DNA of 64,000 nucleotides from a virus (taxonomy: Duplodnaviria > Caudoviricetes). Both the position numbers and the translations under genes were made by a program. Below the pieces are notes generated by a model. The model had not been told where the DNA came from, did not search any database, and worked only from the letters and a program-made list of their open reading frames with translations. Positions 1 through 64,000 of the stretch are shown piece after piece; position 1 is the first letter of the stretch; each line of letters opens with the position of its first letter. The DNA is taken from positions 268-64,267 of the IMG/VR virus record IMGVR_UViG_3300042691_006355. One strand, written 5' to 3'.

Positions 1-2
1 TA

Positions 3-128
3 CCATACGAGGAGTTCCCTAATCTTGTTTCAAAGATATTACAATATGCTGGTCTATCTATAAGAGAGTCAGAGGTGGTTCAAGACGCTAAGGCAGAAGA
101 GGTACAAACAGCACAACAAACACAATAA
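3..128 (+). CDS. C-terminal fragment of tail ring/tubular-type structural protein (N-terminus at 63562)
   Basis: Frame 3 reads PYEEFPNLVSKILQYAGLSIRESEVVQ...TQ*; resembles the C-terminus of the family whose N-terminus starts at 63562. Confidence 0.7.
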   Translation, partial: PYEEFPNLVSKILQYAGLSIRESEVVQDAKAEEVQTAQQTQ

Positions 129-131
129 CAG

Positions 132-1040
132 ATGCCATATATAACTAACTATCAGTACTACACTAATAACGGGACGAACCCTCAAGATGCTAACTGGGGT
201 AGTTATCAGTACGTTACATTAAAGGACTTAATAAATAACTTTATGTTGATGTATGTAGGTAACGATAAGTTAGTTAATAATGTTGACATATATAATGTTA
301 GGTTTCATGCAAAAAGAGCTATACAAGAGATAAACTATGACGCTCTTAGAAACATTAAGGTTATGGAGCTAGAGCTTGGTGAAGAACTAAAGATGGTTCT
401 TCCTCCAGACTACGTTAACTATGTTAGAATATCTGTTTTAAAGGGGAATGTTTTGATTCCGTTAGTTGAGAGTAGAAATGCAATAACTGCAACTGCGTAC
501 CTTCAAGATAATAACTTAGATATTATATTTGATTCAAATGGTGAGGTTGTTACTGGAACATCAAAGCTTGATATACTAAGACAAGACAAGCAGTTATACA
601 CTGGTTCTGGGCCATACAACGGTTACTATGGATGGTCATTCGAGGGGGACTGGTACTTTGGTTACAACATTGGAGGTCGTTTTGGTTTAAACACAGAAGA
701 CGCGAATCGTAACCCTAGATTCACAATCAACAAGGCAGCAGGTGTTATTGATTTTAGCACTGGAGTTGAGCATGGTAAGATCGTGTTAGAATATGTTTCT
801 GACGGTATGGAGAACGGAGATGACTCTTTAATAAGCATTAATAAACTAGCTGAGGAATACATATACTCATACTTAAAGTGGGCTGTTCTAAACAATAAAA
901 CAGGAGTTCAAGAGTATATTGTTAAAAGAGCTAAGGACGAGAAATCTGCCAATCTAAGAAACGCAAAGATTAGATTAAGTAATATTCATCCATCTAGACT
1001 ATTAATGAGTCTTAGAGGTCGTGATAAATGGATTAAATAA
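132..1040 (+). CDS. Tail tubular/ring structural protein
   Basis: 302 aa; LPPDYVNYVRIS and LEYVSDG motifs typical of crAss-like-related tail proteins; directly upstream of the stabilization protein. Confidence 0.65.
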   Translation: MPYITNYQYYTNNGTNPQDANWGSYQYVTLKDLINNFMLMYVGNDKLVNNVDIYNVRFHAKRAIQEINYDALRNIKVMELELGEELKMVLPPDYVNYVRISVLKGNVLIPLVESRNAITATAYLQDNNLDIIFDSNGEVVTGTSKLDILRQDKQLYTGSGPYNGYYGWSFEGDWYFGYNIGGRFGLNTEDANRNPRFTINKAAGVIDFSTGVEHGKIVLEYVSDGMENGDDSLISINKLAEEYIYSYLKWAVLNNKTGVQEYIVKRAKDEKSANLRNAKIRLSNIHPSRLLMSLRGRDKWIK

Positions 1041-1042
1041 TT

Positions 1043-4000
1043 ATGGCTGACATTAGTAGAACATTTCAAAAAGGAGTCATGAATCAAGACCTCGATGAGA
1101 GGTTATTGCCTAATGGTACGTATATATCAGCAGAAAATGTAACTGTAAATAGTTACGCATCTGGTGATGTTGGTGCTATTCAGAATGCATATGGAAACTC
1201 GTTAAAGGGTAATATATCTTCAGCTGTAAATGTTCAAGTAATATCAAATCCAATTGTTATTGGTGCTGTTGCATACGAGCCAAAAGGATTAATATATTGG
1301 CTTGTAACAACTGATCAATTTGATGGTATCTTTGAATACAACATTCAAAGTGGTCAAACAACAAGAGTATTACAATGCTCTAAGCCAAGTCCAGGAAGTC
1401 CTCTTAACTTCAACTCTAATTATATTGTTACTGGTATAAATTATTTAGAGGGACAAGACGGAAACAATTACTTATTTTGGACAGATAACTATAATGCTCC
1501 AAGAAGAATAAATATTAATAGATGCAAGGGATATACTGCTGATGATCCGTCAATTGCTGATGATATTAGCGTTATAATGGCTCCTCCATTAAACGCTCCA
1601 TACATATCAATGACTCAAAGCAATAGCCCAGACTCTACAAACTTGAAAGAAAAGTTTGTATACTTCAGCTATAGATACAAGTACGTAGACAATGAGTATA
1701 GCTCAATGTCGCCATTCTCAGCAGTTGGATTTGAAGCTGGGGCTTTTGCTATAGACTATGAAACTGGAGACAACCTTGGCATGGTGAATAGAAAAAACTT
1801 AATAGATATTCACTTTGAAACTGGAAATGAATTTGTAAAAGAGATACAACTTCTAGTTAGAGATACTAGAAGCTTAAATGTGATGGTAATTGAAAGCTTT
1901 GATAAAGACAAGTTGTCTATTCAAGACAATACTTCATACTCATTTACATTTAGAAATAACAAGATATACACCACACTATCAAACGAACAGGTAACTAGAT
2001 TGTTTGATAATGTTCCGCTAAAGGCATTAGGACAAGATATTATTGGCAACAGATTGATATACGGAAACTACCTTCAGTTTAGAAATATAACAAATGCAAA
2101 CGAGGTTGACATAAACATTAACTTTGAGGTTAAATATACATCTCAAACAATTACAGATGATAAGCCTAAAAGATCATTCAGAAGTGATAGAGACTATGAG
2201 GTAGGAATAGTTTATACCGATAAGTACGGAAGAATGACTACAGTATTAACACCTGCATTAAGCAATGCTGGTAATCAATTAAGCAACTCTGTTTATATTC
2301 CACCATCAGAATCTGATAAAGCAAACAGCTTACAGGTTGAGATTAAGCATGAACCGCCATCATGGGCTACAAACTATAGACTTGTATTAAAACAGAACAG
2401 AAAAGAGTACTATAATATATTTCCAAGACTTTATTTTAATCAAGGTTTATTTGTTTATTTCTTAATAAATGAAACAGACAGAGATAAATTCTCAGTTGGT
2501 GATTATATAATAATAAAAAGAGGTGGAAATGGGCCTACTTATTCTAATAAACAATTTAAAATATTAGAACTTGAAGTTAAAAATCAATCATTTGTACCTA
2601 ATGCTCCTGCTGGATTATACTTTAAAATAAAAATAGAATCGAATGATTTGTCTTATTTACCTCAGAATCAAACTCAAAATATTGTAACTACAAATCAAGG
2701 TAGTAATTCATTTCAAATAGCGCATGGTCAGGATTTTTCTGTTACTAGACCTGTTTTAGTAAATGGACAATCAATACCACCAAGTTCGGCATATCTTAAT
2801 CCAGTAAACTCATATATATCTAAACCATTTTTTTATGGTTCATTATCTTCAAATTCTAATGCTATAGCTACATCGTGGGTTGGATTATTTAATGTTGGTT
2901 CAGCAACAATACAGAATTATAATTCCAGATATTGGGCAAATTCTAATGGAAGAGATTATAGGTATACAATAGAGATACAGTCTGGAAATAGGTTTAGATA
3001 TACTACTGATTTATATGGTGTTAGTAACTGGATTGAAAGTAATTTGCCTATAAATGTTGGATCAGTTAACTTAATAAAGTTTCCGTCTGGTGTGACTGGT
3101 AATGCTCCTGGAGGAGCATCAAACATTGCATTTGCTATAAAGTGGACATCAAATCAATTAACTGTAGGTGATAGATTTAAAATAAGTTGTAGATCTGAAA
3201 ATGGAGATAATTATTTTTCTGGCATAGCAAATAGTAATGGATTACTAGTTAATGGATATGATGATAATGGTGGATTTGCTATTGTCAATGGAAATTATAA
3301 TGGACCTATATATGCTGGAGCAAATATATCAATAACAATAAATCAAGACATTAATAACTCAAATGTATATACATCTACTCAATTATTTACATCTCAGCAA
3401 ACATATAGTAATATAGAGGAATGGTTTGTTGAGTCTGGTGCATTTGATTTATTTATTCAAAAAAATTCTTCTGGAGTAGATGTTAAATCTAAAGGGGTTT
3501 GGTTTAGAAATACACCTGGATCAACTCAACTAGGATCTGTTCCATCAAGTTACAGTAGCGTTCAGTATTATAGTCCAAATGGATATCCTTATACAAATTG
3601 GGTATTTAATTCATATAATGGTGTAAATACAAAAATGTTTTTGAAAGGATTTGGAATGGGGAATAATGGTCAAAACACTATTTCAGTAACTTTAAAAATA
3701 GATCAAATTGTACCTAGCAAAGCACCTATACTAGAAACTGTTCCATTAGACACTGAAACTGAAATATTTCATGAACTATCAAGAACTTATCCAATTAAAA
3801 ATGGTAAACATATATCAAGATGGTTTTTTACTGGTAGATCAAATGGTCCATTTAGTAGCACAAGATTAACTCAATCAACTAAAGAATGGCCACATTATTT
3901 TAGTGTTGGAGATACTGTGTACATAAATACAAATGGTGTATTACCTGCTACAGCACACACAATAGTTAATATATCAAATAGATATTCTATAGATGTTACT

Positions 4001-5107
4001 CCATCTATGTCTACTTCTCCATCTTTCCCTGGTTCTGTATCTTATACGACATATGAACAAGACCAAACATCAGTTACAAATGGAGCCAAGATACAAATTA
4101 ACTATCCAAACTATCCAAATAGTGACTATAACTCGTTTACTTATAATACTGGATTAGAAACATACAGAATAAAGGATGCGTTTAATGCTCCAACAATGCA
4201 ATATAGCCCAAGAGTTACAACAGTTATAGAGGATTATGAGGAGGAATATAAGTTTGCATCATTGACATATAGTGGTGTTTTTCAAGCTTCTACATCATTA
4301 AATAGATTAAACGAGTTCAATCTGTCTTTAGCTAATTTTAAGAATTTAGACAAGAGATATGGAAGTGTTCAAAAACTAAAAGCTAGGGACACTGATCTTC
4401 TTGTTTTACATCAAGATAAGATTACATCAGTTCTTTATGGTAAGAACTTGTTGTATGATGCGGTAGGTGGAAGCCAAGTAGCATCAATACCAGAAGTTTT
4501 AGGTAATCAGATAGCATATCCAGGTGAATTCGGTATTAGCGACAACCCAGAAAGTTTTGTTACATGGGGCGATGTGTGTTACTTTGCAGATGAAAAAAGA
4601 GGATCCGTATTAAAACTCATAGGAAATGAGGTTATCCCTATATCTACACAAGGAATGGGATCGTTTTGGATTGATACAATGAAAGATCCAAACAATGTTA
4701 ATAGTTTTAAATTTGGTGGTTTTGACCCATATAACGGAACGTATGTGATTAGTATATCAGAAAGACAAAAACAAAGCTGTCAATTAAATATAAGTCCAAC
4801 AATAAGAAGCGTTTCATCTAGTCCATCTAATGGTCCAGTATTTATGTTTTCAGTAGACACATTGTCTCCATCATGGACAATATCTATAGTTGACAATGGA
4901 TTTGGAACTAACTGGGTTAACTGTCAAACATTTAGTGGTTCCTATTCACAATTTGTTTATGCTTCTTATTCTGTTAATATTTCTGGAGCACCTAGAAGCG
5001 TTATATTTAGAGTTACTTATTGTGGAAGCACTTTATTTAAAGATTTTATTTTAACACAAGGTGTTTTAAATTCACCTACACTTGTAATACCAATTGTAAA
5101 CGGATAA
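1043..5107 (+). CDS. Tail stabilization protein (P22 gp10-like), N-terminal main part, ending in a BACON-like domain
   Basis: MNQDLDERLLPNGTY start; LFWTDNYNAPRRIN, FSYRYKY, NRLIYGNY and FGISDNPESF motifs; C-terminal ~110 aa with W..N..G..R pattern. Confidence 0.75.
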   Translation: MADISRTFQKGVMNQDLDERLLPNGTYISAENVTVNSYASGDVGAIQNAYGNSLKGNISSAVNVQVISNPIVIGAVAYEPKGLIYWLVTTDQFDGIFEYNIQSGQTTRVLQCSKPSPGSPLNFNSNYIVTGINYLEGQDGNNYLFWTDNYNAPRRININRCKGYTADDPSIADDISVIMAPPLNAPYISMTQSNSPDSTNLKEKFVYFSYRYKYVDNEYSSMSPFSAVGFEAGAFAIDYETGDNLGMVNRKNLIDIHFETGNEFVKEIQLLVRDTRSLNVMVIESFDKDKLSIQDNTSYSFTFRNNKIYTTLSNEQVTRLFDNVPLKALGQDIIGNRLIYGNYLQFRNITNANEVDININFEVKYTSQTITDDKPKRSFRSDRDYEVGIVYTDKYGRMTTVLTPALSNAGNQLSNSVYIPPSESDKANSLQVEIKHEPPSWATNYRLVLKQNRKEYYNIFPRLYFNQGLFVYFLINETDRDKFSVGDYIIIKRGGNGPTYSNKQFKILELEVKNQSFVPNAPAGLYFKIKIESNDLSYLPQNQTQNIVTTNQGSNSFQIAHGQDFSVTRPVLVNGQSIPPSSAYLNPVNSYISKPFFYGSLSSNSNAIATSWVGLFNVGSATIQNYNSRYWANSNGRDYRYTIEIQSGNRFRYTTDLYGVSNWIESNLPINVGSVNLIKFPSGVTGNAPGGASNIAFAIKWTSNQLTVGDRFKISCRSENGDNYFSGIANSNGLLVNGYDDNGGFAIVNGNYNGPIYAGANISITINQDINNSNVYTSTQLFTSQQTYSNIEEWFVESGAFDLFIQKNSSGVDVKSKGVWFRNTPGSTQLGSVPSSYSSVQYYSPNGYPYTNWVFNSYNGVNTKMFLKGFGMGNNGQNTISVTLKIDQIVPSKAPILETVPLDTETEIFHELSRTYPIKNGKHISRWFFTGRSNGPFSSTRLTQSTKEWPHYFSVGDTVYINTNGVLPATAHTIVNISNRYSIDVTPSMSTSPSFPGSVSYTTYEQDQTSVTNGAKIQINYPNYPNSDYNSFTYNTGLETYRIKDAFNAPTMQYSPRVTTVIEDYEEEYKFASLTYSGVFQASTSLNRLNEFNLSLANFKNLDKRYGSVQKLKARDTDLLVLHQDKITSVLYGKNLLYDAVGGSQVASIPEVLGNQIAYPGEFGISDNPESFVTWGDVCYFADEKRGSVLKLIGNEVIPISTQGMGSFWIDTMKDPNNVNSFKFGGFDPYNGTYVISISERQKQSCQLNISPTIRSVSSSPSNGPVFMFSVDTLSPSWTISIVDNGFGTNWVNCQTFSGSYSQFVYASYSVNISGAPRSVIFRVTYCGSTLFKDFILTQGVLNSPTLVIPIVNG

Positions 5108-5110
5108 ATT

Positions 5111-7954
5111 ATGATGACAAAACAATCTTTTGAGTATACTGGTAGTAATGTCTATGATATAGATAATGTTGTTATAAGTAATAATAACATTGCTATATTT
5201 GATCAATTAACTGGCGTTGGTGGTGTAGATTATATGCCTTATAATGGTTCCACTGTAACTGTTAAGGCAGGAGATAATACTGGTTCATATCAAGAGTTAG
5301 CACCTACATTAAACAATAAGCTTTACTATTATGTATCAGATGTCTTATATGGTCCAAATGACAAGGATGTAATAAAGGCAGACTCTATTGAGATTCCAGT
5401 AACTTATTCTTCTGGAGAGTTTACTGGTATATTTGTATTTAATAACCCAAATGATTTTCCTTATTTATACTTATTTTGGGATTATCAAGACACTATTGAC
5501 GGATCTACTAACATATCTTATATTGGAGCTACAGATGAAAGAATTATTAACTGGACTATTGGAGCTGGTATTGGTGTCGCTGGCATTAATTATAATGCCA
5601 TTGATACTCCTACGAGATTTCAAATAAAATTGAATGGATCTATTGTAGCAGACTCTGGATATGTTGGTCTTAACTCACTTACAAATTATATTGATTTAAT
5701 AACGGCAGGTGTAAATCCAGATGATATAAAACTTGTATCTCCATATGACGGACTAGTAAATAATGGTAATGGTAGCCTAAGATTTAAAAAGCTAGACTCA
5801 ACTATTGATACAGCTGAAATAATTGTATCTTCACCATTGTCAACATCTACTTGGATTATAAATAAGGTTGACCCATATTTAACACCTTTTTATATTGACA
5901 TCACAGATGGTGATCTTACAAATGTTTGTTCTCAATGTCCAGATATTTTATATTATCACGATGGTTTTAACTTGACACCACAATATGGAGACACTATATA
6001 TAATGATCCATACGGATCTACAACTTATAATGGAAACGATGCGTATCACATGATTGATATATTGATGTGTATGGTTCCTAGTCCTATAGATAAGTCATAT
6101 GTTTTGGTAAATGAAAATGGATTTGTTAGCTTAATTGATACGTGTAATTGTCCAGAAAGTGCTGTCCCAGTAATAACGCAGGGAGATATATATATAACTG
6201 TAAATGAGGACATAAGTATACCAATATCTGCTTTAGGTAATCCAACTTCGTTTAATTTACTTGGGTCTTGTTACAGCTATATTCTTAATGGTGGACAAAA
6301 ATCTAGTTTATTAAGCTATACAGATTGCAGTGGAAACAGTAGATATGTAACTATAGGATCTAATCAAAATTTAAATATATGTTCATCAACTGTTCCAGTT
6401 ATTGTGAATGGTGACGGTTCATTCAATTTACTTGGTCAGTGCAATAATATATCTATTGCTCCAGGATTATCAATAGATTTAAATGGTGTTTTATCTGGTT
6501 CAGCACTAGAGCTCAGAGATTTTTCATTTGATATAACCGCTACTAATTGTTTTGGTACAAGTGACCCGTATACCATTAATGTATTTGTATCTGAAAGTGG
6601 ACTTATACCATTCTCAGTAGATATAGAGCAGTATAAAGAGACATCGGCTGATTGTTGTAGCATAACTCCAACTTTTTCTATAATGTATTCAGACGGAAAA
6701 AATAATGTGCCTACACTGAGAAACAGAATATATAAAGATCAAAACGCAGAGGAGTACTTTAATGGAGGTGATTTCTGGTATTTTATAGATAAGTCTGACT
6801 ATGTTATAAAGATAGATAACAACGGATATGTGGTAGACTATTCAGTTTGTGCAGGAAGCACTACAACGACAAGTACAACAAGCACAACCACAATACCAGT
6901 AATTGGTACATACTACAACGCAATATCTTGCATTGATAACACTACTACCGTTACATTGCTAGACATAACAGGAGCTCCAGTATCAATTGGTGACGTAGTA
7001 AAAACTCAAGACGGAAACTGCTGGACTATAGACTCAACATCTGCTGGTGGATTCCCATACTTTTATATGGAAAATCCTGTAGTTTTTTATGCTGACTGTG
7101 CAACATGTACGGGTACTACAACAACTACAACTAGCACTACAACTACTACGTTAGCTCCTATAGTTTCTTTTAATGCAGATCTCTCTGTACAATACAGTAG
7201 CGATTATCTGGCATGTGTTTATGGATCTGCTGGATCTATGCTATACTTCTTTGGATACTATTCAATGCCACTCATAGGTGACATAGTATACTCAGATGCT
7301 CTTTGCACAACTCCGTTCAATGGCGAGTTTTACTGGTATTATGCCACTGATAGTCTATATAACTATGCAATACAAGTAGCAAATACTGGGCAGGTTCTTC
7401 ATGTTAACCCTTGTAGTATTGTAACAACTACTACAACCACTACGACAATACCTACTTACTACTACGAAGCAGAGATATGCAGTGATCCTGGTATGACTTA
7501 TTTAATTGCAGATCAAAACTTAGTTGAGTTTGATCCTGGAACAATTGTCAAGTGTGACGATGGTATTTGCTACGAGATATTAGCATCAGCAACTCCAGGA
7601 ACTCCAGATGCTAACATATTGTTTTTGTTTGATAATTGTTCAAGTTGCGTTGGTACTACAACAACAACTACAACAACTACAACTACTACAACAACAACTA
7701 CAACTACTACAACAACAACTACGGTAAAACCAACATACGCTGTTCTATTAAACTTCGGCTCAATTACAGAGGTGTGTTCATCTCCAATTGTTACGTTTTA
7801 TATAGATGGCCCAATTGGTGTACCTGGAAATAATATTTACGATAGCATATTTATGTCTGATCTAGCTCCTGCAAACTACTATAAGTTGTCTACAAGTGGA
7901 ATTGCATACGAGTGGGATGGTATAGAATGGACTGGAAATACTAAAAATTGTTAA
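5111..7954 (+). CDS. Cys-rich multidomain virion/tail-associated protein with Ig-like (He_PIG-like) domain and poly-Thr linkers
   Basis: 947 aa; PGLSIDLNGVLSG...FDITATN Ig-like motif; four Thr tracts separating repeated Cys-containing modules. Confidence 0.65.
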   Translation: MMTKQSFEYTGSNVYDIDNVVISNNNIAIFDQLTGVGGVDYMPYNGSTVTVKAGDNTGSYQELAPTLNNKLYYYVSDVLYGPNDKDVIKADSIEIPVTYSSGEFTGIFVFNNPNDFPYLYLFWDYQDTIDGSTNISYIGATDERIINWTIGAGIGVAGINYNAIDTPTRFQIKLNGSIVADSGYVGLNSLTNYIDLITAGVNPDDIKLVSPYDGLVNNGNGSLRFKKLDSTIDTAEIIVSSPLSTSTWIINKVDPYLTPFYIDITDGDLTNVCSQCPDILYYHDGFNLTPQYGDTIYNDPYGSTTYNGNDAYHMIDILMCMVPSPIDKSYVLVNENGFVSLIDTCNCPESAVPVITQGDIYITVNEDISIPISALGNPTSFNLLGSCYSYILNGGQKSSLLSYTDCSGNSRYVTIGSNQNLNICSSTVPVIVNGDGSFNLLGQCNNISIAPGLSIDLNGVLSGSALELRDFSFDITATNCFGTSDPYTINVFVSESGLIPFSVDIEQYKETSADCCSITPTFSIMYSDGKNNVPTLRNRIYKDQNAEEYFNGGDFWYFIDKSDYVIKIDNNGYVVDYSVCAGSTTTTSTTSTTTIPVIGTYYNAISCIDNTTTVTLLDITGAPVSIGDVVKTQDGNCWTIDSTSAGGFPYFYMENPVVFYADCATCTGTTTTTTSTTTTTLAPIVSFNADLSVQYSSDYLACVYGSAGSMLYFFGYYSMPLIGDIVYSDALCTTPFNGEFYWYYATDSLYNYAIQVANTGQVLHVNPCSIVTTTTTTTTIPTYYYEAEICSDPGMTYLIADQNLVEFDPGTIVKCDDGICYEILASATPGTPDANILFLFDNCSSCVGTTTTTTTTTTTTTTTTTTTTTTTVKPTYAVLLNFGSITEVCSSPIVTFYIDGPIGVPGNNIYDSIFMSDLAPANYYKLSTSGIAYEWDGIEWTGNTKNC
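7655..7723 (+). repeat. ACN trinucleotide tract encoding 23 consecutive Thr
   Basis: act/aca/acg x23 read directly; shorter tracts near 6860-6890, 7114-7150 and 7424-7448. Confidence 0.95.
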
Positions 7955-8868
7955 TGAATAAAATTAAATTTCTATCAGCTCAACCAGCGATAGATTATTA
8001 CGCTTGGCAAATTGAGGTGCAAATTGTGAACCTCATGTTGACTGGATATGATCCAGAACAGATATATGTTATTGCAGGATATCAAGATGATATACCAGAG
8101 TCGTGGTTAAAACTAAAAGAAACGCATTCAAGTGTTAACTTTTTCTTTTATGAGGATACCCTTGGTGACTGTAAGTATCTTCCTGCAATACAGGCACACA
8201 TACTAAAGAAGCACTTTAAAGAACATCCAGACAATACACCGTACTTCTTTATTGATGCTGACTTTATATTCACTAGATATCTAGACTTTACACCGTACTT
8301 AAATGACGACAAGTGGTACTTCTCAGACACTATCTCATACATAGGTCATGACTACATAGTCAGCAAGGGAGAAGAGGTCTTAGAGGCTATGTGTGACGTT
8401 GTTGGAATATCTAAAGAGCTTGTCAAGTCAAACCAAGATAATAGCGGTGGAGCTCAAAAGTTGATGAAGAACCTAACTCATGAGTACTGGGAGATGGTAG
8501 AGAAGCACTCATTCGAGCTGTATGACGTCATGATGCAGCTACAGCACGTAAGAAATGACGGTAGCAATCATGGAATACAGGCATGGACGGCAAGCATGTG
8601 GGCCGAACTTTGGACAGCTTGGAAGTTAGGAATTGATGTTGTTGTTCCAAAAGATTTTGACTTCTGTTGGGCTACTTGCAACATTAAAAGATGGGACGAT
8701 GTATATTTCTTTCATAACGCTGGAGTAATGTCAGACAAGGACCGCATGTTTCACAAGGCAAAATATATGGACAAATACCCATTTAATTCAAATGAAATAG
8801 TGTCAGAACATAAGTGTTCATACAACTACTATAAGCTATTAAAATCAATAGATAGCTGTTTGGTTTAA
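7954..8868 (+). CDS. Putative GT-A glycosyltransferase, HPAT/SRGT1-like
   Basis: YYAWQ near N-terminus, FFIDADFIF (DxD), GGAQ, W-T-A-S-M-W and FHNAG motifs; ATG overlaps upstream stop (TAATG). Confidence 0.6.
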   Translation: MNKIKFLSAQPAIDYYAWQIEVQIVNLMLTGYDPEQIYVIAGYQDDIPESWLKLKETHSSVNFFFYEDTLGDCKYLPAIQAHILKKHFKEHPDNTPYFFIDADFIFTRYLDFTPYLNDDKWYFSDTISYIGHDYIVSKGEEVLEAMCDVVGISKELVKSNQDNSGGAQKLMKNLTHEYWEMVEKHSFELYDVMMQLQHVRNDGSNHGIQAWTASMWAELWTAWKLGIDVVVPKDFDFCWATCNIKRWDDVYFFHNAGVMSDKDRMFHKAKYMDKYPFNSNEIVSEHKCSYNYYKLLKSIDSCLV

Positions 8869-8874
8869 TTTCAT

Positions 8875-8882
8875 TAAATTTG
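8875..8882 (+). promoter_or_regulatory. Bacteroidetes sigmaA -7 element TAnnTTTG (copies at 9691, 41900, 43627, 45925, 50576, 52875, 59713, 63166, 63540; minus strand 24152-24159)
   Basis: TAAATTTG/TATATTTG/TATCTTTG/TAACTTTG recur in intergenic gaps a few to ~30 nt upstream of start codons. Confidence 0.7.
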
Positions 8883-8886
8883 TATT

Positions 8887-9693
8887 ATGTTAGCACCTCT
8901 TACTATATCATATTCTGATGACGTTCAAGGATGGACATCATTCTGGACGTATAAGCCAGACTATATGATATACGCATCAAACAATTTTTATACGTTCAAG
9001 AATGGTAATCTATACCTTCATAACGATGAAACTGCTACAAGAACTGTATACTATCCAAACACACCATTTGGAAATTTACCATTTTGTTCTGTCAGAACAA
9101 CGTTCAATGACGCTCCGTTAGATGTTAAACTATTTAAAACGGTATCACTAGAGAGCACGTCTCCATGGAATGTATACGTATTTACTGATCTTATATCTGG
9201 AAATATTGACGATACTTGGTTTGAGTTAAAAGAAGGTAGCTACTTTGGTCATGTAAGAAGAAACACTAACTTATCTGGAGCTTCATTAATAAACATAGGT
9301 CAACTTGACGATTCATTGTCTACTAGAGTACTTGGAGTAGGTTCAGTATTGAGCACAGGTGCTGGATACATAGAGTTCAATAGCTATCCAAGTCAATCAC
9401 TTAAGATAACAGACATAGCTTTTCCAGATCAACTATATGTTTATAATAGTGGTGGCGCATTAACATTTGTTGGTACTGTATCTAGCGTTGACAACTCATC
9501 TCCAAATCCAAAGGTATTTGTTACTGGTGGAGCAGTTCCAAACGTTGGCGATACCATACTAGCTGTTAAAAACTCAACGGCTGAGTCTTATGGAGCTAGG
9601 GGTTACTACATGGACACAACACTTACGTATAATAGTGGCGCTCCAGTTGAATTATTCGAGATAGGCTCCACAGTATTCAAAAGTTTTATGTAA
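8887..9693 (+). CDS. Tail stabilization protein, separated C-terminal part
   Basis: TISYSDDVQGWTSFWTYKPD...NNFYTFKNGNLYLHN, KLFKTVSLES, KEGSYF and ARGYY...VELF motifs, which I recall as the C-terminal part of this family. Confidence 0.7.
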   Translation: MLAPLTISYSDDVQGWTSFWTYKPDYMIYASNNFYTFKNGNLYLHNDETATRTVYYPNTPFGNLPFCSVRTTFNDAPLDVKLFKTVSLESTSPWNVYVFTDLISGNIDDTWFELKEGSYFGHVRRNTNLSGASLINIGQLDDSLSTRVLGVGSVLSTGAGYIEFNSYPSQSLKITDIAFPDQLYVYNSGGALTFVGTVSSVDNSSPNPKVFVTGGAVPNVGDTILAVKNSTAESYGARGYYMDTTLTYNSGAPVELFEIGSTVFKSFM

Positions 9694-9702
9694 ATTTGTG
9701 AT

Positions 9703-10101
9703 ATGGAAGTCCGATACCTAGTTGAAGACGATTATCATAAGTTATGCGACTGGTGGAAGGATTGGAGATGGCCAGTCATATCGAAAGACTTCTTGCCAGA
9801 GAGTGGCACAGGAGGACTTATGGTATCAAGTAATGGAGTAGATGTATGCGCTGGTTTTGTGTACATGACAAACTCAAAGGTTGCTTGGATTGAGTTCATA
9901 GTATCGAACTTCCATTACAGAGAGAAAGACAGAAAGGAAGCCATAGAGTTCTTAATAAACTCACTTTTAGAAGTTTGTAAACAAAAAGGTTTACTTTATG
10001 CATTCTCTACACTAAAGAGTCCATCACTTATAGGGATGTACGAAAACTGTGGATTTCAAAAGGGATCTACAAACACAACAGAAATGATAAAGATTTTATA
10101 A
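9703..10101 (+). CDS. GNAT acetyltransferase-like virion morphogenesis protein
   Basis: 132 aa; CAGFVYMTNSKVAWIEF and MYENCGF GNAT-like motifs; position before internal virion proteins as in podoviruses. Confidence 0.65.
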   Translation: MEVRYLVEDDYHKLCDWWKDWRWPVISKDFLPESGTGGLMVSSNGVDVCAGFVYMTNSKVAWIEFIVSNFHYREKDRKEAIEFLINSLLEVCKQKGLLYAFSTLKSPSLIGMYENCGFQKGSTNTTEMIKIL

Positions 10102-10102
10102 T

Positions 10103-10864
10103 ATGGCAGCAGTAACAGGAACAATAGTAGCTTTAGGTGGTTTGGGTGTTAGCGCAGCTCAAGCTATCGGACAAGGTAAAGCTATGAAGAAAGCTGAGGC
10201 AGCATCTTTAAAGGCAAGCCAAGATCTTAAGGCAATCAATGAGCAAAACGCATTTAAGCAGTTACAGGTTCCAACACTTGGAACTCAACTAGCACAACAA
10301 TCTCAAGCACAAAGAGAGTCTCAAGCAGTAAACATGTTGCAAGGAGCAGGTGCAGAGGGTGTGATAGGTGGAGTTGGACAATTAGCAATGGCTGGTGGAC
10401 AAACAGACTTGCAGAATGCAGCTAGACTTGATGAGTTGAAATTTGAAAGAGATGCCATGCAGGCTCAAGCTCAACAAGGAATCAATTCAAGAAAGCAGCA
10501 AAGAGATTTTGAGATAGGTTTTGGTGAAAAACAAGATGCTGAAATGAGGAGAGCTCAAGCAGAAGCTAATAGAAATGCTGCAATTGAAAGTGCTGTTGGA
10601 TTTGCAGGAAGTGCGTTAACATCTGCTAGTAAACTAGTTCCATTATATGGAAATAAAAATTTAGGTCAAAATGAATTGGCAAATACTCAGTGGACTCCAG
10701 AACAATTTGCTAAGTTTGGCAATGTTGGTCAAAAAGGTGGAGTTAATGTTGGTGATACAACAGATCTTGACTTTGAGTCAATAGGCAATATGTCAAATCA
10801 AAAGTTTAAACAATTTATGAAAGGTCTTACTCCAGAACAAAGACAAATGTTATTTAATCAATAG
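10103..10864 (+). CDS. Putative internal virion (ejection) protein
   Basis: Ala/Gly/Gln-rich helical protein with hydrophobic N-terminus; synteny. Confidence 0.55.
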   Translation: MAAVTGTIVALGGLGVSAAQAIGQGKAMKKAEAASLKASQDLKAINEQNAFKQLQVPTLGTQLAQQSQAQRESQAVNMLQGAGAEGVIGGVGQLAMAGGQTDLQNAARLDELKFERDAMQAQAQQGINSRKQQRDFEIGFGEKQDAEMRRAQAEANRNAAIESAVGFAGSALTSASKLVPLYGNKNLGQNELANTQWTPEQFAKFGNVGQKGGVNVGDTTDLDFESIGNMSNQKFKQFMKGLTPEQRQMLFNQ

Positions 10865-10867
10865 TAT

Positions 10868-12301
10868 ATGGCAACAAGTAGAAATAATTTTGGAACATAC
10901 ATACCAGTTGAAGCTGTTGACTGGGGAAAGGCTATTGGTGGTCTATATAAAACAATAGGAGACATAGGTGAGTCAAGAGAAAAAGAAAAGCAAGCTCTAG
11001 ACCAAGTAATGACAGACTCTCTTAATATAATAAATAACTCTGACATGCTTAAAACTCAGAGTTTAAATGATTATATATTAGCTGGTGCAGAGAATGGTAG
11101 GTCTACAATAAAGTCAGCAAACGATAGATTAAAGTCTGGACAGATAACCCCAAAGGAGTACAAGGCCATAATAAACAATGTAAATACATACTGGTCGTCA
11201 ATGGGTAATAATATGAAAAACTTTGATGCTACAAACCAGGAGATATTAAAGAGACAACAACCAGGTGAGGATGGATCAGCTCCTGCTGGATCAGAGTTTG
11301 AATTTTTCTTATCACAGCAACATGCTAATTTAGCTGATTTAAGAAACTCAATGTATCAGTTTAATCCAAACACTGGAGAGGGATACATGGTAAAGATTGA
11401 CCCTATTACTGGTACACCTAGCCAAGTGATAAATAGTATGTCTATAGCTGATCCATCAAACATTATGGATCAACGATTTGATTTTGAGAAAGAAATTGTC
11501 ACTGCCACTAGAGGTATGAAGCAAGCATATACAATGGAAGATGGGACTGTAACTATAAAGGATCCAATGAAGAATGCTTCAGTAGCAAATTCTGTAGCAT
11601 CTCTAATTACATCATTAACTGGAACGCCAAGGATGACTGCTCAGGCATTAGCTAGATATGGTGACTTTGATTTTTATGAGACTGAAGAACAAAGAAATCA
11701 AATTATAATGTCTGAAATTCAAAATGAAAATAAGTCTAGACAGCTTCAAGGTAAAAAACCATTGGACGAAGATCAAATAAAAACATTTACAGAAAACATG
11801 TCTGCAAAATTGATTCAAGTTACTCTTGACAATAGTAATAAGTACCAACCTATTATTACTCCAGAACAACAACAAGAAGCAGAGGAAATATTAAAAGATC
11901 TAATTGTAGCTCAATTTCCTAAGAGCCAAACTGAGGATGAGCCTAGAGCTCCAAGAAGAAGCTCTGGAAGCGGAAGAAGTAGTATGTCTGTAGATAAAAA
12001 CACATTAAATCTTGCTCAAAGAGTAAAGAGCGCATTGTCTACTGAAGATCCAAACGTAGCTGTAAAAAATTTAAATAAAATAATTGGAGGTACTGATAAA
12101 AGAGTTAAATGGACTGGAAATGAATTTGCTATAGAAGAATATAAGCCAAATCGTAAAGATAAATTTGGTAAACCAAGTCCAGGATGGGAAATCACTGTAC
12201 CTAAAATAAGTTGGGACGCATCTGCTTTTGGACCAGCATTTGGGTACAATAGTACATCAAATATAGAAAAATGGAATGACGCTATTGAATCTTTAAAATA
12301 A
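10868..12301 (+). CDS. Putative internal virion protein
   Basis: 477 aa helical protein; synteny between ejection-like gene and giant gene. Confidence 0.5.
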   Translation: MATSRNNFGTYIPVEAVDWGKAIGGLYKTIGDIGESREKEKQALDQVMTDSLNIINNSDMLKTQSLNDYILAGAENGRSTIKSANDRLKSGQITPKEYKAIINNVNTYWSSMGNNMKNFDATNQEILKRQQPGEDGSAPAGSEFEFFLSQQHANLADLRNSMYQFNPNTGEGYMVKIDPITGTPSQVINSMSIADPSNIMDQRFDFEKEIVTATRGMKQAYTMEDGTVTIKDPMKNASVANSVASLITSLTGTPRMTAQALARYGDFDFYETEEQRNQIIMSEIQNENKSRQLQGKKPLDEDQIKTFTENMSAKLIQVTLDNSNKYQPIITPEQQQEAEEILKDLIVAQFPKSQTEDEPRAPRRSSGSGRSSMSVDKNTLNLAQRVKSALSTEDPNVAVKNLNKIIGGTDKRVKWTGNEFAIEEYKPNRKDKFGKPSPGWEITVPKISWDASAFGPAFGYNSTSNIEKWNDAIESLK

Positions 12302-12304
12302 AAA

Positions 12305-15300
12305 ATGGAAGAACTAAATTCACAATCATCTTTTGATAGATTAATAGATAACACAACCAATCCACCAGAAGGTCTTCCTGATGGATTATATACGTATCCA
12401 GGTGTTGATGCGTTATATAAAAAAGAGAACGGTCAGTGGTTTAAAAAAGTTGGTGGTTCTAGCTATATTCAATTAAAAGATGGAAACGTAGCGGAAAGAA
12501 TCAAGAAGCTAGAGAGCGATGCTGTCGCTGTACCAAAAAAAAGGGAGGAAATACAGAAGTTTACGAACATACAAGACTTCGATGTAATTCAACCAGTAGA
12601 GCAATATACAGATATATTCGAAAGAAAAGAAAATCTACTAGTAAAACCAAAAAAAGAAGAGAAGCCAAAGGACATTAGAATAGTAGATAATGATGGAATA
12701 AAAACTTGGCAAGAACAAAAAGAGGTAAAGGTTCAACAAAAAATTGATCCAAAGACTGGTATTCCAACGGGACCGTCATACTTCGTTAAGTATGAAGACA
12801 TTACAGATCCTGCTAGAGTATCTAAATTAAACGAGTCATACAAGGAGGACGCATCAACAAGCAAAGACCAAAAAGTATTTACTGGTTATCCTGGAAAAGA
12901 AGGTACAGAATATATAATAAACGAAGACAATCTATGGGAAGTAAAGAGACCAGGATCAGATGATTTCTTAGTTATATCTACTCCAGAGTCTGTTACTGCA
13001 TTAAATAATTACTTTAAACAAAAAGCTGAAATATTTGATGACAAAAAGGCTGTTGAGATAAAAAACAAAAATAAAGAAACACTAGACTTAAGGTACAGAA
13101 TAAATAAGGTAGACAGAAAATTAATTCTAGGAACAGAAGAAAATGCACAAGAAGTTCTTGAAAGATTGTTTCCAGAGTATGAGTTTGAACAGTTTGGTAT
13201 AGGTACTGACAACATAAGAGTTAAAAGTAAGTCAAATGAAATAACTATATCTCTAGGGTCAAATGAATCAGACGAAAGCGAGGCATTAAGACTAAGAAGT
13301 TTCTTAAGAGAAAATGCAGGTGACATAGACGAGAGCCGATACAAGGCAATAATGCTACAAAGAAAGCTTGACGCTCAAAATAAAAAGTATTATGGTACGT
13401 TTGGATTTTCTGGTTTACAGACAGTTCTTGAAACTGGTAAACCAAAAGAATTAGGTCTTGAAGAAAAAACAGAAGCGGCAAGAGAGGAGTTCTTAATTGA
13501 CTTAAGTAGCCAATACAAAGACGCTTACTTAAGAACAAAAGACAAAAGTGAAAAAGAAAAAAACGCTGCGTTTTCTGTACTTAAACCAAAAGAAGAAGAG
13601 ATATCAATAATTAATAAATACGCTGATGATGTTTTAGCTCAGGGTAACATATTAATTAAACAAAAAAAACAAGTAGATACAGATATATCAATATTAGAAT
13701 CAAAATATAAGAATGGACTTATAAATGAAGATGAGTATAATCAATCTATTACTGATATAAAAGATAAATTAAAATTAATTAGTGATGAGTCAAATTCATT
13801 TCAAAATAATTTAAAGAACGTATCTCTATCTCAAGATCTTGTAAACAAATCAATTGCAGCAAATCTATTAATTCAAAAGAACAAGGGGTCATTTGTAGGT
13901 GGTATTGCATATAGTGCTGTAGATGGTATACTGTCAATACCTAGAATGGTAGCTATGGCAGACAAAGAGACTAAAGATAAGTGGATTGAAGAAATTGTAG
14001 GTGTAGGAACAACTGAAAGTTATGTAAACTCAGATGATAGGTGGGATATTACTAAGGCTGCATTTCAGATGTCAAGATCACTATCTGCTATGGCAGTTGG
14101 ATCTATAGGAGGTACATACGGAGCATACGCATCACTATATGCAATGTCATACTACGAGATGAAGGATGAGCTAGATCAACTTGACATATCTGGAGTATCA
14201 GAAGGAGACAAGGTGCTGATGTCTGGTGCATACGGATTAATTGGTGGAGCACTTGAAAACTTTGGTTTGAGTTATCTTGTAGGTAAATCTCCACTAAAGT
14301 CAGCACTATCTAACGCAATACTTAAAAATGCATTTAGTCAGATACCTAAGAATGCAAGCAAGGAAATGGTAGAGGCTCAAGTAATAAAGAGCACTAAAAT
14401 GATGATTGCTAAGTATGGTATTACTGCTGCTGGGTCTTCTTTACTTGAAGGTGGTGTAGAAGGAACGCAGAGACTTGCTCAAATGGGAATACAAGAGGTT
14501 TACGATGTAATGAAGGGTTCGGACTACTTTAATAATAAATCTGCTTATGAGGTGTTAGGTGACGTAGCATACGAGTCTTACATGGGATTCTTGGGTGGTG
14601 GAATTGTGGAGACAGTGCAACAATCTGGAAATGTATTAAAAGATGGATCTGCTGCGTTTAAAGATAAAAAACAATTAAATCTTTTAATTGATGCGGCAAA
14701 GACTATGGGTATAGACAAGGCTTTAGTATCAAAATTAAAGTCAGACATACTCAATGGTAATATTAAAAAAGAAGAGGCTGAAAAACAGTTAAATGCATTT
14801 AAAGAAATGCAGGGTAAGATAAAATCAATTCCTGACGACATGTCTGTTGATAATCAAGCCAAAGCACTAGACTTAATACTAGAGAGAGATAGACTTAATA
14901 AAGAGATAGAAGGGAAGGACCCTAACTTGGTTAAACCTCAGTCAGACAGGGTAACCGAGATTAATAATAGTCTGCAAGAATTATCAAAACAAAATGCCGT
15001 ACAAGAGCCAAGCACAGAGGGCGTTCTTCAACGCGAACAAGAAGGAGTTGCAGAAACAGGGGGTGAACGTGGAGGAATGGAACAAGTCGTCCAAGGGGAA
15101 GAAGTTACCAGAGAAGGTAAAACAAAAGCCGTCCAAGAAGAAGTAGTAATAGATAAGCCTGTAATTCAATCAAACTCAAAGACAGAGGTTGATAGAGTTA
15201 AGTCATTATCAAATGATGCTGAGGATGGTGCAACGTTCAACCTAGACGGAACAAAGTACGAAGGTAAAGGACTCATTGTTCCAGTAGTAAGTAAGAACAC

Positions 15301-18300
15301 TACTGCTGAAGAATTAACTCCAGAAATGATATCTGACTTTGTCGAAGAGCACAAAGATAAGATTGGAGACAACGAGACTGTAAAGGTTGGAATTTATAAA
15401 TTCCCAAACAGCAACCAGGTATCTATTGACTTAAATATACTGGCTCCAGAATCTGCTAGAGAACAAGCAATTGAGTTTGGTAAGAATGCAGACCAAGAGT
15501 CATTGTTTGACTTAAGTACATTCGAGAACGTTAAGACTGGAGGTACTGGACTTAATCCAGTACAGTTTAACAATGAGCAGTTTAGAGAGATATCTAAAGC
15601 ATTTAAGGAAGGAAGAGTTCCAGATGTATTTGCGCAACAACCCGTTACTCAAATTGAAGAAGTTACAATAACTCCAGAGACCAGTCAGACTGTTAGTGAG
15701 AGAATTAATAAGGAGACAGATACAAAAAGAAAGAAAGTATTTACTGCCGTTCAGAAAGTATTGTCTGCTATTCCTAATTCAAGAATTATATTGCACGACA
15801 ACACTGATGCATTTGTTGCTGGTGTTGCTAAGTCTGCCAATATAACAAATGACCAGGCTATATCTCAAGGTGTTCAAGATAACAGAGGTTCATATGTTAA
15901 TGGTGACATACATATAAACTTAGAAAAGGCTGGTGTGTCTACAGTATTTCACGAGGCGTTCCACGACCTGTTGGCAAAGAAAGGACTTGAGTCTGGCGCA
16001 TTGTTAGAAATGGCAAAAGGTCTTAAGTCAGTTATATCTGACAAAGCACTTAAGAAAAGACTTGATAACTTTGTATCTAACTATGAGCAGGGAGAAAGAG
16101 CTGAGGAGTATACTACTGAGCTTGGAGCCATCATGGCTGAGGCTCAGAGAGAACTATCTACTACAAAGTTCCAGCAGTTTAAAACACTAGTCAATAAGAT
16201 TGCCAAGAAGCTAGGTCTTCCTGTTGTCTTTTCTGCTGCATCAACTGCACAAGATGCCGTTGACTTTATGAACTCAATGTCTGGTAAGCTTGGAAGAGGT
16301 GAGCAGATTGAGGTTGGTGATGCTATTAAAGTTGATACAAATGAATTATCTATTAAGGCTGAAAGGATAGGTAATTTTGATGTATCATATTTTGAAGATG
16401 CTAATGATTACAAAAAATTAGTAGAAAATGGGAGTGTAGAAAACAATTATGATATAAATAAAATAGCTGGTGAAACTGTAGCTATACATCAACCAGACAA
16501 CATGTTTGTTGGAGATTTAAATTATAAAGGCAAAAATATATTTAAAGGTCTAGGAGGAGTTTTTTATACTTTAATTACTGGAAATGTTTGGGCATCTGGA
16601 TCTGAAACTTCAGCTAAAAATTTAACTAATTTAATAAATAAATCATTAAAAGAATCTACTGATGGTATTGGTAGATTAGTATTAGTTAGAGGGTCTGAGT
16701 CTAAAATGATATCATCTACAGAAGGAGTTAAGGCTGCAATGTCAATAATAGAATTGCTAGTTGATAAAGGATTAATAAATAGATCTGAATTTAGATCATC
16801 ACTAATTCGTGCTGGTAAAAAATTTAATATTGATTTTTCTGGTAAAGATTCATCAGCTGCAATACATAAAGACATTAAAGAAAAATTCATGGATGTTAAA
16901 AATTCAACATTCCAAAAAAGAGGAGATTTCTTTGATGAAGTTATAAATGATTTATCTAAAACTTCAAAAAGTGTATCAGAAAAAGAAAATATTGATAATA
17001 TACGAAAAGAATTAGGTAGCAAAAGAAAAATATCTTTTAGTAAAGATGGTATTAGAGATTCAATAGGTTATATACTAACTGAAAGATTACTTCAAGATTT
17101 ACCACCTAGTCATGTATATGCTGTAATAGAAGTTACTGAACCAGTTACATATGAAGAAAGAAAAGGTCATGATAGTTATCCTTGGGTTTTAAAGTCAAAA
17201 TCTAAACCAAAATTAAAATTATTATCCGACAGGGGTAATGCCGTTAAAGATGGCGTATTTGAAATGATTGATGGATCTGAAGTTACATTTGGTAAACTTG
17301 GACTAGCTCAAAGTGGCATTGGTATTGCAAAAATATCTAAACAAAAAACAAAAATTAATCAAATCAAAGCTCAAAAAACAGAACCTGTTGCTGGAAATAA
17401 ACTATTTAACGAGCCGTTAAAAGATGCCGAGACAATAGCAAAGTCATATATGAAGTCTGTAGGAATGGAATATGTTCCTGTAGAAAAGATAACCAAGCTA
17501 GATGAAAATATTTCAAAAAGAATATCCGATGCGTATGACAAAATGAAAAACGATCCTAACGATCCACAAGTCAAAAAAGCATACGAGGCTATGGCGAAGG
17601 AGACGTTAGATCAGTATGACCAGATACTAGAAAAAGGATATAATGTTGAGATAAATAATAACGAACCATACTCTTCTTCTGAGGACATGATAAATGATCT
17701 TAGAGACAATAAGAGAATGAAAATATTCTCTACTGAGTCTGGTTTTGGTGATGAGCCAATAACTGAAGAACAGAGAAAAGAAAATCCATTGTTAAGAGAC
17801 TCTGGTAGAAAAGATATCAACGGAGAAACTTTATTGGTTAATGATGTGTTCAGATTTGTACATGACTTTTTTGGTCATGCAAAATTAGGCAATAGCTTTG
17901 GTCCAATAGGAGAGGAAAATGCATGGAGAGTTCACTCAGAAATGTATTCACCAGAAGCTAGAAAAGCCATGACATCTGAGACAAGAGGGCAGAATAGCTG
18001 GGTTAATTTTAGCGGAGTTAATGACGCTGTATTTAAGAAAAGAGATAAGGCAAGAGAGCTTCGTAAACAAGGTAAGGTAGAAGAGGCAGACAAAATGGTC
18101 GGAGAGGTATACGAAGAGATGAAATTTGCCGATCAAAAAGTTGGACTACTTCCAGATTTTGCATTTGAGGAAGGAAGACCATCCAAAATAAAAGCACAAA
18201 TAGTAGGTAAAAATGCTAGACTATCTCAAGATGTAAGAGATAATTTACAGATAGCCAGAGAAATGGAAGATAATGGAAAATCTGATAAAGAAATAAGATT

Positions 18301-21300
18301 TACTACTGGATGGGAAAGAGGTGCTGATAAAAAATGGAGATATGAGATAGATGATAATATATTATTTGTAAAGAGTCGTCTTTTAAATGAATTTAAAAAA
18401 ATAGATCAAAATAATATCAATGAGATAAATATAAATAATGTTATATCAAATGAATTAATAAAGTTATATCCAGAAATTAAAGATGTAAAAATAATTTTTG
18501 ATCCAGCAATTAAGGTAGGAAATGCTTCATATAATTCTTCAACAAAAACAATATCAATATCATATGATCCTAATCTAAATGATTTAGCTGCCTCTCTTTT
18601 GCATGAAATTCAACATTCTATACAAGAAATAGAAGGTTTTGCTGTAGGAACTAGTATTTCGAAAATAACTGATTCATTAGGTGAAAAATTAATAAGTGAA
18701 ATAGAAAGTGGTAAAGATGCTGTAATTTACAATAAACTATATTCTATTCTTTCTGGAATAGATACATCAAACAAAATAAAATTAAAATCTGGTATGTCAA
18801 AAATACAGGCATTACTAGATAAATATTCAATAAAAAAATATGGTAAAACAGTTAATGCATCAGCTATTGATTTATATAAAAAATTTGCTGGAGAAACTGA
18901 AGCAAGAAATGTAGAGAATAGAATGAAAATGACTCCAGAAGAAAGGAGACAAACTACATTGCAAGAAACAGAAGATGTTGCTAGAGAAGACCAAATAATA
19001 TTTTTTGAAAATAAAATAAAAGCTCAAAAACAGTCAAAAGAAGATGCCATTCAAGATGCCAAGGACATACACGAAAAGTCATTCAAAAGATTTAAAGATT
19101 CAAAAAGAGCCATAGCAAATGCCGTAAATAATCTTGAAAAGTCAGACTGGTATAGAGACTCTGACGACACTCAAAGAGAGGAGGCAGTAAGAGAGATCAA
19201 AGAATTCTTTGGAGAGAAAATAAAGAAGGCTACATCTGTTGCCAAGGTAATGGGCAAGACCAAGCAGACTGCCTTTGTGTCTGACCTTGCTGCGGCAATT
19301 CGCGACCAAGTTAAGTTACAGGCACGATCATCAAGAGAGACAGCTAAAGATATCAACGATAGACGTAAGGCCCTTGGAGAGTCTATAAAGCAGGTTGTAA
19401 AGAGCTACAAAGGAAAGATAACAGAGAAACAATTGAACGCTATAAATAGAAGAATAGCAAGCGTTAATCTGTTTAACCAGGAAATGGTTGATAGAGTAGT
19501 TGACTACGTGAACAAGGTGATGAGCAATGCAGAGTACGCTGGAAAGGTAAACAATGCATTTGCAGAAAGAAGAGCGATCAGAAGAATGATGAAGTCTGGA
19601 AACATGACAGAGACTGTCGCTGTTGCCAGAGAGTTTGTTCAGATCGATCCGTCAATGGTGGATGACATAGACACGTATCTTGAGATGGCCGCTCAAATTA
19701 GAGGGGCAGTAAAATCATCAAAACGTGTAAAAGACTCAGTATCGTTAAAGCAGATTGTGAACTTTGGAGAGGCATACGAATACATCAAACCAACCCTTGA
19801 AAGACAGGAAGAGATGATGAAAAATATGAGACTTGCCGAGTATAACGATCTAGTTGACTCTGGTGTTATATCTAAAGATATGACGCTTAAAGAAATCAAT
19901 AAGATAATAAATACTATTAGAGATAATGCAGACGCAGAGATAAAGGCAGATGAAGAAGCTGCTGCTATGGATTTTCTAAAAGATAAACTAGGATACATTA
20001 AAACTTTGCTTCGTATATCTCCATTAAAGGGATACAATCCAGTAACTGGAGAACAGATTGAGATAAGCGAAAGACATTCAAATATGATTAATAATATAAT
20101 CAAATCAAATCTAGACGATTTGTCTTTAAAGCAAATGATAGAGATGGTTGATTCTTTAAATAATTTCTATGAGAATGGAGCAGTTGGAGGACTTGAAGCG
20201 GCATACGAGACAATACTAGGAGAACAAAATGCCAAGTCTTTAGAAAAGAAAGGTATTGTTGCAAGACCACTAAAGATGTACTTCAATAAAAAACTTGGTC
20301 AAATATTTGGAACCGAACTTACATCTCTTAACGAACTGTTTAACAGAATGTTTGTTGGGGCTAAGAAAGGTATAGAAGTAATGGCTAAGAGTGGTTTTTC
20401 AGATATTATTATTGGAGCCAATAAAGCTAGAAGACAGATAAAAGAAATACAGGATAGATACGTTAAAGAATTCGAAAAAACTAAAGACTTCTTCCAGATT
20501 GAAAATGTTTATGAGAGAGGTGCATTTGCGTTCTTAAGTAGAAACTTAATTGGAAATGATGCAGAAGTAAAATCAGAGTTTAATAGACGTGTAGACCTGT
20601 TACTTGAAAGTGTTGAGGCATTGAAAAATGGAACGTCCAAAGAGCAAGAAATGGCTAAAATATACGAGAAGGTATTAGATAAGATGGATGTAAAGTCTAG
20701 AGATCTTGATACAATTGCTGGTAAAATGGAGAGTTTTAATAAAGAAGCAACGCAATGGTGGATAAACGAATGGTCCAAGCACTACTCAGACCTATCAGAC
20801 GTGTCAAGATCAGTATACAACACAATACTAGGAAAGGATATAAACTATACCCCAGACAGATACAAGTCAACAACAGAAGGATCAAAATTAGGTATAGACG
20901 ATAACATAGTAGAAAGAAACTCGGCATTCTTAATCAACACAGATTCTATAACAGATACTAACGAGTCTGGTGTTATGATTGCATCAGTTAGACCTAAAGT
21001 CCTACCAAAAGGAAGGTACGTAAGCCTTGACTTTGATATGAATAATGTTGACTCACTTACAGGTGCGCTGGTAGATATAAACACTGCTGGAGCAATTAGA
21101 AGGTTAGATTCATTCTTTAAGTCTAAGTCATTTAAAGCAATTGTACCAACTATTGAAGATAGAAAGATACTTACAGAAAGAGTAAACAAGTATATCAGAA
21201 GATCTAAAAACAAACTGTCTGTTCCTAGCGATGTGTTTAGAAACATTGACAACGCACTGAATACTGTATCATCAGTAGGAACAGCGTTAGGTTTAGGTGG

Positions 21301-22882
21301 CGTTTTACAGTCGGTTAAACAGACCGTATCAGTTGCTATAAGCACAGCAATACAAACTGGAACAAGCTTTAAAATATACGCTGGTGAAGAATTTAATAAT
21401 TGGTTAAATACAACTGGAGCCTCTGTAACTAACAGAGGACAGGAGTCATTAACAGCTATTGAGAGTACCAATAAAAAATTAAAATCATTTAACGGAACAT
21501 TTGACAAGGCTATTGACACGTACAAGAACCTGACTCAGTGGCAACTAAAATTGTTTCTATCTAGACCAGATGTATTTGTTGCTAGAGCAGCGTTTAAGTC
21601 TTACTATGAGCAATACTTAAAGAGCAATGGGTATGACGTATCTAAAATAAATTGGTCAACATGGAACGAAACAATTAAAAAAGAAGGTCTCAAAGAATTG
21701 AATGATGCCGCTGTTATATATGCAGACACAATGGTTTCAAGACAGCAAAACGTATCTGATGAAAGACTGGCTGGTGAACTTCTTGCATCTGAAGACTCAG
21801 CTAGAAAATTGATTAGAAAAGCTTTGTTACCTTTTGCATCGTTCAGTATCAACCAAAGAGCTAGACTTGTTGCTGACATTAACGCACTATTCTTAAACTG
21901 GAATAACATATCTCCAGAAGATAAGGCAATTGCAATAAAATCAATTGCTGGTACAACAGCAGAGCAAGGAGTGTTCCAAATGATAAACTTTGGAATTGGT
22001 ATGGCACTTTACTCAATTGCTCAGTCAATGGCAGGTAATGATGACGATGACGAAGAATGGAAAAAAAGAATGCTTAACGCAACAAAATATCCATTGAGGT
22101 CACTTCTTGCTGATATGACATCACCTAACCCATTGGCAGATGATGCAGTAATATTTGGTGCAGATGAGTTGTTGGCTATGTTCGGATCTCCAAGCGAAGG
22201 TGAGATAAAGCAAGCAATAAATGATGAGAAAAAACTAAGAGAGATGCTAGGAAAAGAAATGACTGAATCTCAGATAAATAAATTTAAGGAGCAATACATA
22301 AAAGATAACACGTATCAACTTACTTATAACTTTACAAATAGCGAGGAAGGTAAGTATGGAATGTTCTCAATTGCTGCTGATCAGTATTTAAAATTAGCAG
22401 AAAACTCTGAAATGGCAACTAATGGTACATTTACAGATGACTACATGGGCAACAAGACAACCAAGTACCTAACAGATAAAGACAAGTCACTAGCTAAGGC
22501 TGTGTTTTATGGACTAGAGGTTCCGTATACAACTGGTGCTGGAGTTAAAGAGATGGGTCAAGTTGCAAACAAGACATACTCAATAATTAAAAAGAGAGCT
22601 CTAACTGAAAATCAATATGATACTTACAGGCAGTTTAAAAAAGAATTCAAGAGAGAGCCTCAAGATTGGGAAATTAAAATGATTAAATCAACAAATTCAT
22701 CAAATAAAGCCATAAATGAATTAGGATTCATACAATATATGGGAGGATTAAGTCCAAAACAAGGAGAAGAATACTTAAAAGTATTTAAGAAATTTGGAGA
22801 AAATGGACTAGATGAAGACGACTATAAAATGATTGTTAAAAATAAATCAGCAGACTATATAATTAAGAAAGCCTTAAAATAA
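12305..22882 (+). CDS. Giant polyvalent virion/ejection protein with zincin-like (HExxH) and LPD23-like domains
   Basis: 3525 aa; HEAFH (15950), HDFFGH...GEENAW (17861), TGWERGADKKWRYEIDD (LPD23-like), HEIQH...AGETEARNV (18602). Confidence 0.75.
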   Translation: MEELNSQSSFDRLIDNTTNPPEGLPDGLYTYPGVDALYKKENGQWFKKVGGSSYIQLKDGNVAERIKKLESDAVAVPKKREEIQKFTNIQDFDVIQPVEQYTDIFERKENLLVKPKKEEKPKDIRIVDNDGIKTWQEQKEVKVQQKIDPKTGIPTGPSYFVKYEDITDPARVSKLNESYKEDASTSKDQKVFTGYPGKEGTEYIINEDNLWEVKRPGSDDFLVISTPESVTALNNYFKQKAEIFDDKKAVEIKNKNKETLDLRYRINKVDRKLILGTEENAQEVLERLFPEYEFEQFGIGTDNIRVKSKSNEITISLGSNESDESEALRLRSFLRENAGDIDESRYKAIMLQRKLDAQNKKYYGTFGFSGLQTVLETGKPKELGLEEKTEAAREEFLIDLSSQYKDAYLRTKDKSEKEKNAAFSVLKPKEEEISIINKYADDVLAQGNILIKQKKQVDTDISILESKYKNGLINEDEYNQSITDIKDKLKLISDESNSFQNNLKNVSLSQDLVNKSIAANLLIQKNKGSFVGGIAYSAVDGILSIPRMVAMADKETKDKWIEEIVGVGTTESYVNSDDRWDITKAAFQMSRSLSAMAVGSIGGTYGAYASLYAMSYYEMKDELDQLDISGVSEGDKVLMSGAYGLIGGALENFGLSYLVGKSPLKSALSNAILKNAFSQIPKNASKEMVEAQVIKSTKMMIAKYGITAAGSSLLEGGVEGTQRLAQMGIQEVYDVMKGSDYFNNKSAYEVLGDVAYESYMGFLGGGIVETVQQSGNVLKDGSAAFKDKKQLNLLIDAAKTMGIDKALVSKLKSDILNGNIKKEEAEKQLNAFKEMQGKIKSIPDDMSVDNQAKALDLILERDRLNKEIEGKDPNLVKPQSDRVTEINNSLQELSKQNAVQEPSTEGVLQREQEGVAETGGERGGMEQVVQGEEVTREGKTKAVQEEVVIDKPVIQSNSKTEVDRVKSLSNDAEDGATFNLDGTKYEGKGLIVPVVSKNTTAEELTPEMISDFVEEHKDKIGDNETVKVGIYKFPNSNQVSIDLNILAPESAREQAIEFGKNADQESLFDLSTFENVKTGGTGLNPVQFNNEQFREISKAFKEGRVPDVFAQQPVTQIEEVTITPETSQTVSERINKETDTKRKKVFTAVQKVLSAIPNSRIILHDNTDAFVAGVAKSANITNDQAISQGVQDNRGSYVNGDIHINLEKAGVSTVFHEAFHDLLAKKGLESGALLEMAKGLKSVISDKALKKRLDNFVSNYEQGERAEEYTTELGAIMAEAQRELSTTKFQQFKTLVNKIAKKLGLPVVFSAASTAQDAVDFMNSMSGKLGRGEQIEVGDAIKVDTNELSIKAERIGNFDVSYFEDANDYKKLVENGSVENNYDINKIAGETVAIHQPDNMFVGDLNYKGKNIFKGLGGVFYTLITGNVWASGSETSAKNLTNLINKSLKESTDGIGRLVLVRGSESKMISSTEGVKAAMSIIELLVDKGLINRSEFRSSLIRAGKKFNIDFSGKDSSAAIHKDIKEKFMDVKNSTFQKRGDFFDEVINDLSKTSKSVSEKENIDNIRKELGSKRKISFSKDGIRDSIGYILTERLLQDLPPSHVYAVIEVTEPVTYEERKGHDSYPWVLKSKSKPKLKLLSDRGNAVKDGVFEMIDGSEVTFGKLGLAQSGIGIAKISKQKTKINQIKAQKTEPVAGNKLFNEPLKDAETIAKSYMKSVGMEYVPVEKITKLDENISKRISDAYDKMKNDPNDPQVKKAYEAMAKETLDQYDQILEKGYNVEINNNEPYSSSEDMINDLRDNKRMKIFSTESGFGDEPITEEQRKENPLLRDSGRKDINGETLLVNDVFRFVHDFFGHAKLGNSFGPIGEENAWRVHSEMYSPEARKAMTSETRGQNSWVNFSGVNDAVFKKRDKARELRKQGKVEEADKMVGEVYEEMKFADQKVGLLPDFAFEEGRPSKIKAQIVGKNARLSQDVRDNLQIAREMEDNGKSDKEIRFTTGWERGADKKWRYEIDDNILFVKSRLLNEFKKIDQNNINEININNVISNELIKLYPEIKDVKIIFDPAIKVGNASYNSSTKTISISYDPNLNDLAASLLHEIQHSIQEIEGFAVGTSISKITDSLGEKLISEIESGKDAVIYNKLYSILSGIDTSNKIKLKSGMSKIQALLDKYSIKKYGKTVNASAIDLYKKFAGETEARNVENRMKMTPEERRQTTLQETEDVAREDQIIFFENKIKAQKQSKEDAIQDAKDIHEKSFKRFKDSKRAIANAVNNLEKSDWYRDSDDTQREEAVREIKEFFGEKIKKATSVAKVMGKTKQTAFVSDLAAAIRDQVKLQARSSRETAKDINDRRKALGESIKQVVKSYKGKITEKQLNAINRRIASVNLFNQEMVDRVVDYVNKVMSNAEYAGKVNNAFAERRAIRRMMKSGNMTETVAVAREFVQIDPSMVDDIDTYLEMAAQIRGAVKSSKRVKDSVSLKQIVNFGEAYEYIKPTLERQEEMMKNMRLAEYNDLVDSGVISKDMTLKEINKIINTIRDNADAEIKADEEAAAMDFLKDKLGYIKTLLRISPLKGYNPVTGEQIEISERHSNMINNIIKSNLDDLSLKQMIEMVDSLNNFYENGAVGGLEAAYETILGEQNAKSLEKKGIVARPLKMYFNKKLGQIFGTELTSLNELFNRMFVGAKKGIEVMAKSGFSDIIIGANKARRQIKEIQDRYVKEFEKTKDFFQIENVYERGAFAFLSRNLIGNDAEVKSEFNRRVDLLLESVEALKNGTSKEQEMAKIYEKVLDKMDVKSRDLDTIAGKMESFNKEATQWWINEWSKHYSDLSDVSRSVYNTILGKDINYTPDRYKSTTEGSKLGIDDNIVERNSAFLINTDSITDTNESGVMIASVRPKVLPKGRYVSLDFDMNNVDSLTGALVDINTAGAIRRLDSFFKSKSFKAIVPTIEDRKILTERVNKYIRRSKNKLSVPSDVFRNIDNALNTVSSVGTALGLGGVLQSVKQTVSVAISTAIQTGTSFKIYAGEEFNNWLNTTGASVTNRGQESLTAIESTNKKLKSFNGTFDKAIDTYKNLTQWQLKLFLSRPDVFVARAAFKSYYEQYLKSNGYDVSKINWSTWNETIKKEGLKELNDAAVIYADTMVSRQQNVSDERLAGELLASEDSARKLIRKALLPFASFSINQRARLVADINALFLNWNNISPEDKAIAIKSIAGTTAEQGVFQMINFGIGMALYSIAQSMAGNDDDDEEWKKRMLNATKYPLRSLLADMTSPNPLADDAVIFGADELLAMFGSPSEGEIKQAINDEKKLREMLGKEMTESQINKFKEQYIKDNTYQLTYNFTNSEEGKYGMFSIAADQYLKLAENSEMATNGTFTDDYMGNKTTKYLTDKDKSLAKAVFYGLEVPYTTGAGVKEMGQVANKTYSIIKKRALTENQYDTYRQFKKEFKREPQDWEIKMIKSTNSSNKAINELGFIQYMGGLSPKQGEEYLKVFKKFGENGLDEDDYKMIVKNKSADYIIKKALK
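14994..15146 (+). CDS. Nested 50-aa basic protein in +1 frame of the giant gene
   Basis: MPYKSQAQRAFFNANKKELQKQGVNVEEWNKSSKGKKLPEKVKQKPSKKK*; A-rich leader AAAACAAA-ATG; resembles small phage proteins starting MPF/YKSxAQR. Confidence 0.65.
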   Translation: MPYKSQAQRAFFNANKKELQKQGVNVEEWNKSSKGKKLPEKVKQKPSKKK

Positions 22883-23995
22883 ATGAGTCAGTCTAGCCAC
22901 CTGTCCATTTAACGGGTGGTGTATGAATGCCTCAACTGCCTTTGGTGAGTGCTGGTATCCATTTCTGTGATGCCAGCTGTCAGCAGCTGATGGAGACCTA
23001 AGAGTCTCTACGTTTACAGACATGTAGTCCTTGGATGACTTATGGTGAATGTGGTGACCATATATGTACCTGTGAACACACTTGTGCCAGCTGTCAGATG
23101 CCTCGTGAGCCATTAACAGCGGAAGGTCTTGAACCTTTGCTCCATCCATGTGTGTAGACCCGATCAAGTTTTTACCATAAACGGTATACTTCCTGTGCTT
23201 CATGTCATTATCAAATGTAACGTTGTCGCACTCGCTGAACCACGCCTCAACACACTGTAATAACATAAATCCAGACATGAAGTCGTGATTACTTGGGTTG
23301 AATACAACATGTACGTCAGCTATTGTCATCAATGTCTCTATCACATCAATCAATAGTCTCTTTGCCATTACAAAGTTGTCGTACCACATTCCGTCTGTAT
23401 CCTGCGGTGTTCCAGATGTAGTCTGTCTCTTTGGATTGTCAATGTGAAGTATGTCGTTACCAGCAATAAAAATTACTCTGTCTACATTGTAACCAGAAAC
23501 TCTGTTGATGATTCCATGCATCCCATCCATAACTCTCTGAACAGCGATCTGCTGGTTGTACTCTTCACCAGTCTCAAATGATGATGCAAGCTTACCAATG
23601 TGAACGTCAGCTGGATCAAAGACTAGGCAGTGCGGATCCTTTAGCTTTTCTCTCTTAATCTTCTTGTAAGATGGGGCCCAGTTCTTTATCTCTGAAATTA
23701 GCTCAGACTTAAATTCTTCAAGATCAACGTCTTGAGACTCTCCCTTAACATTAATGCTGAAGTGTTGTCCCTTGTGCCAGTAGTGCTTAACGTCCTCAAC
23801 TGGGATTCCTACTTTATCACACTCATCATAAATAGCTCTATTGTTTTCGTATTTACTAATAGCTCTGCGTACAGTCATCCTATTTCTTTCGCTATCATCT
23901 CCAAAAACTTGTCTAGTTATTTCTGTTTTGTTACTTATACCAGACCTATATAGGTCCAATATCTCCTGGGTTTGATTCGTGACTTTTTTTGACAT
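22874..23995 (-). CDS. Calcineurin-like metallophosphoesterase with N-terminal HTH-like segment
   Basis: DVH, GND, SNHD, HMD and GHHIHH motifs. Confidence 0.85.
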   Translation of the reverse strand: MSKKVTNQTQEILDLYRSGISNKTEITRQVFGDDSERNRMTVRRAISKYENNRAIYDECDKVGIPVEDVKHYWHKGQHFSINVKGESQDVDLEEFKSELISEIKNWAPSYKKIKREKLKDPHCLVFDPADVHIGKLASSFETGEEYNQQIAVQRVMDGMHGIINRVSGYNVDRVIFIAGNDILHIDNPKRQTTSGTPQDTDGMWYDNFVMAKRLLIDVIETLMTIADVHVVFNPSNHDFMSGFMLLQCVEAWFSECDNVTFDNDMKHRKYTVYGKNLIGSTHMDGAKVQDLPLLMAHEASDSWHKCVHRYIYGHHIHHKSSKDYMSVNVETLRSPSAADSWHHRNGYQHSPKAVEAFIHHPLNGQVARLTHLF

Positions 23996-24131
23996 CCTTT
24001 AAAATTTTAATTAAAATATCGATTGTTTTATTTAATTCGTCTATGTCATTATCAACCAACGACTCGTATAATGTGTCAGTCAAGTCGTTGATGTCGGCCA
24101 TCAACACGTTAATGTAAGTTAGTTTACTCAT
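23946..24131 (-). CDS. Hypothetical protein
   Basis: 61 aa; TATCTTTG element just upstream. Confidence 0.55.
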   Translation of the reverse strand: MSKLTYINVLMADINDLTDTLYESLVDNDIDELNKTIDILIKILKDVKKSHESNPGDIGPI

Positions 24132-24168
24132 CTTTTTTTATAACAACAAGACAAAGATAACATTTTAT

Positions 24169-24450
24169 CTATAGGTCTGCAATCCAATTACGAAAAATTG
24201 TACCCATGTTTATGACTTCGTTGTAAAACTCGCTTACCTCTTTGTCATTTTCATAGTCCATTCTTTCATATATCTGATTTCCCATCTTATAAACCTCGTT
24301 AACAAAATCATTTCCAGATTTTTTTACTTGATGCTTATAAAGTTTTGGAAAGTCATCCTTCACGTCTTCCATGAAGTCCATCATGATTGGCAAAATACCT
24401 ACCAAGCACGCCAGCTTTTTCTCTTTCGAGATAGATTTGTTGTTCGTCAT
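24169..24450 (-). CDS. Hypothetical protein
   Basis: ORF track; in operon. Confidence 0.55.
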   Translation of the reverse strand: MTNNKSISKEKKLACLVGILPIMMDFMEDVKDDFPKLYKHQVKKSGNDFVNEVYKMGNQIYERMDYENDKEVSEFYNEVINMGTIFRNWIADL

Positions 24451-24712
24451 AGCTTAAATTATTAAAGTTAAAATTGAAATTTTGATTTAGTAGTTCTTCC
24501 TCACTGAAGTACGTCTCGTCTCTGTGACCTAAAATTTTACTTGTCGGCCTTTCTGTAAACAGCATACTCAACGTGTAGTTCTGTATGCCCATCTTTTTTA
24601 GTATGTCATTTACATGCATACCTTCTATTAGCATCTTTGTGATCTGAACTCTGTTGTCGTTTACGTACATGTTCCTGTCATGCGAATTCTTGTACCGAAG
24701 ATTTAATTCCAT
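24353..24712 (-). CDS. Hypothetical protein, possibly HTH-containing
   Basis: ITKMLIEGMHVNDILKKMGI resembles an HTH. Confidence 0.5.
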   Translation of the reverse strand: MELNLRYKNSHDRNMYVNDNRVQITKMLIEGMHVNDILKKMGIQNYTLSMLFTERPTSKILGHRDETYFSEEELLNQNFNFNFNNLSYDEQQIYLEREKAGVLGRYFANHDGLHGRREG

Positions 24713-24920
24713 GTTCTTTTAGTTCTTTCATTCTGTATACCTGCAAAGGGCTCGGCTTATTTCCTGGCCTCTTTACCTCTATAAATTCAACGTTTGAGTC
24801 TCTTGGAATAGCGATAAGATCTGGTATTCCAGGCTTGTTGGTTTGTACCAGTTTAATGACATAGTAACCCTGTGCCTCAAGCTTCTTTATTATCTTCGCC
24901 TGTATCTGTTGTTCTGTCAT
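24678..24920 (-). CDS. VRR-NUC domain nuclease (Holliday junction resolvase-like)
   Basis: EQQIQ...GIPDL...FIEVKRP...SPLQ motif. Confidence 0.9.
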   Translation of the reverse strand: MTEQQIQAKIIKKLEAQGYYVIKLVQTNKPGIPDLIAIPRDSNVEFIEVKRPGNKPSPLQVYRMKELKEHGIKSSVQEFA

Positions 24921-25137
24921 TGAAGTTGCAGTAATACTTGCTAAGGTACTTTGTTACCTTCTCAAGATTCGCAAATCTAACAAAATTTAATTCAGAATCC
25001 AATACTTTTATTTTTTTTATTATAATAACACCATCCTTGTACTCGTACTCACATATCTCAAGTACCTGTTGATCTGGTGTCTCAAGATCAAACGTGTCAA
25101 CCAACAGCTTGATCATTGGGTCGTTTATCATCTTCAT
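24877..25137 (-). CDS. Hypothetical protein
   Basis: ORF track; in operon. Confidence 0.5.
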   Translation of the reverse strand: MKMINDPMIKLLVDTFDLETPDQQVLEICEYEYKDGVIIIKKIKVLDSELNFVRFANLEKVTKYLSKYYCNFNDRTTDTGEDNKEA

Positions 25138-25236
25138 ACAATCCTGATAATGAGTGACTTATTAAACCATCCAACGATTAACATTCCTTCACCATTAATC
25201 TTACTATATGCCACAACTGGCAACAAAAAAAACATT

Positions 25237-26472
25237 TTATCTTCCATAATCTTTTTTAAAAATATTTAACGTATAACTCTTCTTTGATCTAACAGCCTTG
25301 TATATCTTATCCTCTATGCTTCCTTCTGTGAACACCCAGTATACCTTGTTGTAAAGTCTGTCCATCGTTGTCATCCTGTCCCTAGCCTGCCAGTAGCTTA
25401 CAGCACTGAAGTCAATGCTATAGAACACTAGATAGTCAGCATTTTTTAATGATATACCCTCACGACCAGATACAATCTGTAAGGCAATAGCCTTAAACTT
25501 ACCAGTATCAAACTCATCCAGCTCAGTTGTAAGATCATCTCCATATACCTGCTTAAGTGCGTTCAGCTCCTCCTTAAACTTGTAAAATATACCAATTCTT
25601 GTGGTCGCAAATTGCGACCTTAAAAACTCAGCCTTGAACGTTGATATGACCATAGACTTGCCACTCTCAAACTTTATTGTACCACCTGCTAGTTGGTGCA
25701 TCTTCTGCATCAACTTCGCTGGAGTGTCTGCAAGTATAACCTCATCCTTACCCTCAACAACAAGGTCTCTCTCAAGTTTCTTGCTTATGTTCTTTATGAC
25801 ATCTGGCATGTCAACATACAGTATCTCCTCGTCAATCTCTGTAGAGAAGCCTGCCTCCTTCTGGGTGTATGTTATGATGTATGGAGACACAACAGACATA
25901 ATCTCGTTCTCCTTTCCTCTTGAGTAGTCGTTGACCATTAGGCCATTGATCTTTCTTTGGAACTTGTCTACGTATGTGTCTGCCCACCTGTAGAAGTTGG
26001 CGTACTCTGAGAACGGGTTGTATGGGTGAACCCAAAACTGGTGGTATATCTGAGAGTATGACTCTGGTGTTATCGTACCACTGAGCAGTATAACCTTTGG
26101 ACATCCGCAGTTGATGATCAGCTGCCTAACTTGTTTTGCTCTTAGGCTAGGCTTTGGGAATGCGCTCATGGTGTGCGACTCGTCACATATTATCATGTCA
26201 AAGTCTGATCGATCTATCTTGTGTATGCTCTCGTAGTTAGTGATAACTATATCATGGCCAGGAAGTATCTTATCAGCATCAGACTGAATAGATGACATGG
26301 CTTTCTTCTTAGTTAGAAACAATATAGGACCAACACCAAATTTCCTACATATCTCTAACGATGTGAAAGTTTTACCAAGCCTTACTTCCATGGCCAGACA
26401 TAGTATCTTACTATTCTGTAGTATATCGTAACCTCGGTTAGATATATTAATCTGATATTCTCTCAGTTGCAT
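25237..26472 (-). CDS. SNF2-like superfamily 2 helicase
   Basis: LREYQ, GKT, DESH, SGT, EGISL and QARDR motifs. Confidence 0.9.
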   Translation of the reverse strand: MQLREYQINISNRGYDILQNSKILCLAMEVRLGKTFTSLEICRKFGVGPILFLTKKKAMSSIQSDADKILPGHDIVITNYESIHKIDRSDFDMIICDESHTMSAFPKPSLRAKQVRQLIINCGCPKVILLSGTITPESYSQIYHQFWVHPYNPFSEYANFYRWADTYVDKFQRKINGLMVNDYSRGKENEIMSVVSPYIITYTQKEAGFSTEIDEEILYVDMPDVIKNISKKLERDLVVEGKDEVILADTPAKLMQKMHQLAGGTIKFESGKSMVISTFKAEFLRSQFATTRIGIFYKFKEELNALKQVYGDDLTTELDEFDTGKFKAIALQIVSGREGISLKNADYLVFYSIDFSAVSYWQARDRMTTMDRLYNKVYWVFTEGSIEDKIYKAVRSKKSYTLNIFKKDYGR

Positions 26473-26749
26473 TCTTCATGAGTAATATGCAGTCATCAAT
26501 CTCCATCTGAACATCAATGTAGTGATGCCCATAGAACCTCCTTCTTCCTTCCATCAAGACAGTTATGCTGTACGTTGGCCTGTACCTAAGCAAAGACCTG
26601 TCCATGTTTGACAAAAAGTTAATTGACATCTTAAGGTCGTCTATCTTGTTTACAATAGAGTCGTACTCGCTGTGCTGGTTGTACGTTACCTTAAGCAAGA
26701 GCTCGTAGAACTCTAGCCTGCTCTTTAAAAGTGATTTACATATTTCCAT
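26447..26749 (-). CDS. Hypothetical protein
   Basis: ORF track; between primase and helicase. Confidence 0.55.
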   Translation of the reverse strand: MEICKSLLKSRLEFYELLLKVTYNQHSEYDSIVNKIDDLKMSINFLSNMDRSLLRYRPTYSITVLMEGRRRFYGHHYIDVQMEIDDCILLMKNATERISD

Positions 26750-26751
26750 AA

Positions 26752-29106
26752 CTAAAAGTTTAATTCATTTTGATTATTAGTATTAACAAACTGCACCATC
26801 TTGCCATGTGCGTTCCTAAATATCTTAGGCTTCTCCCCGAACTTGTACTCTCCAAGAGAGTCCATCCACCTGTAGAACCTGTTGTGAGAAAGCTTGTACC
26901 TTCCATACGGACCGTAGTCTGGGTACTCCTCTGTAAACTTGTTGTACATTGACTGACCTGGACTTGCAATGTCAATCTTGATGTAGTCGTTGTCACTTGA
27001 GGTTGCCCACTCCCAAAAGTCAGCAGATGTCTCAGCAATAAACTTGCGTGTCTTTAGGTTCATGAAGTCACAACGTATAAGACCTTTGGATAGGTACATT
27101 TGTAGGTTTGATATCATGTAGTTGTCAAACTTTGACCACTCGTTACTATCCCATCCTGCAAACAACATGTGACCAAACTCAGTCTCTGGAGTAAACATCT
27201 TCGAGTAGTACTGCTTGAACTCTAGGTCCCACTTCCTTCTCTCAAAGCTATTACCTGCACCCTTGATCGCGTAGTTAGTTGTTATGACAATCTTTGGAGA
27301 ACTCTCAAACGGTATATGTATCTCGTCCTTGTTCTTCTTCTCAAGCGTTATTCCCTCAGTGATTACACTGAACAGCCTCTCGAAGTCAAAGTTCTTGCTA
27401 ACGTCATCAAACACTAGTGTCTGAGTGTCAACCTGCACACGTTGGTAAGGGAATGACTTTTGAAAGCTGAAACCTTTACCATCAATTATCACCATCTTTT
27501 TGATGTACGAGATCGACTTAACAAAAATCCCCTTACCCGTACCACCTTCAGGATTATCGCTAATAACCTCATCATTAAGTATGACAGCAGGGCAGTAGCT
27601 AGCAGGCTTGTAACTATGAAGAAGATAACCAATTGTTGACTCCATCGACTGAACGCGGCTCTCGTTGTTACCAGAAATGTTTTTGACAAATCTCTTATAC
27701 TCACAATCATCAATTTTTAATTTATTAAAGTTTCTATTAATCTTCTGTTTCTCCCACACGTATCCACCCAAGTCCTTGTAGTCTATCATCACCGTATCGT
27801 TTGCCGTAACCTTCACAGCGCAGTTGCTGTAGTACAGGTAAGCCTCGTCTATGGTGTCAACCATAAAGTTTGGCTCGACCTTGGCAACATAGTTTAGGAA
27901 TGTCTCTTGGAAGAACTTCGTGTTGATAGCAAAGAAGTTGTACACCGACATGTCGTTTATTCCCATCAAGTAGTCCAACACAAAGTCCTTGATCATGTCC
28001 TCGTTGGTATCGCTAATTATGTTGTCAATGATTCTGACAAAGACAAAGTTGTTTGATCCATTGGGGTAGTACTTGTAGAACCCGTTGCCCTTTAGATAGT
28101 CTCTGAATAGGTGAGGCACAAGATCAATCTTCCCCTTGCTACTCTTGGACCAAAACTCGTTGTACTCCTGCGTCTCTACCATCTCGTTGATTACGTTCTC
28201 GTCAACGTCTGGGTACTGATCCTTAACTTCCTTGATTGGAACACCTCTAAGTAGGTCGTTCTTTATTGATGTTGTCTTGTCAATATCCTCGTAGAACTTA
28301 GTGGCATGCTCGTGTACGTTCTTGTATGCAGACCATACAATTGTTTTCATCTCAGATGCCATATCGCCATCGTCATACGACAGCAACACATCAAGTGCCT
28401 CGTCCTTTGGTATTCCGTACTGGTTAAGTGCTGAGGCAAATATGAATAGGTTATTGTTTCGTTGCCCCTTGACCATCCCGTACTTCTTGTTCCACCACAA
28501 CGATAGCCTTCTTACAACCTCGTTTGAGTCGTTGACTCGTATCCTTGGCTTTGGCTTAACAAAGTCATCGCTGTTGTCCATCTCTACCCAGGTGTCTGAC
28601 AGCTCGTTTACAAATATGTCTGGGTCATAGCTCTCGTAACACACACGTGATATGTTCTTGCAAGACTTGTCAAACTCATCACAGCTGTAGTACTTCTGTA
28701 AGGCGACAAAGTACTTCTTGTGGTTAGATGCGTCCTTTGGAATTCTAACAAGCACCTTGAGTCCATCACCCGATGGTGACGTAAACACAGCGTATGAGTA
28801 CTTGTCGTTACATAGATCCTGTCTCATCTGATACAAAGACTGATCGTCCTTGAACCCATCGAAGTCTATGCATATGAGTCCGCTGTGCTCAATTATAGCG
28901 TTGTCAGCACGTCTAGAAAACTGACCAGAAAATAAAATTGAAGGAAGACCTTTCTTAAGATTGTTGCGTTGCTCCTTGTCCTCGGCAGAACGAATGAGCT
29001 CAACTAGGTCTCTCGATACACCATCTCTAATTCTATCTAATGCAACTAGTACGTCTACGTGGTAAGGCTTGTCAGTTTCATTGATTGATTTAAAGTAGGT
29101 TATCAT
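26752..29106 (-). CDS. Primase-helicase (BT4734/VirE-N-like AEP primase, PriCT, SF3-type P-loop)
   Basis: HSGLICIDFD, FTSPSGDGLK, GQRNNNLF, GGTGKG Walker A; likely start MITYFK at 29106. Confidence 0.88.
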   Translation of the reverse strand: MITYFKSINETDKPYHVDVLVALDRIRDGVSRDLVELIRSAEDKEQRNNLKKGLPSILFSGQFSRRADNAIIEHSGLICIDFDGFKDDQSLYQMRQDLCNDKYSYAVFTSPSGDGLKVLVRIPKDASNHKKYFVALQKYYSCDEFDKSCKNISRVCYESYDPDIFVNELSDTWVEMDNSDDFVKPKPRIRVNDSNEVVRRLSLWWNKKYGMVKGQRNNNLFIFASALNQYGIPKDEALDVLLSYDDGDMASEMKTIVWSAYKNVHEHATKFYEDIDKTTSIKNDLLRGVPIKEVKDQYPDVDENVINEMVETQEYNEFWSKSSKGKIDLVPHLFRDYLKGNGFYKYYPNGSNNFVFVRIIDNIISDTNEDMIKDFVLDYLMGINDMSVYNFFAINTKFFQETFLNYVAKVEPNFMVDTIDEAYLYYSNCAVKVTANDTVMIDYKDLGGYVWEKQKINRNFNKLKIDDCEYKRFVKNISGNNESRVQSMESTIGYLLHSYKPASYCPAVILNDEVISDNPEGGTGKGIFVKSISYIKKMVIIDGKGFSFQKSFPYQRVQVDTQTLVFDDVSKNFDFERLFSVITEGITLEKKNKDEIHIPFESSPKIVITTNYAIKGAGNSFERRKWDLEFKQYYSKMFTPETEFGHMLFAGWDSNEWSKFDNYMISNLQMYLSKGLIRCDFMNLKTRKFIAETSADFWEWATSSDNDYIKIDIASPGQSMYNKFTEEYPDYGPYGRYKLSHNRFYRWMDSLGEYKFGEKPKIFRNAHGKMVQFVNTNNQNELNF

Positions 29107-29318
29107 AGCATTGATTTTAATTTTTGTAAATAAATAACTGCATCCATAAGCTCCTCTTGCAAGTGTGTCATCCAATCCTCAACAGACAGATCATTTCTAT
29201 CCATTGTTGTGTTGTACTTCTTGATCCCTACGGTTGATCTGCTCCGCATTTTAGAGACTACAGCCTCTACTACACTGTCAACCTTTATGTCGGCAGTGGA
29301 TGTTGATTTCCATTCCAT
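29103..29318 (-). CDS. Small conserved phage protein
   Basis: GIKKYNTTMDRNDL...HLQEELMDAVIY motif common in phages. Confidence 0.7.
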   Translation of the reverse strand: MEWKSTSTADIKVDSVVEAVVSKMRSRSTVGIKKYNTTMDRNDLSVEDWMTHLQEELMDAVIYLQKLKSML

Positions 29319-29340
29319 ATGTATTGTGTTTATCGATTAC

Positions 29341-29375
29341 AAAATAAAGCGCACACTGTCCATACCCATGTGCGC
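29341..29375 (-). terminator. Intrinsic terminator downstream of tRNA region
   Basis: Minus strand GCGCACA-13 nt-TGTGCGC followed by TTTATTTT. Confidence 0.55.
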
Positions 29376-29435
29376 AGAGTTTTTACCCTATATGGGGGCT
29401 AACCACAGAACCCTAACTGTAACTATAACTCTAAG

Positions 29436-29518
29436 TAGTCAGGGCAGGACTCGAACCTGCACTAGCCCTGGTATTCACCATATTAAATTAGGACCATGTT
29501 ACATTACACCACCTGACT
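29436..29518 (-). tRNA. tRNA-like element with aberrant anticodon domain (pseudo-tRNA)
   Basis: Acceptor AGTCAGG/CCTGACT, T-arm GCAGG-TTCGAGT-CCTGC, D-like TGGTGTAATGTAACA; 7-bp anticodon stem with 20-nt loop. Confidence 0.7.
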
Positions 29519-29649
29519 ATATTGCTTGTCTTTCCAAGCTGTCACGATTTTCCTAGTGTCAGACAATTGTTTTGCCTCTCATTACCTTACTAGTTTTGGG
29601 GAGTGTCTACCTGATTACACACATCCATTCCACCTTGCAGGGGAAAATG

Positions 29650-29721
29650 TAGTTCCACCTGGACTCGAACCAGGAATACAAGCTTAGAAGGCTAGTGTTA
29701 TATCCCTTTAACTATGGAACT
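29650..29721 (-). tRNA. tRNA-Arg(UCU)
   Basis: AGTTCCA/TGGAACT acceptor, anticodon loop CT-TCT-AA, T-arm CCTGG-TTCGAGT-CCAGG. Confidence 0.92.
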
Positions 29722-30125
29722 AATAAATAATCTTTTGCTAAGTTAATACCTTTTGTTTGATTGTTTTTACTTTCTTCAACTCTTAGAGTTACTGTTTTAT
29801 CAAACTGTGAAGGTATAACATAGTATACTTCGTTGCTTTCTGGACAATATATGGCAAGTAAATCAATAAGAGACTTATCTACTGCTCTTGTATGAACACC
29901 ATGTGAGTCAGAGTATGAACTTGAAAAGGATACAAAAACAGATCCTTTTCTTAATGTTCTATACTTAACAGAAACTCTCATTAATGTACCGTCAGGTTTA
30001 ACTGCAATTAAATCAAATGGTAAGTGTTCAGATAATGGTAAGCATATCTGAATTCCTTTTGATAATAGATCTGCAATTACATTACCTGTGCCCTTATCTC
30101 CTTTGTCTTTTGTATGGTGTTTCAT
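29712..30125 (-). CDS. PD-(D/E)XK homing endonuclease, I-Ssp6803I/PDDEXK_5-like, free-standing
   Basis: TKDKGD..., PLSEHLPFDLI, RVSVK, IDLLAIYCPE and LRVEESKNNQ motifs. Confidence 0.8.
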   Translation of the reverse strand: MKHHTKDKGDKGTGNVIADLLSKGIQICLPLSEHLPFDLIAVKPDGTLMRVSVKYRTLRKGSVFVSFSSSYSDSHGVHTRAVDKSLIDLLAIYCPESNEVYYVIPSQFDKTVTLRVEESKNNQTKGINLAKDYLLVP

Positions 30126-30180
30126 AGTTAATTGTTTCTATAAAGATACAAAATAATTATGAGACCACCAAATACCTAAT

Positions 30181-30211
30181 GTGTTGCTCTATCCAGCTGA
30201 GCTACGGGACC
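30181..30211 (-). pseudogene. 5' half remnant of a tRNA (Arg-type)
   Basis: GGTCCCGTAGCTCAGCTGGATAGAGCAACAC, stops before the anticodon loop; no matching 3' half nearby. Confidence 0.75.
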
Positions 30212-30216
30212 ATAGA

Positions 30217-30438
30217 CTATTTATCAAGTTTTATCTGATGATCATCTAGTATCTCGTAGAACTTGTTCCTAATCCTTTCTACCATGTCCCACTCTTTTTC
30301 ATCAAGTTCCTCGTACTTCCATAGCGTTCTAAGCTCTTGAGATATATCCCATAATGCTGAGTACATCTTACCACCTTGAACAGCAAAGTCAAAGTCAGAT
30401 TGATCTTCTGGCAGGTTAAATGTTAGTTTTGCTTTCAT
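30217..30438 (-). CDS. Conserved hypothetical phage protein
   Basis: MKAKLTFNLPEDQ family-like start. Confidence 0.7.
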   Translation of the reverse strand: MKAKLTFNLPEDQSDFDFAVQGGKMYSALWDISQELRTLWKYEELDEKEWDMVERIRNKFYEILDDHQIKLDK

Positions 30439-30468
30439 ATCATTTCTATTTAGTTAATGTGGCAAAAT

Positions 30469-30711
30469 TTACCCCTTATTCTTTATTGATTTGTTAAAGG
30501 TTTCGTTGTAGTATTGTTCACCTGCATTATCATTGCTGCCATCATACCATTTCATGCAAGCATTTTCTATCTGCTCTTTCTCCGTTCCTAACCTTGATTC
30601 AGAATCAGATATACATAAATTAATACAATTAACTAATGTTGGTGCGTTTTCTTTACATATGTCTAATGTAGCTTTTAACCACTCAATATGTTGTTGCATT
30701 GCTGTTTTCAT
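30469..30711 (-). CDS. MKxTA...EKEQI...YYNETF family hypothetical protein
   Basis: Paralog of 30713-30946. Confidence 0.6.
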   Translation of the reverse strand: MKTAMQQHIEWLKATLDICKENAPTLVNCINLCISDSESRLGTEKEQIENACMKWYDGSNDNAGEQYYNETFNKSIKNKG

Positions 30712-30712
30712 T

Positions 30713-30946
30713 CTATTCTGATTTAAAGGTTTCTTCCCAATATTCTTCAAATGTAAACCAATTTTCCTCAGCAATACCTTTGCCTTCAAATCTACCTGAT
30801 TGATGTGCTACATCCCAAGTTTCTTTGTGTTGATTTATTTCCATCTCTTTGGCTTGTTCAATTATTTGGTCAAAGGTCATATTTTCATACCAATACTCAT
30901 TGCACATTAGTTTCTCTTTAATATAGTCTACTGCTGTCTGTTTCAT
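30713..30946 (-). CDS. MKQTAV...EQAKEME family hypothetical protein
   Basis: Paralog of 30469-30711. Confidence 0.65.
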   Translation of the reverse strand: MKQTAVDYIKEKLMCNEYWYENMTFDQIIEQAKEMEINQHKETWDVAHQSGRFEGKGIAEENWFTFEEYWEETFKSE

Positions 30947-31102
30947 ATTAATGTGTTTTATAGCACCCAAAAGTGCATCAGTTTATCCTTTTTATGACAA
31001 GTTATTCCATCAATTATGTCGCAAGTATCTCCTATATTTGCGACAAAATAAAGTGTTTATAGACTTAAATTTTGTCAAGTTTTTTAAGCCTAAAAGTTGA
31101 CA

Positions 31103-31366
31103 TCACAAATTGTGATCTTTAGCGTCATAGTCCATTTCAATATCGTTAAAGTTAGGAATGTGTATACCGACAGCCTCTTGTAACGTGTTCCATACCCCCT
31201 CCGCGTGTGCACCCCAGTACATGTCGCACAAGAATCCTCCCTCATTGATGTGGTATGGTGGCTCAAGGAAGTATGACTGCCAATGATCATTTGGCTTAGC
31301 TATAAATCTCTTGCAGCTTTCTTTCATCGGGCAATCAGCCCCGTAGCATTTTGTTATATCGCTCAT
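31103..31366 (-). CDS. Small Cys-rich protein (possible Zn-binding)
   Basis: DITKC-x4-CP-x4-C...C motif. Confidence 0.65.
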   Translation of the reverse strand: MSDITKCYGADCPMKESCKRFIAKPNDHWQSYFLEPPYHINEGGFLCDMYWGAHAEGVWNTLQEAVGIHIPNFNDIEMDYDAKDHNL

Positions 31367-31424
31367 TTTATTTTAATTAAATTAAAGATGGGTAGCGTGA
31401 CTACCCACCTTGATTAGCAGTAGA

Positions 31425-31745
31425 TTAAAACGGTAACGCATCTTCCTCCTTCGCTGGAGACGCACTAGGCATCTCACCAATCGCCTCAATTCTCCAAGCC
31501 TCAATGTTGTTGAAGTACTTTCCGTTGTACTCTCGTCCACGAATTCTGAACGACACCTCAACCTCTTGACCCTCAACAAAATTGTCCAATACGTCAACGT
31601 TCTTCTGCGTTAACTGGAACAAGATGTCCTGTGGATACTGATCGTGTGGCTCGTTCAATACGAACTCTCTCTTTGTGAACTTCTCGCTCACCTGTACTGC
31701 TGGGTTTATAACCTTTAAAACCCCCTTCATTTTAAAATCACTCAT
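31425..31745 (-). CDS. DUF3127 single-stranded DNA-binding protein
   Basis: KFTKREFV, YPQ, F.IRGREYNGKYFN.IEAWRI; acidic tail ending in LPF. Confidence 0.88.
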   Translation of the reverse strand: MSDFKMKGVLKVINPAVQVSEKFTKREFVLNEPHDQYPQDILFQLTQKNVDVLDNFVEGQEVEVSFRIRGREYNGKYFNNIEAWRIEAIGEMPSASPAKEEDALPF

Positions 31746-32527
31746 TTGTTTTTATTGTTTAGGTAATTAAAATACATTCTTGCATAGTTCTCTGCCTTCT
31801 CAAGCTGGCTGTCCATCCAACTGATGTCGTCATCCGTCAGCTCTACTTTCACAATCGTCACTCTTAACGTGTCATCAAGATCGTCCATGTAGTGCAGGCT
31901 GTCGTTCTCGTTGTCTGATATCAGTTCCTCTGGCGTGTTGGTCAACACAAACGCAACCTCTCCATCTCTCCAATCCTTTCCTGTTGTCTTGCGTAGCATG
32001 TAGAGGTAGTGCTTGACCTGCCAGTCATACCCTGCATCCTTGACCTTCTTCTCGGCCTTCTTGACTGTCTTAGGCATTGTCTTCTTTGACCATGGGCTCT
32101 TGATGTCGATCACCTTCATTGCCTCCTTGTCGACAATGTCGGGGTGACCTACAGATATGCCGTACCTCAGCTCGTAGAACTCGTCAAACTCAGCCATCTT
32201 ATAGTGACTAGTAAAGAACAACCTGTTGTACACCTCGATTGAGTCGTCCTCAACGTTTGTACCCTTGGTCATCTCCTTGGTGCTGACGTGTGTTCTATAG
32301 TCGTACACCCTCTCGTCAATCATCTCCTCTATGTACGTCTTAGCACCCTCGCTCAAGTCACCTCCAGACATAAGCTTCATCTCAAGCTTTGACAGCTCTT
32401 CTTGTTGCTTGTCAGTTAGCTTTGGCCGTCCTCTGTAGTCCAACAGCTTCTCCATCTGTAGTGGAGTTAGTCCATCTCGTGTTCCGCTGAACAACGGATG
32501 GCATCCCGATGATCGTACATTAATCAT
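31742..32527 (-). CDS. YqaJ/lambda-exonuclease-like recombination nuclease
   Basis: RSS, KGTNVED, HPD, DIKSPW and YDWQ motifs. Confidence 0.85.
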   Translation of the reverse strand: MINVRSSGCHPLFSGTRDGLTPLQMEKLLDYRGRPKLTDKQQEELSKLEMKLMSGGDLSEGAKTYIEEMIDERVYDYRTHVSTKEMTKGTNVEDDSIEVYNRLFFTSHYKMAEFDEFYELRYGISVGHPDIVDKEAMKVIDIKSPWSKKTMPKTVKKAEKKVKDAGYDWQVKHYLYMLRKTTGKDWRDGEVAFVLTNTPEELISDNENDSLHYMDDLDDTLRVTIVKVELTDDDISWMDSQLEKAENYARMYFNYLNNKNK

Positions 32528-32999
32528 TGCTGAACATATTTAGTTGGTCCTCAGTAATTGTGTACTGCTTCCTGATCTTCTCGATCGTTGTTCTGCCAGA
32601 TTTCACAGCGTCAATAGCCTTCTCCAACTGATCTTCGTTCAGCATTGGTAGCTCCTTCTTAGGTAAAGGACGAGTGCTGAATCTCAGCGCATCGACCAGT
32701 CCTTGTGGAGACTTGACCTTCTCAGTTGTTATAACTATCTGCTTGCCTATGTATGAGCTAGGGTCAAACGATTCAAAGAATGTCTCAAGCCTCTTAAAGT
32801 TAGATCGGTTGCAAACCATAGGCTTGCTGAACTCCTTTAGCTTGATGAATACCTTGTCCTCCTTGCCCATCTCACCTACGAATGTGTCTTGGTATATCTT
32901 CTCGATAGTTACCATCTTCGGCTCGTACTTGCCGTCAACCTCCAAGTCCCACGCTCCGAGGTACTTGTTGTCTTTCATTAGATTTCTCCAGTGTGCCAT
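32520..32999 (-). CDS. Hypothetical recombination-associated protein
   Basis: HWR...YLGAWDL; sits with exonuclease and SSB. Confidence 0.55.
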   Translation of the reverse strand: MAHWRNLMKDNKYLGAWDLEVDGKYEPKMVTIEKIYQDTFVGEMGKEDKVFIKLKEFSKPMVCNRSNFKRLETFFESFDPSSYIGKQIVITTEKVKSPQGLVDALRFSTRPLPKKELPMLNEDQLEKAIDAVKSGRTTIEKIRKQYTITEDQLNMFSND

Positions 33000-33016
33000 A
33001 TATTAAATTGAATTGA

Positions 33017-33412
33017 TTACAAAGTTTTTAATATTTTTTCTAATTTCCTAACGTATTTATCTTTTTTTTCCAACATTTTGTTTAATCTTTCATCAATTGT
33101 CTCAGATTCATACAAAGATTGGTCATCTTTTGCTAGATACGATAGCCTCTCGTAGAACTTTGCGCGAGTGTCACATGTGTCTACATTTACCTTGTAGCAA
33201 CCTGCCTCCCATCCTATGTGCTCAAAGAAGTACATCTGTTCATCTGTGATCGGCTCGTGGAAGTCGGAGGCCGTCATGACGTTCATCACCTCAATTCGGC
33301 CGTCCTCATCAAAGCACTCGATCTTCACACCATGGTCAATGTACCAAGAGCTGTTCATTGTTCTGAACACCCTGTTGTCATCGTTAGATGATATCTGCTC
33401 CCATGCTTTCAT
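33017..33412 (-). CDS. Hypothetical protein
   Basis: ORF track. Confidence 0.6.
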   Translation of the reverse strand: MKAWEQISSNDDNRVFRTMNSSWYIDHGVKIECFDEDGRIEVMNVMTASDFHEPITDEQMYFFEHIGWEAGCYKVNVDTCDTRAKFYERLSYLAKDDQSLYESETIDERLNKMLEKKDKYVRKLEKILKTL

Positions 33413-33413
33413 A

Positions 33414-34139
33414 CTACTTAATTTTTTTCTGTGTTAGCATATAACCATCGCTCTCGAACAAGTCAAACGTAACGTTATCACATTCCATAAAACAGCTTGT
33501 GTAACCACCGAACATGTTCTTTCTTATGTATGTAACGATTAATAACTTCTTGCCACTCTCATGTAAAAAGCTAGAAAATATTGGTGCATCTAGCTCGTAC
33601 TCAACAGTTGTTAGAGATGTGTCAATACCATTGATAGCCAAGACATATTTATGATTAAGTATGGCATCGTCCTTTGTTGTGAACCCTGCGCTGTGCATGT
33701 AGTGCACTGGGAACTCATTCATGGATATTGAATTATATCTATCGCTTAGAATTAACTTCTGAGCGAATGATCCGAACACGATGAATAGCATCATCATTGA
33801 TGTGAGTACGTTGCGTAAGATGGCATCGTACAGGTTTTCAGTTTTTAGATTTTTTAGGTACATGGTAACTTGTTTTTTATTTAATTTACGAATCGGGACT
33901 ATCTCATTTTTAAACTTAACGTGTAGCCGTCCCTTTAGGCTATCGTTAGTGTCGTAAGACCATACGGATATGTCTCTTGAATTTCTGTCGGGTATCACCC
34001 GAACTACCTCACTTATACCTCCAGAAACGGCGTACAACTTTTTCGTTACACTGTCGTGATGAAAGTCATACACATCTCCACTTGTACTCCTCAGTATCGT
34101 CCCATCGGGTGTGAGGATTTGATTTAGAATTATTGCCAT
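33414..34139 (-). CDS. Hypothetical two-part protein with internal hydrophobic/signal-like segment
   Basis: N-terminal TPDGTILRS domain; internal MMMLFIVFGSFAQ. Confidence 0.55.
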   Translation of the reverse strand: MAIILNQILTPDGTILRSTSGDVYDFHHDSVTKKLYAVSGGISEVVRVIPDRNSRDISVWSYDTNDSLKGRLHVKFKNEIVPIRKLNKKQVTMYLKNLKTENLYDAILRNVLTSMMMLFIVFGSFAQKLILSDRYNSISMNEFPVHYMHSAGFTTKDDAILNHKYVLAINGIDTSLTTVEYELDAPIFSSFLHESGKKLLIVTYIRKNMFGGYTSCFMECDNVTFDLFESDGYMLTQKKIK

Positions 34140-34293
34140 ACCATTATAAAATTATAGATTATTGAAAACATTGATATAAAGTTGATCAACAACAACGGAA
34201 GCGTTGTGAATTGTAACTTGTTGACCAAACGAAGCGCTAGGTAGTACGACAGAAACCATACGGCTGCCGATAAAAGTAAGTTTGTCATAGGCG

Positions 34294-35298
34294 TTATTTT
34301 TTTTGTTCGTCAATATAACTCAACACGAATCCAACTGCTACTAGTATGTTCATCCCCATGGATGCCAGTATCTCATATATGTCGTCATAAATGTTCACCG
34401 ATAGGTGTACATGTCCGACCATCCAAAACGGAATGCTTAGATTTTGGCTGACCCAAATGATGGTGTACCTTACTAGTTTGAGCATAGCTTCGGTGTTATT
34501 ATCTGTACTACTGCCTTGTCGATAGATAGGAAGACAACATCGTCAAAAACTAACTCGAAGAACATCATTGCCACGTCTTCGTTCGGGGCTACAACGTACA
34601 GCTTCTCTTCCTCTCCGTTCTGTACGTATCTTATCTTGTATCTAATCATATCTTTTAATGTATTTATATACTACCATTATACCCGATAATATAATAACTA
34701 ACGAAAGAGGAGCCCATAACGGAAGTGTTACGTACCACCATGACCAATTTATATAGCCCGTTAGTTTTAAAATCATGAATATTAAGAATAGGGTCATACC
34801 TAAACCTATTCCTCCCGATGAATTACTTTTATTGCTCATGTTAATATTTTTTAGGTTTAACCATTATCTGCATCCTGTCTAAAAAATCATTGAACTCTTC
34901 TTCGCTCACCCATTTCGGCTTCTTTATGTAAACGATTGGAGAGTGAACCGAACCCTTGTTATGATAAATTATCACAGACTTCCTTATAGACATGCTCCTG
35001 TCTATGTAATAACTTTCTTCTTTCATAGCTCTAGCTTTACTTCTGTTATTAAATTTCGCGAGTAGTACTCCTCGTCAGTGTAGTCACCTACCAAATATAC
35101 GGAGACTAGTGAATCTAACCAAGCCTGCCTGTTCCTGTACGACTCAACAGGCTCGTAGCTTAGATGTACGTCATACATCTTGCCATTGATTGCTACCGAT
35201 TGCCACTCGTTTGTATCCTCAAAGAATAACTCAGCCACCTCAGATTGCTCTACCGACAGAACTACTGACCGATAGAACGGATTAACTCTTGCTTTCAT
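34294..35298 (-). CDS. Cluster of small hypothetical and membrane proteins (34294-34485, 34642-34839, 34841-35026, 35023-35298)
   Basis: Tightly packed ORFs; 34642-34839 carries LKLTGYINWSWWYV.LPLW membrane motif. Confidence 0.6.
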
Positions 35299-35625
35299 TT
35301 GTGTTGGTTTTTGTTAATAGATGTTAAAAAATGTTGGTTTGTGTTGGTTTAGTGTTGATTTTTTTTTCTGAAACCCTTGATTCTATTGGGTTAGTGTTAA
35401 AATGTTAATTTTTATACCCTAATTCGAAAATAAAAATAAAATAATATATATATATAGTACTATAGTATAGTATATTACTATAAAAAAATTTCTAGAGTTT
35501 TTTAGGTCAAAAATTAACATTTCAACATTCTGACTTACAACTCGTTGTAAATCAGACAGTTAATCAGTGTTGATTTGAAAAAAAACTAACATTTTTCAAC
35601 ACAAGTCAACACTATTCTGTCTAAC
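35299..35625. other. Candidate replication origin
   Basis: Non-coding; TGTT(G/A) iterons in ~10-bp phase, inverted AACA copies, central (TA)n/A-tract core. Confidence 0.6.
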
Positions 35626-35913
35626 CTATTGATTGTCAGTTAGTTTCATTATATTTATGTACAGCTTCCTGTTTGATACGTATGAACGCATGTAGTTGTC
35701 GTGGTCGACCAATTGATCGATGTACTTGTCTACATACTTTCTGACATAGTGCTTGATTGATTCCAAGTCAGTGAACCTGTACACCTCAATCGTTCCTTCA
35801 ATAGTCTCCATGTCCTCCATACCTGCAAACTGGCCGAGAGGGAGGGAGTACACGCAACCACCCCACTCCTTGGTGTGCTCGCAAAATTTTATTAGGTTCA
35901 TCACAATCATCAT
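35626..35913 (-). CDS. Hypothetical protein
   Basis: ORF track. Confidence 0.55.
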   Translation of the reverse strand: MMIVMNLIKFCEHTKEWGGCVYSLPLGQFAGMEDMETIEGTIEVYRFTDLESIKHYVRKYVDKYIDQLVDHDNYMRSYVSNRKLYINIMKLTDNQ

Positions 35914-36134
35914 TTAAGTTCTACAATCGTTTCTAGGTTCACCATTCTGAATGCTCTCTTGTGCATGTCGAATACCACCATGAGATTCTTCTCAGATGGA
36001 CTGAACGACATGCCTACACCTTTTACTCCCTTTCGGACTCCTAGGCGAGCGACCATTCTTCTTGTTGAACCATCTTTCTTGATAAAGGTTACAGAGAAAA
36101 TCTTATTTCCCTTTGATAAAATTTGTTCTTTCAT
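35910..36134 (-). CDS. SH3/WYL-like beta-barrel protein
   Basis: FSVTFIKKDGSTRRM...VFDM.K..FR motif. Confidence 0.7.
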   Translation of the reverse strand: MKEQILSKGNKIFSVTFIKKDGSTRRMVARLGVRKGVKGVGMSFSPSEKNLMVVFDMHKRAFRMVNLETIVELK

Positions 36135-36300
36135 TCTTCTTTTAGTTTTAATCTGATTAGTATTTCTTCAACGGCAATCCATTGTGCCGTTACACGTTGG
36201 GTATACTCGTCACCCGAGCCGAATGCTTCTCTCATGGCATCCTTTAGTTCTCGCATCTCTAACTCGTATGCGAGAATGATTTTTGTCATTTCTTCTTGTG

Positions 36301-36924
36301 TCATTTTGATTTGATTATTAGTGGTACTGCAAACATTATTAGAGTCAAGGCTGAGAACATCATGTCAACGCCCTCGGTGTTTAGTGAAGGAATGAAGTAT
36401 GACAAGCTTAGCTTGACTCCTAGCATACCTATTACAGCGTATGATACCTTCTCCATTATTGGATTCTTTTCGATGATTCGAATAAACGTGGTGGTTGCGA
36501 ATCTGATTGCTACGATTCCAATGAACACGCCTAGTATGATGATGAGCATGCTGTCAGTAAACGATACCGATGCTAGTATGTTGTCGATAGAGAACACCAA
36601 GTCCATCATTTCGATCGATAGTACGGTCAACCAAAATGACTTTGGTGTTGCTGTGTGATTAGAATCATCGCTACCTTTGAAACTTTTGATGCACAGGTAC
36701 ACTAGGTACAATCCTCCGATGACCTTTAGCCATGACATGCTGATTAGAAACGATGCAATGAATAGCGCTAGTCCTCTGAACAGGTATGCACCTACTATCC
36801 CATAGGTTAACGCCTTCTTCTGCTGTGATTCTGGAAGTGTTCTTACCATCGTTGCCATTACCGATGCGTTGTCTATGCTCAGTACTATCTCAAGTAGTAC
36901 TATGTTTAATATGATTAGTAACAT
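36301..36924 (-). CDS. terC: TerC-family integral membrane protein
   Basis: LEIVLSIDNA, KKALTYGIVGAYLFR, IEMMDLVFSIDNILA, GVFIGIVAIRF. Confidence 0.88.
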   Translation of the reverse strand: MLLIILNIVLLEIVLSIDNASVMATMVRTLPESQQKKALTYGIVGAYLFRGLALFIASFLISMSWLKVIGGLYLVYLCIKSFKGSDDSNHTATPKSFWLTVLSIEMMDLVFSIDNILASVSFTDSMLIIILGVFIGIVAIRFATTTFIRIIEKNPIMEKVSYAVIGMLGVKLSLSYFIPSLNTEGVDMMFSALTLIMFAVPLIIKSK

Positions 36925-36926
36925 GG

Positions 36927-39900
36927 TTATTTGTTTTTATTTAGTTCGGGCATTCCTTCGTAGAAGTAGTCCTCGCAGTCGTTAACGTTTATATTCTTGT
37001 CACACGAGTAGCAATTTACTATCTCTTCGGTAATCCTGTGCAGGAGAATTGAGTCACACTTACAGCAGGTTACCATGTTGATGTTGCTTTTGTTTCGTAT
37101 CTCGTCCATTAGACTTATTTGATTTTTCATGGTTATTAAATTAGATTGATTAAAAATGATGAGACATCGTTCCATGTTGTTGTGGCGACTAACTCTCTTG
37201 CGTACTTCTCTGCATCGTTGTAGTCAAACTGATGCGTCCACTTGACAAACAGCTCGTTCATCCTGTTGTCGTAGAAAATGATTTGAAATTGTTTCATGGT
37301 TACTTTATTTTTTCGGTTATTATTTCAACTGATACGTCTATGGCATAGAATATTTGTTCTATTGTGTATTCATTTATAAACGCCATGTCTAACGCATGCA
37401 TCTTTTGTTCGTCCGTTAGTTCGTTGTTCTCGTCATGCACATCGTGAATGCTCCATAGGTTGTCTACATAGTACCCTGCCTCGCGGAGTACTTGCTTTGC
37501 TTTTTCTATCTCGTTCATGGTTTCTAGTTATTATAATAATTGTATTCAAAACATTCTCTTATTTCTCTTCCGTATGCCGTATCAAATCCATAGCTAGTCG
37601 TCATAGGAATGTCTCCTCGTCTCTCTATTATATAAAAGAACAAGTCCTTTTTATTTAGATTGTACTCCTTAGCTGTTTTGATTATTGCATAATACATCCT
37701 GTAGATGTCGTGTCTCATTGGACCATAATTACTAGTTATATAGTCAATTATGAATTTCTTACTTATTGTGTTTCTCATGGTTATAGATTTATTTCTTGTA
37801 TGTATACTCTCTCTAGTCCGTCATCAAGGTGTACCGAATAGTCCATTGGATGGTCTTCGTATGTGTACTCAACGAACTTGTGTTCTTGTATTGCATTTTT
37901 TATTTCAGATAGCATGTCAAACGCCTCAGCGAATGTTGTGAAGTAGTGGTGCTCGTTGTAGTCTAAGCAATCGAACACGTGGTGTACTGCAAAAATTGTT
38001 TTCATGATATTTGTGTTATTGATATTACTTCGTAGCCCTCGTATGACATGAGCCACATTACTTTTCCTTCGTTCCATCCTTCTACGATGAAACTACCTTG
38101 CTTTGTTATTACCCTGTACTTGTTCATATTATTCATCTTTATTAATGTCAACCATTACAACTGAATACAATCCACTTTCTTGTGCTTGTCCCCACATTTC
38201 TCTCAATTCTTCAATTTCTAACGGATTGTCGTTTATTCTAACTAATGTTTGTTCAGATGTCATCCAACCAAATAAATCATATTTCTCTGCTTGCTTGTTC
38301 ATGGTGTGTATATTTTCTTGTTATCAATTAGCATCTCTGCATACTCATGCTTGTCAACGTTGTTGCCGTTGTTGTCAATCCAATGTGGCATGACACGAGG
38401 GTTGTATGCAACTTGTCCTCGCATCCACATGTTCTCGTTGGAGTACATCACAACGTCCTCGGCCATAATCCATGCGCAAACAGTTTTGTTAGCGCCATCG
38501 TTAATTTTCTTGGCGGTAGAAGGATGATTGTGAAGTTTCCCGTTGATGATGACTGCGCTAAAATTTTCTGGCTCAAAGAACCACACGTTCTTGGTTGTTG
38601 TGTCCTCTATTCTCCACTTCATGTAGTTCTCACCTGCTCCGAGGTGGAATCTGATTTTGAATTTTCTTTTCATGGTTTCTAGGTTTATTTTAATATTTCT
38701 AATATTCGTCTAGCAACGTCTCTATCTTTTAATAATTCTTCAACACTAGTTGCTATATTAGAACTCGCATAACAAGATACCATTATACTATCAGCATACT
38801 TAAAGTAATCGCCAATTTTATTATGTTTATAGATTGATTTTGGTGCTGAAATGCTTATTCTAAGATGATATTCGTGATGATATTCAAGATGTTCTTTATG
38901 TTTTGCGATTTTGATTTCAGAACCATAATCGTCTTCCTTTTTTTCAACAAAGCCAATACCCATCAGTTCTGCACACAATCTATCGTAGGCATTTCTTCCT
39001 TCTTGAATTGCCATTTCGTGAAAGTATTCATTTTGTTTAGTGAGGACACGAATTGTCTCTTCCCATTCCTTCTTCTCATTTAAAAGGAAGGGTATATCTA
39101 TAAGCATCCCCATAGAATTGCTAGATTGGTTGTTTGATTTGATAAACTCATTAGTTATTGAGTCAATCAATTTGATTTGATTTTCAGTTAATTTATTCAT
39201 GATTTCTAGTTTTTTAATTTATCCTTTTTATTTTTAAAAACCTCAATATATTCATCATATTCCCTATGTGCTATTCTATCAGAATAATCCTTTTCAATTT
39301 TATCTAATAACTCTTTTTCATTAGAAGTAATTCTAATAACATTATCTTCTTCATTTGTATAAAAATCATATTTATTTGCATACTTTTTAAAACTTGATTC
39401 ATCAACCGAATCACCACCTGCGTATTCATCTGAAAATTTACTATCCAAAGTATCGTAATCGCCATTTTTGTAAATGACAAGTAATTGAATGTTGCTTATT
39501 TTTTCGCCTTCATAAATCATAGTTTCTGAATACTTGTCATATTCTTTTTTGGCTTTTGCCAAAGATTTACTTGTAATATCTCTTATTTCATCTCCATTTT
39601 CTAAATCAATATCAACGGAGTATTGTTCTACACCACCTTTTATTGAAGCAACTTTTTCTTGATATGTTTCCATGATTTCTAGTTTTTTATTTCAAATACA
39701 TCTACTATCGTTATACCCTTTCTGTTCATCATTGACCACCAATTCTGGAAGTGTTTGTCATCGTTGAACGTCTTTTTGTATGAGCGCACTCCACCATAGA
39801 ATGAGCGCTGTATTATTGCATATGTTATCATTTGAACATTGATTTTTTGAATCTGATTAGATGACCATCTTCGTATTTTAACAATTCGTCTACCTTATTT

Positions 39901-40810
39901 CGATCGACTTCGATTTTACCCAACATCGTATGGTTTATCTCGTTGATACCTTTAAAGTGTTTTACCTGTAACAATTGCTCTCTGATTGTCAATCGTCTGA
40001 TTACTCCGTCTACTTTTCTAAAGCCTACGTTGTCGTTTATTTTTCCGTATTTCATGGTTTCTATGTTTTATTGGTTAGTTAATCTTGACATGCTCTGAGC
40101 ACACTAGATAGTGTCTCGTATAGGAATTGTCCTTTGTATCTCTTGAGACCGAATCTATCTAGCGTTATTTGCTCATCAGATAGCTCTATCGTCCTGTATG
40201 TTCCTGTGCGCTGACCATAGTGGTCTTCATCGCAGATATAGTATGTTCTCATGGTTATCCGTATATATAGTTAATACTCTTGTATGCCGTTAGCATCATT
40301 TCAAACGCCTGTACTTGCTTTTCTAAGGTCTCTAGGTCATCTAGGTCAAACGTATCCCAATAGCCCTCTATGTCAAACAGCATCCCATCGTGGTGCTCCT
40401 CGGTAAAGTCTAGCAATTCGTCCTTGATTGTGTTGTATCTTCTCAACAGCGCTTTGAATTTTTCTCCTTTTGTCATGATTCCTATGTTTTATGGTTAAGA
40501 CGGCATCTTGTGAATGCCGTTTCGATTATTCAAATCTCATCAGTTAACCTTAAATGTACATGTGGCTTACTTGCCCAACGATTAGCTTGTACACGATAAA
40601 CGTTACTCCGTAAGCGAACATGCCAAACATTACTCCTACGTACACCTTGGTTATTACATCAATTGCTTTCATGGTTATATATATTTATTGGTTACTTAAT
40701 TAACGATGCGTGAACGGGATGCGCACCTTTTGCTCTCTTACTAATACTCCGTTCTGAAAGAATCCCCATACCTCGAAGATGCCCTCAATTCTAATCACTC
40801 TAGCTTCCAT
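36927..40810 (-). CDS. Array of ~17 small early genes (e.g. 37300-37518, 37524-37778, 37781-38005, 38129-38302, 38299-38673, 38685-39200, 39206-39673, 39828-40055, 40255-40476, 40550-40672, 40700-40810)
   Basis: Head-to-tail ORFs, most preceded by a shared AA(C/T)CATG start context; products unrecognised. Confidence 0.65.
40493..40549 (-). ncRNA. Hammerhead ribozyme, type I
   Basis: GGTTAA CTGATGA GATT-tgaat-AATC GAA ACGGCAT-tcacaag-ATGCCGT C TTAACC: full core, three paired stems, GUC cleavage triplet. Confidence 0.93.
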
Positions 40811-40832
40811 GGTTATATAGTTTATTGGTTAG

Positions 40833-40879
40833 TGGTGCACTCAGTATCGCTCTGATTAACTAGTCACTCTAGGTGCACC
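40833..40879 (-). ncRNA. Mini tRNA-like three-way junction
   Basis: GGTGCAC/GTGCACC 7-bp stem enclosing CTAG-agtga-CTAG and TCAG-agcgata-CTGA hairpins. Confidence 0.5.
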
Positions 40880-41111
40880 TAAAATTGCGTTTTGAACTTG
40901 CACCTCGCTTATATAGATGGAATCGAACCACCACAAGTTCTAGGTTTGATAGCCACGTTAAACTGCTATCTCTCTTCTTTATCCCTATGCCATGCATGGT
41001 GTTGACATCAGCCATCTGAGTAATGTACTGATTGCCGTAGCTTTGGGGAGTCTTTATACTTACCCACACTACCCTAGGTCTGACCTACCCCGTTAATGTT
41101 TATTGTCTTAC

Positions 41112-41127
41112 CAATATGTCAAAGAAC
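41112..41127 (-). promoter_or_regulatory. boxA-like antitermination element
   Basis: GTTCTTTGACATATTG, matching rrn boxA (GYTCTTTAACA-type) ~170 nt downstream of the early promoter. Confidence 0.7.
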
Positions 41128-41299
41128 ATCCCATCTCACGTGTTGACTGAACTACTTTGAACCATCTAACCTTGTGTTGACCTCCGAAGAGCACCTTGTT
41201 AAACTTTATCGTTTCGTTCACCTTTAGCATACTGATTCGTCATCGTAACGTCTAGAGGCTTGTCATTAATTTTAGTGTCGTTAGCTCGTTTGCTTGTTG

Positions 41300-41307
41300 T
41301 AAAGATA
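41300..41307 (-). promoter_or_regulatory. Putative early promoter -7 element
   Basis: TATCTTTA, one mismatch from TAnnTTTG, at head of the minus-strand arm. Confidence 0.55.
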
Positions 41308-41357
41308 ATGCGGAAAAGAGGTAAGTAGTACACTTTTTTCGCAGTTAGATTGAAGAT

Positions 41358-41429
41358 TACGTGTTTATACGTAGAAGAGTCTAAGTAGAACTACGTAGAG
41401 GGTACTACGTAGAAATACGTAGATGACGG
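41358..41429. repeat. Three imperfect 24-bp tandem repeats, each with two TACGTA-like palindromes
   Basis: Motif starts at 41358, 41368, 41382, 41392, 41406 and 41416. Confidence 0.8.
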
Positions 41430-41920
41430 GTTTGGTTATCGGTATAAAACGGCTGAAACGTAGTGTGGGCAAGGCTTACAGCGAATTACACCATGGGTGC
41501 ATAAAAAATGTATGGGATTTCGCATGGTAGGGGGGTGTTGCCTACCCTCTCACAGCGTGCAACGGATATGCCAATCGACTTACATATTGGCACGCCATCT
41601 CAACAGCAAATGTTAACGAATGTTAATTCTATTTAACATAATCAAAGTTATAAGACAAGCCGTACAACAGCACGTCATACCATCGGGTTGGTCATCAGAT
41701 AGACAGGTAGTGCTACCTACCTACGCGACAGCATGCCCACGTGCACGTCAAATAATAGGCAGGCAGGCAGGCAGGTCGGTAGGCAAAAAGCTAGAAATTC
41801 CGAACGAACTTTTGGAAATGACTACCCCCCCCTCGATTTTAAAACCGTTTTCCTTTTCGCCTCGCCAGCCTGAAATCCCCCCATTACCCAAAAACTCCGT
41901 ATATTTGACAAAAAAAAGAT

Positions 41921-42170
41921 ATGGCTAAAGCTAGGAAGGAACATCCAAAACCAAGGAGCAAAAGATCTATCAGACGTTTGGCCGAAATGGTAGAAATGAA
42001 TAATAAAAAAATGGCTAAATTTGTAGAAGAATATGATGCTCGAAATTCATAACATGATACCTGTCGGACTGAATGTCGGATTTGAGATATACGGTAAGGA
42101 GGATGGTTTTGACTACTACGAGCTTCAGATCAATTTATTAATTATAAAACTTGTTTTCAAATGGCAATGA
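41921..42170 (+). CDS. Two small ORFs (41921-42052, 43 aa; 42033-42170, 45 aa)
   Basis: Below ORF-track cutoff; follow TATATTTG at 41900 and TAAATTTG at 42016. Confidence 0.5.
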
Positions 42171-43558
42171 TGAAATACGGGAGATTTTCTCCTAAAACAA
42201 CCGATCCAGATACTGGTGCCAGAATAGCTGACCCAGAGGTTTATGGTCAAATGACCAAGAGTGGTAATAAGGTGTCTAGCTGGCCAGAGTTAAGAACAAT
42301 GTATCAGTCTGGAAAACTAAACGAAGATTTCTTTGGTAAGGGTGGCACAAAAGCAAAACCTGGAAAAGATAATAGATATCAATTTTTTCCTCAAGACGTA
42401 AAGAATTACCTTGAAGGTAAAACTGATAAGCTAGACGATGTAAACTACGAGGAGCCAACTATTGATGAAGGATATGCTGAAATAGGTGGCAATAGAAAAA
42501 GAATATCTGCAAACCTTAACTTAAAAGTAAACAGTCCAAAATGGAAAGCAGCTATAAAAAAAAGCACTGTTCCTGGTGATAAGTATACCCCATCTGAAGA
42601 GGGTATGGATCGTCAAGTAGATATTGGCGACCAAAAGGGTAGTTGGGGAGAATATTATGGAGTTAGTTCAATTAGAAAAACTAAAGAAACAACACCTACT
42701 CCTCCTCCTCCTCCTCCAACAAAGAAAGAGTCAACACCAGAGGTTATTCAACCTATCGCTTTAAAAAAGCCAGGTCTTATAAAAAATAAAATGAAAACCC
42801 TTGGTGATGTTACAGTTTTAGAAGAAGGATCTTGGCAGCCTCCAGTACCTAGTAGAATTAATGTTGAGGTTGATAAGTCAAGAGAAGGTGGTCAAGGTGG
42901 TAAGTTTGGTCTTCGTAAAAAAATATCTGATGGCGAATTAAAGTCATCTTTTCGTATGGGCGTTTCTGGAGGTAGAAACAAAAGAGAAGAGAGAATGGCA
43001 AAGTCGTTTTATTCTCCAGAGTCAGAGCTTGGTCATGGTGGTTACTACTCTAGCATGGATGAAACTGAGGGGAATATAAGCAAGGCTATCAGATCTGACA
43101 TAAAAGACATTAGACAAGAGAAGAGAGACTGGAAGAAAAATACAAGTTTGACTGGAGCAGACAAGAGAGAAGGAGCTAAAGAGTTTAGAAAAGATATTAA
43201 AACTGGTAGACTTTCAGCTAGATATGCTAATAGAGGTGACTTACATTCAGAAGGAACTAAAGTATGGGCAGAGGGTGAAAAATCAAAACTCAAAACTTGG
43301 ACAGCAGATATAGATAAAAAGGGAAGAGAAGGCGCAATGTCTGGGTATGTTCAATCAGCTGTTCAAAATTTAAAAAGTATTGCTTCAATGAGGCAGGCAG
43401 AAAATAGAAATATAAGCAATGCTAATATCTCAAATTACAATAAGAGATATGACAAACAGGAGCAATACATTAAATCTGCTGAAGATAATGCGACAAATAG
43501 AAATACTGTTGAAGCTAAAATGAAGCAATATACTGGATGGAATAGATTTATTAAATAA
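42161..43558 (+). CDS. Hypothetical basic protein with Pro-rich linker
   Basis: 465 aa, TPTPPPPPPT linker. Confidence 0.7.
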   Translation: MAMMKYGRFSPKTTDPDTGARIADPEVYGQMTKSGNKVSSWPELRTMYQSGKLNEDFFGKGGTKAKPGKDNRYQFFPQDVKNYLEGKTDKLDDVNYEEPTIDEGYAEIGGNRKRISANLNLKVNSPKWKAAIKKSTVPGDKYTPSEEGMDRQVDIGDQKGSWGEYYGVSSIRKTKETTPTPPPPPPTKKESTPEVIQPIALKKPGLIKNKMKTLGDVTVLEEGSWQPPVPSRINVEVDKSREGGQGGKFGLRKKISDGELKSSFRMGVSGGRNKREERMAKSFYSPESELGHGGYYSSMDETEGNISKAIRSDIKDIRQEKRDWKKNTSLTGADKREGAKEFRKDIKTGRLSARYANRGDLHSEGTKVWAEGEKSKLKTWTADIDKKGREGAMSGYVQSAVQNLKSIASMRQAENRNISNANISNYNKRYDKQEQYIKSAEDNATNRNTVEAKMKQYTGWNRFIK

Positions 43559-43574
43559 ATAATCCAAAAAATCT

Positions 43575-43604
43575 AAAAAAAATGGGGCTTCGGCCCCTTT
43601 TTTT
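43575..43604. terminator. Intrinsic terminator, possibly bidirectional
   Basis: A-tract, GGGGC-TTCG-GCCCC, T7. Confidence 0.9.
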
Positions 43605-43651
43605 GTTTTATTAAATAAAAAATTACTAAATTTGGTGTAAAATTTAATAAA

Positions 43652-45217
43652 ATGATAGTAAAAGAGATCCATTTTGGCGATGAAGGCCAAAAAAAGTTGA
43701 AATCTGGCATCAAAAAGATTGCTGGAGCTGTAAAAAGCACCCTCGGAGCGAGAGGTAGGACTGTTTTGATTGAGTCTGAGAACCATGTTGGAGGTATTAC
43801 AGTGACAAAGGACGGTGTGACTGTCGCTAAGTCAATAAACCTGTACGATCCGACTGAGAACCTAGCTGTGATCATGATGAGACAGGCAGCTGACAAGACT
43901 GCAACAGTTGCTGGCGATGGTACAACCACGTCAATTGTGCTTGCAGAGGCTATTATTGACGCTGCTGACAAGTATATCAGTCCAGATCACAACGTAACTG
44001 AGGTGATACGCAAGATTAACAGCATCACAAAGAACGTTGTATCAAACCTTGAGAAGAGATCAAAGAAAGTTAGCGGACGCAGGCTGTATGACGTTGCATC
44101 TATCTCTGCAAATAACGACCAAGAGGTTGGCAAGATGATTGGTGACGCATTCTCTGAGGTTTCTCTTGTGACTGTTGAGAACAGCATGAACTCTGAGACA
44201 AGGGTAGAGATCATCAACGGAATGAGAATAGAGAGGGGTTACACCTCACCTTACTTTGTTAACGATCAGAAGAAGCAGGAGTGCATCCTTGATAATCCGT
44301 ATGTATTGATTTGCGACCATGAGATCAACAACATCTCTAACCTAGAAAAGATCTTAGCGCCAATTGTATCACAGGGTAGATCTTTACTAATTATTGGTAA
44401 CCTAGGACCCAACGCTCTTCAGACGTTAAACGTTAACGTATACCAAGGCAAGATCAAGGCGTGTAACATTATGCCTCCATCGTTTGGATACAGACAGAAA
44501 GACCTACTTAAAGATCTAGCTGTTGCGTTGGGTGGAACATACTTCAGCGAGGACACTGGTGACGACCTTTCTATCATTAACTTGATTGACCTAGGTAGAG
44601 CTTCAAAGATTATTGTTAAGAAAGACATGACGGTATTCATGCACCATGCTGAGTTCAAGGAAGACATCGACAACCACTTGGCTGAGCTTAACGGAATGAT
44701 TAATCAGACTGACGATCAGGTAGAACGAGAGTTCTTAAGAGAGCGTATCGCAAATATTTCTGGTGGAATTGGAGTTATATACGTTGGTGCACAGAGCGAC
44801 ATCGAGCAGAAGGAGAAGAGAGACCGAATTGACGATGCCGTATACGCTGTTATGGCTGCGTTAGAGGAAGGAATTCTTCCAGGTGGAGGTATTGCATTAG
44901 CTGAGTGTGCTTCGTTGATTGACGACAACGATGACGTAGCATCTAAGATCATGTATGACGCTCTTATCGCTCCGTTTAATCAGATCTTGATCAACGCAGG
45001 AAAGAACCCTAAGTCAATCGCTCTTAACATGTTTGAGAACAAGGGGTGGGGTTATGACGTTAAGAACGAGGTTGCTGGCGACATGATCAAGATGGGTATC
45101 ATTGACCCGACTAAGGTTACAAAGAACGCACTACTAAACGCTGTGTCTGTTGCAACAACAATTATGAGTACAAACGCAATTATAACAAATGTCAGAGCAG
45201 ATGAAAGTACTAAATAA
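43652..45217 (+). CDS. groEL: Phage chaperonin GroEL
   Basis: TKDGVTVAK, AGDGTTT, EEGILPGGG, GIIDPTKV; lacks GGM tail. Confidence 0.97.
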   Translation: MIVKEIHFGDEGQKKLKSGIKKIAGAVKSTLGARGRTVLIESENHVGGITVTKDGVTVAKSINLYDPTENLAVIMMRQAADKTATVAGDGTTTSIVLAEAIIDAADKYISPDHNVTEVIRKINSITKNVVSNLEKRSKKVSGRRLYDVASISANNDQEVGKMIGDAFSEVSLVTVENSMNSETRVEIINGMRIERGYTSPYFVNDQKKQECILDNPYVLICDHEINNISNLEKILAPIVSQGRSLLIIGNLGPNALQTLNVNVYQGKIKACNIMPPSFGYRQKDLLKDLAVALGGTYFSEDTGDDLSIINLIDLGRASKIIVKKDMTVFMHHAEFKEDIDNHLAELNGMINQTDDQVEREFLRERIANISGGIGVIYVGAQSDIEQKEKRDRIDDAVYAVMAALEEGILPGGGIALAECASLIDDNDDVASKIMYDALIAPFNQILINAGKNPKSIALNMFENKGWGYDVKNEVAGDMIKMGIIDPTKVTKNALLNAVSVATTIMSTNAIITNVRADESTK

Positions 45218-45458
45218 ATTTATACTGATAGAGAAGGTTGTAGAACAAAAACAATCAAAGAGTGGATTGATACTTAGCGGTGAAGAGTACCAAGACATGA
45301 GGTATCACTACGGCACAATTTTCGAGACTGGATCAAACGTATCTGGGATGTCGAAAGGTGACAAGGTGATGTACGACAAGGTACACTCATACGAGGTCAT
45401 GATCGACAACAACAGGCTTACTGTTGTTCAAGAGAAGGATATTGTTTGTGTTCTTTAA
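45201..45458 (+). CDS. groES: Co-chaperonin GroES
   Basis: SKSGLIL, KGDKVMY, EKDIVCVL; overlaps groEL 3' end. Confidence 0.88.
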   Translation: MKVLNKFILIEKVVEQKQSKSGLILSGEEYQDMRYHYGTIFETGSNVSGMSKGDKVMYDKVHSYEVMIDNNRLTVVQEKDIVCVL

Positions 45459-45924
45459 AATCTGAGTTAAATCTCTTAATAGCTTGGGCTAGCATCCTTT
45501 CGGAGTAAGATGCATTTGGTTTCATAACCTTATTTCGTCTTGGTGTCTCTGGGAATGGTTCTAGCCCAATTAGCTTTCTGTACATGCTGGCTATCATCTT
45601 TTTAGACTGGAACGATAGCTCGTACAGGTTGTACTCTCCAGCCTTCTTCTTTCTCCATATTGAGATGAATCCATCTCTAAGAAGTCTGTCAAACCTATTT
45701 CTGTCCCAGCTCATAAATGAGGCGTACTCCTGGAACTTAGTTCGTGTAAAAAGCTTTTCTGAGTATAAAAACAGAAGCATGTCTATGTCTGCCGATGACT
45801 TGAGTCCGTACTGGTATATGGCCCACTTTCTAATCATCCCCCAGTTCTTTAGGAAGTCATACTTTGTGTCTCTTCCGTAGTAAACAATATTTTCTCTCTT
45901 TCTTTTTATTTTTCTAATTTTCAT
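45418..45924 (-). CDS. Hypothetical protein, possible winged-helix regulator
   Basis: Lone minus-strand gene in the late arm; RLLRDGFISIWR...LYELS wHTH-like pattern. Confidence 0.6.
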   Translation of the reverse strand: MKIRKIKRKRENIVYYGRDTKYDFLKNWGMIRKWAIYQYGLKSSADIDMLLFLYSEKLFTRTKFQEYASFMSWDRNRFDRLLRDGFISIWRKKKAGEYNLYELSFQSKKMIASMYRKLIGLEPFPETPRRNKVMKPNASYSERMLAQAIKRFNSDFKEHKQYPSLEQQ

Positions 45925-45950
45925 TATATTTGTATTTCAAAAACAAAGTT

Positions 45951-47858
45951 ATGAAAAATAGAACGACAAATATGACTACTGGTCCTATTAAAAATAAGAG
46001 GACTACAAAGAATACTACCGTTGGTGTAGACAGGGAAGCGTCTGAATTTGAAGCTTACATGAGTTCATTCGCTAATGGATTATCAGAAACTTCTAGGCCA
46101 ACAATATCTGGAGGGCGTGTAATTAAAGTTAACTCTATGAATAGAGATAACAATACAATGACCTCTAACAAGGTAAGACTAGATAGAAGTGGTAACATTA
46201 TTTCTAATCAGGTTACAGACTACAATAAGATTCCTTTTAAAAACAAAGCTATTGACCTAATCAATAGAGTTGATTACAACATTGGTAATGCAATGAATAG
46301 AGGTGTAGATCAAATAAAATCAGCTCCATCAGCAATGAGACAAGACTTAAGGGAAATTGCTAATAAAGCAGGAAGGATGTTAACAAAAGAAAACTATAAT
46401 AAAGGAGATGTAACCTCTGAATTTGACGGCAATGTTGTTTCTGGAGTATCTAGAACTAGACCAACAATGAGTGGTGGTATGCAAGAAAAAGTAAAGTATG
46501 ACATGCCAGGAGGAGGAAAAAGAATTGAGAAAAAAAGATATAATGAAGAAGGTTATATAACTGACAGAAAAATAAAAGATAGAAAAATAAATCCACGATA
46601 ATGAAAAAAGCAATCACAGAAAAAAAGACTGGCGAGAAGTACGCAAGCAAGTCAGCTAAAATGAAGCACGAAAAATCAGAATCTAAAAAAGAGATGATTA
46701 AGGAGTACGGAATGAAGGCTGCAATGAAGAAGATGAAAAAATGAAAGACTCTCGATTAGAAAGAGCTGGTGTTGAGGGGTTCAACAAACCAAAAAGAACC
46801 CCTTCTCACCCTACAAAAAGTCACATTGTTGTTGCCAAGGAAGGCGATCAGATCAAGACTATTCGTTTTGGTCAACAGGGCGTTAAGACCAATCAAACAG
46901 CTGGTCAAAGAGAGGCGTTTAAGAGTCGTCACGCAAAGAATATTTCCAAGGGAAAGATGAGTGCCGCATACTGGGCAGACAAGGTTAAGTGGTCACCAAG
47001 TAAGACCGCATCTCCAAGTAAGAAATGGGTTAAGGGTTCGTAATGAGCGTAACTAAGAAAAAAAATCCAGAGCTATGGAACAGAATTGTTTCAAGCGTTA
47101 AGGCAGGCACAAAGGGAGGTGACGCAGGTCAGTGGTCTGCTAGAAAGGCCCAGCTAGCTGTATCTAAGTATAAAGAGGCAGGCGGCAAGTATGATGGGAA
47201 AAAGTCTAGCTCAAACAGTCTTTCTAAATGGACAAAGCAGGAGTGGACAACAAAGAGTGGAAAGCCAAGCAAGGAGACTGGAGAGAGATACCTTCCTAAG
47301 AAGGCCATAGAGTCTTTAACGCCACAAGAGTATGCAGCAACAACAAAGGCAAAGAGACAGGGTGGTGGTACTGGTAACGTTGTAGGGCAACCAAAAAGTA
47401 TAGCTAAGAAGACAGCAAAATACAGATCATGATCATAATCAAGAAACACTACGGATTCGGAGACACTGTCCATGCGATAACTAGAGCCACTGGAATTGAG
47501 AAGGTGGTAAAGGCGGTTGCTGGTGAGGACTGCGGATGTGGCGAAAGAAAAGAAAAACTAAACGATCCAAACTTATTAATTAACAGAATATTTTATGGGA
47601 CAGAGCAAGACATCCAAGTACTACGCAGCAAATCCAACGGCAGCGGAGAAGAGGAGAGAGTATCAGAGGGAGCTTAACAAGAGCGAGTCTGAGAAGAAGT
47701 ACAGAGCAGAGCATACTAAAGAAAGACGTAAAAGGGGTATTGACGGAAAGGGAGGCCCAGACGTTAGTATGAAAAAAAATGGTAAATTTGTACTTGAGTC
47801 TGCTTCTACCAATAGGGGTAGAAACGGAGCGAACGGAAAAAGTACAAAGAAAAATTAG
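45951..47858 (+). CDS. Cluster of small, mostly Lys/Arg-rich proteins (45951-46601, 46601-46744, 46741-47043, 47043-47432 DUF5872-like, 47429-47677, 47595-47858)
   Basis: Overlapping start/stop codons; GQWSARKAQL...YK.AGG.Y...LSKWTKQEW motif in 47043-47432. Confidence 0.7.
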
Positions 47859-47879
47859 TAACTTTACAAAAAAAATATT

Positions 47880-49020
47880 ATGCCAGTATCAATACCAGCA
47901 GGAACAAAGTTTGAGGCGATTAAGCCTACAACTAATGTAAACAGACGATCAGCGTTAGTAAACGCTAATGACTTAACGTATACCATCGAGGACATTGCTG
48001 CCGTAGCAGGAGGTGCTAAAGTAGCACAAGTTGAAATCACAGAAGCTGAAATATTAAACGCTTCAGGATTTTCAAAATTATTAGTACCTTCTGTAACTAA
48101 TAAAATACTAATACCTATATCTTTAGCTTTATACAGAAAACCAGGTGGTACTAACTATATCATTTCTAATTCAATAAGGTTAATCACAATTTTGGGGATT
48201 AGTTCTACAACTCTTGGTAATACAGCAGACGCTGCTTTTACAGGCTCAACACAAGGCTCTTTAATATTAACTTATGCTGCTGGACTTAATAGTAATTTAT
48301 CACCAAATAATAATTTGTCTTTAGTTTCTGGATCTGCATTCTCTCCAAGTACAATTTCAGGAGGAACAGGAAATTTAATTGCTTACATCACTTATATAGA
48401 AATAGATACTAACTAATAAATACACAAAATGGCATATCAAAAATTACAACAAAGTAGAGCAGCAGCTGTAACAACTAGCGACACTGACAATATACCATAC
48501 GTTGGATATCCAACTGAGACATGGCCATGTGTGCTGTACTCTGGATCTGGAGGTATTATTAGAGTTTTAACAGCTGGAGGAGATGACGTTACATTTGAGA
48601 ATGTTCCTGCTGGAGTTGTTTTGCCGATACAGGTAATTAGAGTATTTGCATCAACTACATCAGCTACTGACATCGTAGCTCTTTGGTAAGATGGCTCTTA
48701 TTAGTAACGAAGGATCTGTTGGGCTAACTAGCACTATACTCTATGAGTGTAGGCCACAGAACGTTTGTGCTATAAACTATATAAGATTTTCTAACTCTGT
48801 TACTAACTACGATGTATTGCTACAGAAGTATGTAGCGTCAACCGCATCAACTGTTGACATATACTCTCTTAATCTAACTCATGGCGATACAGTGACTGAC
48901 GACATGACGTACATACTACATCCAGGAGACTACATCTCGGCAGTTACAACTGATGTTAATACTACATTTATAATTAGCGGAGAAGAGGGACCTAACTTAT
49001 CTTTCTTAAGATGCAAGTAA
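47880..49020 (+). CDS. Three small beta-rich structural proteins (47880-48416, 48429-48689, 48691-49020)
   Basis: Beta-rich composition; VTFENVPAGVVLPIQVIRV motif; precede tail fibre. Confidence 0.6.
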
Positions 49021-50435
49021 CTGACGGAAACGGATACATATTTGGGCCTAACGGACTACAGATAAACGGATCTGACGGAAAACCTAAAGTTATTTCTGGA
49101 GGAGGAACCTCAAGTATACCATTTGGGACTGCGTCTGGAACAGATACATATTCGGTATCTATAACTGGATTTTCTTCGTATAACGATGGCGATGCTTATT
49201 TGGTTAGGTTTACTAATGGAAACACAACTGGATCAACGTTAGATGTAAATGGTTTAGGTCCAGTGCCACTATACAGAAATAATGACGGTGAACTAATAGG
49301 TGGAGACATTGAGGACGGAGCAGAGATGCTTTGTGTTTACAACTCTTCATCTAACATATTTCAAGTAATAGGAACATCTCCTAATACGTTACTATCTTAT
49401 GTAACAAACGATGACTCTGTAACAATAACAAAGGGTCAGCCAGTATACGCATCTGGAGGTCAGGGAGACAGATTAAAGGTTAAGTTGGCTTACAACACTA
49501 GCGATGCGACTTCTGCTCAGACGGTTGGTCTTGTGTTGTCATCATCCATAGGTGTGAATCAAAAAGGTTTTATAATACTTAATGGTCAGCTTGATGGTCT
49601 TAGTATACTTCCAACATCTACATGGTCTGACGGGGATCCAGTGTATCTAGATGCAACGGCAGGTAGCATAACAAACATAAAGCCTCACGCACCAAACCAT
49701 CTTGTTTATCTTGGATTTGTTACTACAGCTAGTAGTGGAAGTGCAGGTAGAATGTACGTTAGGGTTCAAAACGGATACGAGTTTGATGAGTTACATGACG
49801 TACAGATATTGTCACCATTAAACGGTGACTTAATTCAGTACGATCAGTCTACAGACCTATGGAAGAACAAATCGTTATCGGGTGCTGGAATACAACCAAC
49901 ATTAGTATCAGGTACATCCATTAAGACAGTTAATGGCAACTCATTGCTAGGTAGTGGCAATGTTAATATAGGTGCAAATTTATTAGGATATTCTGGGACT
50001 ACTGGTAGTAGCAGTCAAGGATCAACTGTAGTTATTTCTAAATCACTATTAATACCTGCTAATACATTTACTACTGACTGTATAATGGAATTAAGATGGA
50101 GATTGGTTAGGATATCTGGTAACACTGGGCAAATGTACAGTAGATTATATATTAATACATCAAATAGTTTAACAGGTGCTAGTTTACTCAGTGGTATAAT
50201 AACATTAAGTGGAGGAAGCACTCAGTATTCAGTTCTTGCAGATAAGAGTATTAGTTGCTCTAATAGCACATTAAGATGGATTAACACATCGAGTGGTACA
50301 GAGTCTACTCCATCACCATTTGCTAGTTTGTCAATCAATAGAAGTGTTAATCAATATTTATTATTCACCGTACAAACTACAGGAACTACTGAGATAGCTA
50401 CTATAGATTTATTTAGAGCAATACTATATGCATAA
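49011..50435 (+). CDS. Tail fibre/spike protein
   Basis: Gly/Ser/Thr-rich; ELHDV..., TLVSGTSIKTVNGNSLLGSGN fibre motifs. Confidence 0.75.
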   Translation: MQVTDGNGYIFGPNGLQINGSDGKPKVISGGGTSSIPFGTASGTDTYSVSITGFSSYNDGDAYLVRFTNGNTTGSTLDVNGLGPVPLYRNNDGELIGGDIEDGAEMLCVYNSSSNIFQVIGTSPNTLLSYVTNDDSVTITKGQPVYASGGQGDRLKVKLAYNTSDATSAQTVGLVLSSSIGVNQKGFIILNGQLDGLSILPTSTWSDGDPVYLDATAGSITNIKPHAPNHLVYLGFVTTASSGSAGRMYVRVQNGYEFDELHDVQILSPLNGDLIQYDQSTDLWKNKSLSGAGIQPTLVSGTSIKTVNGNSLLGSGNVNIGANLLGYSGTTGSSSQGSTVVISKSLLIPANTFTTDCIMELRWRLVRISGNTGQMYSRLYINTSNSLTGASLLSGIITLSGGSTQYSVLADKSISCSNSTLRWINTSSGTESTPSPFASLSINRSVNQYLLFTVQTTGTTEIATIDLFRAILYA

Positions 50436-50588
50436 TACATTCATATATAACGAAACAGAATATACAATAACAGGACCGATTGAGGTTGTAAGTGATACTC
50501 AACTTCACGTTGAGACTGATAAGGGTATCATATTGGTAGACGATACGATGGAAATATACTATGAATTAAAATAGTTATCTTTGTGAGT

Positions 50589-51077
50589 ATGAAATACATG
50601 CTCACATTTATTTTGTTTGTTAGTCTATTTTCTTGTTCGATAGAGCGAAGACTGGCAAAGTATTGTCCTATGTGTACACAGAAGGATAGCACCGTATATA
50701 TAACTCAATATAGAGATACTACAATTAAAATTCCAGGAGAAACTGTGTATATAGAAGATACATTGTTTTGTGATTCATTAGGTAATGTGTATGCATCTAG
50801 GCTTGCAGAAAAAGACGGTACTATTATCAAACTACAGTCAAGAGTTAGAGAAAATAAGTACAAGGTGATTGCTCGTATAGATACTGTATATAAGACGGTT
50901 AAAGGAAATACAATTTACAAGACAAAACTTGTAACAAAAACTCAAAAGCCAGAACGTATAAAGTACATTCCTTGGTGGGTTAACTTCTTTGCTGTTTTAG
51001 GTGGAATATTATTTATAATTATACTCATATATGTCATAATAAAAATCATCAAAAAAAGCATTGTACCTGTCTCATGA
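50589..51077 (+). CDS. Putative unimolecular spanin
   Basis: Lipoprotein signal ending LFSC plus C-terminal TM helix; adjacent to holin and endolysin. Confidence 0.65.
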   Translation: MKYMLTFILFVSLFSCSIERRLAKYCPMCTQKDSTVYITQYRDTTIKIPGETVYIEDTLFCDSLGNVYASRLAEKDGTIIKLQSRVRENKYKVIARIDTVYKTVKGNTIYKTKLVTKTQKPERIKYIPWWVNFFAVLGGILFIIILIYVIIKIIKKSIVPVS

Positions 51078-51565
51078 AAAATCAACTAGATATCCTTATC
51101 AATACCATGCACTCTAACTGGGTTAAATTAATGGTCATGTTATTTACATTTTTATCTCCAATATATGGCCTATTAATATTAATAATATTTGTTATTACAT
51201 TAGATACTATTACAGGTATATGGAAAGCTAAGAAAAATAAAATTCCTATAACTAGTGGAGGAGCTAGTGCTATGATATCTAAGGTAGGACTATATAGCAT
51301 AACGTTAGTTATGTTCTATGCTATAGATGCGTTGATATTGAACAGTATTATATTACAGTTTTTTTCGGTTGAATTATTATTCACTAAAGGTCTAGCACTA
51401 ATACTTGTGTCTATTGAGGTGATGAGTATTAACGAGAACTACAGAGCAGTGAAAGGACTTGATTTGTGGCAGGCAATGAAAAATTTATTTGCAAGAGCTA
51501 AAGAAATAAAAAAAAGCGTAGATGAAATTAGACACAACGAAGATATTACAGGTACGCCTATCTGA
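51074..51565 (+). CDS. Holin (phage holin 4-like)
   Basis: LDTITGIWKA, three TM segments, E..SINEN motif. Confidence 0.8.
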   Translation: MKNQLDILINTMHSNWVKLMVMLFTFLSPIYGLLILIIFVITLDTITGIWKAKKNKIPITSGGASAMISKVGLYSITLVMFYAIDALILNSIILQFFSVELLFTKGLALILVSIEVMSINENYRAVKGLDLWQAMKNLFARAKEIKKSVDEIRHNEDITGTPI

Positions 51566-52169
51566 TAGTCAGTACTTCCAAGAGGATAGTAAAAAAACTC
51601 AGATATACCTGCACCATACAGCAGGTGGGGGGGATGCTGCTGCGGTTAGTAGATACTGGAATAGTAATGAGACTAGAATAGCTACTGCATTTGTGGTAGG
51701 AGAGAGAGGTACCATAGTACAGTGCTTTAGTTCTAGACACTGGGCATGGCATCTAGGAATAGATAGCGAAGATTTCATTAAGGTAGGAACTAAGTATAAA
51801 AACTTGAATAAACTATCAGTAGGAATTGAAGTTTGTAACTGGGGGCCATTAAAACTAGTTAACGGAAAGTATTATAACTATGTAAAGAAATCTGTAGATC
51901 CGTCTATGGTTACCACATTAGATCAGCCATACAAGGGTCATATTTATTGGTATAAGTATACAGATGCACAGATTGAAAGCACTCGACAGTTAGTTGAGTA
52001 TCTTTGCGAAACATACGACATTCCTAAGACATACAGAAATGAAATATTCGGAATAGATGTAGAAGCATTTAAAGGAACTCCAGGAATATATACACACAAC
52101 TCAGTTCGTAAAGATAAGGCAGACATATATCCTTGTCCACGAATGATTGAAATGTTAAAAAACTTATGA
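51522..52169 (+). CDS. Endolysin, N-acetylmuramoyl-L-alanine amidase (Amidase_2)
   Basis: IYLHHTAG, WAWHLG, SVGIEVCN, YTDAQ, TH...KAD..P. Confidence 0.9.
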   Translation: MKLDTTKILQVRLSDSQYFQEDSKKTQIYLHHTAGGGDAAAVSRYWNSNETRIATAFVVGERGTIVQCFSSRHWAWHLGIDSEDFIKVGTKYKNLNKLSVGIEVCNWGPLKLVNGKYYNYVKKSVDPSMVTTLDQPYKGHIYWYKYTDAQIESTRQLVEYLCETYDIPKTYRNEIFGIDVEAFKGTPGIYTHNSVRKDKADIYPCPRMIEMLKNL

Positions 52170-53363
52170 AATTCAAGAGTCATTGGTTCAAAGAGATATG
52201 GGGACACGTAAGTTTAAGGATTATACTTGGTCCCGTAAGATTCTTTGCTATTGACGTTGACGTATTTAGAAATTTTTATTCAATTACTTTTATTAACTTT
52301 ACACTTAGAAACAGATGAGCAAGAAAACATTAGAAGTAAAGGCATTCGAGAAGAAGCACGTTGAGAGACCTGGTGTTCATGCCAAGACTAAGACATCTTT
52401 TTTAAAAACATCAAAGAACTACAAGAAAAAATATAAAGGACAAGGACGATGAAAGCAGGAAACTATCAAACTCAATCACCAAGTGTAAACGATTTATTGT
52501 TTGGGACTAAAAATTCAAATGGAACTACTGTAAACTTTAAAGTGCAGGATGTGTTAAATCTTACACAGGCTCCTTCTGTTGTTTCTACAAACACACTGAT
52601 TGCAACTACAATTTCAAACATAAACACATACTTTACTGGAACAGCTGGTGCTAACTTTGATATCACTATGCCAACCGCTAGTTCTAACATTGACGGTCTT
52701 AAGTATGTTATTATGTCAACTACCAATAGACCTCTAACAACTTGGATTACACCTGGAGCTACAGCAATTGTAGGTGCCCCAACATCATTAGTTGCACATA
52801 CTCCAGTTTGTTTTCAGTATAACAATGCTAATACAACTTGGTATATCTCTATGTAATTTGTCATAGAAATTTACTATATTTGTGACATAATTTTAAATCT
52901 AATAAAATGGCAAAAGAAAACAAAATTACTCAAGAAGAGTTAGACAAGCTAAGATCTTTAAATCAAACTTACAGAGATCTTAAATTCCAAATCGCTGACA
53001 TCGAGGTATCATTCGAACGAATGAAAAGCCAAAAGATGGCATCATTAGCTAATCTAGAAACATCTGCTTTTGATTTATCTCAGTTTCAAGATGAGTTAGT
53101 GTCCAAGTACGGAGACATTAAAATCAATCTTCAAACAGGTGAATATAATTAGAAAAATATCGATAGGCCCAGACTACATGAAATCTATGCACTATGTAGT
53201 TGGACAAGATGTTCTAAGAGGAAACGGTTCCATTGACACAATTTTGATGGAAGCAGACTCATCAATATCTATATATATCGTAAATCGCGATAAAGAGATA
53301 GTAAAGTGGAAAAGTTTCTCTTATTCAATGCCAATATCTATTGAGTATAACATAGATTTCTGA
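52166..53363 (+). CDS. Small hypothetical proteins (52166-52318, 52315-52452 basic, 52449-52856, 52907-53152 coiled-coil, 53139-53363)
   Basis: Coupled ATGA overlaps; KKYKGQGR C-terminus in 52315-52452. Confidence 0.6.
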
Positions 53364-53923
53364 TGAAGTCTCCATATCACTTTATAATTAAACCTTATAA
53401 TGATAGGCGTTACGACAATATACGTAAGTATGGTGACGTTGATTTTATTATAAGTTCGTCCCAGGAAGACCACACTGTATCAAATCGAATCGGTGTGGTT
53501 GTTTCTGTTCCAACGTACTATAATGGACCTATAAAGAGTGGTGACCATGTAGTTGTTCACCATAACGTGTTTAAGTTTTACTATGACATGAAGGGTAACC
53601 AAAAGAGTAGTTGGCATCATTTGTTTGATGATTACTTCATTATAGATTCTGAACAGTTATATCTTTATAAAGATCCAAATGGCGAGTGGTGTTCGCCATA
53701 TCCATACTGCTTTGTTAAACCAATAGATAATCAAGACAAGATTATATCTAGCACTGGATCAAGAGAAGATTTATGGGGAGAGCTAGTATACTTCAATGAA
53801 ATGCTAGAAGATGTTAATAAAGGAGATATCGTGGCATTTTCTCCAGATAGTGAGTATGAGTTTAGAATAGATGGAGAGATACTATACAGAATGTACAACA
53901 AGAACATATGTCTAAAAAAATAG
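53363..53923 (+). CDS. GroES-like fold protein (two repeats)
   Basis: GVVVSVP...IKSGDHVVV and VNKGDIVAF...EFRIDGE GroES-like motifs. Confidence 0.55.
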   Translation: MKSPYHFIIKPYNDRRYDNIRKYGDVDFIISSSQEDHTVSNRIGVVVSVPTYYNGPIKSGDHVVVHHNVFKFYYDMKGNQKSSWHHLFDDYFIIDSEQLYLYKDPNGEWCSPYPYCFVKPIDNQDKIISSTGSREDLWGELVYFNEMLEDVNKGDIVAFSPDSEYEFRIDGEILYRMYNKNICLKK

Positions 53924-54189
53924 AACTTATTAATGCAGCAAAGATTGCTGTTGATGAACTTATAAAGGTACTAAAAGAACCTATTATAACCCATGCAGAG
54001 GACGATATATCTGCCGATAAGTTAAAGAATGCTGCATCTGCAAAGAGGCTAGCGTTTGAGGATGCGTTGTACATGTTAGGAAAGATTGACGAAGAAGAAA
54101 ACAGAGATAATCAGCCTGCTGTTGCTCAAGTAGACTTTGGTAAGTCTGGATTTGCGGAAGTAAGGGCAAAAGCTAAGAATGGAAAATAA
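53908..54189 (+). CDS. Putative terminase small subunit
   Basis: Helical 93 aa immediately upstream of TerL; LKNAASAKRLA. Confidence 0.55.
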   Translation: MSKKIELINAAKIAVDELIKVLKEPIITHAEDDISADKLKNAASAKRLAFEDALYMLGKIDEEENRDNQPAVAQVDFGKSGFAEVRAKAKNGK

Positions 54190-56398
54190 TCTATATACAG
54201 TTCTTGAAGACTGCGTTAGCAAGTCAATAATCTCTAACAAGAATAAGAGAAAGAACTGGGAGTATGGATATAATAAGGAGTATGACATTGTCGTTATATC
54301 GAAAGATGGTACGATAGGTGACATATACAACATAAGCGGACTAAAGGTAGCCCTACCATCCGTTCCAGAAAAAGTTGAAAACAGGGGAAATAGATGGCAA
54401 TCTAAAGAGTATCCAAAAGAGCTTCAAAAAATAAAAAGCATATTCGACTGGAACAGAAGAGACAACGCATTTAAGATACAATACGTTGACTATATTGAGC
54501 AGGAGTTTGATAGAAGGGATAATGGGTTTTGGTTTATAAATAATGGTAAGCCAACATACATCACTGGCACTCACTACATGTACTTGCAGTGGACCAAGAT
54601 AGACATTGGTCTACCAGACTTTAGAGAATCAAACAGAATATTTTATATCTACTGGGAGGCATGCAAGGCTGACACCAGATCGTTTGGTATGTGTTACCTA
54701 AAGAACAGACGTTCTGGATTCTCGTTCATGAGTTCTGCCGAGACATGTAACACAGGCACTATAGTTAGAGACTCTCGTATAGGTATACTATCAAAAACTG
54801 GTAGCGATGCCAAGAAGATGTTTACCGACAAGGTTGTTCCTATAATTAGAAACTATCCTTTCTTCTTCAAGCCAATACAGGACGGTATGGACAATCCAAA
54901 GACCGAGTTGGCGTTCCGAGTTCCAGCTAGTAAGATTACTAGAAAGAACATGGACGAGGAGAAGACTGAGGATATTGAGGGTCTTGACACGACAATTGAC
55001 TGGAAGAACACAGCAGACAACAGCTACGATGGTGAGAAGTTGCTTCTGCTTGTTCACGATGAAAGTGGTAAGTGGGAGAAGCCAGAGAACATATTAAACA
55101 ACTGGAGGGTAACCAAGACTTGTTTGAGATTAGGTGCAAGAGTTATTGGTAAGTGTATGATGGGTTCTACGTCTAACGCACTGCCAAAGGGTGGTGAGAA
55201 CTTTAAGAAGCTGTACAACGATAGCAACGTATCTCAACGATCCGCTAACCATGAGACAAAGAGTGGACTTTATTCTTTGTTCATACCTATGGAGTGGAAC
55301 GTTGAGGGGTACATAGATGAGTTTGGATGGCCAGTTTTTGACAATCCAGAAAAACCAGTAACTGGTATAGATGGGAACAAGATTGAGATGGGAGTTGTTA
55401 CATGGTGGAACAACGAGGTTAGCGCACTGAAGTCAGACTCTGATGCACTTAATGAGTTCTACAGACAGTTTCCTAGGACAGAGTCTCACGCATTTAGAGA
55501 CGAGTCTAAGCAGTCTGTGTTCAACCTAACAAAGATATACCAGCAGATCGACTATAACGACTCTCTAATTAAAGAGAAGTTCTTAACTAGGGGTTACTTC
55601 CATTGGAAGAACGGTGAGAAGGATACAGAGGTTGTATGGACACCAGATAAAAATGGTAGGTTCTTGGTGTCTTGGATACCAAAGCCAAATTTAAGGAATA
55701 ATGTTGTAACAAGAAATGGGAAAAAATATCCAGGTAATGAGCACATGGGAGCGTTTGGTTGTGACCCTTATGACATATCGGGAGTTGTTGGAGGAGGTGG
55801 CTCTAACGGTGCTCTCCATGGTATGACAACGTTCCATATGTCTGACGGTCCAACAAATGAATTCTTTCTAGAGTACATAGCTAGACCTCAGACTGCTGAG
55901 ATATTTTTTGAGGATGTGTTAATGGCTTGTCATTTTTATGGGATGCCTATACTAGCAGAGAACAACAAGGCTAGATTGTTGTATCACTTTAAGAATAGAG
56001 GATACAGGGGGTTCTCTATGAATAGACCCGACAGAAATTTAAATAAAATGTCAAAGACGGAGCTAGAGATTGGTGGAATACCTAACTCAAGCGAAGACGT
56101 AAGACAGGCACACGCATCTTGTATAGAGTCTTATATAGAGGAATACGTTGGATTTGACATTGAAGGAACATACAGAGATCCAGATACTATTGGTTCGATG
56201 TATTTTAACAAAACTTTAGAAGATTGGGCTAGATTTGATCCTAACAATCGTACAAAATACGATGCTTCAATTAGTTCTGGTTTGGCTATTATGGCAAACA
56301 GAAAGCATATGTTTACTCCAGAGAGAAAAGAATCAAAAATTAGTATTAAATTTGTAAGATATAACAATCAAGGCAGTCAAAGCAAAATTATAGAATAG
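54179..56398 (+). CDS. terL: Terminase large subunit
   Basis: KNRRSGFS Walker A, VHDESGK Walker B, GCDPYD nuclease, LAENN. Confidence 0.92.
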   Translation: MENNLYTVLEDCVSKSIISNKNKRKNWEYGYNKEYDIVVISKDGTIGDIYNISGLKVALPSVPEKVENRGNRWQSKEYPKELQKIKSIFDWNRRDNAFKIQYVDYIEQEFDRRDNGFWFINNGKPTYITGTHYMYLQWTKIDIGLPDFRESNRIFYIYWEACKADTRSFGMCYLKNRRSGFSFMSSAETCNTGTIVRDSRIGILSKTGSDAKKMFTDKVVPIIRNYPFFFKPIQDGMDNPKTELAFRVPASKITRKNMDEEKTEDIEGLDTTIDWKNTADNSYDGEKLLLLVHDESGKWEKPENILNNWRVTKTCLRLGARVIGKCMMGSTSNALPKGGENFKKLYNDSNVSQRSANHETKSGLYSLFIPMEWNVEGYIDEFGWPVFDNPEKPVTGIDGNKIEMGVVTWWNNEVSALKSDSDALNEFYRQFPRTESHAFRDESKQSVFNLTKIYQQIDYNDSLIKEKFLTRGYFHWKNGEKDTEVVWTPDKNGRFLVSWIPKPNLRNNVVTRNGKKYPGNEHMGAFGCDPYDISGVVGGGGSNGALHGMTTFHMSDGPTNEFFLEYIARPQTAEIFFEDVLMACHFYGMPILAENNKARLLYHFKNRGYRGFSMNRPDRNLNKMSKTELEIGGIPNSSEDVRQAHASCIESYIEEYVGFDIEGTYRDPDTIGSMYFNKTLEDWARFDPNNRTKYDASISSGLAIMANRKHMFTPERKESKISIKFVRYNNQGSQSKIIE

Positions 56399-56399
56399 A

Positions 56400-58829
56400 A
56401 TGGAGAAACCATCTGTTATCATATACCAAAACCCGTTCCCAAGCCAAATGGTTTCGGAAGAAGAGAAGCAAACCGCTGAATATGGTTTGAAGATCGGTAA
56501 AGCCATTGAGGGAGAGTGGTTTAAGAGAAAGAACAATACATGTAGATTCTATGATCAATGGGGTGAGTACCATAGACTTAGACTTTATGCTCGTGGACAA
56601 CAACCAGTCCAAAAATATAAAGATGAATTAGCTATTAATGGTGACATGTCTATGATGAACTTAGACTGGACACCAGTTCCTATTATACCTAAGTTTGTTG
56701 ATGTTGTTGTCAACGGAATGTCTGACAGATTATTCAAGGTTAGAACTGAAGCTCAAGATGTAATGTCTGCCGAGCGTAAGAACATATTCCAGGAGATGAT
56801 CGAGTCTGACATGATAGCTAAGGATTTCTTGACAATGACAAAAGAGCAGTTCGGAGTAGATGCTTTTAACGTTGATCCAGAAGAACTTCCTAGCACTGAT
56901 GAAGAGCTAGAGCTATACATGCAGATCAAGTACAAGCCAAGTATTGAGATAGCTAACGAGGTGGCTATTGATACTGTATTTGAGATGAACAGATACGATG
57001 AACTTAGAAAACTAATGAACTATGATTTAGTTACTATAGGTGTGTCTGTTGTTAAGCATTCATTTTTAGTTAATGATGGACTTAAGGTAGACTATGTTGA
57101 TCCAGCTAACTGGATTCATAGCTATACAGAAAAGAATGACTTCTCTGATTGTTACTACTTTGGTGAGGTTAAGCAGATGCACTATACTGAGGTTCTTAAA
57201 ATTGATCCAACGTTAACTGAGGAGCAACTAAACGAGATCAGAAATAGTAGTGCTGCTTGGTATACGTATTTTCCTATTATTAGAAACTATCAAGATGATT
57301 ACTTTACAAATGAGATTGTAACTCTTATATACTTTAACTACAAGGCAAGCAAGAAATTTGTATGGAAAAAGAAATTACTTGAGAATGGTGGAGAGAGAGT
57401 TATTAGAAAGGGTGACGAGTTTAATCCACCAATGGAGGATGGAATGCCATTTGAAAGAGTTGAGGCAGTTAGAGATGTTTGGTATGAAGGTGTTCTTGTA
57501 GCTGGTACAAACATTATCCTTAAGTGGGAGATGATGCGTAATATGGTTCGTCCAAAGTCAGCATCTCAGAGAGCATATCCGAACTATGTTGCATTTGCTC
57601 CAAGAATGTACAAGGGAGCAATGGAGTCATTGGTAAGAAGAATGATACCTTTTGCTGATCAGATTCAGTTAACACATTTAAAGTTACAACAGGTAACTGC
57701 AAGAGTAGTTCCAGATGGTGTATTCATTGATGCTGATGGTATTAATGAGGTTGATCTTGGTACTGGTGCTGCTTATAACCCAGAGGATGCATTAAAGCTT
57801 TACTTCCAAACAGGTAGTGTTATTGGTAGAAGCTATACTCAAGACGGTGAGTTTAACAATGCTAGAATTCCAATTCAAGAACTAAGCACAAATAGTGGTC
57901 AAGCTAAGATGTCATCTTTGATTAACAACTACAATCACTATCTAAATATGATTAGAGATGTGACTGGAGTTAATGAGGCAAGAGATGGAAGTATGACGCA
58001 TCCAGATGCATTAGTTGGTATTCAAAAGATGGCAGCTATGAATTCAAACACTGCCACTAGACACATCTTAGAAGGAAATTTAAACATTACAAAAAGATTA
58101 GCTGAGTGCGTATCTATTAGAGTTGCAGACATACTTGAATACTCTGACTTTGCTGAAGAGTTTGCTATGCAAATTGGTAAGTATAACATGACTATTCTTG
58201 AAGAGATTAGAGACTTATACTTATTTGACTTCGGAATATTTATTGATCTTGATCCAGATGAGGATGAAAGACAAATGCTTGAGGCAAACATTCAAGTTGC
58301 TCTACAACAACAAACAATTGACCTAGAGGATGCCATTGATATTCGAAATATCAAGAACATTAAGTTGGCCAATGAGTTGCTTAAGATGAAGAGAAAGAAG
58401 AGAATGGAGAAGCAACAGCAGGACAAGCAGATGGAATTCCAAATGCAGATGCAGACTAACATGCAGTCTCAGCAAGCTGCTGCTGAATCCAAGGCTCAAC
58501 TTTTACAGATGGAAGCTCAAACAAAAATTCAAATCAAAGAGGCTGAGGCTAACTACGAGATAATGAAAATGCAGGCTGAAGTTGAAATGAAGAGACAGCT
58601 TATGGATCTTGAGTTCCAGTACAACATGCAGCTTAAGGGCATGGAGGCAGATCAGTTAAAGAAAAGAGATGAGGATAAAGAAAAAGCAAAAGACAAAAGA
58701 GTCGACATACAGGCATCTAGACAGTCAGAGCTTATAAACCAAAGAAAGAATAATCTTCCTCCAATTGATTTTGAAAGTACAGAAGATTCTCTTGATGGAT
58801 TTGATTTAGAATCTTTTGAACCTAGATAA
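56400..58829 (+). CDS. Portal protein
   Basis: 809 aa after TerL; PIIPKFVDVVVNG, IRDVTGVNEARDG, C-terminal coiled coil. Confidence 0.88.
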   Translation: MEKPSVIIYQNPFPSQMVSEEEKQTAEYGLKIGKAIEGEWFKRKNNTCRFYDQWGEYHRLRLYARGQQPVQKYKDELAINGDMSMMNLDWTPVPIIPKFVDVVVNGMSDRLFKVRTEAQDVMSAERKNIFQEMIESDMIAKDFLTMTKEQFGVDAFNVDPEELPSTDEELELYMQIKYKPSIEIANEVAIDTVFEMNRYDELRKLMNYDLVTIGVSVVKHSFLVNDGLKVDYVDPANWIHSYTEKNDFSDCYYFGEVKQMHYTEVLKIDPTLTEEQLNEIRNSSAAWYTYFPIIRNYQDDYFTNEIVTLIYFNYKASKKFVWKKKLLENGGERVIRKGDEFNPPMEDGMPFERVEAVRDVWYEGVLVAGTNIILKWEMMRNMVRPKSASQRAYPNYVAFAPRMYKGAMESLVRRMIPFADQIQLTHLKLQQVTARVVPDGVFIDADGINEVDLGTGAAYNPEDALKLYFQTGSVIGRSYTQDGEFNNARIPIQELSTNSGQAKMSSLINNYNHYLNMIRDVTGVNEARDGSMTHPDALVGIQKMAAMNSNTATRHILEGNLNITKRLAECVSIRVADILEYSDFAEEFAMQIGKYNMTILEEIRDLYLFDFGIFIDLDPDEDERQMLEANIQVALQQQTIDLEDAIDIRNIKNIKLANELLKMKRKKRMEKQQQDKQMEFQMQMQTNMQSQQAAAESKAQLLQMEAQTKIQIKEAEANYEIMKMQAEVEMKRQLMDLEFQYNMQLKGMEADQLKKRDEDKEKAKDKRVDIQASRQSELINQRKNNLPPIDFESTEDSLDGFDLESFEPR

Positions 58830-58831
58830 TA

Positions 58832-59700
58832 ATGAAAAGAACAACAAAAACAACAACTAGATCTAAGGTAAATATCGAACCATATGTATCTGGTAATGCA
58901 GATAAAAATAGATTTGATGTTAATTACGGAGTAACTCTATCTAAAGGTCCAGTTAATTTTAATATTGACCAAAGTGTTGGAACTGGATATAAACCAGAAA
59001 CTACGTTTACACTAGGCGTAAACATTCCAATTACTAAAAGAATAAAAAATAGAGGAAGTAATTAATTATGGCATACATAGAGCATAATTTTTTCCCATTA
59101 AAAGTATTCGTAAGGAACGAGTACATGTATCAGTTCACTAAGGGTCATGGTGAGTTTACTCCTGGAGTAATAATGTCTGTAAGATGTATGCCTGGTCAGG
59201 CTGCATTGTTTCAAGTTCTTCTTGAGAATGGTGTAATGAGAGACAAGCTACCATCTCACGCATTATTAACTGAGCCTAAAACACCATATCCAGATCTCCC
59301 GTTTCATTATCTTCAGATATGGAATTGTTTCTCTTATAACTTTACACTTCTACATTTATCTTATGTTTATGACACTAAGGTTGATGTATACATGAAAGAT
59401 CGTAAGTGGTATAGCGGAAGTTACTATGCAACAATAAACTGGGGATCAAATGACTTGAACACAGATCTATCATTAGCTGAAGATCCATTAGAGCATAAGT
59501 CTCATCATATTATACTACTAGACAATGGGCAAATAGCGTTGCAGCCTAACAACAGAATAAAATGGTCTGAGCCTTCTTTTGTTACAAAAACATTCCCAGA
59601 AAAGCCAGACTATTTAGTCAATAGTGAGTACTTTAACTGTGAAGGATATGAGAAGTGGCACACCGAGGATTCACAGGCAATGTTCTACGAAAACGAATAA
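58832..59700 (+). CDS. Two hypothetical proteins (58832-59065, 59068-59700)
   Basis: ORF track; second has HKSHH...LDNGQIALQPNNRI motif. Confidence 0.65.
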
Positions 59701-59741
59701 TAAATTATTTATTAACTTTGTAAAAATTAAATTAAATAACA

Positions 59742-60890
59742 ATGGATCAAGAAATTAAAGTAAGGGCTGTAGATTTTGAAGAAAAGTCTGTAGCTGAGGT
59801 AGAAGAACAACTACTAAAGCAACATGAGGAAACTACTGGTGTTTCATTAAGTACTGATACAGTTGATACTATTCAAGTACCACAAGAAACAGTTGAAATA
59901 GTAGATACTTCTAATGATACAGTGGAGACTATTATTACAGATGATAATACGCCAACAATTGTTGACGAAATTGACGATAATAAAGTTCTTTCATATATTG
60001 GTAAAAGATACAACAAGGAAATCAGTAACTTGGATGAGTTATTTGAGCAGAGACAACAGAACGAAGATCTTCCAGAAGATGTTTCTGCATTCCTTAAGTA
60101 TAAAAAAGAAACAGGACGTGGAATCGAAGATTTTATTCGCTTGAATAATAACTACGATGAAATGGACGAAGACTCTTTGCTTTTTGAATATCAGCGTGAG
60201 CAGAATCCAGATCTAGAACCAGAGGACATAAAGTTTGATGTAATGGATCGTTTTGCTTATGATGAAGACTTCGATGATGAAAAAGAAATCAAGAAGAAAA
60301 AATTAGCAAAGAAAAAAGAGCTCTCAAAAGCTAAGAAGTACTTTAACGACCTTAAAGAACAATACAGAGTTCCACTTGAGTCAAGGGAAACATTTGTTCC
60401 ACAGGAAGAAAGAGACACTTATGATGCTTTCAAGAGATATAAAGAATCTTCCAAGTCTATAGAGGAAGAAAACGCAAAAAGGTCCCAGTTCTTCTCAAAG
60501 AAAACTCAAGAACTTTTCTCTGACAAATTTGAAGGTTTCAAGTTTAATATAGATGAAAATAAAAAGCTAGTTTACAAGCCAGGAGATCCGAAAGCCTTAA
60601 TGCAAGAACAGAATGATTTAAAGAACTTTGTTTCACAGTTCTTGGATGATGATGGTTACCTTGCAGATGCTGAAGCTTTCCACCGTTCTATTGTGATAGC
60701 CAAAAACCCAGATAAGTTTGCCAAATTTTTCTATGAAAAAGGAATGGCAGATGCGGTAGGTACTGTAGCCAAAGAGTCTAAAAACATTGACATGACTCGA
60801 CAGGCAACACAAGTAACTCCAACTGATGGTGTTAAGATTAAAGTAATAGAGCCAGACAGAGGAAGTAGATTAGTAATTAAAAAACGTTAA
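59742..60890 (+). CDS. Capsid scaffolding-like protein
   Basis: Acidic coiled-coil protein directly before major capsid protein. Confidence 0.7.
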   Translation: MDQEIKVRAVDFEEKSVAEVEEQLLKQHEETTGVSLSTDTVDTIQVPQETVEIVDTSNDTVETIITDDNTPTIVDEIDDNKVLSYIGKRYNKEISNLDELFEQRQQNEDLPEDVSAFLKYKKETGRGIEDFIRLNNNYDEMDEDSLLFEYQREQNPDLEPEDIKFDVMDRFAYDEDFDDEKEIKKKKLAKKKELSKAKKYFNDLKEQYRVPLESRETFVPQEERDTYDAFKRYKESSKSIEEENAKRSQFFSKKTQELFSDKFEGFKFNIDENKKLVYKPGDPKALMQEQNDLKNFVSQFLDDDGYLADAEAFHRSIVIAKNPDKFAKFFYEKGMADAVGTVAKESKNIDMTRQATQVTPTDGVKIKVIEPDRGSRLVIKKR

Positions 60891-60909
60891 ACTTTTAAAC
60901 TTTTAAAAA

Positions 60910-62334
60910 ATGGCTGGTACATTAGCAGTGAGTCCTGGGGTAGCAATTACTCCTAGCTCAGTAAAGGCAACATTGCCTACAAACTACATTACAAACTTCA
61001 ACTTCTTAAATCAGTATCTTCCTGATACTTATGAGCAAGAATTTGAGCGTTACGGAAACAGATCAATCGCATCTTTCTTGCGTATGGTTGGTGCTGAACT
61101 TCCTTCTAACTCTGACTTAATTAAATGGGCAGAGCAAGGTCGTTTGCATACAAAATATACAGGATTGACTTTTGGTTCAGTTTCTTCTGGTACTCAAGTT
61201 TTCACTTTACCTACTGGTACTTGTAACTTTAGAGTTAACCAAACTGTATTCTTATCTTCTCAACAAGTTGCTGCTGAATCAGCAAAGGGGATTATTACGA
61301 CAGTTACTTCTAATACATTTACTGTAGCTTACTATGATTCTGCATACAATGCAACTTCTCCTTTTAGTGTTGCTACTACTGGAGTTACTGCATTTGTTTA
61401 TGGATCTGAGTTCTCTAAAGGAACAAGTGGTATGCAAGGATCATTAGAGGCTGAGGATACATTCTACGAAGTAAAACCAGTTATCATCAAAGATAACTAT
61501 ACTGTATCTGGTTCTGACATGGCTCAAATTGGATGGGTAGAAGTTACTACTGAAAATGGTGCTACAGGTTACTTATGGTACATGAAATCAGAGCATGAAA
61601 CTCGTTTGCGTTTTGAAGATTATCTTGAAATGACAATGGTTGAAGGAGTTCCTGCTGAGCAAACATCTGGTGCTACTGCTTTCTTAAACAATGCTCCTTC
61701 TTATCCTTCTCCATCTACATTATCAGCAGCTGGTACTCAAGGTTTATTTGATTCTATTGAGACTAGAGGTAATGTATGGTCTGGTGGTAACCCATCTTCT
61801 TTAGCTGACTTTGATACTATTATTCAAAGACTTGACAAGCAAGGTGCTATCGCTGAAAACGTATTATTCTTAAATCGTCAGTTCTCTTTCGATATCGATG
61901 ATATGTTGGCTGCTCAAAACTCTTACGGAGCTGGTGGTACATCTTATGGTTTGTTTGACAACAGCGAAGAGATGGCATTAAACCTTGGTTTCTCTGGATT
62001 CAGAAGAGGATACGAGTTCTACAAAACTGATTGGAAATACCTTAACGATGCAACTCTTCGTGGTGGTTTAGTTGGTGGTGTAGTTAACGGAGTATTGGTT
62101 CCTGCTGGAACAATGAGTGTATACGATCAAGTTCTTGGTAAAAACGCTAGACGTCCGTTCTTACACGTTCGATTTAGAGCTTCTGAGGCTGAAGATCGTA
62201 GATACAAAACTTGGATGACTGGTTCAGCTGGCGGTGCTGCAACTAGCGATCTTGATGCAATGCAAGTTAACTTCTTGTCTGAAAGAGCGCTTTGTACACT
62301 TGGTGCTAACAACTTCGTTATCTTCAAGGGATAA
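60910..62334 (+). CDS. Major capsid protein
   Basis: QYLPDTYEQEFERYGNR, WAEQGRLH, FLSERALC.LGANNF; strong codon bias; followed by terminator. Confidence 0.88.
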   Translation: MAGTLAVSPGVAITPSSVKATLPTNYITNFNFLNQYLPDTYEQEFERYGNRSIASFLRMVGAELPSNSDLIKWAEQGRLHTKYTGLTFGSVSSGTQVFTLPTGTCNFRVNQTVFLSSQQVAAESAKGIITTVTSNTFTVAYYDSAYNATSPFSVATTGVTAFVYGSEFSKGTSGMQGSLEAEDTFYEVKPVIIKDNYTVSGSDMAQIGWVEVTTENGATGYLWYMKSEHETRLRFEDYLEMTMVEGVPAEQTSGATAFLNNAPSYPSPSTLSAAGTQGLFDSIETRGNVWSGGNPSSLADFDTIIQRLDKQGAIAENVLFLNRQFSFDIDDMLAAQNSYGAGGTSYGLFDNSEEMALNLGFSGFRRGYEFYKTDWKYLNDATLRGGLVGGVVNGVLVPAGTMSVYDQVLGKNARRPFLHVRFRASEAEDRRYKTWMTGSAGGAATSDLDAMQVNFLSERALCTLGANNFVIFKG

Positions 62335-62345
62335 TTGAAAAAATC

Positions 62346-62374
62346 GGGAGGGGCCTAGCGCCTCTCCCTTTTTT
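62346..62374 (+). terminator. Intrinsic terminator
   Basis: GGGAGGGGC-ctagc-GCCTCTCCC then T-tract. Confidence 0.88.
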
Positions 62375-62400
62375 ATTATTAATAAATTAAATTATATCAA

Positions 62401-63165
62401 ATGAAAACAACAAGAAAATCTGTGCTAGAACCAAAAGATAGAACTTATCTTTTGAAGAATGGAATGAATCCATTAACCTACTTCCTTGCTTCCAAGGACA
62501 CTCCAAGAAAACGTTTACTTTATTATGATGAGGAGACAAATACTAATAGACCTCTTCGTTATGCTAGAAATGCAAATTCTCCATTTCAAGATGAGCAAGG
62601 TGAAAATGTTATCATTGAACCTATTATTTTTGAAGATGGCGTATTAAGCGTTCCTAAAAATAATCCAGTTTTACAGGAATTTTTACATTATCATCCAGGA
62701 AATGGAACTGAATTCTTTGAGTTTGATCAAGAAAAAGATGCTCAACAAGAGATTAAGCAAATGTATGATGTTCTTGATGCTCAGTTAATTGCAAGAGAAA
62801 TGCCATTTGAAGAGCTAGAGCCAATCGCTAGACTATTGTTAGGTGGATCTGTAGATTCAATGAAAGTATCTGAAATCAGAAGAGATATGATGCTATACGC
62901 TAAGAGATATCCTCAAGACTTTATGGAGGCAGTAAATGATCCTTCTATTAAAGTTACTAGCTATGCTGCTAGAGCATTGTCTGATGGATATTTGGCATTT
63001 AGAAACAATAAAAAAGAAATATTTTATAATCTAAAAGACAATAAGAAAAAACTCCTTACTGTTCCATTTGGTGATGATCCAGTATACTTATTATCTGCTT
63101 ACTTACAATCAGAAGAAGGATTAGACCTATATAAATTCTTAGAAAACAAATTCTCTGAAAATTAG
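62401..63165 (+). CDS. Conserved post-capsid structural/hypothetical protein
   Basis: LRYARN..SPF.DEQ, IIFEDG.L.VP, LQEFL..HP motifs. Confidence 0.7.
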   Translation: MKTTRKSVLEPKDRTYLLKNGMNPLTYFLASKDTPRKRLLYYDEETNTNRPLRYARNANSPFQDEQGENVIIEPIIFEDGVLSVPKNNPVLQEFLHYHPGNGTEFFEFDQEKDAQQEIKQMYDVLDAQLIAREMPFEELEPIARLLLGGSVDSMKVSEIRRDMMLYAKRYPQDFMEAVNDPSIKVTSYAARALSDGYLAFRNNKKEIFYNLKDNKKKLLTVPFGDDPVYLLSAYLQSEEGLDLYKFLENKFSEN

Positions 63166-63204
63166 TATATTTGTGCTATTATTCACCCATTAATTTTTTA
63201 CAAA

Positions 63205-63486
63205 ATGGAAAAGTTTTTATCTATCCCTGTTACTTCTGAACAAAATCAGTTAGTATCTTGCACTGACATTAAATTGATCGAGCAAGGCTCAACAACAACT
63301 GTTGTTATCACCTATGGTGGTGGTAAAGTAACAACAATTACTCATGCTGCTGCTGGAGCAGGATCAGAAGAAATGAGAGATGCTATTCAAAATGCAGTTA
63401 TTGCTGCATTACAAACAGCATGGTCTCAACCAGCTTACAATGTATCTGGTTTACCATTTGCAGTATCTGGTATTGCTATCGCTTAA
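63205..63486 (+). CDS. Small structural (decoration-like) protein
   Basis: Own promoter element and terminator; capsid-like codon bias. Confidence 0.6.
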   Translation: MEKFLSIPVTSEQNQLVSCTDIKLIEQGSTTTVVITYGGGKVTTITHAAAGAGSEEMRDAIQNAVIAALQTAWSQPAYNVSGLPFAVSGIAIA

Positions 63487-63507
63487 TAATAGCTACTTAT
63501 CATTAAG

Positions 63508-63536
63508 AAAGGCACTCTCACAAAGTGCCTTTTTTT
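63508..63536 (+). terminator. Intrinsic terminator
   Basis: AAAGGCACT-ctcacaa-AGTGCCTTT then T-tract. Confidence 0.85.
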
Positions 63537-63561
63537 ATTTATCTTTGTAAAAAGCATTTCC

Positions 63562-64000
63562 ATGATCAATGAAGTTCGTAACAACGTTATGTTTATATTG
63601 AACAAAGACAATAGGGGTTATATTACTCCTATGGAGTTCAATACTTATGCTAGACAGGCGCAGTTAGATATATTCCAAAAGTATATGTATGAATATAGCA
63701 ATGCTATAATCAAACAGAATGCTCGTTACCATGGTGAAGGATATTCAAACATTGCTAAAAGAGTTTCAGAAACACTAGATAGATTATCTGAATATCAGAC
63801 AATGCAGTATAACTCAGTAAGTGGAGTTTTAAATATGCCTGTAGATTGTTATTATGTAGAAAAAATAATATATAACAATAACGTAGAGGTAGATAGGGTT
63901 GATCATAGTAAGATATTAAATCTTATTAATTCAAACTTAACTGCACCTACAGCTAGTTATCCAGCATATATTCTTACGTCAGATCCTGCCGTTGGATCTA
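63562..64000 (+). CDS. Tail ring/tubular-type protein, N-terminal part (runs off window)
   Basis: MINEVRNNVMFILNKDNRGYITPMEFNTYARQAQLDIF; open to window end. Confidence 0.75.
   Translation, partial: MINEVRNNVMFILNKDNRGYITPMEFNTYARQAQLDIFQKYMYEYSNAIIKQNARYHGEGYSNIAKRVSETLDRLSEYQTMQYNSVSGVLNMPVDCYYVEKIIYNNNVEVDRVDHSKILNLINSNLTAPTASYPAYILTSDPAVGS

What the first reader, a model, noticed from the sequence alone, without database searches (positions are those of the whole stretch)
14994..15146. Complete 50-aa gene nested in the +1 frame of the 3525-aa giant gene
Seen: AAAACAAA-ATG opens MPYKSQAQRAFFNANKKELQKQGVNVEEWNKSSKGKKLPEKVKQKPSKKK-TAG. The host frame here reads as a low-complexity acidic linker (NAVQEPSTEGVLQREQEGVAETGGERGG) with codons atypical for this gene. 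The nested product resembles free-standing small basic phage proteins beginning MPF/YKSxAQR (recalled, not searched). Inference: the giant protein's linker is overprinted on a functional small gene, possibly a DNA-binding core protein co-expressed with the ejection protein. Standard annotation would miss it.
Basis: partly seen in the sequence, partly recalled or inferred. Interest (0 to 1): 0.75.

Follow-up and report, generated by a model that had tools for sequence, protein, structure and literature searches.

The report
Conserved small gene inside giant gene
A 50-codon gene for a widespread, still unnamed small basic phage protein sits complete, in a shifted reading frame, inside a 3525-codon virion-type giant gene, and comparison with many other phages shows that both readings of this DNA are kept by selection.

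Summary
The ORF is real and exactly as described (14994..15146, +1 frame of the giant ORF 12305..22882). Its length alone is not unusual: 381 of 1000 synonymous shuffles of the giant gene give an alternative-frame ORF of at least 50 aa. Homology is what makes it a gene. A profile search found 4603 clusters of 23-74 aa, none with a function name. In the window plus 29 of 80 fetched viral contigs, and in 6 of 46 MAG contigs, the gene is fully embedded in a 1000-4000-aa ORF, always in the same relative frame. Elsewhere it is free-standing, 3-12 nt behind a giant gene, or fused in frame to the N-terminus of larger proteins. Embedded copies evolve under purifying selection in the small frame (dN/dS 0.14, as in free copies). 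They have almost no T at their third codon positions (0.7% against 22%), which keeps the giant frame open and turns it into an acidic, glycine-rich linker. Host-appropriate start signals precede the embedded ATG. A diverged 42-aa relative is embedded, unannotated, at the matching place in the giant 'structural protein' gene of 68 cultured Flavobacterium Elemovirus records. The architecture parallels lambda Rz/Rz1. Function is unknown, and expression was not tested.

The parts
12305..22882 (+). Giant gene, 3525 aa, last gene of a + strand block of virion-type genes. It is a mosaic polyvalent-type protein.
   Evidence: ORF. Pfam LPD23 E=1.2e-13 at residues 1977-2019; DUF6782 metallopeptidase only E=0.022, below its cut-off. 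phrog_3170 at residues 1737-1904. Upstream genes hit 'virion structural protein' PHROGs. Residues 894-1398 match the 3694-aa 'structural protein' of Flavobacterium Elemovirus phages at 26% identity.
14994..15146 (+). Embedded small gene, 50 aa plus stop, in the +1 frame of the giant gene. It is a member of a large unnamed family of small basic phage proteins. The model shows three short helices followed by a lysine-rich tail.
   Evidence: Family. AlphaFold2 model: mean pLDDT 85.2, helices at 6-14, 16-21 and 26-33. Purifying selection in this frame in embedded copies.
14974..14993 (+). A-rich 20 bases before the embedded ATG, inferred to be the translation initiation region. Bacteroidota-type starts use A-rich leaders rather than Shine-Dalgarno sites; that is established knowledge, not tested here.
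   Evidence: A fraction is 0.60 here against 0.40 in the gene, and 0.55-0.75 in all 27 AT-rich embedded copies. The stretch is unpaired in the predicted fold. Three embedded copies (L030 at 42% G+C; L043 and L096 at 65-67%) carry GAGGAGG, AAGGAGG or AGGAG at this place instead.
14993..15148 (+). Giant-frame reading of the same DNA: residues 897-948, an acidic, Gly/Gln/Val-rich low-complexity linker between variable modules.
   Evidence: Alignment A3 of 22 embedded loci has only 2 invariant columns. Composition in embedded copies is E 19% and G 16%, with almost no C/F/Y/W.
15144..15152 (+). Three consecutive stop codons (TAG TAA TAG) in the small gene's frame, read as V-V-I-D region codons in the giant frame.

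Best explanation
The 153 bases encode two proteins. The older and constrained reading is the small one. It is a complete gene with its own start and stop for a 50-aa protein: a conserved three-helix core with a lysine-rich tail. The protein belongs to a very large, unnamed phage family. The gene lies inside a giant polyvalent-type late gene. The giant frame runs straight through it and yields an acidic, glycine-rich flexible linker. That linker's sequence is mostly a by-product of the small gene's codons. Selection keeps the giant frame open, and free of Cys and aromatic residues, by banning T from the small gene's third codon positions. The small protein is most likely made by internal initiation on the giant gene's late mRNA, from an A-rich leader (Shine-Dalgarno in relatives that carry one), as Rz1 is made inside lambda Rz. 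Shown: homology, embedding in one constant frame in many diverged phages, purifying selection on the small frame, and selection on openness and composition of the giant frame. Inferred: internal initiation and co-expression. Guess (about 0.25): the small basic protein acts together with the giant virion protein or the packaged DNA as a packaging or ejection accessory. The guess rests on its position: inside or 3-12 nt behind giant genes, or otherwise beside terminase, portal or virion genes.
For: Family: 142 small homologues of the single sequence, E down to 3e-18; 4603 clusters at E<=0.001 among 5511 candidates with profile A2; 14 invariant columns among 49 sequences. Embedding: the window plus 29 of 80 IMG/VR loci and 6 of 46 MAG loci lie in ORFs of 1044-4057 aa, always with the giant frame equal to the small frame +2, and 44 to 1812 residues from the giant N-terminus. 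Selection on the small frame: NG86 dN/dS is 0.137 in embedded copies (278 of 351 pairs usable) against 0.122 in free copies (80 of 861 pairs usable, the rest saturated). The same bases read in the giant frame give 2.36. Pairwise diversity at codon positions 1/2/3 is 0.242/0.129/0.341. Selection on the giant frame: 0 stops in 27 of 27 unique embedded copies against 1-14 stops in 42 of 42 unique free copies. T-first codons in that frame number 8 of 1080 embedded against 363 of 1680 free; non-stop T-first codons are 0.7% against 9.1%. Starts: A-rich leaders in 27 AT-rich embedded copies, and SD motifs in L030, L043 and L096. Linkage to giant genes: 11 free copies start 3-12 nt after the stop of an 815-3260-aa ORF. 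The giants are mosaic, and some share only this island with the window's giant. Metagenome contigs of other phages match only 14991-15109 and then diverge. Second lineage: a 42-aa embedded ORF at the homologous place in Elemovirus giants, present in 68 records plus MW202828. hhalign to the family gives probability 63%, E 7e-5 over 40 columns. Analogue: spanin genes occur as embedded, overlapped and separated pairs, with Rz1 in the +1 frame of Rz, and are often left unannotated (PMC6139136, passages read).
Against: There is no direct evidence of translation of the embedded ORF, such as Ribo-seq or proteomics. The RNA-library contigs that touch the region cannot separate it from the giant mRNA or from DNA carry-over. 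ORF length alone is ordinary. The 80 viral loci are the best of 353 hits ranked by likeness to an embedded query, so 29 of 80 overstates the embedded share; the MAG set gives 6 of 46. Embedded copies are related by descent, so counts of loci are not independent events. The 42-column tree is weak (3 of 62 inner branches well supported). SD 5-mers are common in the giant ORFs of L030 and L043 (8-9 per kb), so two hits are only mildly unexpected. Function is unsupported: no Pfam, NCBIfam, PADLOC, PDB or Foldseek relative of known function. PHROGs gave only weak matches for 5 of 37 members each (phrog_30301 at E 0.006; a 'virion structural protein' family at E 0.18).
Confidence: 0.8

Rival explanations
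1. The embedded copy is a silent relic. The island is conserved for another reason: as a nucleotide-level recombination joint between modules of mosaic giant genes, or because the giant's linker peptide itself is selected. On this reading only free-standing copies make protein.
For: The giants are mosaic and some share only this island. Contigs of other phages in the same samples match only 14991-15109. No expression data exist. The giant frame shows compositional selection.
Against: The substitution pattern is that of a protein read in the small frame: position 2 varies least and position 3 most, with dN/dS 0.137, the same as free copies. In the giant frame the third position is the least variable and dN/dS is 2.36. 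The ATG and full length are kept in 30 of 30 embedded copies despite a mean dS of 1.26. Start signals fit the G+C content and Shine-Dalgarno usage of each genome. The giant-frame peptide has only 2 invariant columns.
Confidence: 0.08
2. The small reading is not a separate protein but is joined to the giant by programmed frameshifting. Either a +1 shift adds it to the N-terminal 896 residues, or a -1 shift at its end puts it at the head of the C-terminal 2577 residues, like the in-frame N-terminal fusions seen elsewhere.
For: In-frame forms exist with this module at the N-terminus of 185-1012-aa proteins. The leader and the tail are A-rich.
Against: In many embedded loci the small frame is closed by a stop directly before or within a few codons of the ATG; for example the frame opens only at ATG-3 in L002, L003, L004, L014 and L042. 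That leaves no room for a +1 shift site. The window's tail has no X XXY YYZ heptamer in the small frame (read). T-avoidance covers the whole small ORF, so the giant frame is read through from upstream. Free-standing copies end in the same way with a stop.
Confidence: 0.04
3. The 3525-aa ORF is not one gene. Two large genes flank a free small gene, and the through-frame is open only because the interval is T-poor.
For: The interval has 11.8% T. In five viral loci the large ORF opens only 44-55 codons upstream of the small gene. Adjacent arrangements, with a giant stop and then the small gene, exist.
Against: There is no stop in the giant frame anywhere in 27 of 27 unique embedded copies, while all 42 free copies have 1-14. 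T at third positions is 0.7% against about 22% despite saturated synonymous divergence, which is ongoing selection and not chance. The short-upstream loci begin with a Met and a small N-terminal domain before the linker. The Elemovirus homologue is annotated as one 3694-aa CDS.
Confidence: 0.04

Closest known systems
Lambda Rz/Rz1 two-component spanin genes (embedded architecture)
   Same: A complete small gene lies in the +1 frame inside a larger gene on the same strand. The same gene pair also occurs in non-embedded arrangements in other phages. Gene callers usually leave the embedded gene unannotated (PMC6139136, passages read).
   Different: The proteins are unrelated. The small protein here has no Cys, hence no lipobox, and is not in a lysis cassette. 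The host gene is a 3525-aa mosaic late gene, and the overlap falls in an inter-module linker. Here the embedded gene is the conserved, structured reading and the host-frame segment is the low-complexity one.
Polyvalent proteins of phages and conjugative elements (Iyer et al. 2017, PMC5512222)
   Same: The giant carries a polyvalent-protein-associated domain (LPD23), lies next to virion genes and is highly mosaic. The paper predicts that such proteins are packaged and injected (abstract and passages read).
   Different: In the main text I found no mention of an overlapping or out-of-frame gene within them: 'overlapping' 0 hits, 'frameshift' 0, and 'nested' only in a structural sense. Its supplements could not be seen.
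Classical viral overprinting (for example phiX174 B in A and E in D; recalled, plus reviews PMC8227390 and PMC3494269 seen as search listing and abstract only)
   Same: Two proteins are made from one stretch of DNA in different frames, with asymmetric constraint.
   Different: Here the polarity appears reversed. The short embedded gene has the wide distribution and exists free-standing, while the host-frame segment looks derived.
Pfam DUF3008 (PF11450)
   Same: The nearest Pfam-bearing cluster in the language-model search carries it, at score 0.88 with the family on 15% of members. From memory, it has a similar start motif and a similar ...KG.LPEK end.
   Different: hmmscan finds DUF3008 in 0 of 37 family members at E<=10. 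It is itself of unknown function.

Membership tests
Unnamed small phage protein family (consensus as printed) | N-terminal MP[YF]KSxAQ, FFNAN-type helix, GV[ND]VxEW, SKGKKLP, basic tail, 45-70 aa | tested here: met
   P0001 has all invariant columns: M1 P2 S5 Q8 F12 G23 V24 V26 E28 S33 G35 P39. Profile score 98 bits, E 7e-23.
Out-of-frame embedded gene pair (Rz/Rz1-type architecture) | Complete ORF with its own start and stop inside a longer ORF, same strand, different frame | tested here: met
   the same relative frame in 30 of 30 embedded viral copies and 6 MAG copies.
Out-of-frame embedded gene pair (Rz/Rz1-type architecture) | Both frames maintained by selection | tested here: met
   Small frame dN/dS 0.137. 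Giant frame has 0 stops in 27 of 27 copies, and T-first codons number 8 of 1080 against 363 of 1680.
Out-of-frame embedded gene pair (Rz/Rz1-type architecture) | Independent initiation, with both products made | not testable with these tools
   Only indirect: A-rich or SD leaders. The RNA contigs are uninformative.
o-spanin (Rz1-like) | Lipoprotein signal with lipobox Cys, in a lysis cassette | tested here: not met
   P0001 has no Cys. Its neighbours are virion and DNA-metabolism genes.
Pfam DUF3008 | Match to the family HMM | tested here: not met
   0 of 37 members at E<=10; only a 0.88 language-model lead.
Polyvalent protein (the giant gene) | Large multidomain protein carrying polyvalent-associated domains | tested here: met
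   LPD23 at 51.1 bits against a cut-off of 27.
Polyvalent protein (the giant gene) | Embedded processing peptidase | tested here: inconclusive
   DUF6782 at 14.4 bits, below the cut-off of 27. HExxH-like strings are visible in the translation but were not tested.
Polyvalent protein (the giant gene) | Late/virion gene neighbourhood; packaged in the virion | tested here: inconclusive
   Neighbourhood met, and the homologue is annotated 'structural protein'. Packaging itself is not testable here, and the basis of that annotation was not found in PMC7077304.
Programmed ribosomal frameshift site | Slippery heptamer in an open overlap of the two frames | tested here: not met
   The small frame is closed up to or near the ATG in many loci. 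There is no heptamer in the window's tail.
Rfam RNA families | Covariance-model match or unusually stable fold | tested here: not met
   0 matches at E<=1 in 14500-15700; fold z-score +0.91.

The most novel reading that the evidence does not exclude
The small basic protein is a dedicated partner of giant polyvalent virion proteins, acting as a packaging adaptor, chaperone or co-injected DNA-binding factor. Its conserved 150-base gene also serves as a portable joint at which phages recombine halves of giant genes. Embedding, with the giant's acidic linker and the basic partner written on the same bases, would then tie partner and joint together through at least three embed or release events across phages of 30-67% G+C.
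Probability: 0.2. Interest if true: 0.8.

Novelty: new member of a known kind. Interest (0 to 1): 0.62.

Why it matters
Embedded out-of-frame genes are known in phages, but few are backed by comparative evidence this clean. Here the same gene exists free, adjacent, fused and embedded, so the cost of dual coding can be read directly. The small frame keeps dN/dS near 0.14, while the host frame survives by excluding one base from one codon position and becomes an acidic linker. The family is very large (4603 clusters at 90% identity) and absent from Pfam, PHROGs and NCBIfam. Neither member I queried matched any of the 50,697 GenBank phage records beyond one chance-level hit. Its diverged Elemovirus relative lies inside CDSs of 68 cultured isolates that were annotated as one gene. 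This gives an unannotated gene in a culturable system where it can be tested. It also shows that giant 'single' phage genes can hide conserved small genes that gene callers forbid by design.

Tried and rejected
Chance ORF: rejected on homology, although length alone is ordinary.

RNA element: no Rfam match, no stable fold, and promoter-like sites are not above shuffles (3 found against a mean of 2.4); no terminator.

Function by sequence: Pfam, PHROGs, NCBIfam and PADLOC found nothing for P0001. The two NCBIfam rows (UXX-star, E 0.037 and 0.1, far below their cut-offs) are noise. Family-wide scans gave only weak PHROG rows and no Pfam family in more than 3 of 37 members. A PDB profile search had a best E of 0.53.

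Function by fold: Foldseek against PDB had a best E of 9.8. Against BFVD the best E was 0.083, to uncharacterised viral proteins; 0 hits at E<=0.001.

Binding of the small protein to the giant's overlapping linker: complex prediction gave no verdict (score 0.00). This is evidence neither for nor against.

Cultured carriers of the exact family: tblastn of P0001 and P0017 against 50,697 phage records gave one chance-level hit (E=9, Phage C75C1, between annotated genes) and none.

DNA-level relatives among cultured phages: none.

Literature: five full-text searches found no paper on this family or on a gene embedded in polyvalent or giant phage genes. The motif-string hits were coincidences.

A single origin of embedding: not supported. 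Well-supported branches force at least 3 changes of state, but the tree has only 42 columns.

RNA evidence: two 151-nt contigs of one RNA library lie on 15094-15244 and 15334-15484; they are not usable as proof of transcription.

Parts of the laid stretch without cover, and small-share runs, were not interpreted.

Supplements of papers were closed and may hold domain lists (PMC5512222) or annotation bases (PMC7077304) that bear on the giant gene.
Full report
OBSERVATION. The window is a complete 64,267-base virus record with direct terminal repeats. Its 1354-aa virion protein is 32-39% identical to proteins of Cellulophaga phages phi38:1 and phi40:1 and of Flavobacterium Elemovirus podophages. 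It recurs in contigs of runs labelled mostly as freshwater or lake metagenomes. It lies in the +1 frame of the 3525-aa ORF 12305..22882. The interval is T-poor (0.118 against 0.257) and purine-rich. Length alone proves nothing. In 381 of 1000 synonymous-codon shuffles of the giant gene an alternative-frame ATG ORF of at least 50 aa appears. A second, arginine-rich ORF of 49 aa exists at 20755..20904.

THE SMALL PROTEIN IS A MEMBER OF A LARGE FAMILY. A single-sequence search found 142 proteins of 45-82 aa, with E down to 3e-18 in a database of 5.8 billion. A 42-column profile of 49 members found 4603 clusters at E<=0.001 among 5511 candidates. In the 120 listed, no source gives a name beyond 'hypothetical protein' and none has a Pfam domain. 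The alignment shows a strongly conserved core and a variable basic tail. Pfam, PHROGs, NCBIfam and PADLOC do not know it. AlphaFold2 on the alignment gives a confident small three-helix model (pLDDT 85.2). That model has no significant structural neighbour, and a PDB profile search found nothing. The language-model atlas places it among unnamed viral clusters (0.95). DUF3008 appears only as a 0.88 lead, which hmmscan does not confirm (0 of 37). Neither of two members queried (P0001, P0017) found a convincing match in 50,697 GenBank phage records. All 46 hits in species-representative genomes are MAG contigs.

THE EMBEDDING IS RECURRENT AND ALWAYS IN ONE FRAME. Of 353 viral-contig relatives, the best 80 were fetched. 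In 29 of them, as in the window, the small ORF lies wholly inside an ORF of 1044-4057 aa. The giant frame always equals the small frame +2, and the small gene sits 44 to 1812 residues from the giant's N-terminus. This share is inflated because loci were ranked by likeness to an embedded query. The MAG set gives 6 of 46, again all in the same frame. A seventh flagged locus, L126, is a G+C-rich in-frame fusion and was dropped.

The 51 other viral loci fall into three groups.
- Eleven copies start 3-12 nt after the stop of an 815-3260-aa ORF. Two of those giants share the window giant's 1708-1967 region.
- Six copies are in-frame N-terminal fusions to 214-557-aa proteins. Further fusions of 118-1012 aa exist in the protein collection, some with DUF6321, DUF5661 or a weak Zn-peptidase match.
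- The remaining 34 are free copies among other genes. Where neighbours were scanned, they lie directly upstream of terminase and portal, next to a virion protein, or next to a DNA polymerase.

The giant proteins are mosaics. Several share with the window's giant nothing but the island itself. Metagenome contigs of other phages match only 14991-15109 and diverge on both sides.

BOTH FRAMES ARE UNDER SELECTION. The analysis used the first 40 codons, 27 unique embedded copies and 42 unique free copies. Amino-acid diversity is alike (0.26 and 0.27). Diversity at the small frame's codon positions 1/2/3 is 0.242/0.129/0.341 in embedded copies and 0.257/0.165/0.574 in free copies. Nei-Gojobori dN/dS is 0.137 for embedded copies (278 of 351 pairs usable) and 0.122 for free copies (80 of 861 pairs; the rest were saturated). 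The same bases read in the giant frame give 2.36, the signature of constraint lying in the other frame. The giant frame has no stop in any of the 27 embedded copies and 1-14 stops in all 42 free copies.

The means of keeping it open is simple. The small gene's third position is the giant's first. T there is 8 of 1080 in embedded copies against 363 of 1680 in free ones, and G rises to 52%. The purge goes beyond stop avoidance. Harmless T-first codons (Cys, Phe, Tyr, Trp, Ser, Leu) fall from 9.1% to 0.7%, and the giant reading becomes 19% Glu and 16% Gly. With a mean dS of 1.26 between embedded copies, this bias must be actively maintained. The giant-frame peptide itself has only 2 invariant columns in 22 loci.

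START SIGNALS. In all 27 AT-rich embedded copies the 20 bases before the ATG are 55-75% A, against 35-42% in the gene. Three embedded copies (L030 at 42% G+C; L043 and L096 at 65-67%) carry GAGGAGG, AAGGAGG or AGGAG there. L034 has lost the canonical ATG but has one 11 codons upstream behind a purine-rich stretch. The window's leader is unpaired in the predicted fold. In many loci the small frame is closed right up to the ATG. That argues against a frameshift fusion and for internal initiation.

A SECOND, CULTURED LINEAGE. The window giant's residues 894-1398 match the 3694-aa 'structural protein' of Flavobacterium phage vB_FspP_elemoA_7-9A. At the aligned place that gene holds its own +1-frame ORF of 42 aa. 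It has the same N-terminal motif, a conserved Trp, the LP.KVKK end and two Cys. A profile comparison with the family gives probability 63%, E 7e-5. It is present under the annotated CDS in 68 Elemovirus records and, 86% identical over the matched part and intact at 43 aa, in MW202828, where the flank is more diverged. None of the annotated rows I saw lists it as a gene.

HISTORY. On a weak 42-column tree of 65 unique sequences the embedded state is clustered: 10 changes against 21.0 in shuffles, with 0 of 500 shuffles as low. It is not one clade, because well-supported branches force at least 3 changes. A free copy carries 1-14 stops in the giant-type frame. Turning an embedded copy into an adjacent one therefore needs one nonsense mutation, whereas the reverse needs many synonymous changes or a start in a T3-poor, G+C-rich genome. 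The direction is not settled.

WHAT IT WORKS LIKE. The architecture is that of lambda Rz/Rz1, and the parallel extends to alternative arrangements of the same pair and to routine non-annotation (PMC6139136). It is not a spanin: it has no Cys and no lysis context. The giant fits the polyvalent-protein class, which is predicted to be packaged and injected (PMC5512222, abstract and passages; LPD23). That paper's main text does not mention an overlapping gene.

Function of the small protein remains unknown. My committed guess, at about 0.25, is a virion- or packaging-associated accessory acting with the giant protein or the DNA. It rests only on gene position and the basic tail. A complex prediction with the overlapping linker gave no verdict.

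VERDICT. The finding is a real, conserved, unannotated embedded gene with clean comparative evidence of dual coding. It is a new member of a known kind of arrangement, belongs to a large uncharacterised family, and can be tested in a cultured phage.

Noticed in passing
L083 6011-6139 (MT497017.1, Flavobacterium phage vB_FspP_elemoA_7-9A); L130 301-432 (MW202828.1): An unannotated 42/43-aa ORF is embedded in the +1 frame of the giant 'structural protein' CDS. It is a diverged, two-Cys relative of the window's small gene and is present in 68 Elemovirus records. In MW202828 the host CDS is labelled 'reticulocyte binding/rhoptry protein', evidently an automatic misnomer.
   Followed up: yes
L083, giant CDS 2350-13434, translation: The giant-frame motif that marks the start of the embedded gene (..QEDAVQKQ..) occurs twice about 135 residues apart. 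The first occurrence may be a decayed second copy of the island.
   Followed up: no
window 20755-20904 (+): A second alternative-frame ATG ORF of 49 aa (P0135) lies inside the giant gene. It is arginine/lysine-rich and looks like chance. Only translated, not searched.
   Followed up: partly
P0122, L036 10001-11185, L071 10001-10642: Larger proteins, some from contigs of 165-226 kb, string this module together in frame with other small conserved phage modules: DUF5661 with a CW.GY..PGK-type motif, and DUF6321. Gly/Ala-rich hydrophobic stretches lie between them, which suggests a shared but unknown functional class.
   Followed up: partly
L007-L011, L015, L025, L039, L062: Free-standing copies sit at the head of the packaging module. 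In L007 the order is small gene, a 115-aa ORF, then ORFs that hit terminase large subunit and portal PHROGs; in L062 a terminase-large-subunit ORF follows. The other loci listed show the same ORF sizes (387 and about 480 aa) but were not scanned.
   Followed up: partly
L012, L017, L031, L033, L077, L080 downstream of the small gene: Adjacent-type loci are followed by two or three tandem ORFs of about 170-185 aa each, possibly paralogues. Not examined.
   Followed up: no
L084-L129: All 46 hits among 185,579 species-representative genomes are MAG contigs and none is from an isolate. The bin labels span Bacteroidota, Acidobacteriota and others, and are unreliable as hosts. L109 and L128 carry truncated copies (7 and 18 aa).
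   Followed up: partly
window 14991-15109, runs X3, X5, X6: Within single metagenomes several different phages share just this island. A 1424-base contig at depth 42 matches only these 119 bases, with 17 differences.
   Followed up: partly

Follow-up and report, generated by a model that had tools for sequence, protein, structure and literature searches.

A member of the I-Ssp6803I family of homing endonucleases was reportedly described by Bonocora and Shub in 2001 from a group I intron in a tRNA gene, where its target is said to lie in the anticodon region. At the boundaries of group I introns, U is the last base of the 5′ exon and G the last base of the intron. tRNA genes are also the targets of integrative elements, whose attP site carries a copy of the tRNA 3′ end that restores the interrupted gene.

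According to a review, which also states a tetrameric assembly for the I-Ssp6803I family, it is their association with self-splicing elements that allows homing endonucleases to enter conserved genes for proteins and RNAs (PMC3943268). Another review notes that, although phages have many tRNA genes, every phage intron known by 2014 was located in a protein gene (PMC3984707). SegB of phage T4 is a free-standing homing endonuclease encoded in a tRNA gene cluster and undergoes intronless homing (PMC2330249), and the mORFs (mobile ORF elements) of fungal mitochondria consist of an endonuclease gene and a gene segment of foreign origin, which takes the place of the native C-terminal part (Allomyces atp6; Glomus atp6, atp9, cox2 and nad3; PMC3630166).

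The locus analyzed here belongs to a freshwater phage, of which a stretch of 64,000 nucleotides was examined (referred to as the window). In this genome, a cassette is lodged in the phage's own tRNA-Arg(UCU) gene. The mobile unit of ~530–545 bp comprises a leader, a nuclease gene, and a whole tRNA-Arg(UCU) gene that is fused to the 3′ end of the ORF. An earlier interpretation made from the letters alone (the sequence-only reading) had listed a tRNA remnant, a motif, a nuclease ORF and an overlapping tRNA, all of which were found on the minus strand. The unit is probably a self-complementing and intron-less homing cassette, whose spare tRNA gene would compensate for the disruption of the target.

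Anatomy of the interrupted tRNA-Arg gene

Comparison with intact alleles showed that the native tRNA-Arg(UCU) gene is broken after U33, inside the anticodon loop. Upstream of the cassette, alignment to these alleles identified a dead 5′ fragment of the gene that comprises standard nt 1–33 (30178..30211, minus strand). The first 29 nt of this remnant (30211–30183) are identical to nt 1–29 of the intact tRNA-Arg(TCT) of the relatives L002 and L004, and the upstream flank is continuous into L002 (window 30458..30183 equals L002 4675–4953). Contigs from run X1 with intact tRNA-Arg genes match the window to 30178, after which their anticodon loop continues (all comparisons with runs X1, X2 and X15 refer to assembled contigs). 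The remnant is thus slightly longer than the 31-nt 5′ half described in the sequence-only reading, in which the cut was placed just before the anticodon loop. The sequence GTAGCTCAGCTGGATAGAGC (30186–30205) occurs a single time in the window, with 0 occurrences expected (100 shuffles). Run X1 also yielded a joint from 30204 to 29435 with 11 letters in between.

The free-standing homing endonuclease gene (29712..30125, minus strand) encodes 137 aa and was assigned to the PD-(D/E)XK type (I-Ssp6803I-like) by means of PF11645 and Foldseek. It matched the Pfam family PF11645 (PDDEXK_5) with an E-value of 2.7e-30 and 105.6 bits (cut-off 26.1) over profile positions 1–136 of 138; a search of the nuclease against NCBIfam returned no family. 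When the AlphaFold2 model (pLDDT 91.1, pTM 0.84) was compared with known structures by Foldseek, ranks 1–4 were the chains A–D of 2OST (I-Ssp6803I; best E = 2.4e-8, TM 0.72), followed by Hjc resolvases and SPARDA nuclease domains. The profile match and the four top-ranking PDB matches thus agree with the family assignment made from the letters alone. The nuclease has 535 homologues at E ≤ 1e-5, and its close relatives are all exactly 137 aa long. Residues D38 and K54, which are invariant in 33 homologues and aligned to D and K of 2OST, occupy the presumably catalytic positions, and the middle position of the catalytic motif is Ser52 here and Gln in 2OST. Variable columns of the nuclease gene were distributed over the three codon positions as 36/22/73 (7 copies), and judged by this distribution the ORF is under purifying selection.

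The cargo tRNA-Arg(UCU), designated “new type” (29649..29721, minus strand; ARAGORN; Rfam 61.1 bits), is complete and divergent in sequence from the old type, from which it differs in the D arm, the anticodon stem and the variable loop. It overlaps the nuclease ORF by 10 nt (GTT CCA TAG), so that tRNA nt 1–10 supply the last codons and the stop, and the stop codon TAG corresponds to U8-A9-G10 of the tRNA. This overlap had already been noticed in the sequence-only reading and was reproduced by the ARAGORN and Rfam call at 29721–29649. The cargo is the sole tRNA-Arg that ARAGORN detected in the 64-kb genome, in which AGA accounts for 397 of the 541 Arg codons (73%). Compensatory changes were observed in 10 of the 19 pairs of its cloverleaf (6 copies), a pattern according to which the cargo tRNA is under purifying selection.

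Between the break and the ATG lies the cassette leader of 52 nt (30126..30177, minus strand), which probably represents a promoter with 5′ UTR. If counted from 30179 (54 nt), 51 of its positions are invariant across 7 cassettes, as compared to 73 variable positions among the 137 third codon positions of the ORF; the distant element L154 has a homologous leader as well. The motif TATCTTTA (30141..30148, minus strand) is a possible −10-like element and invariant in 7/7 full cassettes, and at the corresponding site of L154 there is a TATATT with a TTGGAA 17 nt before it. Although TATCTTTA lies at the position given in the sequence-only reading, the promoter label itself gained no support from a sigma-70 scan of the leader, which gave no match. 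A two-box promoter consensus of the Bacteroidetes type was not enriched in the window either (4 versus 2.0 expected; 14 of 100 shuffles reached 4), and the predicted RNA fold of the 5′ remnant plus leader was not significant (z = −1.66). A search with the leader motif retrieved 4 contigs of viruses and, in addition, 3 from metagenomes. The same motif had 0 matches among genome contigs and thus provided no lead to a host or prophage. Contigs from the RNA-library run X15 that span 29776–30212 represent a variant cassette entering a different upstream flank; they were not taken as expression because DNA carry-over is possible. A degenerate whole tRNA upstream was also considered, as the leader start resembles the variable loop and T stem of the old tRNA (11/13 nt by eye), and was dropped because L087, L089 and L154 keep true 3′ halves downstream.

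The cassette is followed by a spacer outside of it (29519..29648, minus strand; inter-tRNA module), which is 94% identical to L153, where the homologous spacer sits after another tRNA-like gene. It holds a sigma-70-like promoter (GTGACA-18-TATAGT, 29545–29516) and showed no significant RNA fold (z = −0.99). In the run X2 contig the spacer is missing, because 29434 is joined directly to 29649. The neighboring gene, likewise outside the cassette, is an odd tRNA-like gene (29435..29518, minus strand; ARAGORN ‘tRNA-???’; Rfam 42 bits). Its anticodon arm is non-canonical, in that 20 nt replace the 7-nt anticodon loop according to Rfam. L052 and L067 have conserved this gene, and its acceptor and T stems show 8 compensatory pairs.

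Occupied, empty and nuclease-free sites

Among 80 primase-linked related loci, 15 contained one intact old-type tRNA-Arg(TCT) and no second tRNA-Arg, located 260–330 nt upstream of the primase gene, and the nuclease was present in none of the 80. The relatives expected by the sequence-only reading, in which the ORF is missing and the site is occupied by an intact GGTCCCG... tRNA-Arg(UCU), therefore exist. In one of them (L002), similarity to the window is unbroken up to tRNA nt 29 and resumes just past the tRNA 3′ end. The presence of the cassette is polymorphic: it occurs in the window and, on the run X2 contig, in a phage closely related to that of the window, and it occurs in L089 as opposed to the syntenic empty sites of L133, L125, L119 and L124, compared with which L089 carries a clean 544-nt insertion.

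In eight other phage contexts, the flanks of which are unrelated, the same cassette was found in a tRNA-Arg gene at the same position, after U33. Positions 30211..29649 of the window are 83–95% identical to L081–L084, the flanks of which are unrelated; for L082/L083 the identity of the cassette is 95%, and the flanks are without similarity. Between L086 and L089 the cassettes are 98.6% and the flanks 79–84% identical. The more distant L154 has the same architecture with a nuclease that is 56% identical. In a nucleotide search of INPHARED, only tRNA-Arg matches covering 2–4% of the query were obtained. Taken together, these comparisons indicate that the cassette is mobile and site-specific and has spread horizontally.

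The two junctions differ in their regularity. An orphan 5′ piece occurs in 9/9 elements and all nested copies have one left junction in common, and the whole cargo tRNA lies inside the cassette in 8/8 elements with a visible right side. The right junction is heterogeneous: of these 8 elements, 3 have kept the old 3′ half and 4 have lost it, and that of L086 is chimeric. L087, L089 and L154 retain the old tRNA in two halves, between which the acceptor and anticodon stems covary (AGTCCCA/TGGGACT, GGTTCCA/TGGAATC, ACACA/TGTGT, ACAGA/TCTGT), and intact alleles of exactly these split tRNAs were detected in 46 viral contigs. The 3′ half is absent from the window, L084, L091, L092 and the run X2 contig. 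Downstream of the cargo tRNA in the window, a comparison with the 3′ halves of L089 and L087 yielded no significant old-tRNA remnant (222 and 233 of 500 shuffles, respectively, reached the observed score), and the three matches to CGGGACC in the window are the remnant's own complement and two sites 17–22 kb away, so that no matching 3′ acceptor strand lies nearby. The earlier statement that a matching 3′ exon is lacking thus applies to the window, but not to L087, L089 and L154, which keep the 3′ half just past the cargo tRNA. In the 5′ remnants, the acceptor stem varies between contexts, whereas the anticodon-stem strand beside the cassette is mostly the donor-like ACACA (ACTGC in L084, ACTCA in L090). 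Co-conversion is expected to leave such a pattern. With regard to the common left junction, the copies may also stem from one ancient insertion and subsequent ordinary recombination among tRNA genes.

New-type tRNA genes without the nuclease were found in 11 other contigs and showed variation of their own, which suggests that the gene may be native rather than cargo in some lineages. One of them, in L206, is identical to the cargo tRNA of the window at 73/73 nt. The nuclease-free L202/L206 are alleles of L113, and among close relatives one and the same locus can hold the new type in place of the old. Three allelic states thus circulate. The sequence-only reading had named nuclease-free sites with the new tRNA as an observation that would speak against it. 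Such sites occur in the other phage lineages mentioned above and not in the window's own lineage, and they read as products of conversion or loss, or as naturally immune alleles, and not as a refutation.

Distant relatives of the nuclease are free-standing in tRNA arrays, often 16–79 nt downstream of an intact tRNA-Arg(TCT), and for 29 of the 51 found in viral contigs the distance to a tRNA-Arg(TCT) is at most 100 nt. The nuclease of L146 (49% identical) ends with the same stop-in-tRNA overlap. The tRNA-Arg alleles adjacent to nucleases of the distant relatives are diverse, some with an old-like D arm, and had no common ‘immune’ signature. In related phages the tRNA slots are mosaic, with an Arg, Lys, Tyr or odd tRNA at the same site.

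This mosaicism, the identity of the left junction in all copies, and the ability of the new-type tRNA to move or persist without the nuclease would also fit a recombination scar, that is, one old illegitimate event that spread passively by homologous recombination, with a nuclease that is inactive or attacks tRNA genes of competitors or the host. We regard this explanation as improbable. Purifying selection on the ORF over 7 copies and the constant length of 137 aa in close relatives argue against it, as does the fact that the cassette is far more similar between phages than its flanks are. Moreover, the break lies in the anticodon region, where the characterized family member is said to act, and the nuclease clade is consistently linked to tRNA-Arg(UCU) genes (29/51).

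Splicing and the proposed homing mechanism

At E ≤ 10, Rfam returned no group I intron or other ribozyme for positions 28900–30700 of the window (7 matches) or L083 2700–3800 (9 matches), and the matches in the window were the two tRNAs and chance ones. The sequence-only reading had expected such a covariance scan to be negative and no intron core to be present. Outside the ORF the element has only ~130 nt, of which 73 are the complete tRNA. The upstream piece ends with U33, and the last base of the element is A (L089, L087) or T or A (L154), and not G.

These results bear on the idea that an unusual intervening sequence, spliced by a reduced or novel ribozyme or by host enzymes, restores the old tRNA, with the inner tRNA as a structural or processing module. 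Insertion directly after a U in the anticodon loop, as in bacterial tRNA group I introns, a nuclease family known from a tRNA group I intron, the good cloverleaf that the halves of L087, L089 and L154 would form, and the almost invariant leader are all compatible with splicing. It nevertheless seems very unlikely to us. Apart from the negative Rfam search of both regions, the scarcity of non-ORF sequence and the terminal A or T, five elements including that of the window lack a 3′ half to be joined, as listed above. Ligation would also give different anticodons, UUU in L087 and L154 versus UCU in L089, and an inner tRNA of the same anticodon would be redundant. That the nuclease merely stands free upstream of a native new-type tRNA, next to the unrelated decayed fragment of a neighbor, is just as hard to credit: distant relatives are indeed free-standing in tRNA arrays and the new-type tRNA can be native without the nuclease, but the 15 nuclease-free relatives of the window lineage have the old-type tRNA and no second tRNA-Arg, the flank and acceptor of the fragment are native, and in three contexts the cassette is flanked on its far side by the 3′ half that matches the fragment.

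An intron-less selfish cassette, as already proposed in the sequence-only reading, agrees with the empty-site relatives, the same insertion point in eight other contexts and the missing intron core. For such a self-complementing homing cassette we propose the following course of events. When a co-infecting phage has an uninterrupted tRNA-Arg(UCU) gene of the old type, the nuclease would cut this gene within the anticodon loop or close to it, and the break would be repaired from the cassette-bearing genome, with the tRNA halves (~33 + ~40 nt) or longer flanks as homology arms. While the insertion would destroy the target tRNA gene, the cargo tRNA would escape cutting, presumably because its D arm, anticodon stem and variable loop differ, and would restore AGA decoding. 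‘New-type only’ alleles could arise if the cargo tRNA itself served as the repair template, or if the nuclease was lost later. Because the stop codon lies within the tRNA, processing by RNase P would leave the nuclease mRNA without a stop, and this non-stop mRNA may hold nuclease levels low. The same fusion would tie the nuclease physically to a gene that the phage needs.

A more far-reaching reading of the sequence comparisons, which we offer tentatively, would make the element a ribozyme-free alternative to the mobile intron, characterized by a full replacement gene, dependence of the phage, expression coupled to tRNA maturation, and a three-state allele cycle in lake phages (sensitive old, occupied, immune new). 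According to this reading, the full replacement gene is what would enable a homing element to enter a gene for a structural RNA, and the phage would come to depend on the element because the cargo becomes its only tRNA-Arg(UCU). If true, the allele cycle would spread one tRNA sequence among unrelated phages, and the ~50 phage-borne relatives located by tRNA-Arg(UCU) or tRNA-Ser(GCU) would constitute a tRNA-gene-targeting nuclease family that shapes phage tRNA arrays.

Comparison with known homing elements

The carriage of a spare target copy would be another solution, found in phages, to the problem that self-splicing elements solve for homing endonucleases in conserved genes. The element may also explain identical tRNA genes in unrelated phages and mosaic tRNA slots. 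With its three allelic states in public lake metagenomes, the element offers a tractable case for following how a selfish gene is gained, fixed and lost in nature. In addition, the poorly sampled PD-(D/E)XK homing family is enlarged by many natural members whose target and immune alleles can be read, which would be useful for studies of specificity.

In the open-access papers searched, no description of a nuclease and whole-tRNA cassette nested in a tRNA gene was found. The cassette shares family and fold with I-Ssp6803I, which is encoded by the group I intron of the Synechocystis tRNA-fMet gene (2OST, PF11645), as well as a tRNA gene as target and, reportedly, insertion in the anticodon region. 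It differs by an identity of ~20%, by the lack of a group I intron, by its location in a phage and not in a cyanobacterial chromosome, and by a spare tRNA in place of RNA splicing. Restoration of the interrupted gene is a feature that it has in common with tRNA-targeting integrative elements; however, those elements insert by integrase-mediated, site-specific recombination and bring a duplicate of no more than the 3′ end, whereas no integrase is present in the ~545-bp element. Like T4 SegB, it has a free-standing ORF in a phage tRNA region, shows presence/absence polymorphism, and apparently co-converts flanking markers. Unlike SegB, which lies between genes and belongs to the GIY-YIG type, the PD-(D/E)XK cassette sits inside its target gene and replaces the target with its own copy.

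In its logic, the cassette most resembles the mORFs: there too, the endonuclease gene brings along a replacement for the piece of the target that it displaces, and the native piece remains downstream as an orphan. The ORF and its substitute tRNA were likewise found together in 8/8 elements, accompanied by an orphan 5′ piece in 9/9 and an orphan 3′ piece in 3/8. The mORFs carry only the 3′ part of a protein gene, fused in frame, whereas here a whole RNA gene is carried with a 10-nt overlap, both halves of the target can be orphaned, and the carrier is a bacteriophage.

Anatomy and genomic setting of the cassette

The contig that holds the window is 64,267 bp long, extends beyond it by 267 bases and has phage gene content; the feature lies among replication genes that form a block on the minus strand. 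Along the minus strand, a 73-aa ORF ending at 30217 is followed by a tRNA-Arg 5' fragment (30211–30178; standard positions 1–33), which comprises the acceptor strand, the D arm, the 5' side of the anticodon stem and two bases of the loop. Behind it lie a 52-nt leader (30177–30126), a 137-aa nuclease ORF (30125–29712; PF11645, E = 2.7e-30) and a complete cargo tRNA-Arg(UCU) (29721–29649), whose nucleotides 1–10 are the last codons and the stop of the ORF, with the TAG formed by U8-A9-G10 of the tRNA. The sequence-only reading had described this same order, and its expectation that a search for introns would be negative was confirmed by an Rfam scan at E ≤ 10, which matched the two tRNAs and yielded neither intron nor ribozyme. 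Past the cargo come a spacer of 130 nt, an odd tRNA-like gene (29518–29435), an ORF of 71 aa and finally the gene for the primase. The 807-aa protein encoded just downstream carries BT4734-like_N, PriCT_1 and DUF5906 domains, which identify it as a primase-helicase. The cargo is the sole tRNA-Arg of the genome, and in 23 long ORFs AGA accounts for 397 of the 541 Arg codons. About one sixth of the genome is taken up by a single 3,525-aa ORF (12305–22882, plus strand). Public sequencing runs containing the stretch are labeled lake or freshwater metagenome and, in some cases, fungus metagenome; among the isolated phages in INPHARED, none was similar to the region beyond its tRNA.

The AlphaFold2 model of the nuclease (pLDDT 91) has I-Ssp6803I as its nearest structure, chains of which occupied Foldseek ranks 1–4 (E = 2.4e-8, TM 0.72). 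Residues D38 and K54 are unchanged in 33 homologues and align with D and K of the I-Ssp6803I structure 2OST. The protein database contained 535 homologues at E ≤ 1e-5, and almost all of the nearest ~40 clusters (identity at least 66%) are exactly 137 aa long. Across seven cassettes, the ORF has 36, 22 and 73 variable columns at first, second and third codon positions, respectively, and 51 of 54 leader positions were invariant. The nuclease ORFs of two copies, L086 and L091, differ by 26 synonymous and 4 non-synonymous codons. The cargo cloverleaf is preserved, with 10 of its 19 pairs showing compensatory change among six copies including the tRNA of Synechococcus phage Sf-FR1.

Empty, occupied and nuclease-free sites

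Relatives of the window were gathered by a primase-protein search of viral contigs, and 80 of 255 were kept. One intact 75-nt tRNA-Arg(TCT) was found 260–330 nt upstream of the primase gene in 15 of them (L001–L014, L047), and none of the 80 had the nuclease, as anticipated by the earlier proposal that relatives lacking the ORF should carry an intact tRNA-Arg at this site. The window fragment is identical to nucleotides 1–29 of the tRNA in L002 and L004, and the alignment of L002 with the window is unbroken from the upstream ORF to tRNA nucleotide 29 and resumes two bases past the tRNA 3' end. A 2,756-nt contig from run X2, which stems from another study, represents a close relative with the cassette (1 letter of 563 differs). 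Its cargo tRNA 3' end abuts window position 29434, and the spacer and odd tRNA are missing; the 214-nt block formed by these two is therefore a module separate from the cassette.

The claim that no matching 3' exon exists holds for the window, and the old 3' half is likewise missing from L084, L091, L092 and the X2 contig, but it does not extend to L087, L089 and L154, where the 3' part of the old tRNA was found 8–24 nt past the cargo. In these three loci the acceptor and anticodon-stem strands of the 3' part pair with the 5' fragment of the same contig, and ARAGORN in intron mode rebuilt a 75–77-nt cloverleaf over a 529–544-nt gap. The very same tRNAs also occur uninterrupted: the ACACA...TGTGT pattern occurs in 46 viral contigs, 45 of them with a CTTCTAA loop, and no nuclease was present in the fetched stretches of these 46. 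Moreover, L133, L125, L119 and L124/L122 share synteny with L089 to the left and right of the site, the cassette being the entire difference. These comparisons identify the cassette as an insertion in the tRNA anticodon loop. In L086, the cargo tRNA finishes with the acceptor strand of the old tRNA and the spacer is missing, an arrangement suggestive of a deletion reaching from one T arm to the other. The sequence TCTAA of the intact alleles and of L089 is TTTAA in the orphan 3' halves of L087 and L154; either an anticodon letter of the orphan may have changed or the exact junction may vary by a few bases from element to element.

With the nuclease protein and the leader motif as queries, the cassette was located in four viral contigs (L086–L089) and three short metagenome contigs (L090–L092). 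Similarity to the window (83–95%) sets in exactly where the tRNA fragment starts and stops where the cargo tRNA ends; the flanks of the window and of the other copies are unrelated in nucleotide sequence, with only stray genes in common. The cassettes of L086 and L089 are 98.6% identical, compared with 79–84% for their flanks. Acceptor strands of the 5' fragments vary (GGTCCCG, GGTCCTG, AGTCCCA, GGTTCCA, GGTTCTG, GGTCCGC). Most copies have ACACA as the stem strand adjoining the cassette, L090 has ACTCA and L084 has ACTGC, the last being the corresponding strand in the window's own relatives. The 5' fragments are thus probably native, with donor markers co-converted near the insertion. The layout recurs in L154 with a nuclease of only 56% identity, a homologous leader and the CCA-TAG overlap, which indicates that the cassette design is old.

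In 11 additional viral contigs the cargo-type tRNA stands by itself, without old fragments and with no nuclease within 1,200 nt. The solo tRNA of L206 is identical to the window cargo (73/73 nt). L202 and L206 represent alleles of L113, a contig with an intact old-type tRNA; their flanks align with it up to both tRNA ends (77–96% by stretch), and the tRNA alone is swapped. The upstream flank of L207 is that of the occupied L088/L092. Since old-type, occupied and nuclease-free loci were all found, three allelic states (old intact, occupied, new alone) coexist. The sequence-only reading had regarded nuclease-free sites with the new tRNA as refuting its model; such sites occur in other lineages and not in that of the window. 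They could reflect repair of a break off a donor cargo tRNA, loss of the nuclease, or a naturally immune lineage, and they lower the certainty as to which tRNA was native in some lineages.

Neighboring tRNA-like genes

The odd tRNA-like gene (29435–29518, minus strand; also L052 5637–5722 and L067 2436–2521) has normal acceptor, D and T arms with compensatory change at 8 pairs, and a non-canonical, highly conserved anticodon region. ARAGORN assigned it a 6-nt loop, '(tt)', and Lys or Stop, and Rfam placed 20 nt in place of the 7-nt loop. It has its own predicted sigma-70-like promoter and is missing from the X2 close relative. Further tRNA-like genes of related phages lie at L052 5455–5570, L038 4199–4258 (Rfam tRNA, 42.9 bits) and 4325–4425, and L153 (reverse complement) ~8730–8810 and ~8950–9040. 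Their D arms are class-II-like and their T and acceptor arms are good; the anticodon arm is replaced by ~55–60 nt of unrelated sequence or, in L038 4199–4258, is missing altogether. They may represent decoys, pseudogenes or RNAs of an unknown class.

The spacer (29519–29648, minus strand) is 94% identical to a stretch of the unrelated 35-kb phage contig L153, where it comes behind a different tRNA-like gene, and it also occurs in a 734-nt contig from RNA library X15 (word depth 46) with both flanks different. Its predicted fold was not significant (z −0.99). The slot 260–330 nt upstream of the primase gene holds different tRNAs among L001–L080: Arg(TCT) in 15, Lys(TTT) in L016–L018 and L075, the odd tRNA in L052, and no called tRNA in most. 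The odd tRNA of L067 lies ~2.3 kb upstream of the primase gene, and Tyr(GTA) in L036 and L060 lies further upstream than the slot. A conserved ~40-nt sequence (window 29422–29380) comes after every variant of the slot.

Wider clade, proposed mechanism and known systems

A wider survey covered 51 further viral loci with nuclease relatives of 29–56% identity, most of them in tRNA arrays of phage contigs of 70–390 kb. In 29 loci the nuclease has a tRNA-Arg(TCT) no more than 100 nt away (22 upstream, 7 downstream), and in 11 a tRNA-Ser(GCT). In this Ser-linked sub-clade (L147, L148, L188, L189, L191–L193, L195, L196, L198, L180; 30–49% identity), the nuclease is located 32–97 nt from the tRNA in large-phage arrays, upstream of it in ten loci and 75 nt downstream in L180, which suggests a second tRNA-gene specificity. 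L146 encodes a 49%-identical nuclease with TAG at nucleotides 8–10 of a tRNA-Arg(TCT), without a split tRNA. The free-standing form is present in two isolated phages, Synechococcus phage Sf-FR1 (tRNA-Arg, then a PD(D/E)XK CDS overlapping tRNA-Val) and Acinetobacter phage Herod (tRNA-Arg(tct), then the nuclease homologue). A 50%-identical relative in L155 (~1400–1500) lies 20 nt downstream of an ARAGORN Pyl(cta) tRNA with an amber-suppressor-like anticodon. In L145 (~1370–1400), a 14-nt direct repeat of the tRNA 5' end directly upstream of the tRNA-Arg(TCT) preceding the nuclease relative may be the scar of a past break and repair.

The data show the insertion site, the polymorphism, the spread, the selection and the lack of a detectable ribozyme. 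Judging from the known behavior of the family and the anatomy, the nuclease would cut old-type genes near the anticodon loop, the break would be repaired from the donor, the split target and divergent cargo would be immune to cutting, and the cargo tRNA would compensate for the lost gene. Given what is established about RNase P and tmRNA, processing of the cargo tRNA to its mature form would strip the stop codon from the nuclease mRNA. Plausibly, a free-standing nuclease and tRNA-Arg module of a large phage was the ancestral source, was captured in a break it had cut in the tRNA-Arg gene of another phage, and later spread with the tRNA halves as homology arms.

Searches of an open-access library gave no description of a nuclease that carries a complete tRNA and is lodged with it inside another tRNA gene. 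The element is real and well supported, a variation on known homing systems with a putative biochemistry. It shares fold and target class with I-Ssp6803I but has no intron, and it resembles free-standing nucleases of the T4 SegB type in tRNA regions (PMC2330249). The nearest known system in logic is that of the fungal mitochondrial mORFs, which supply a substitute C-terminus and leave the native one orphaned (PMC3630166).
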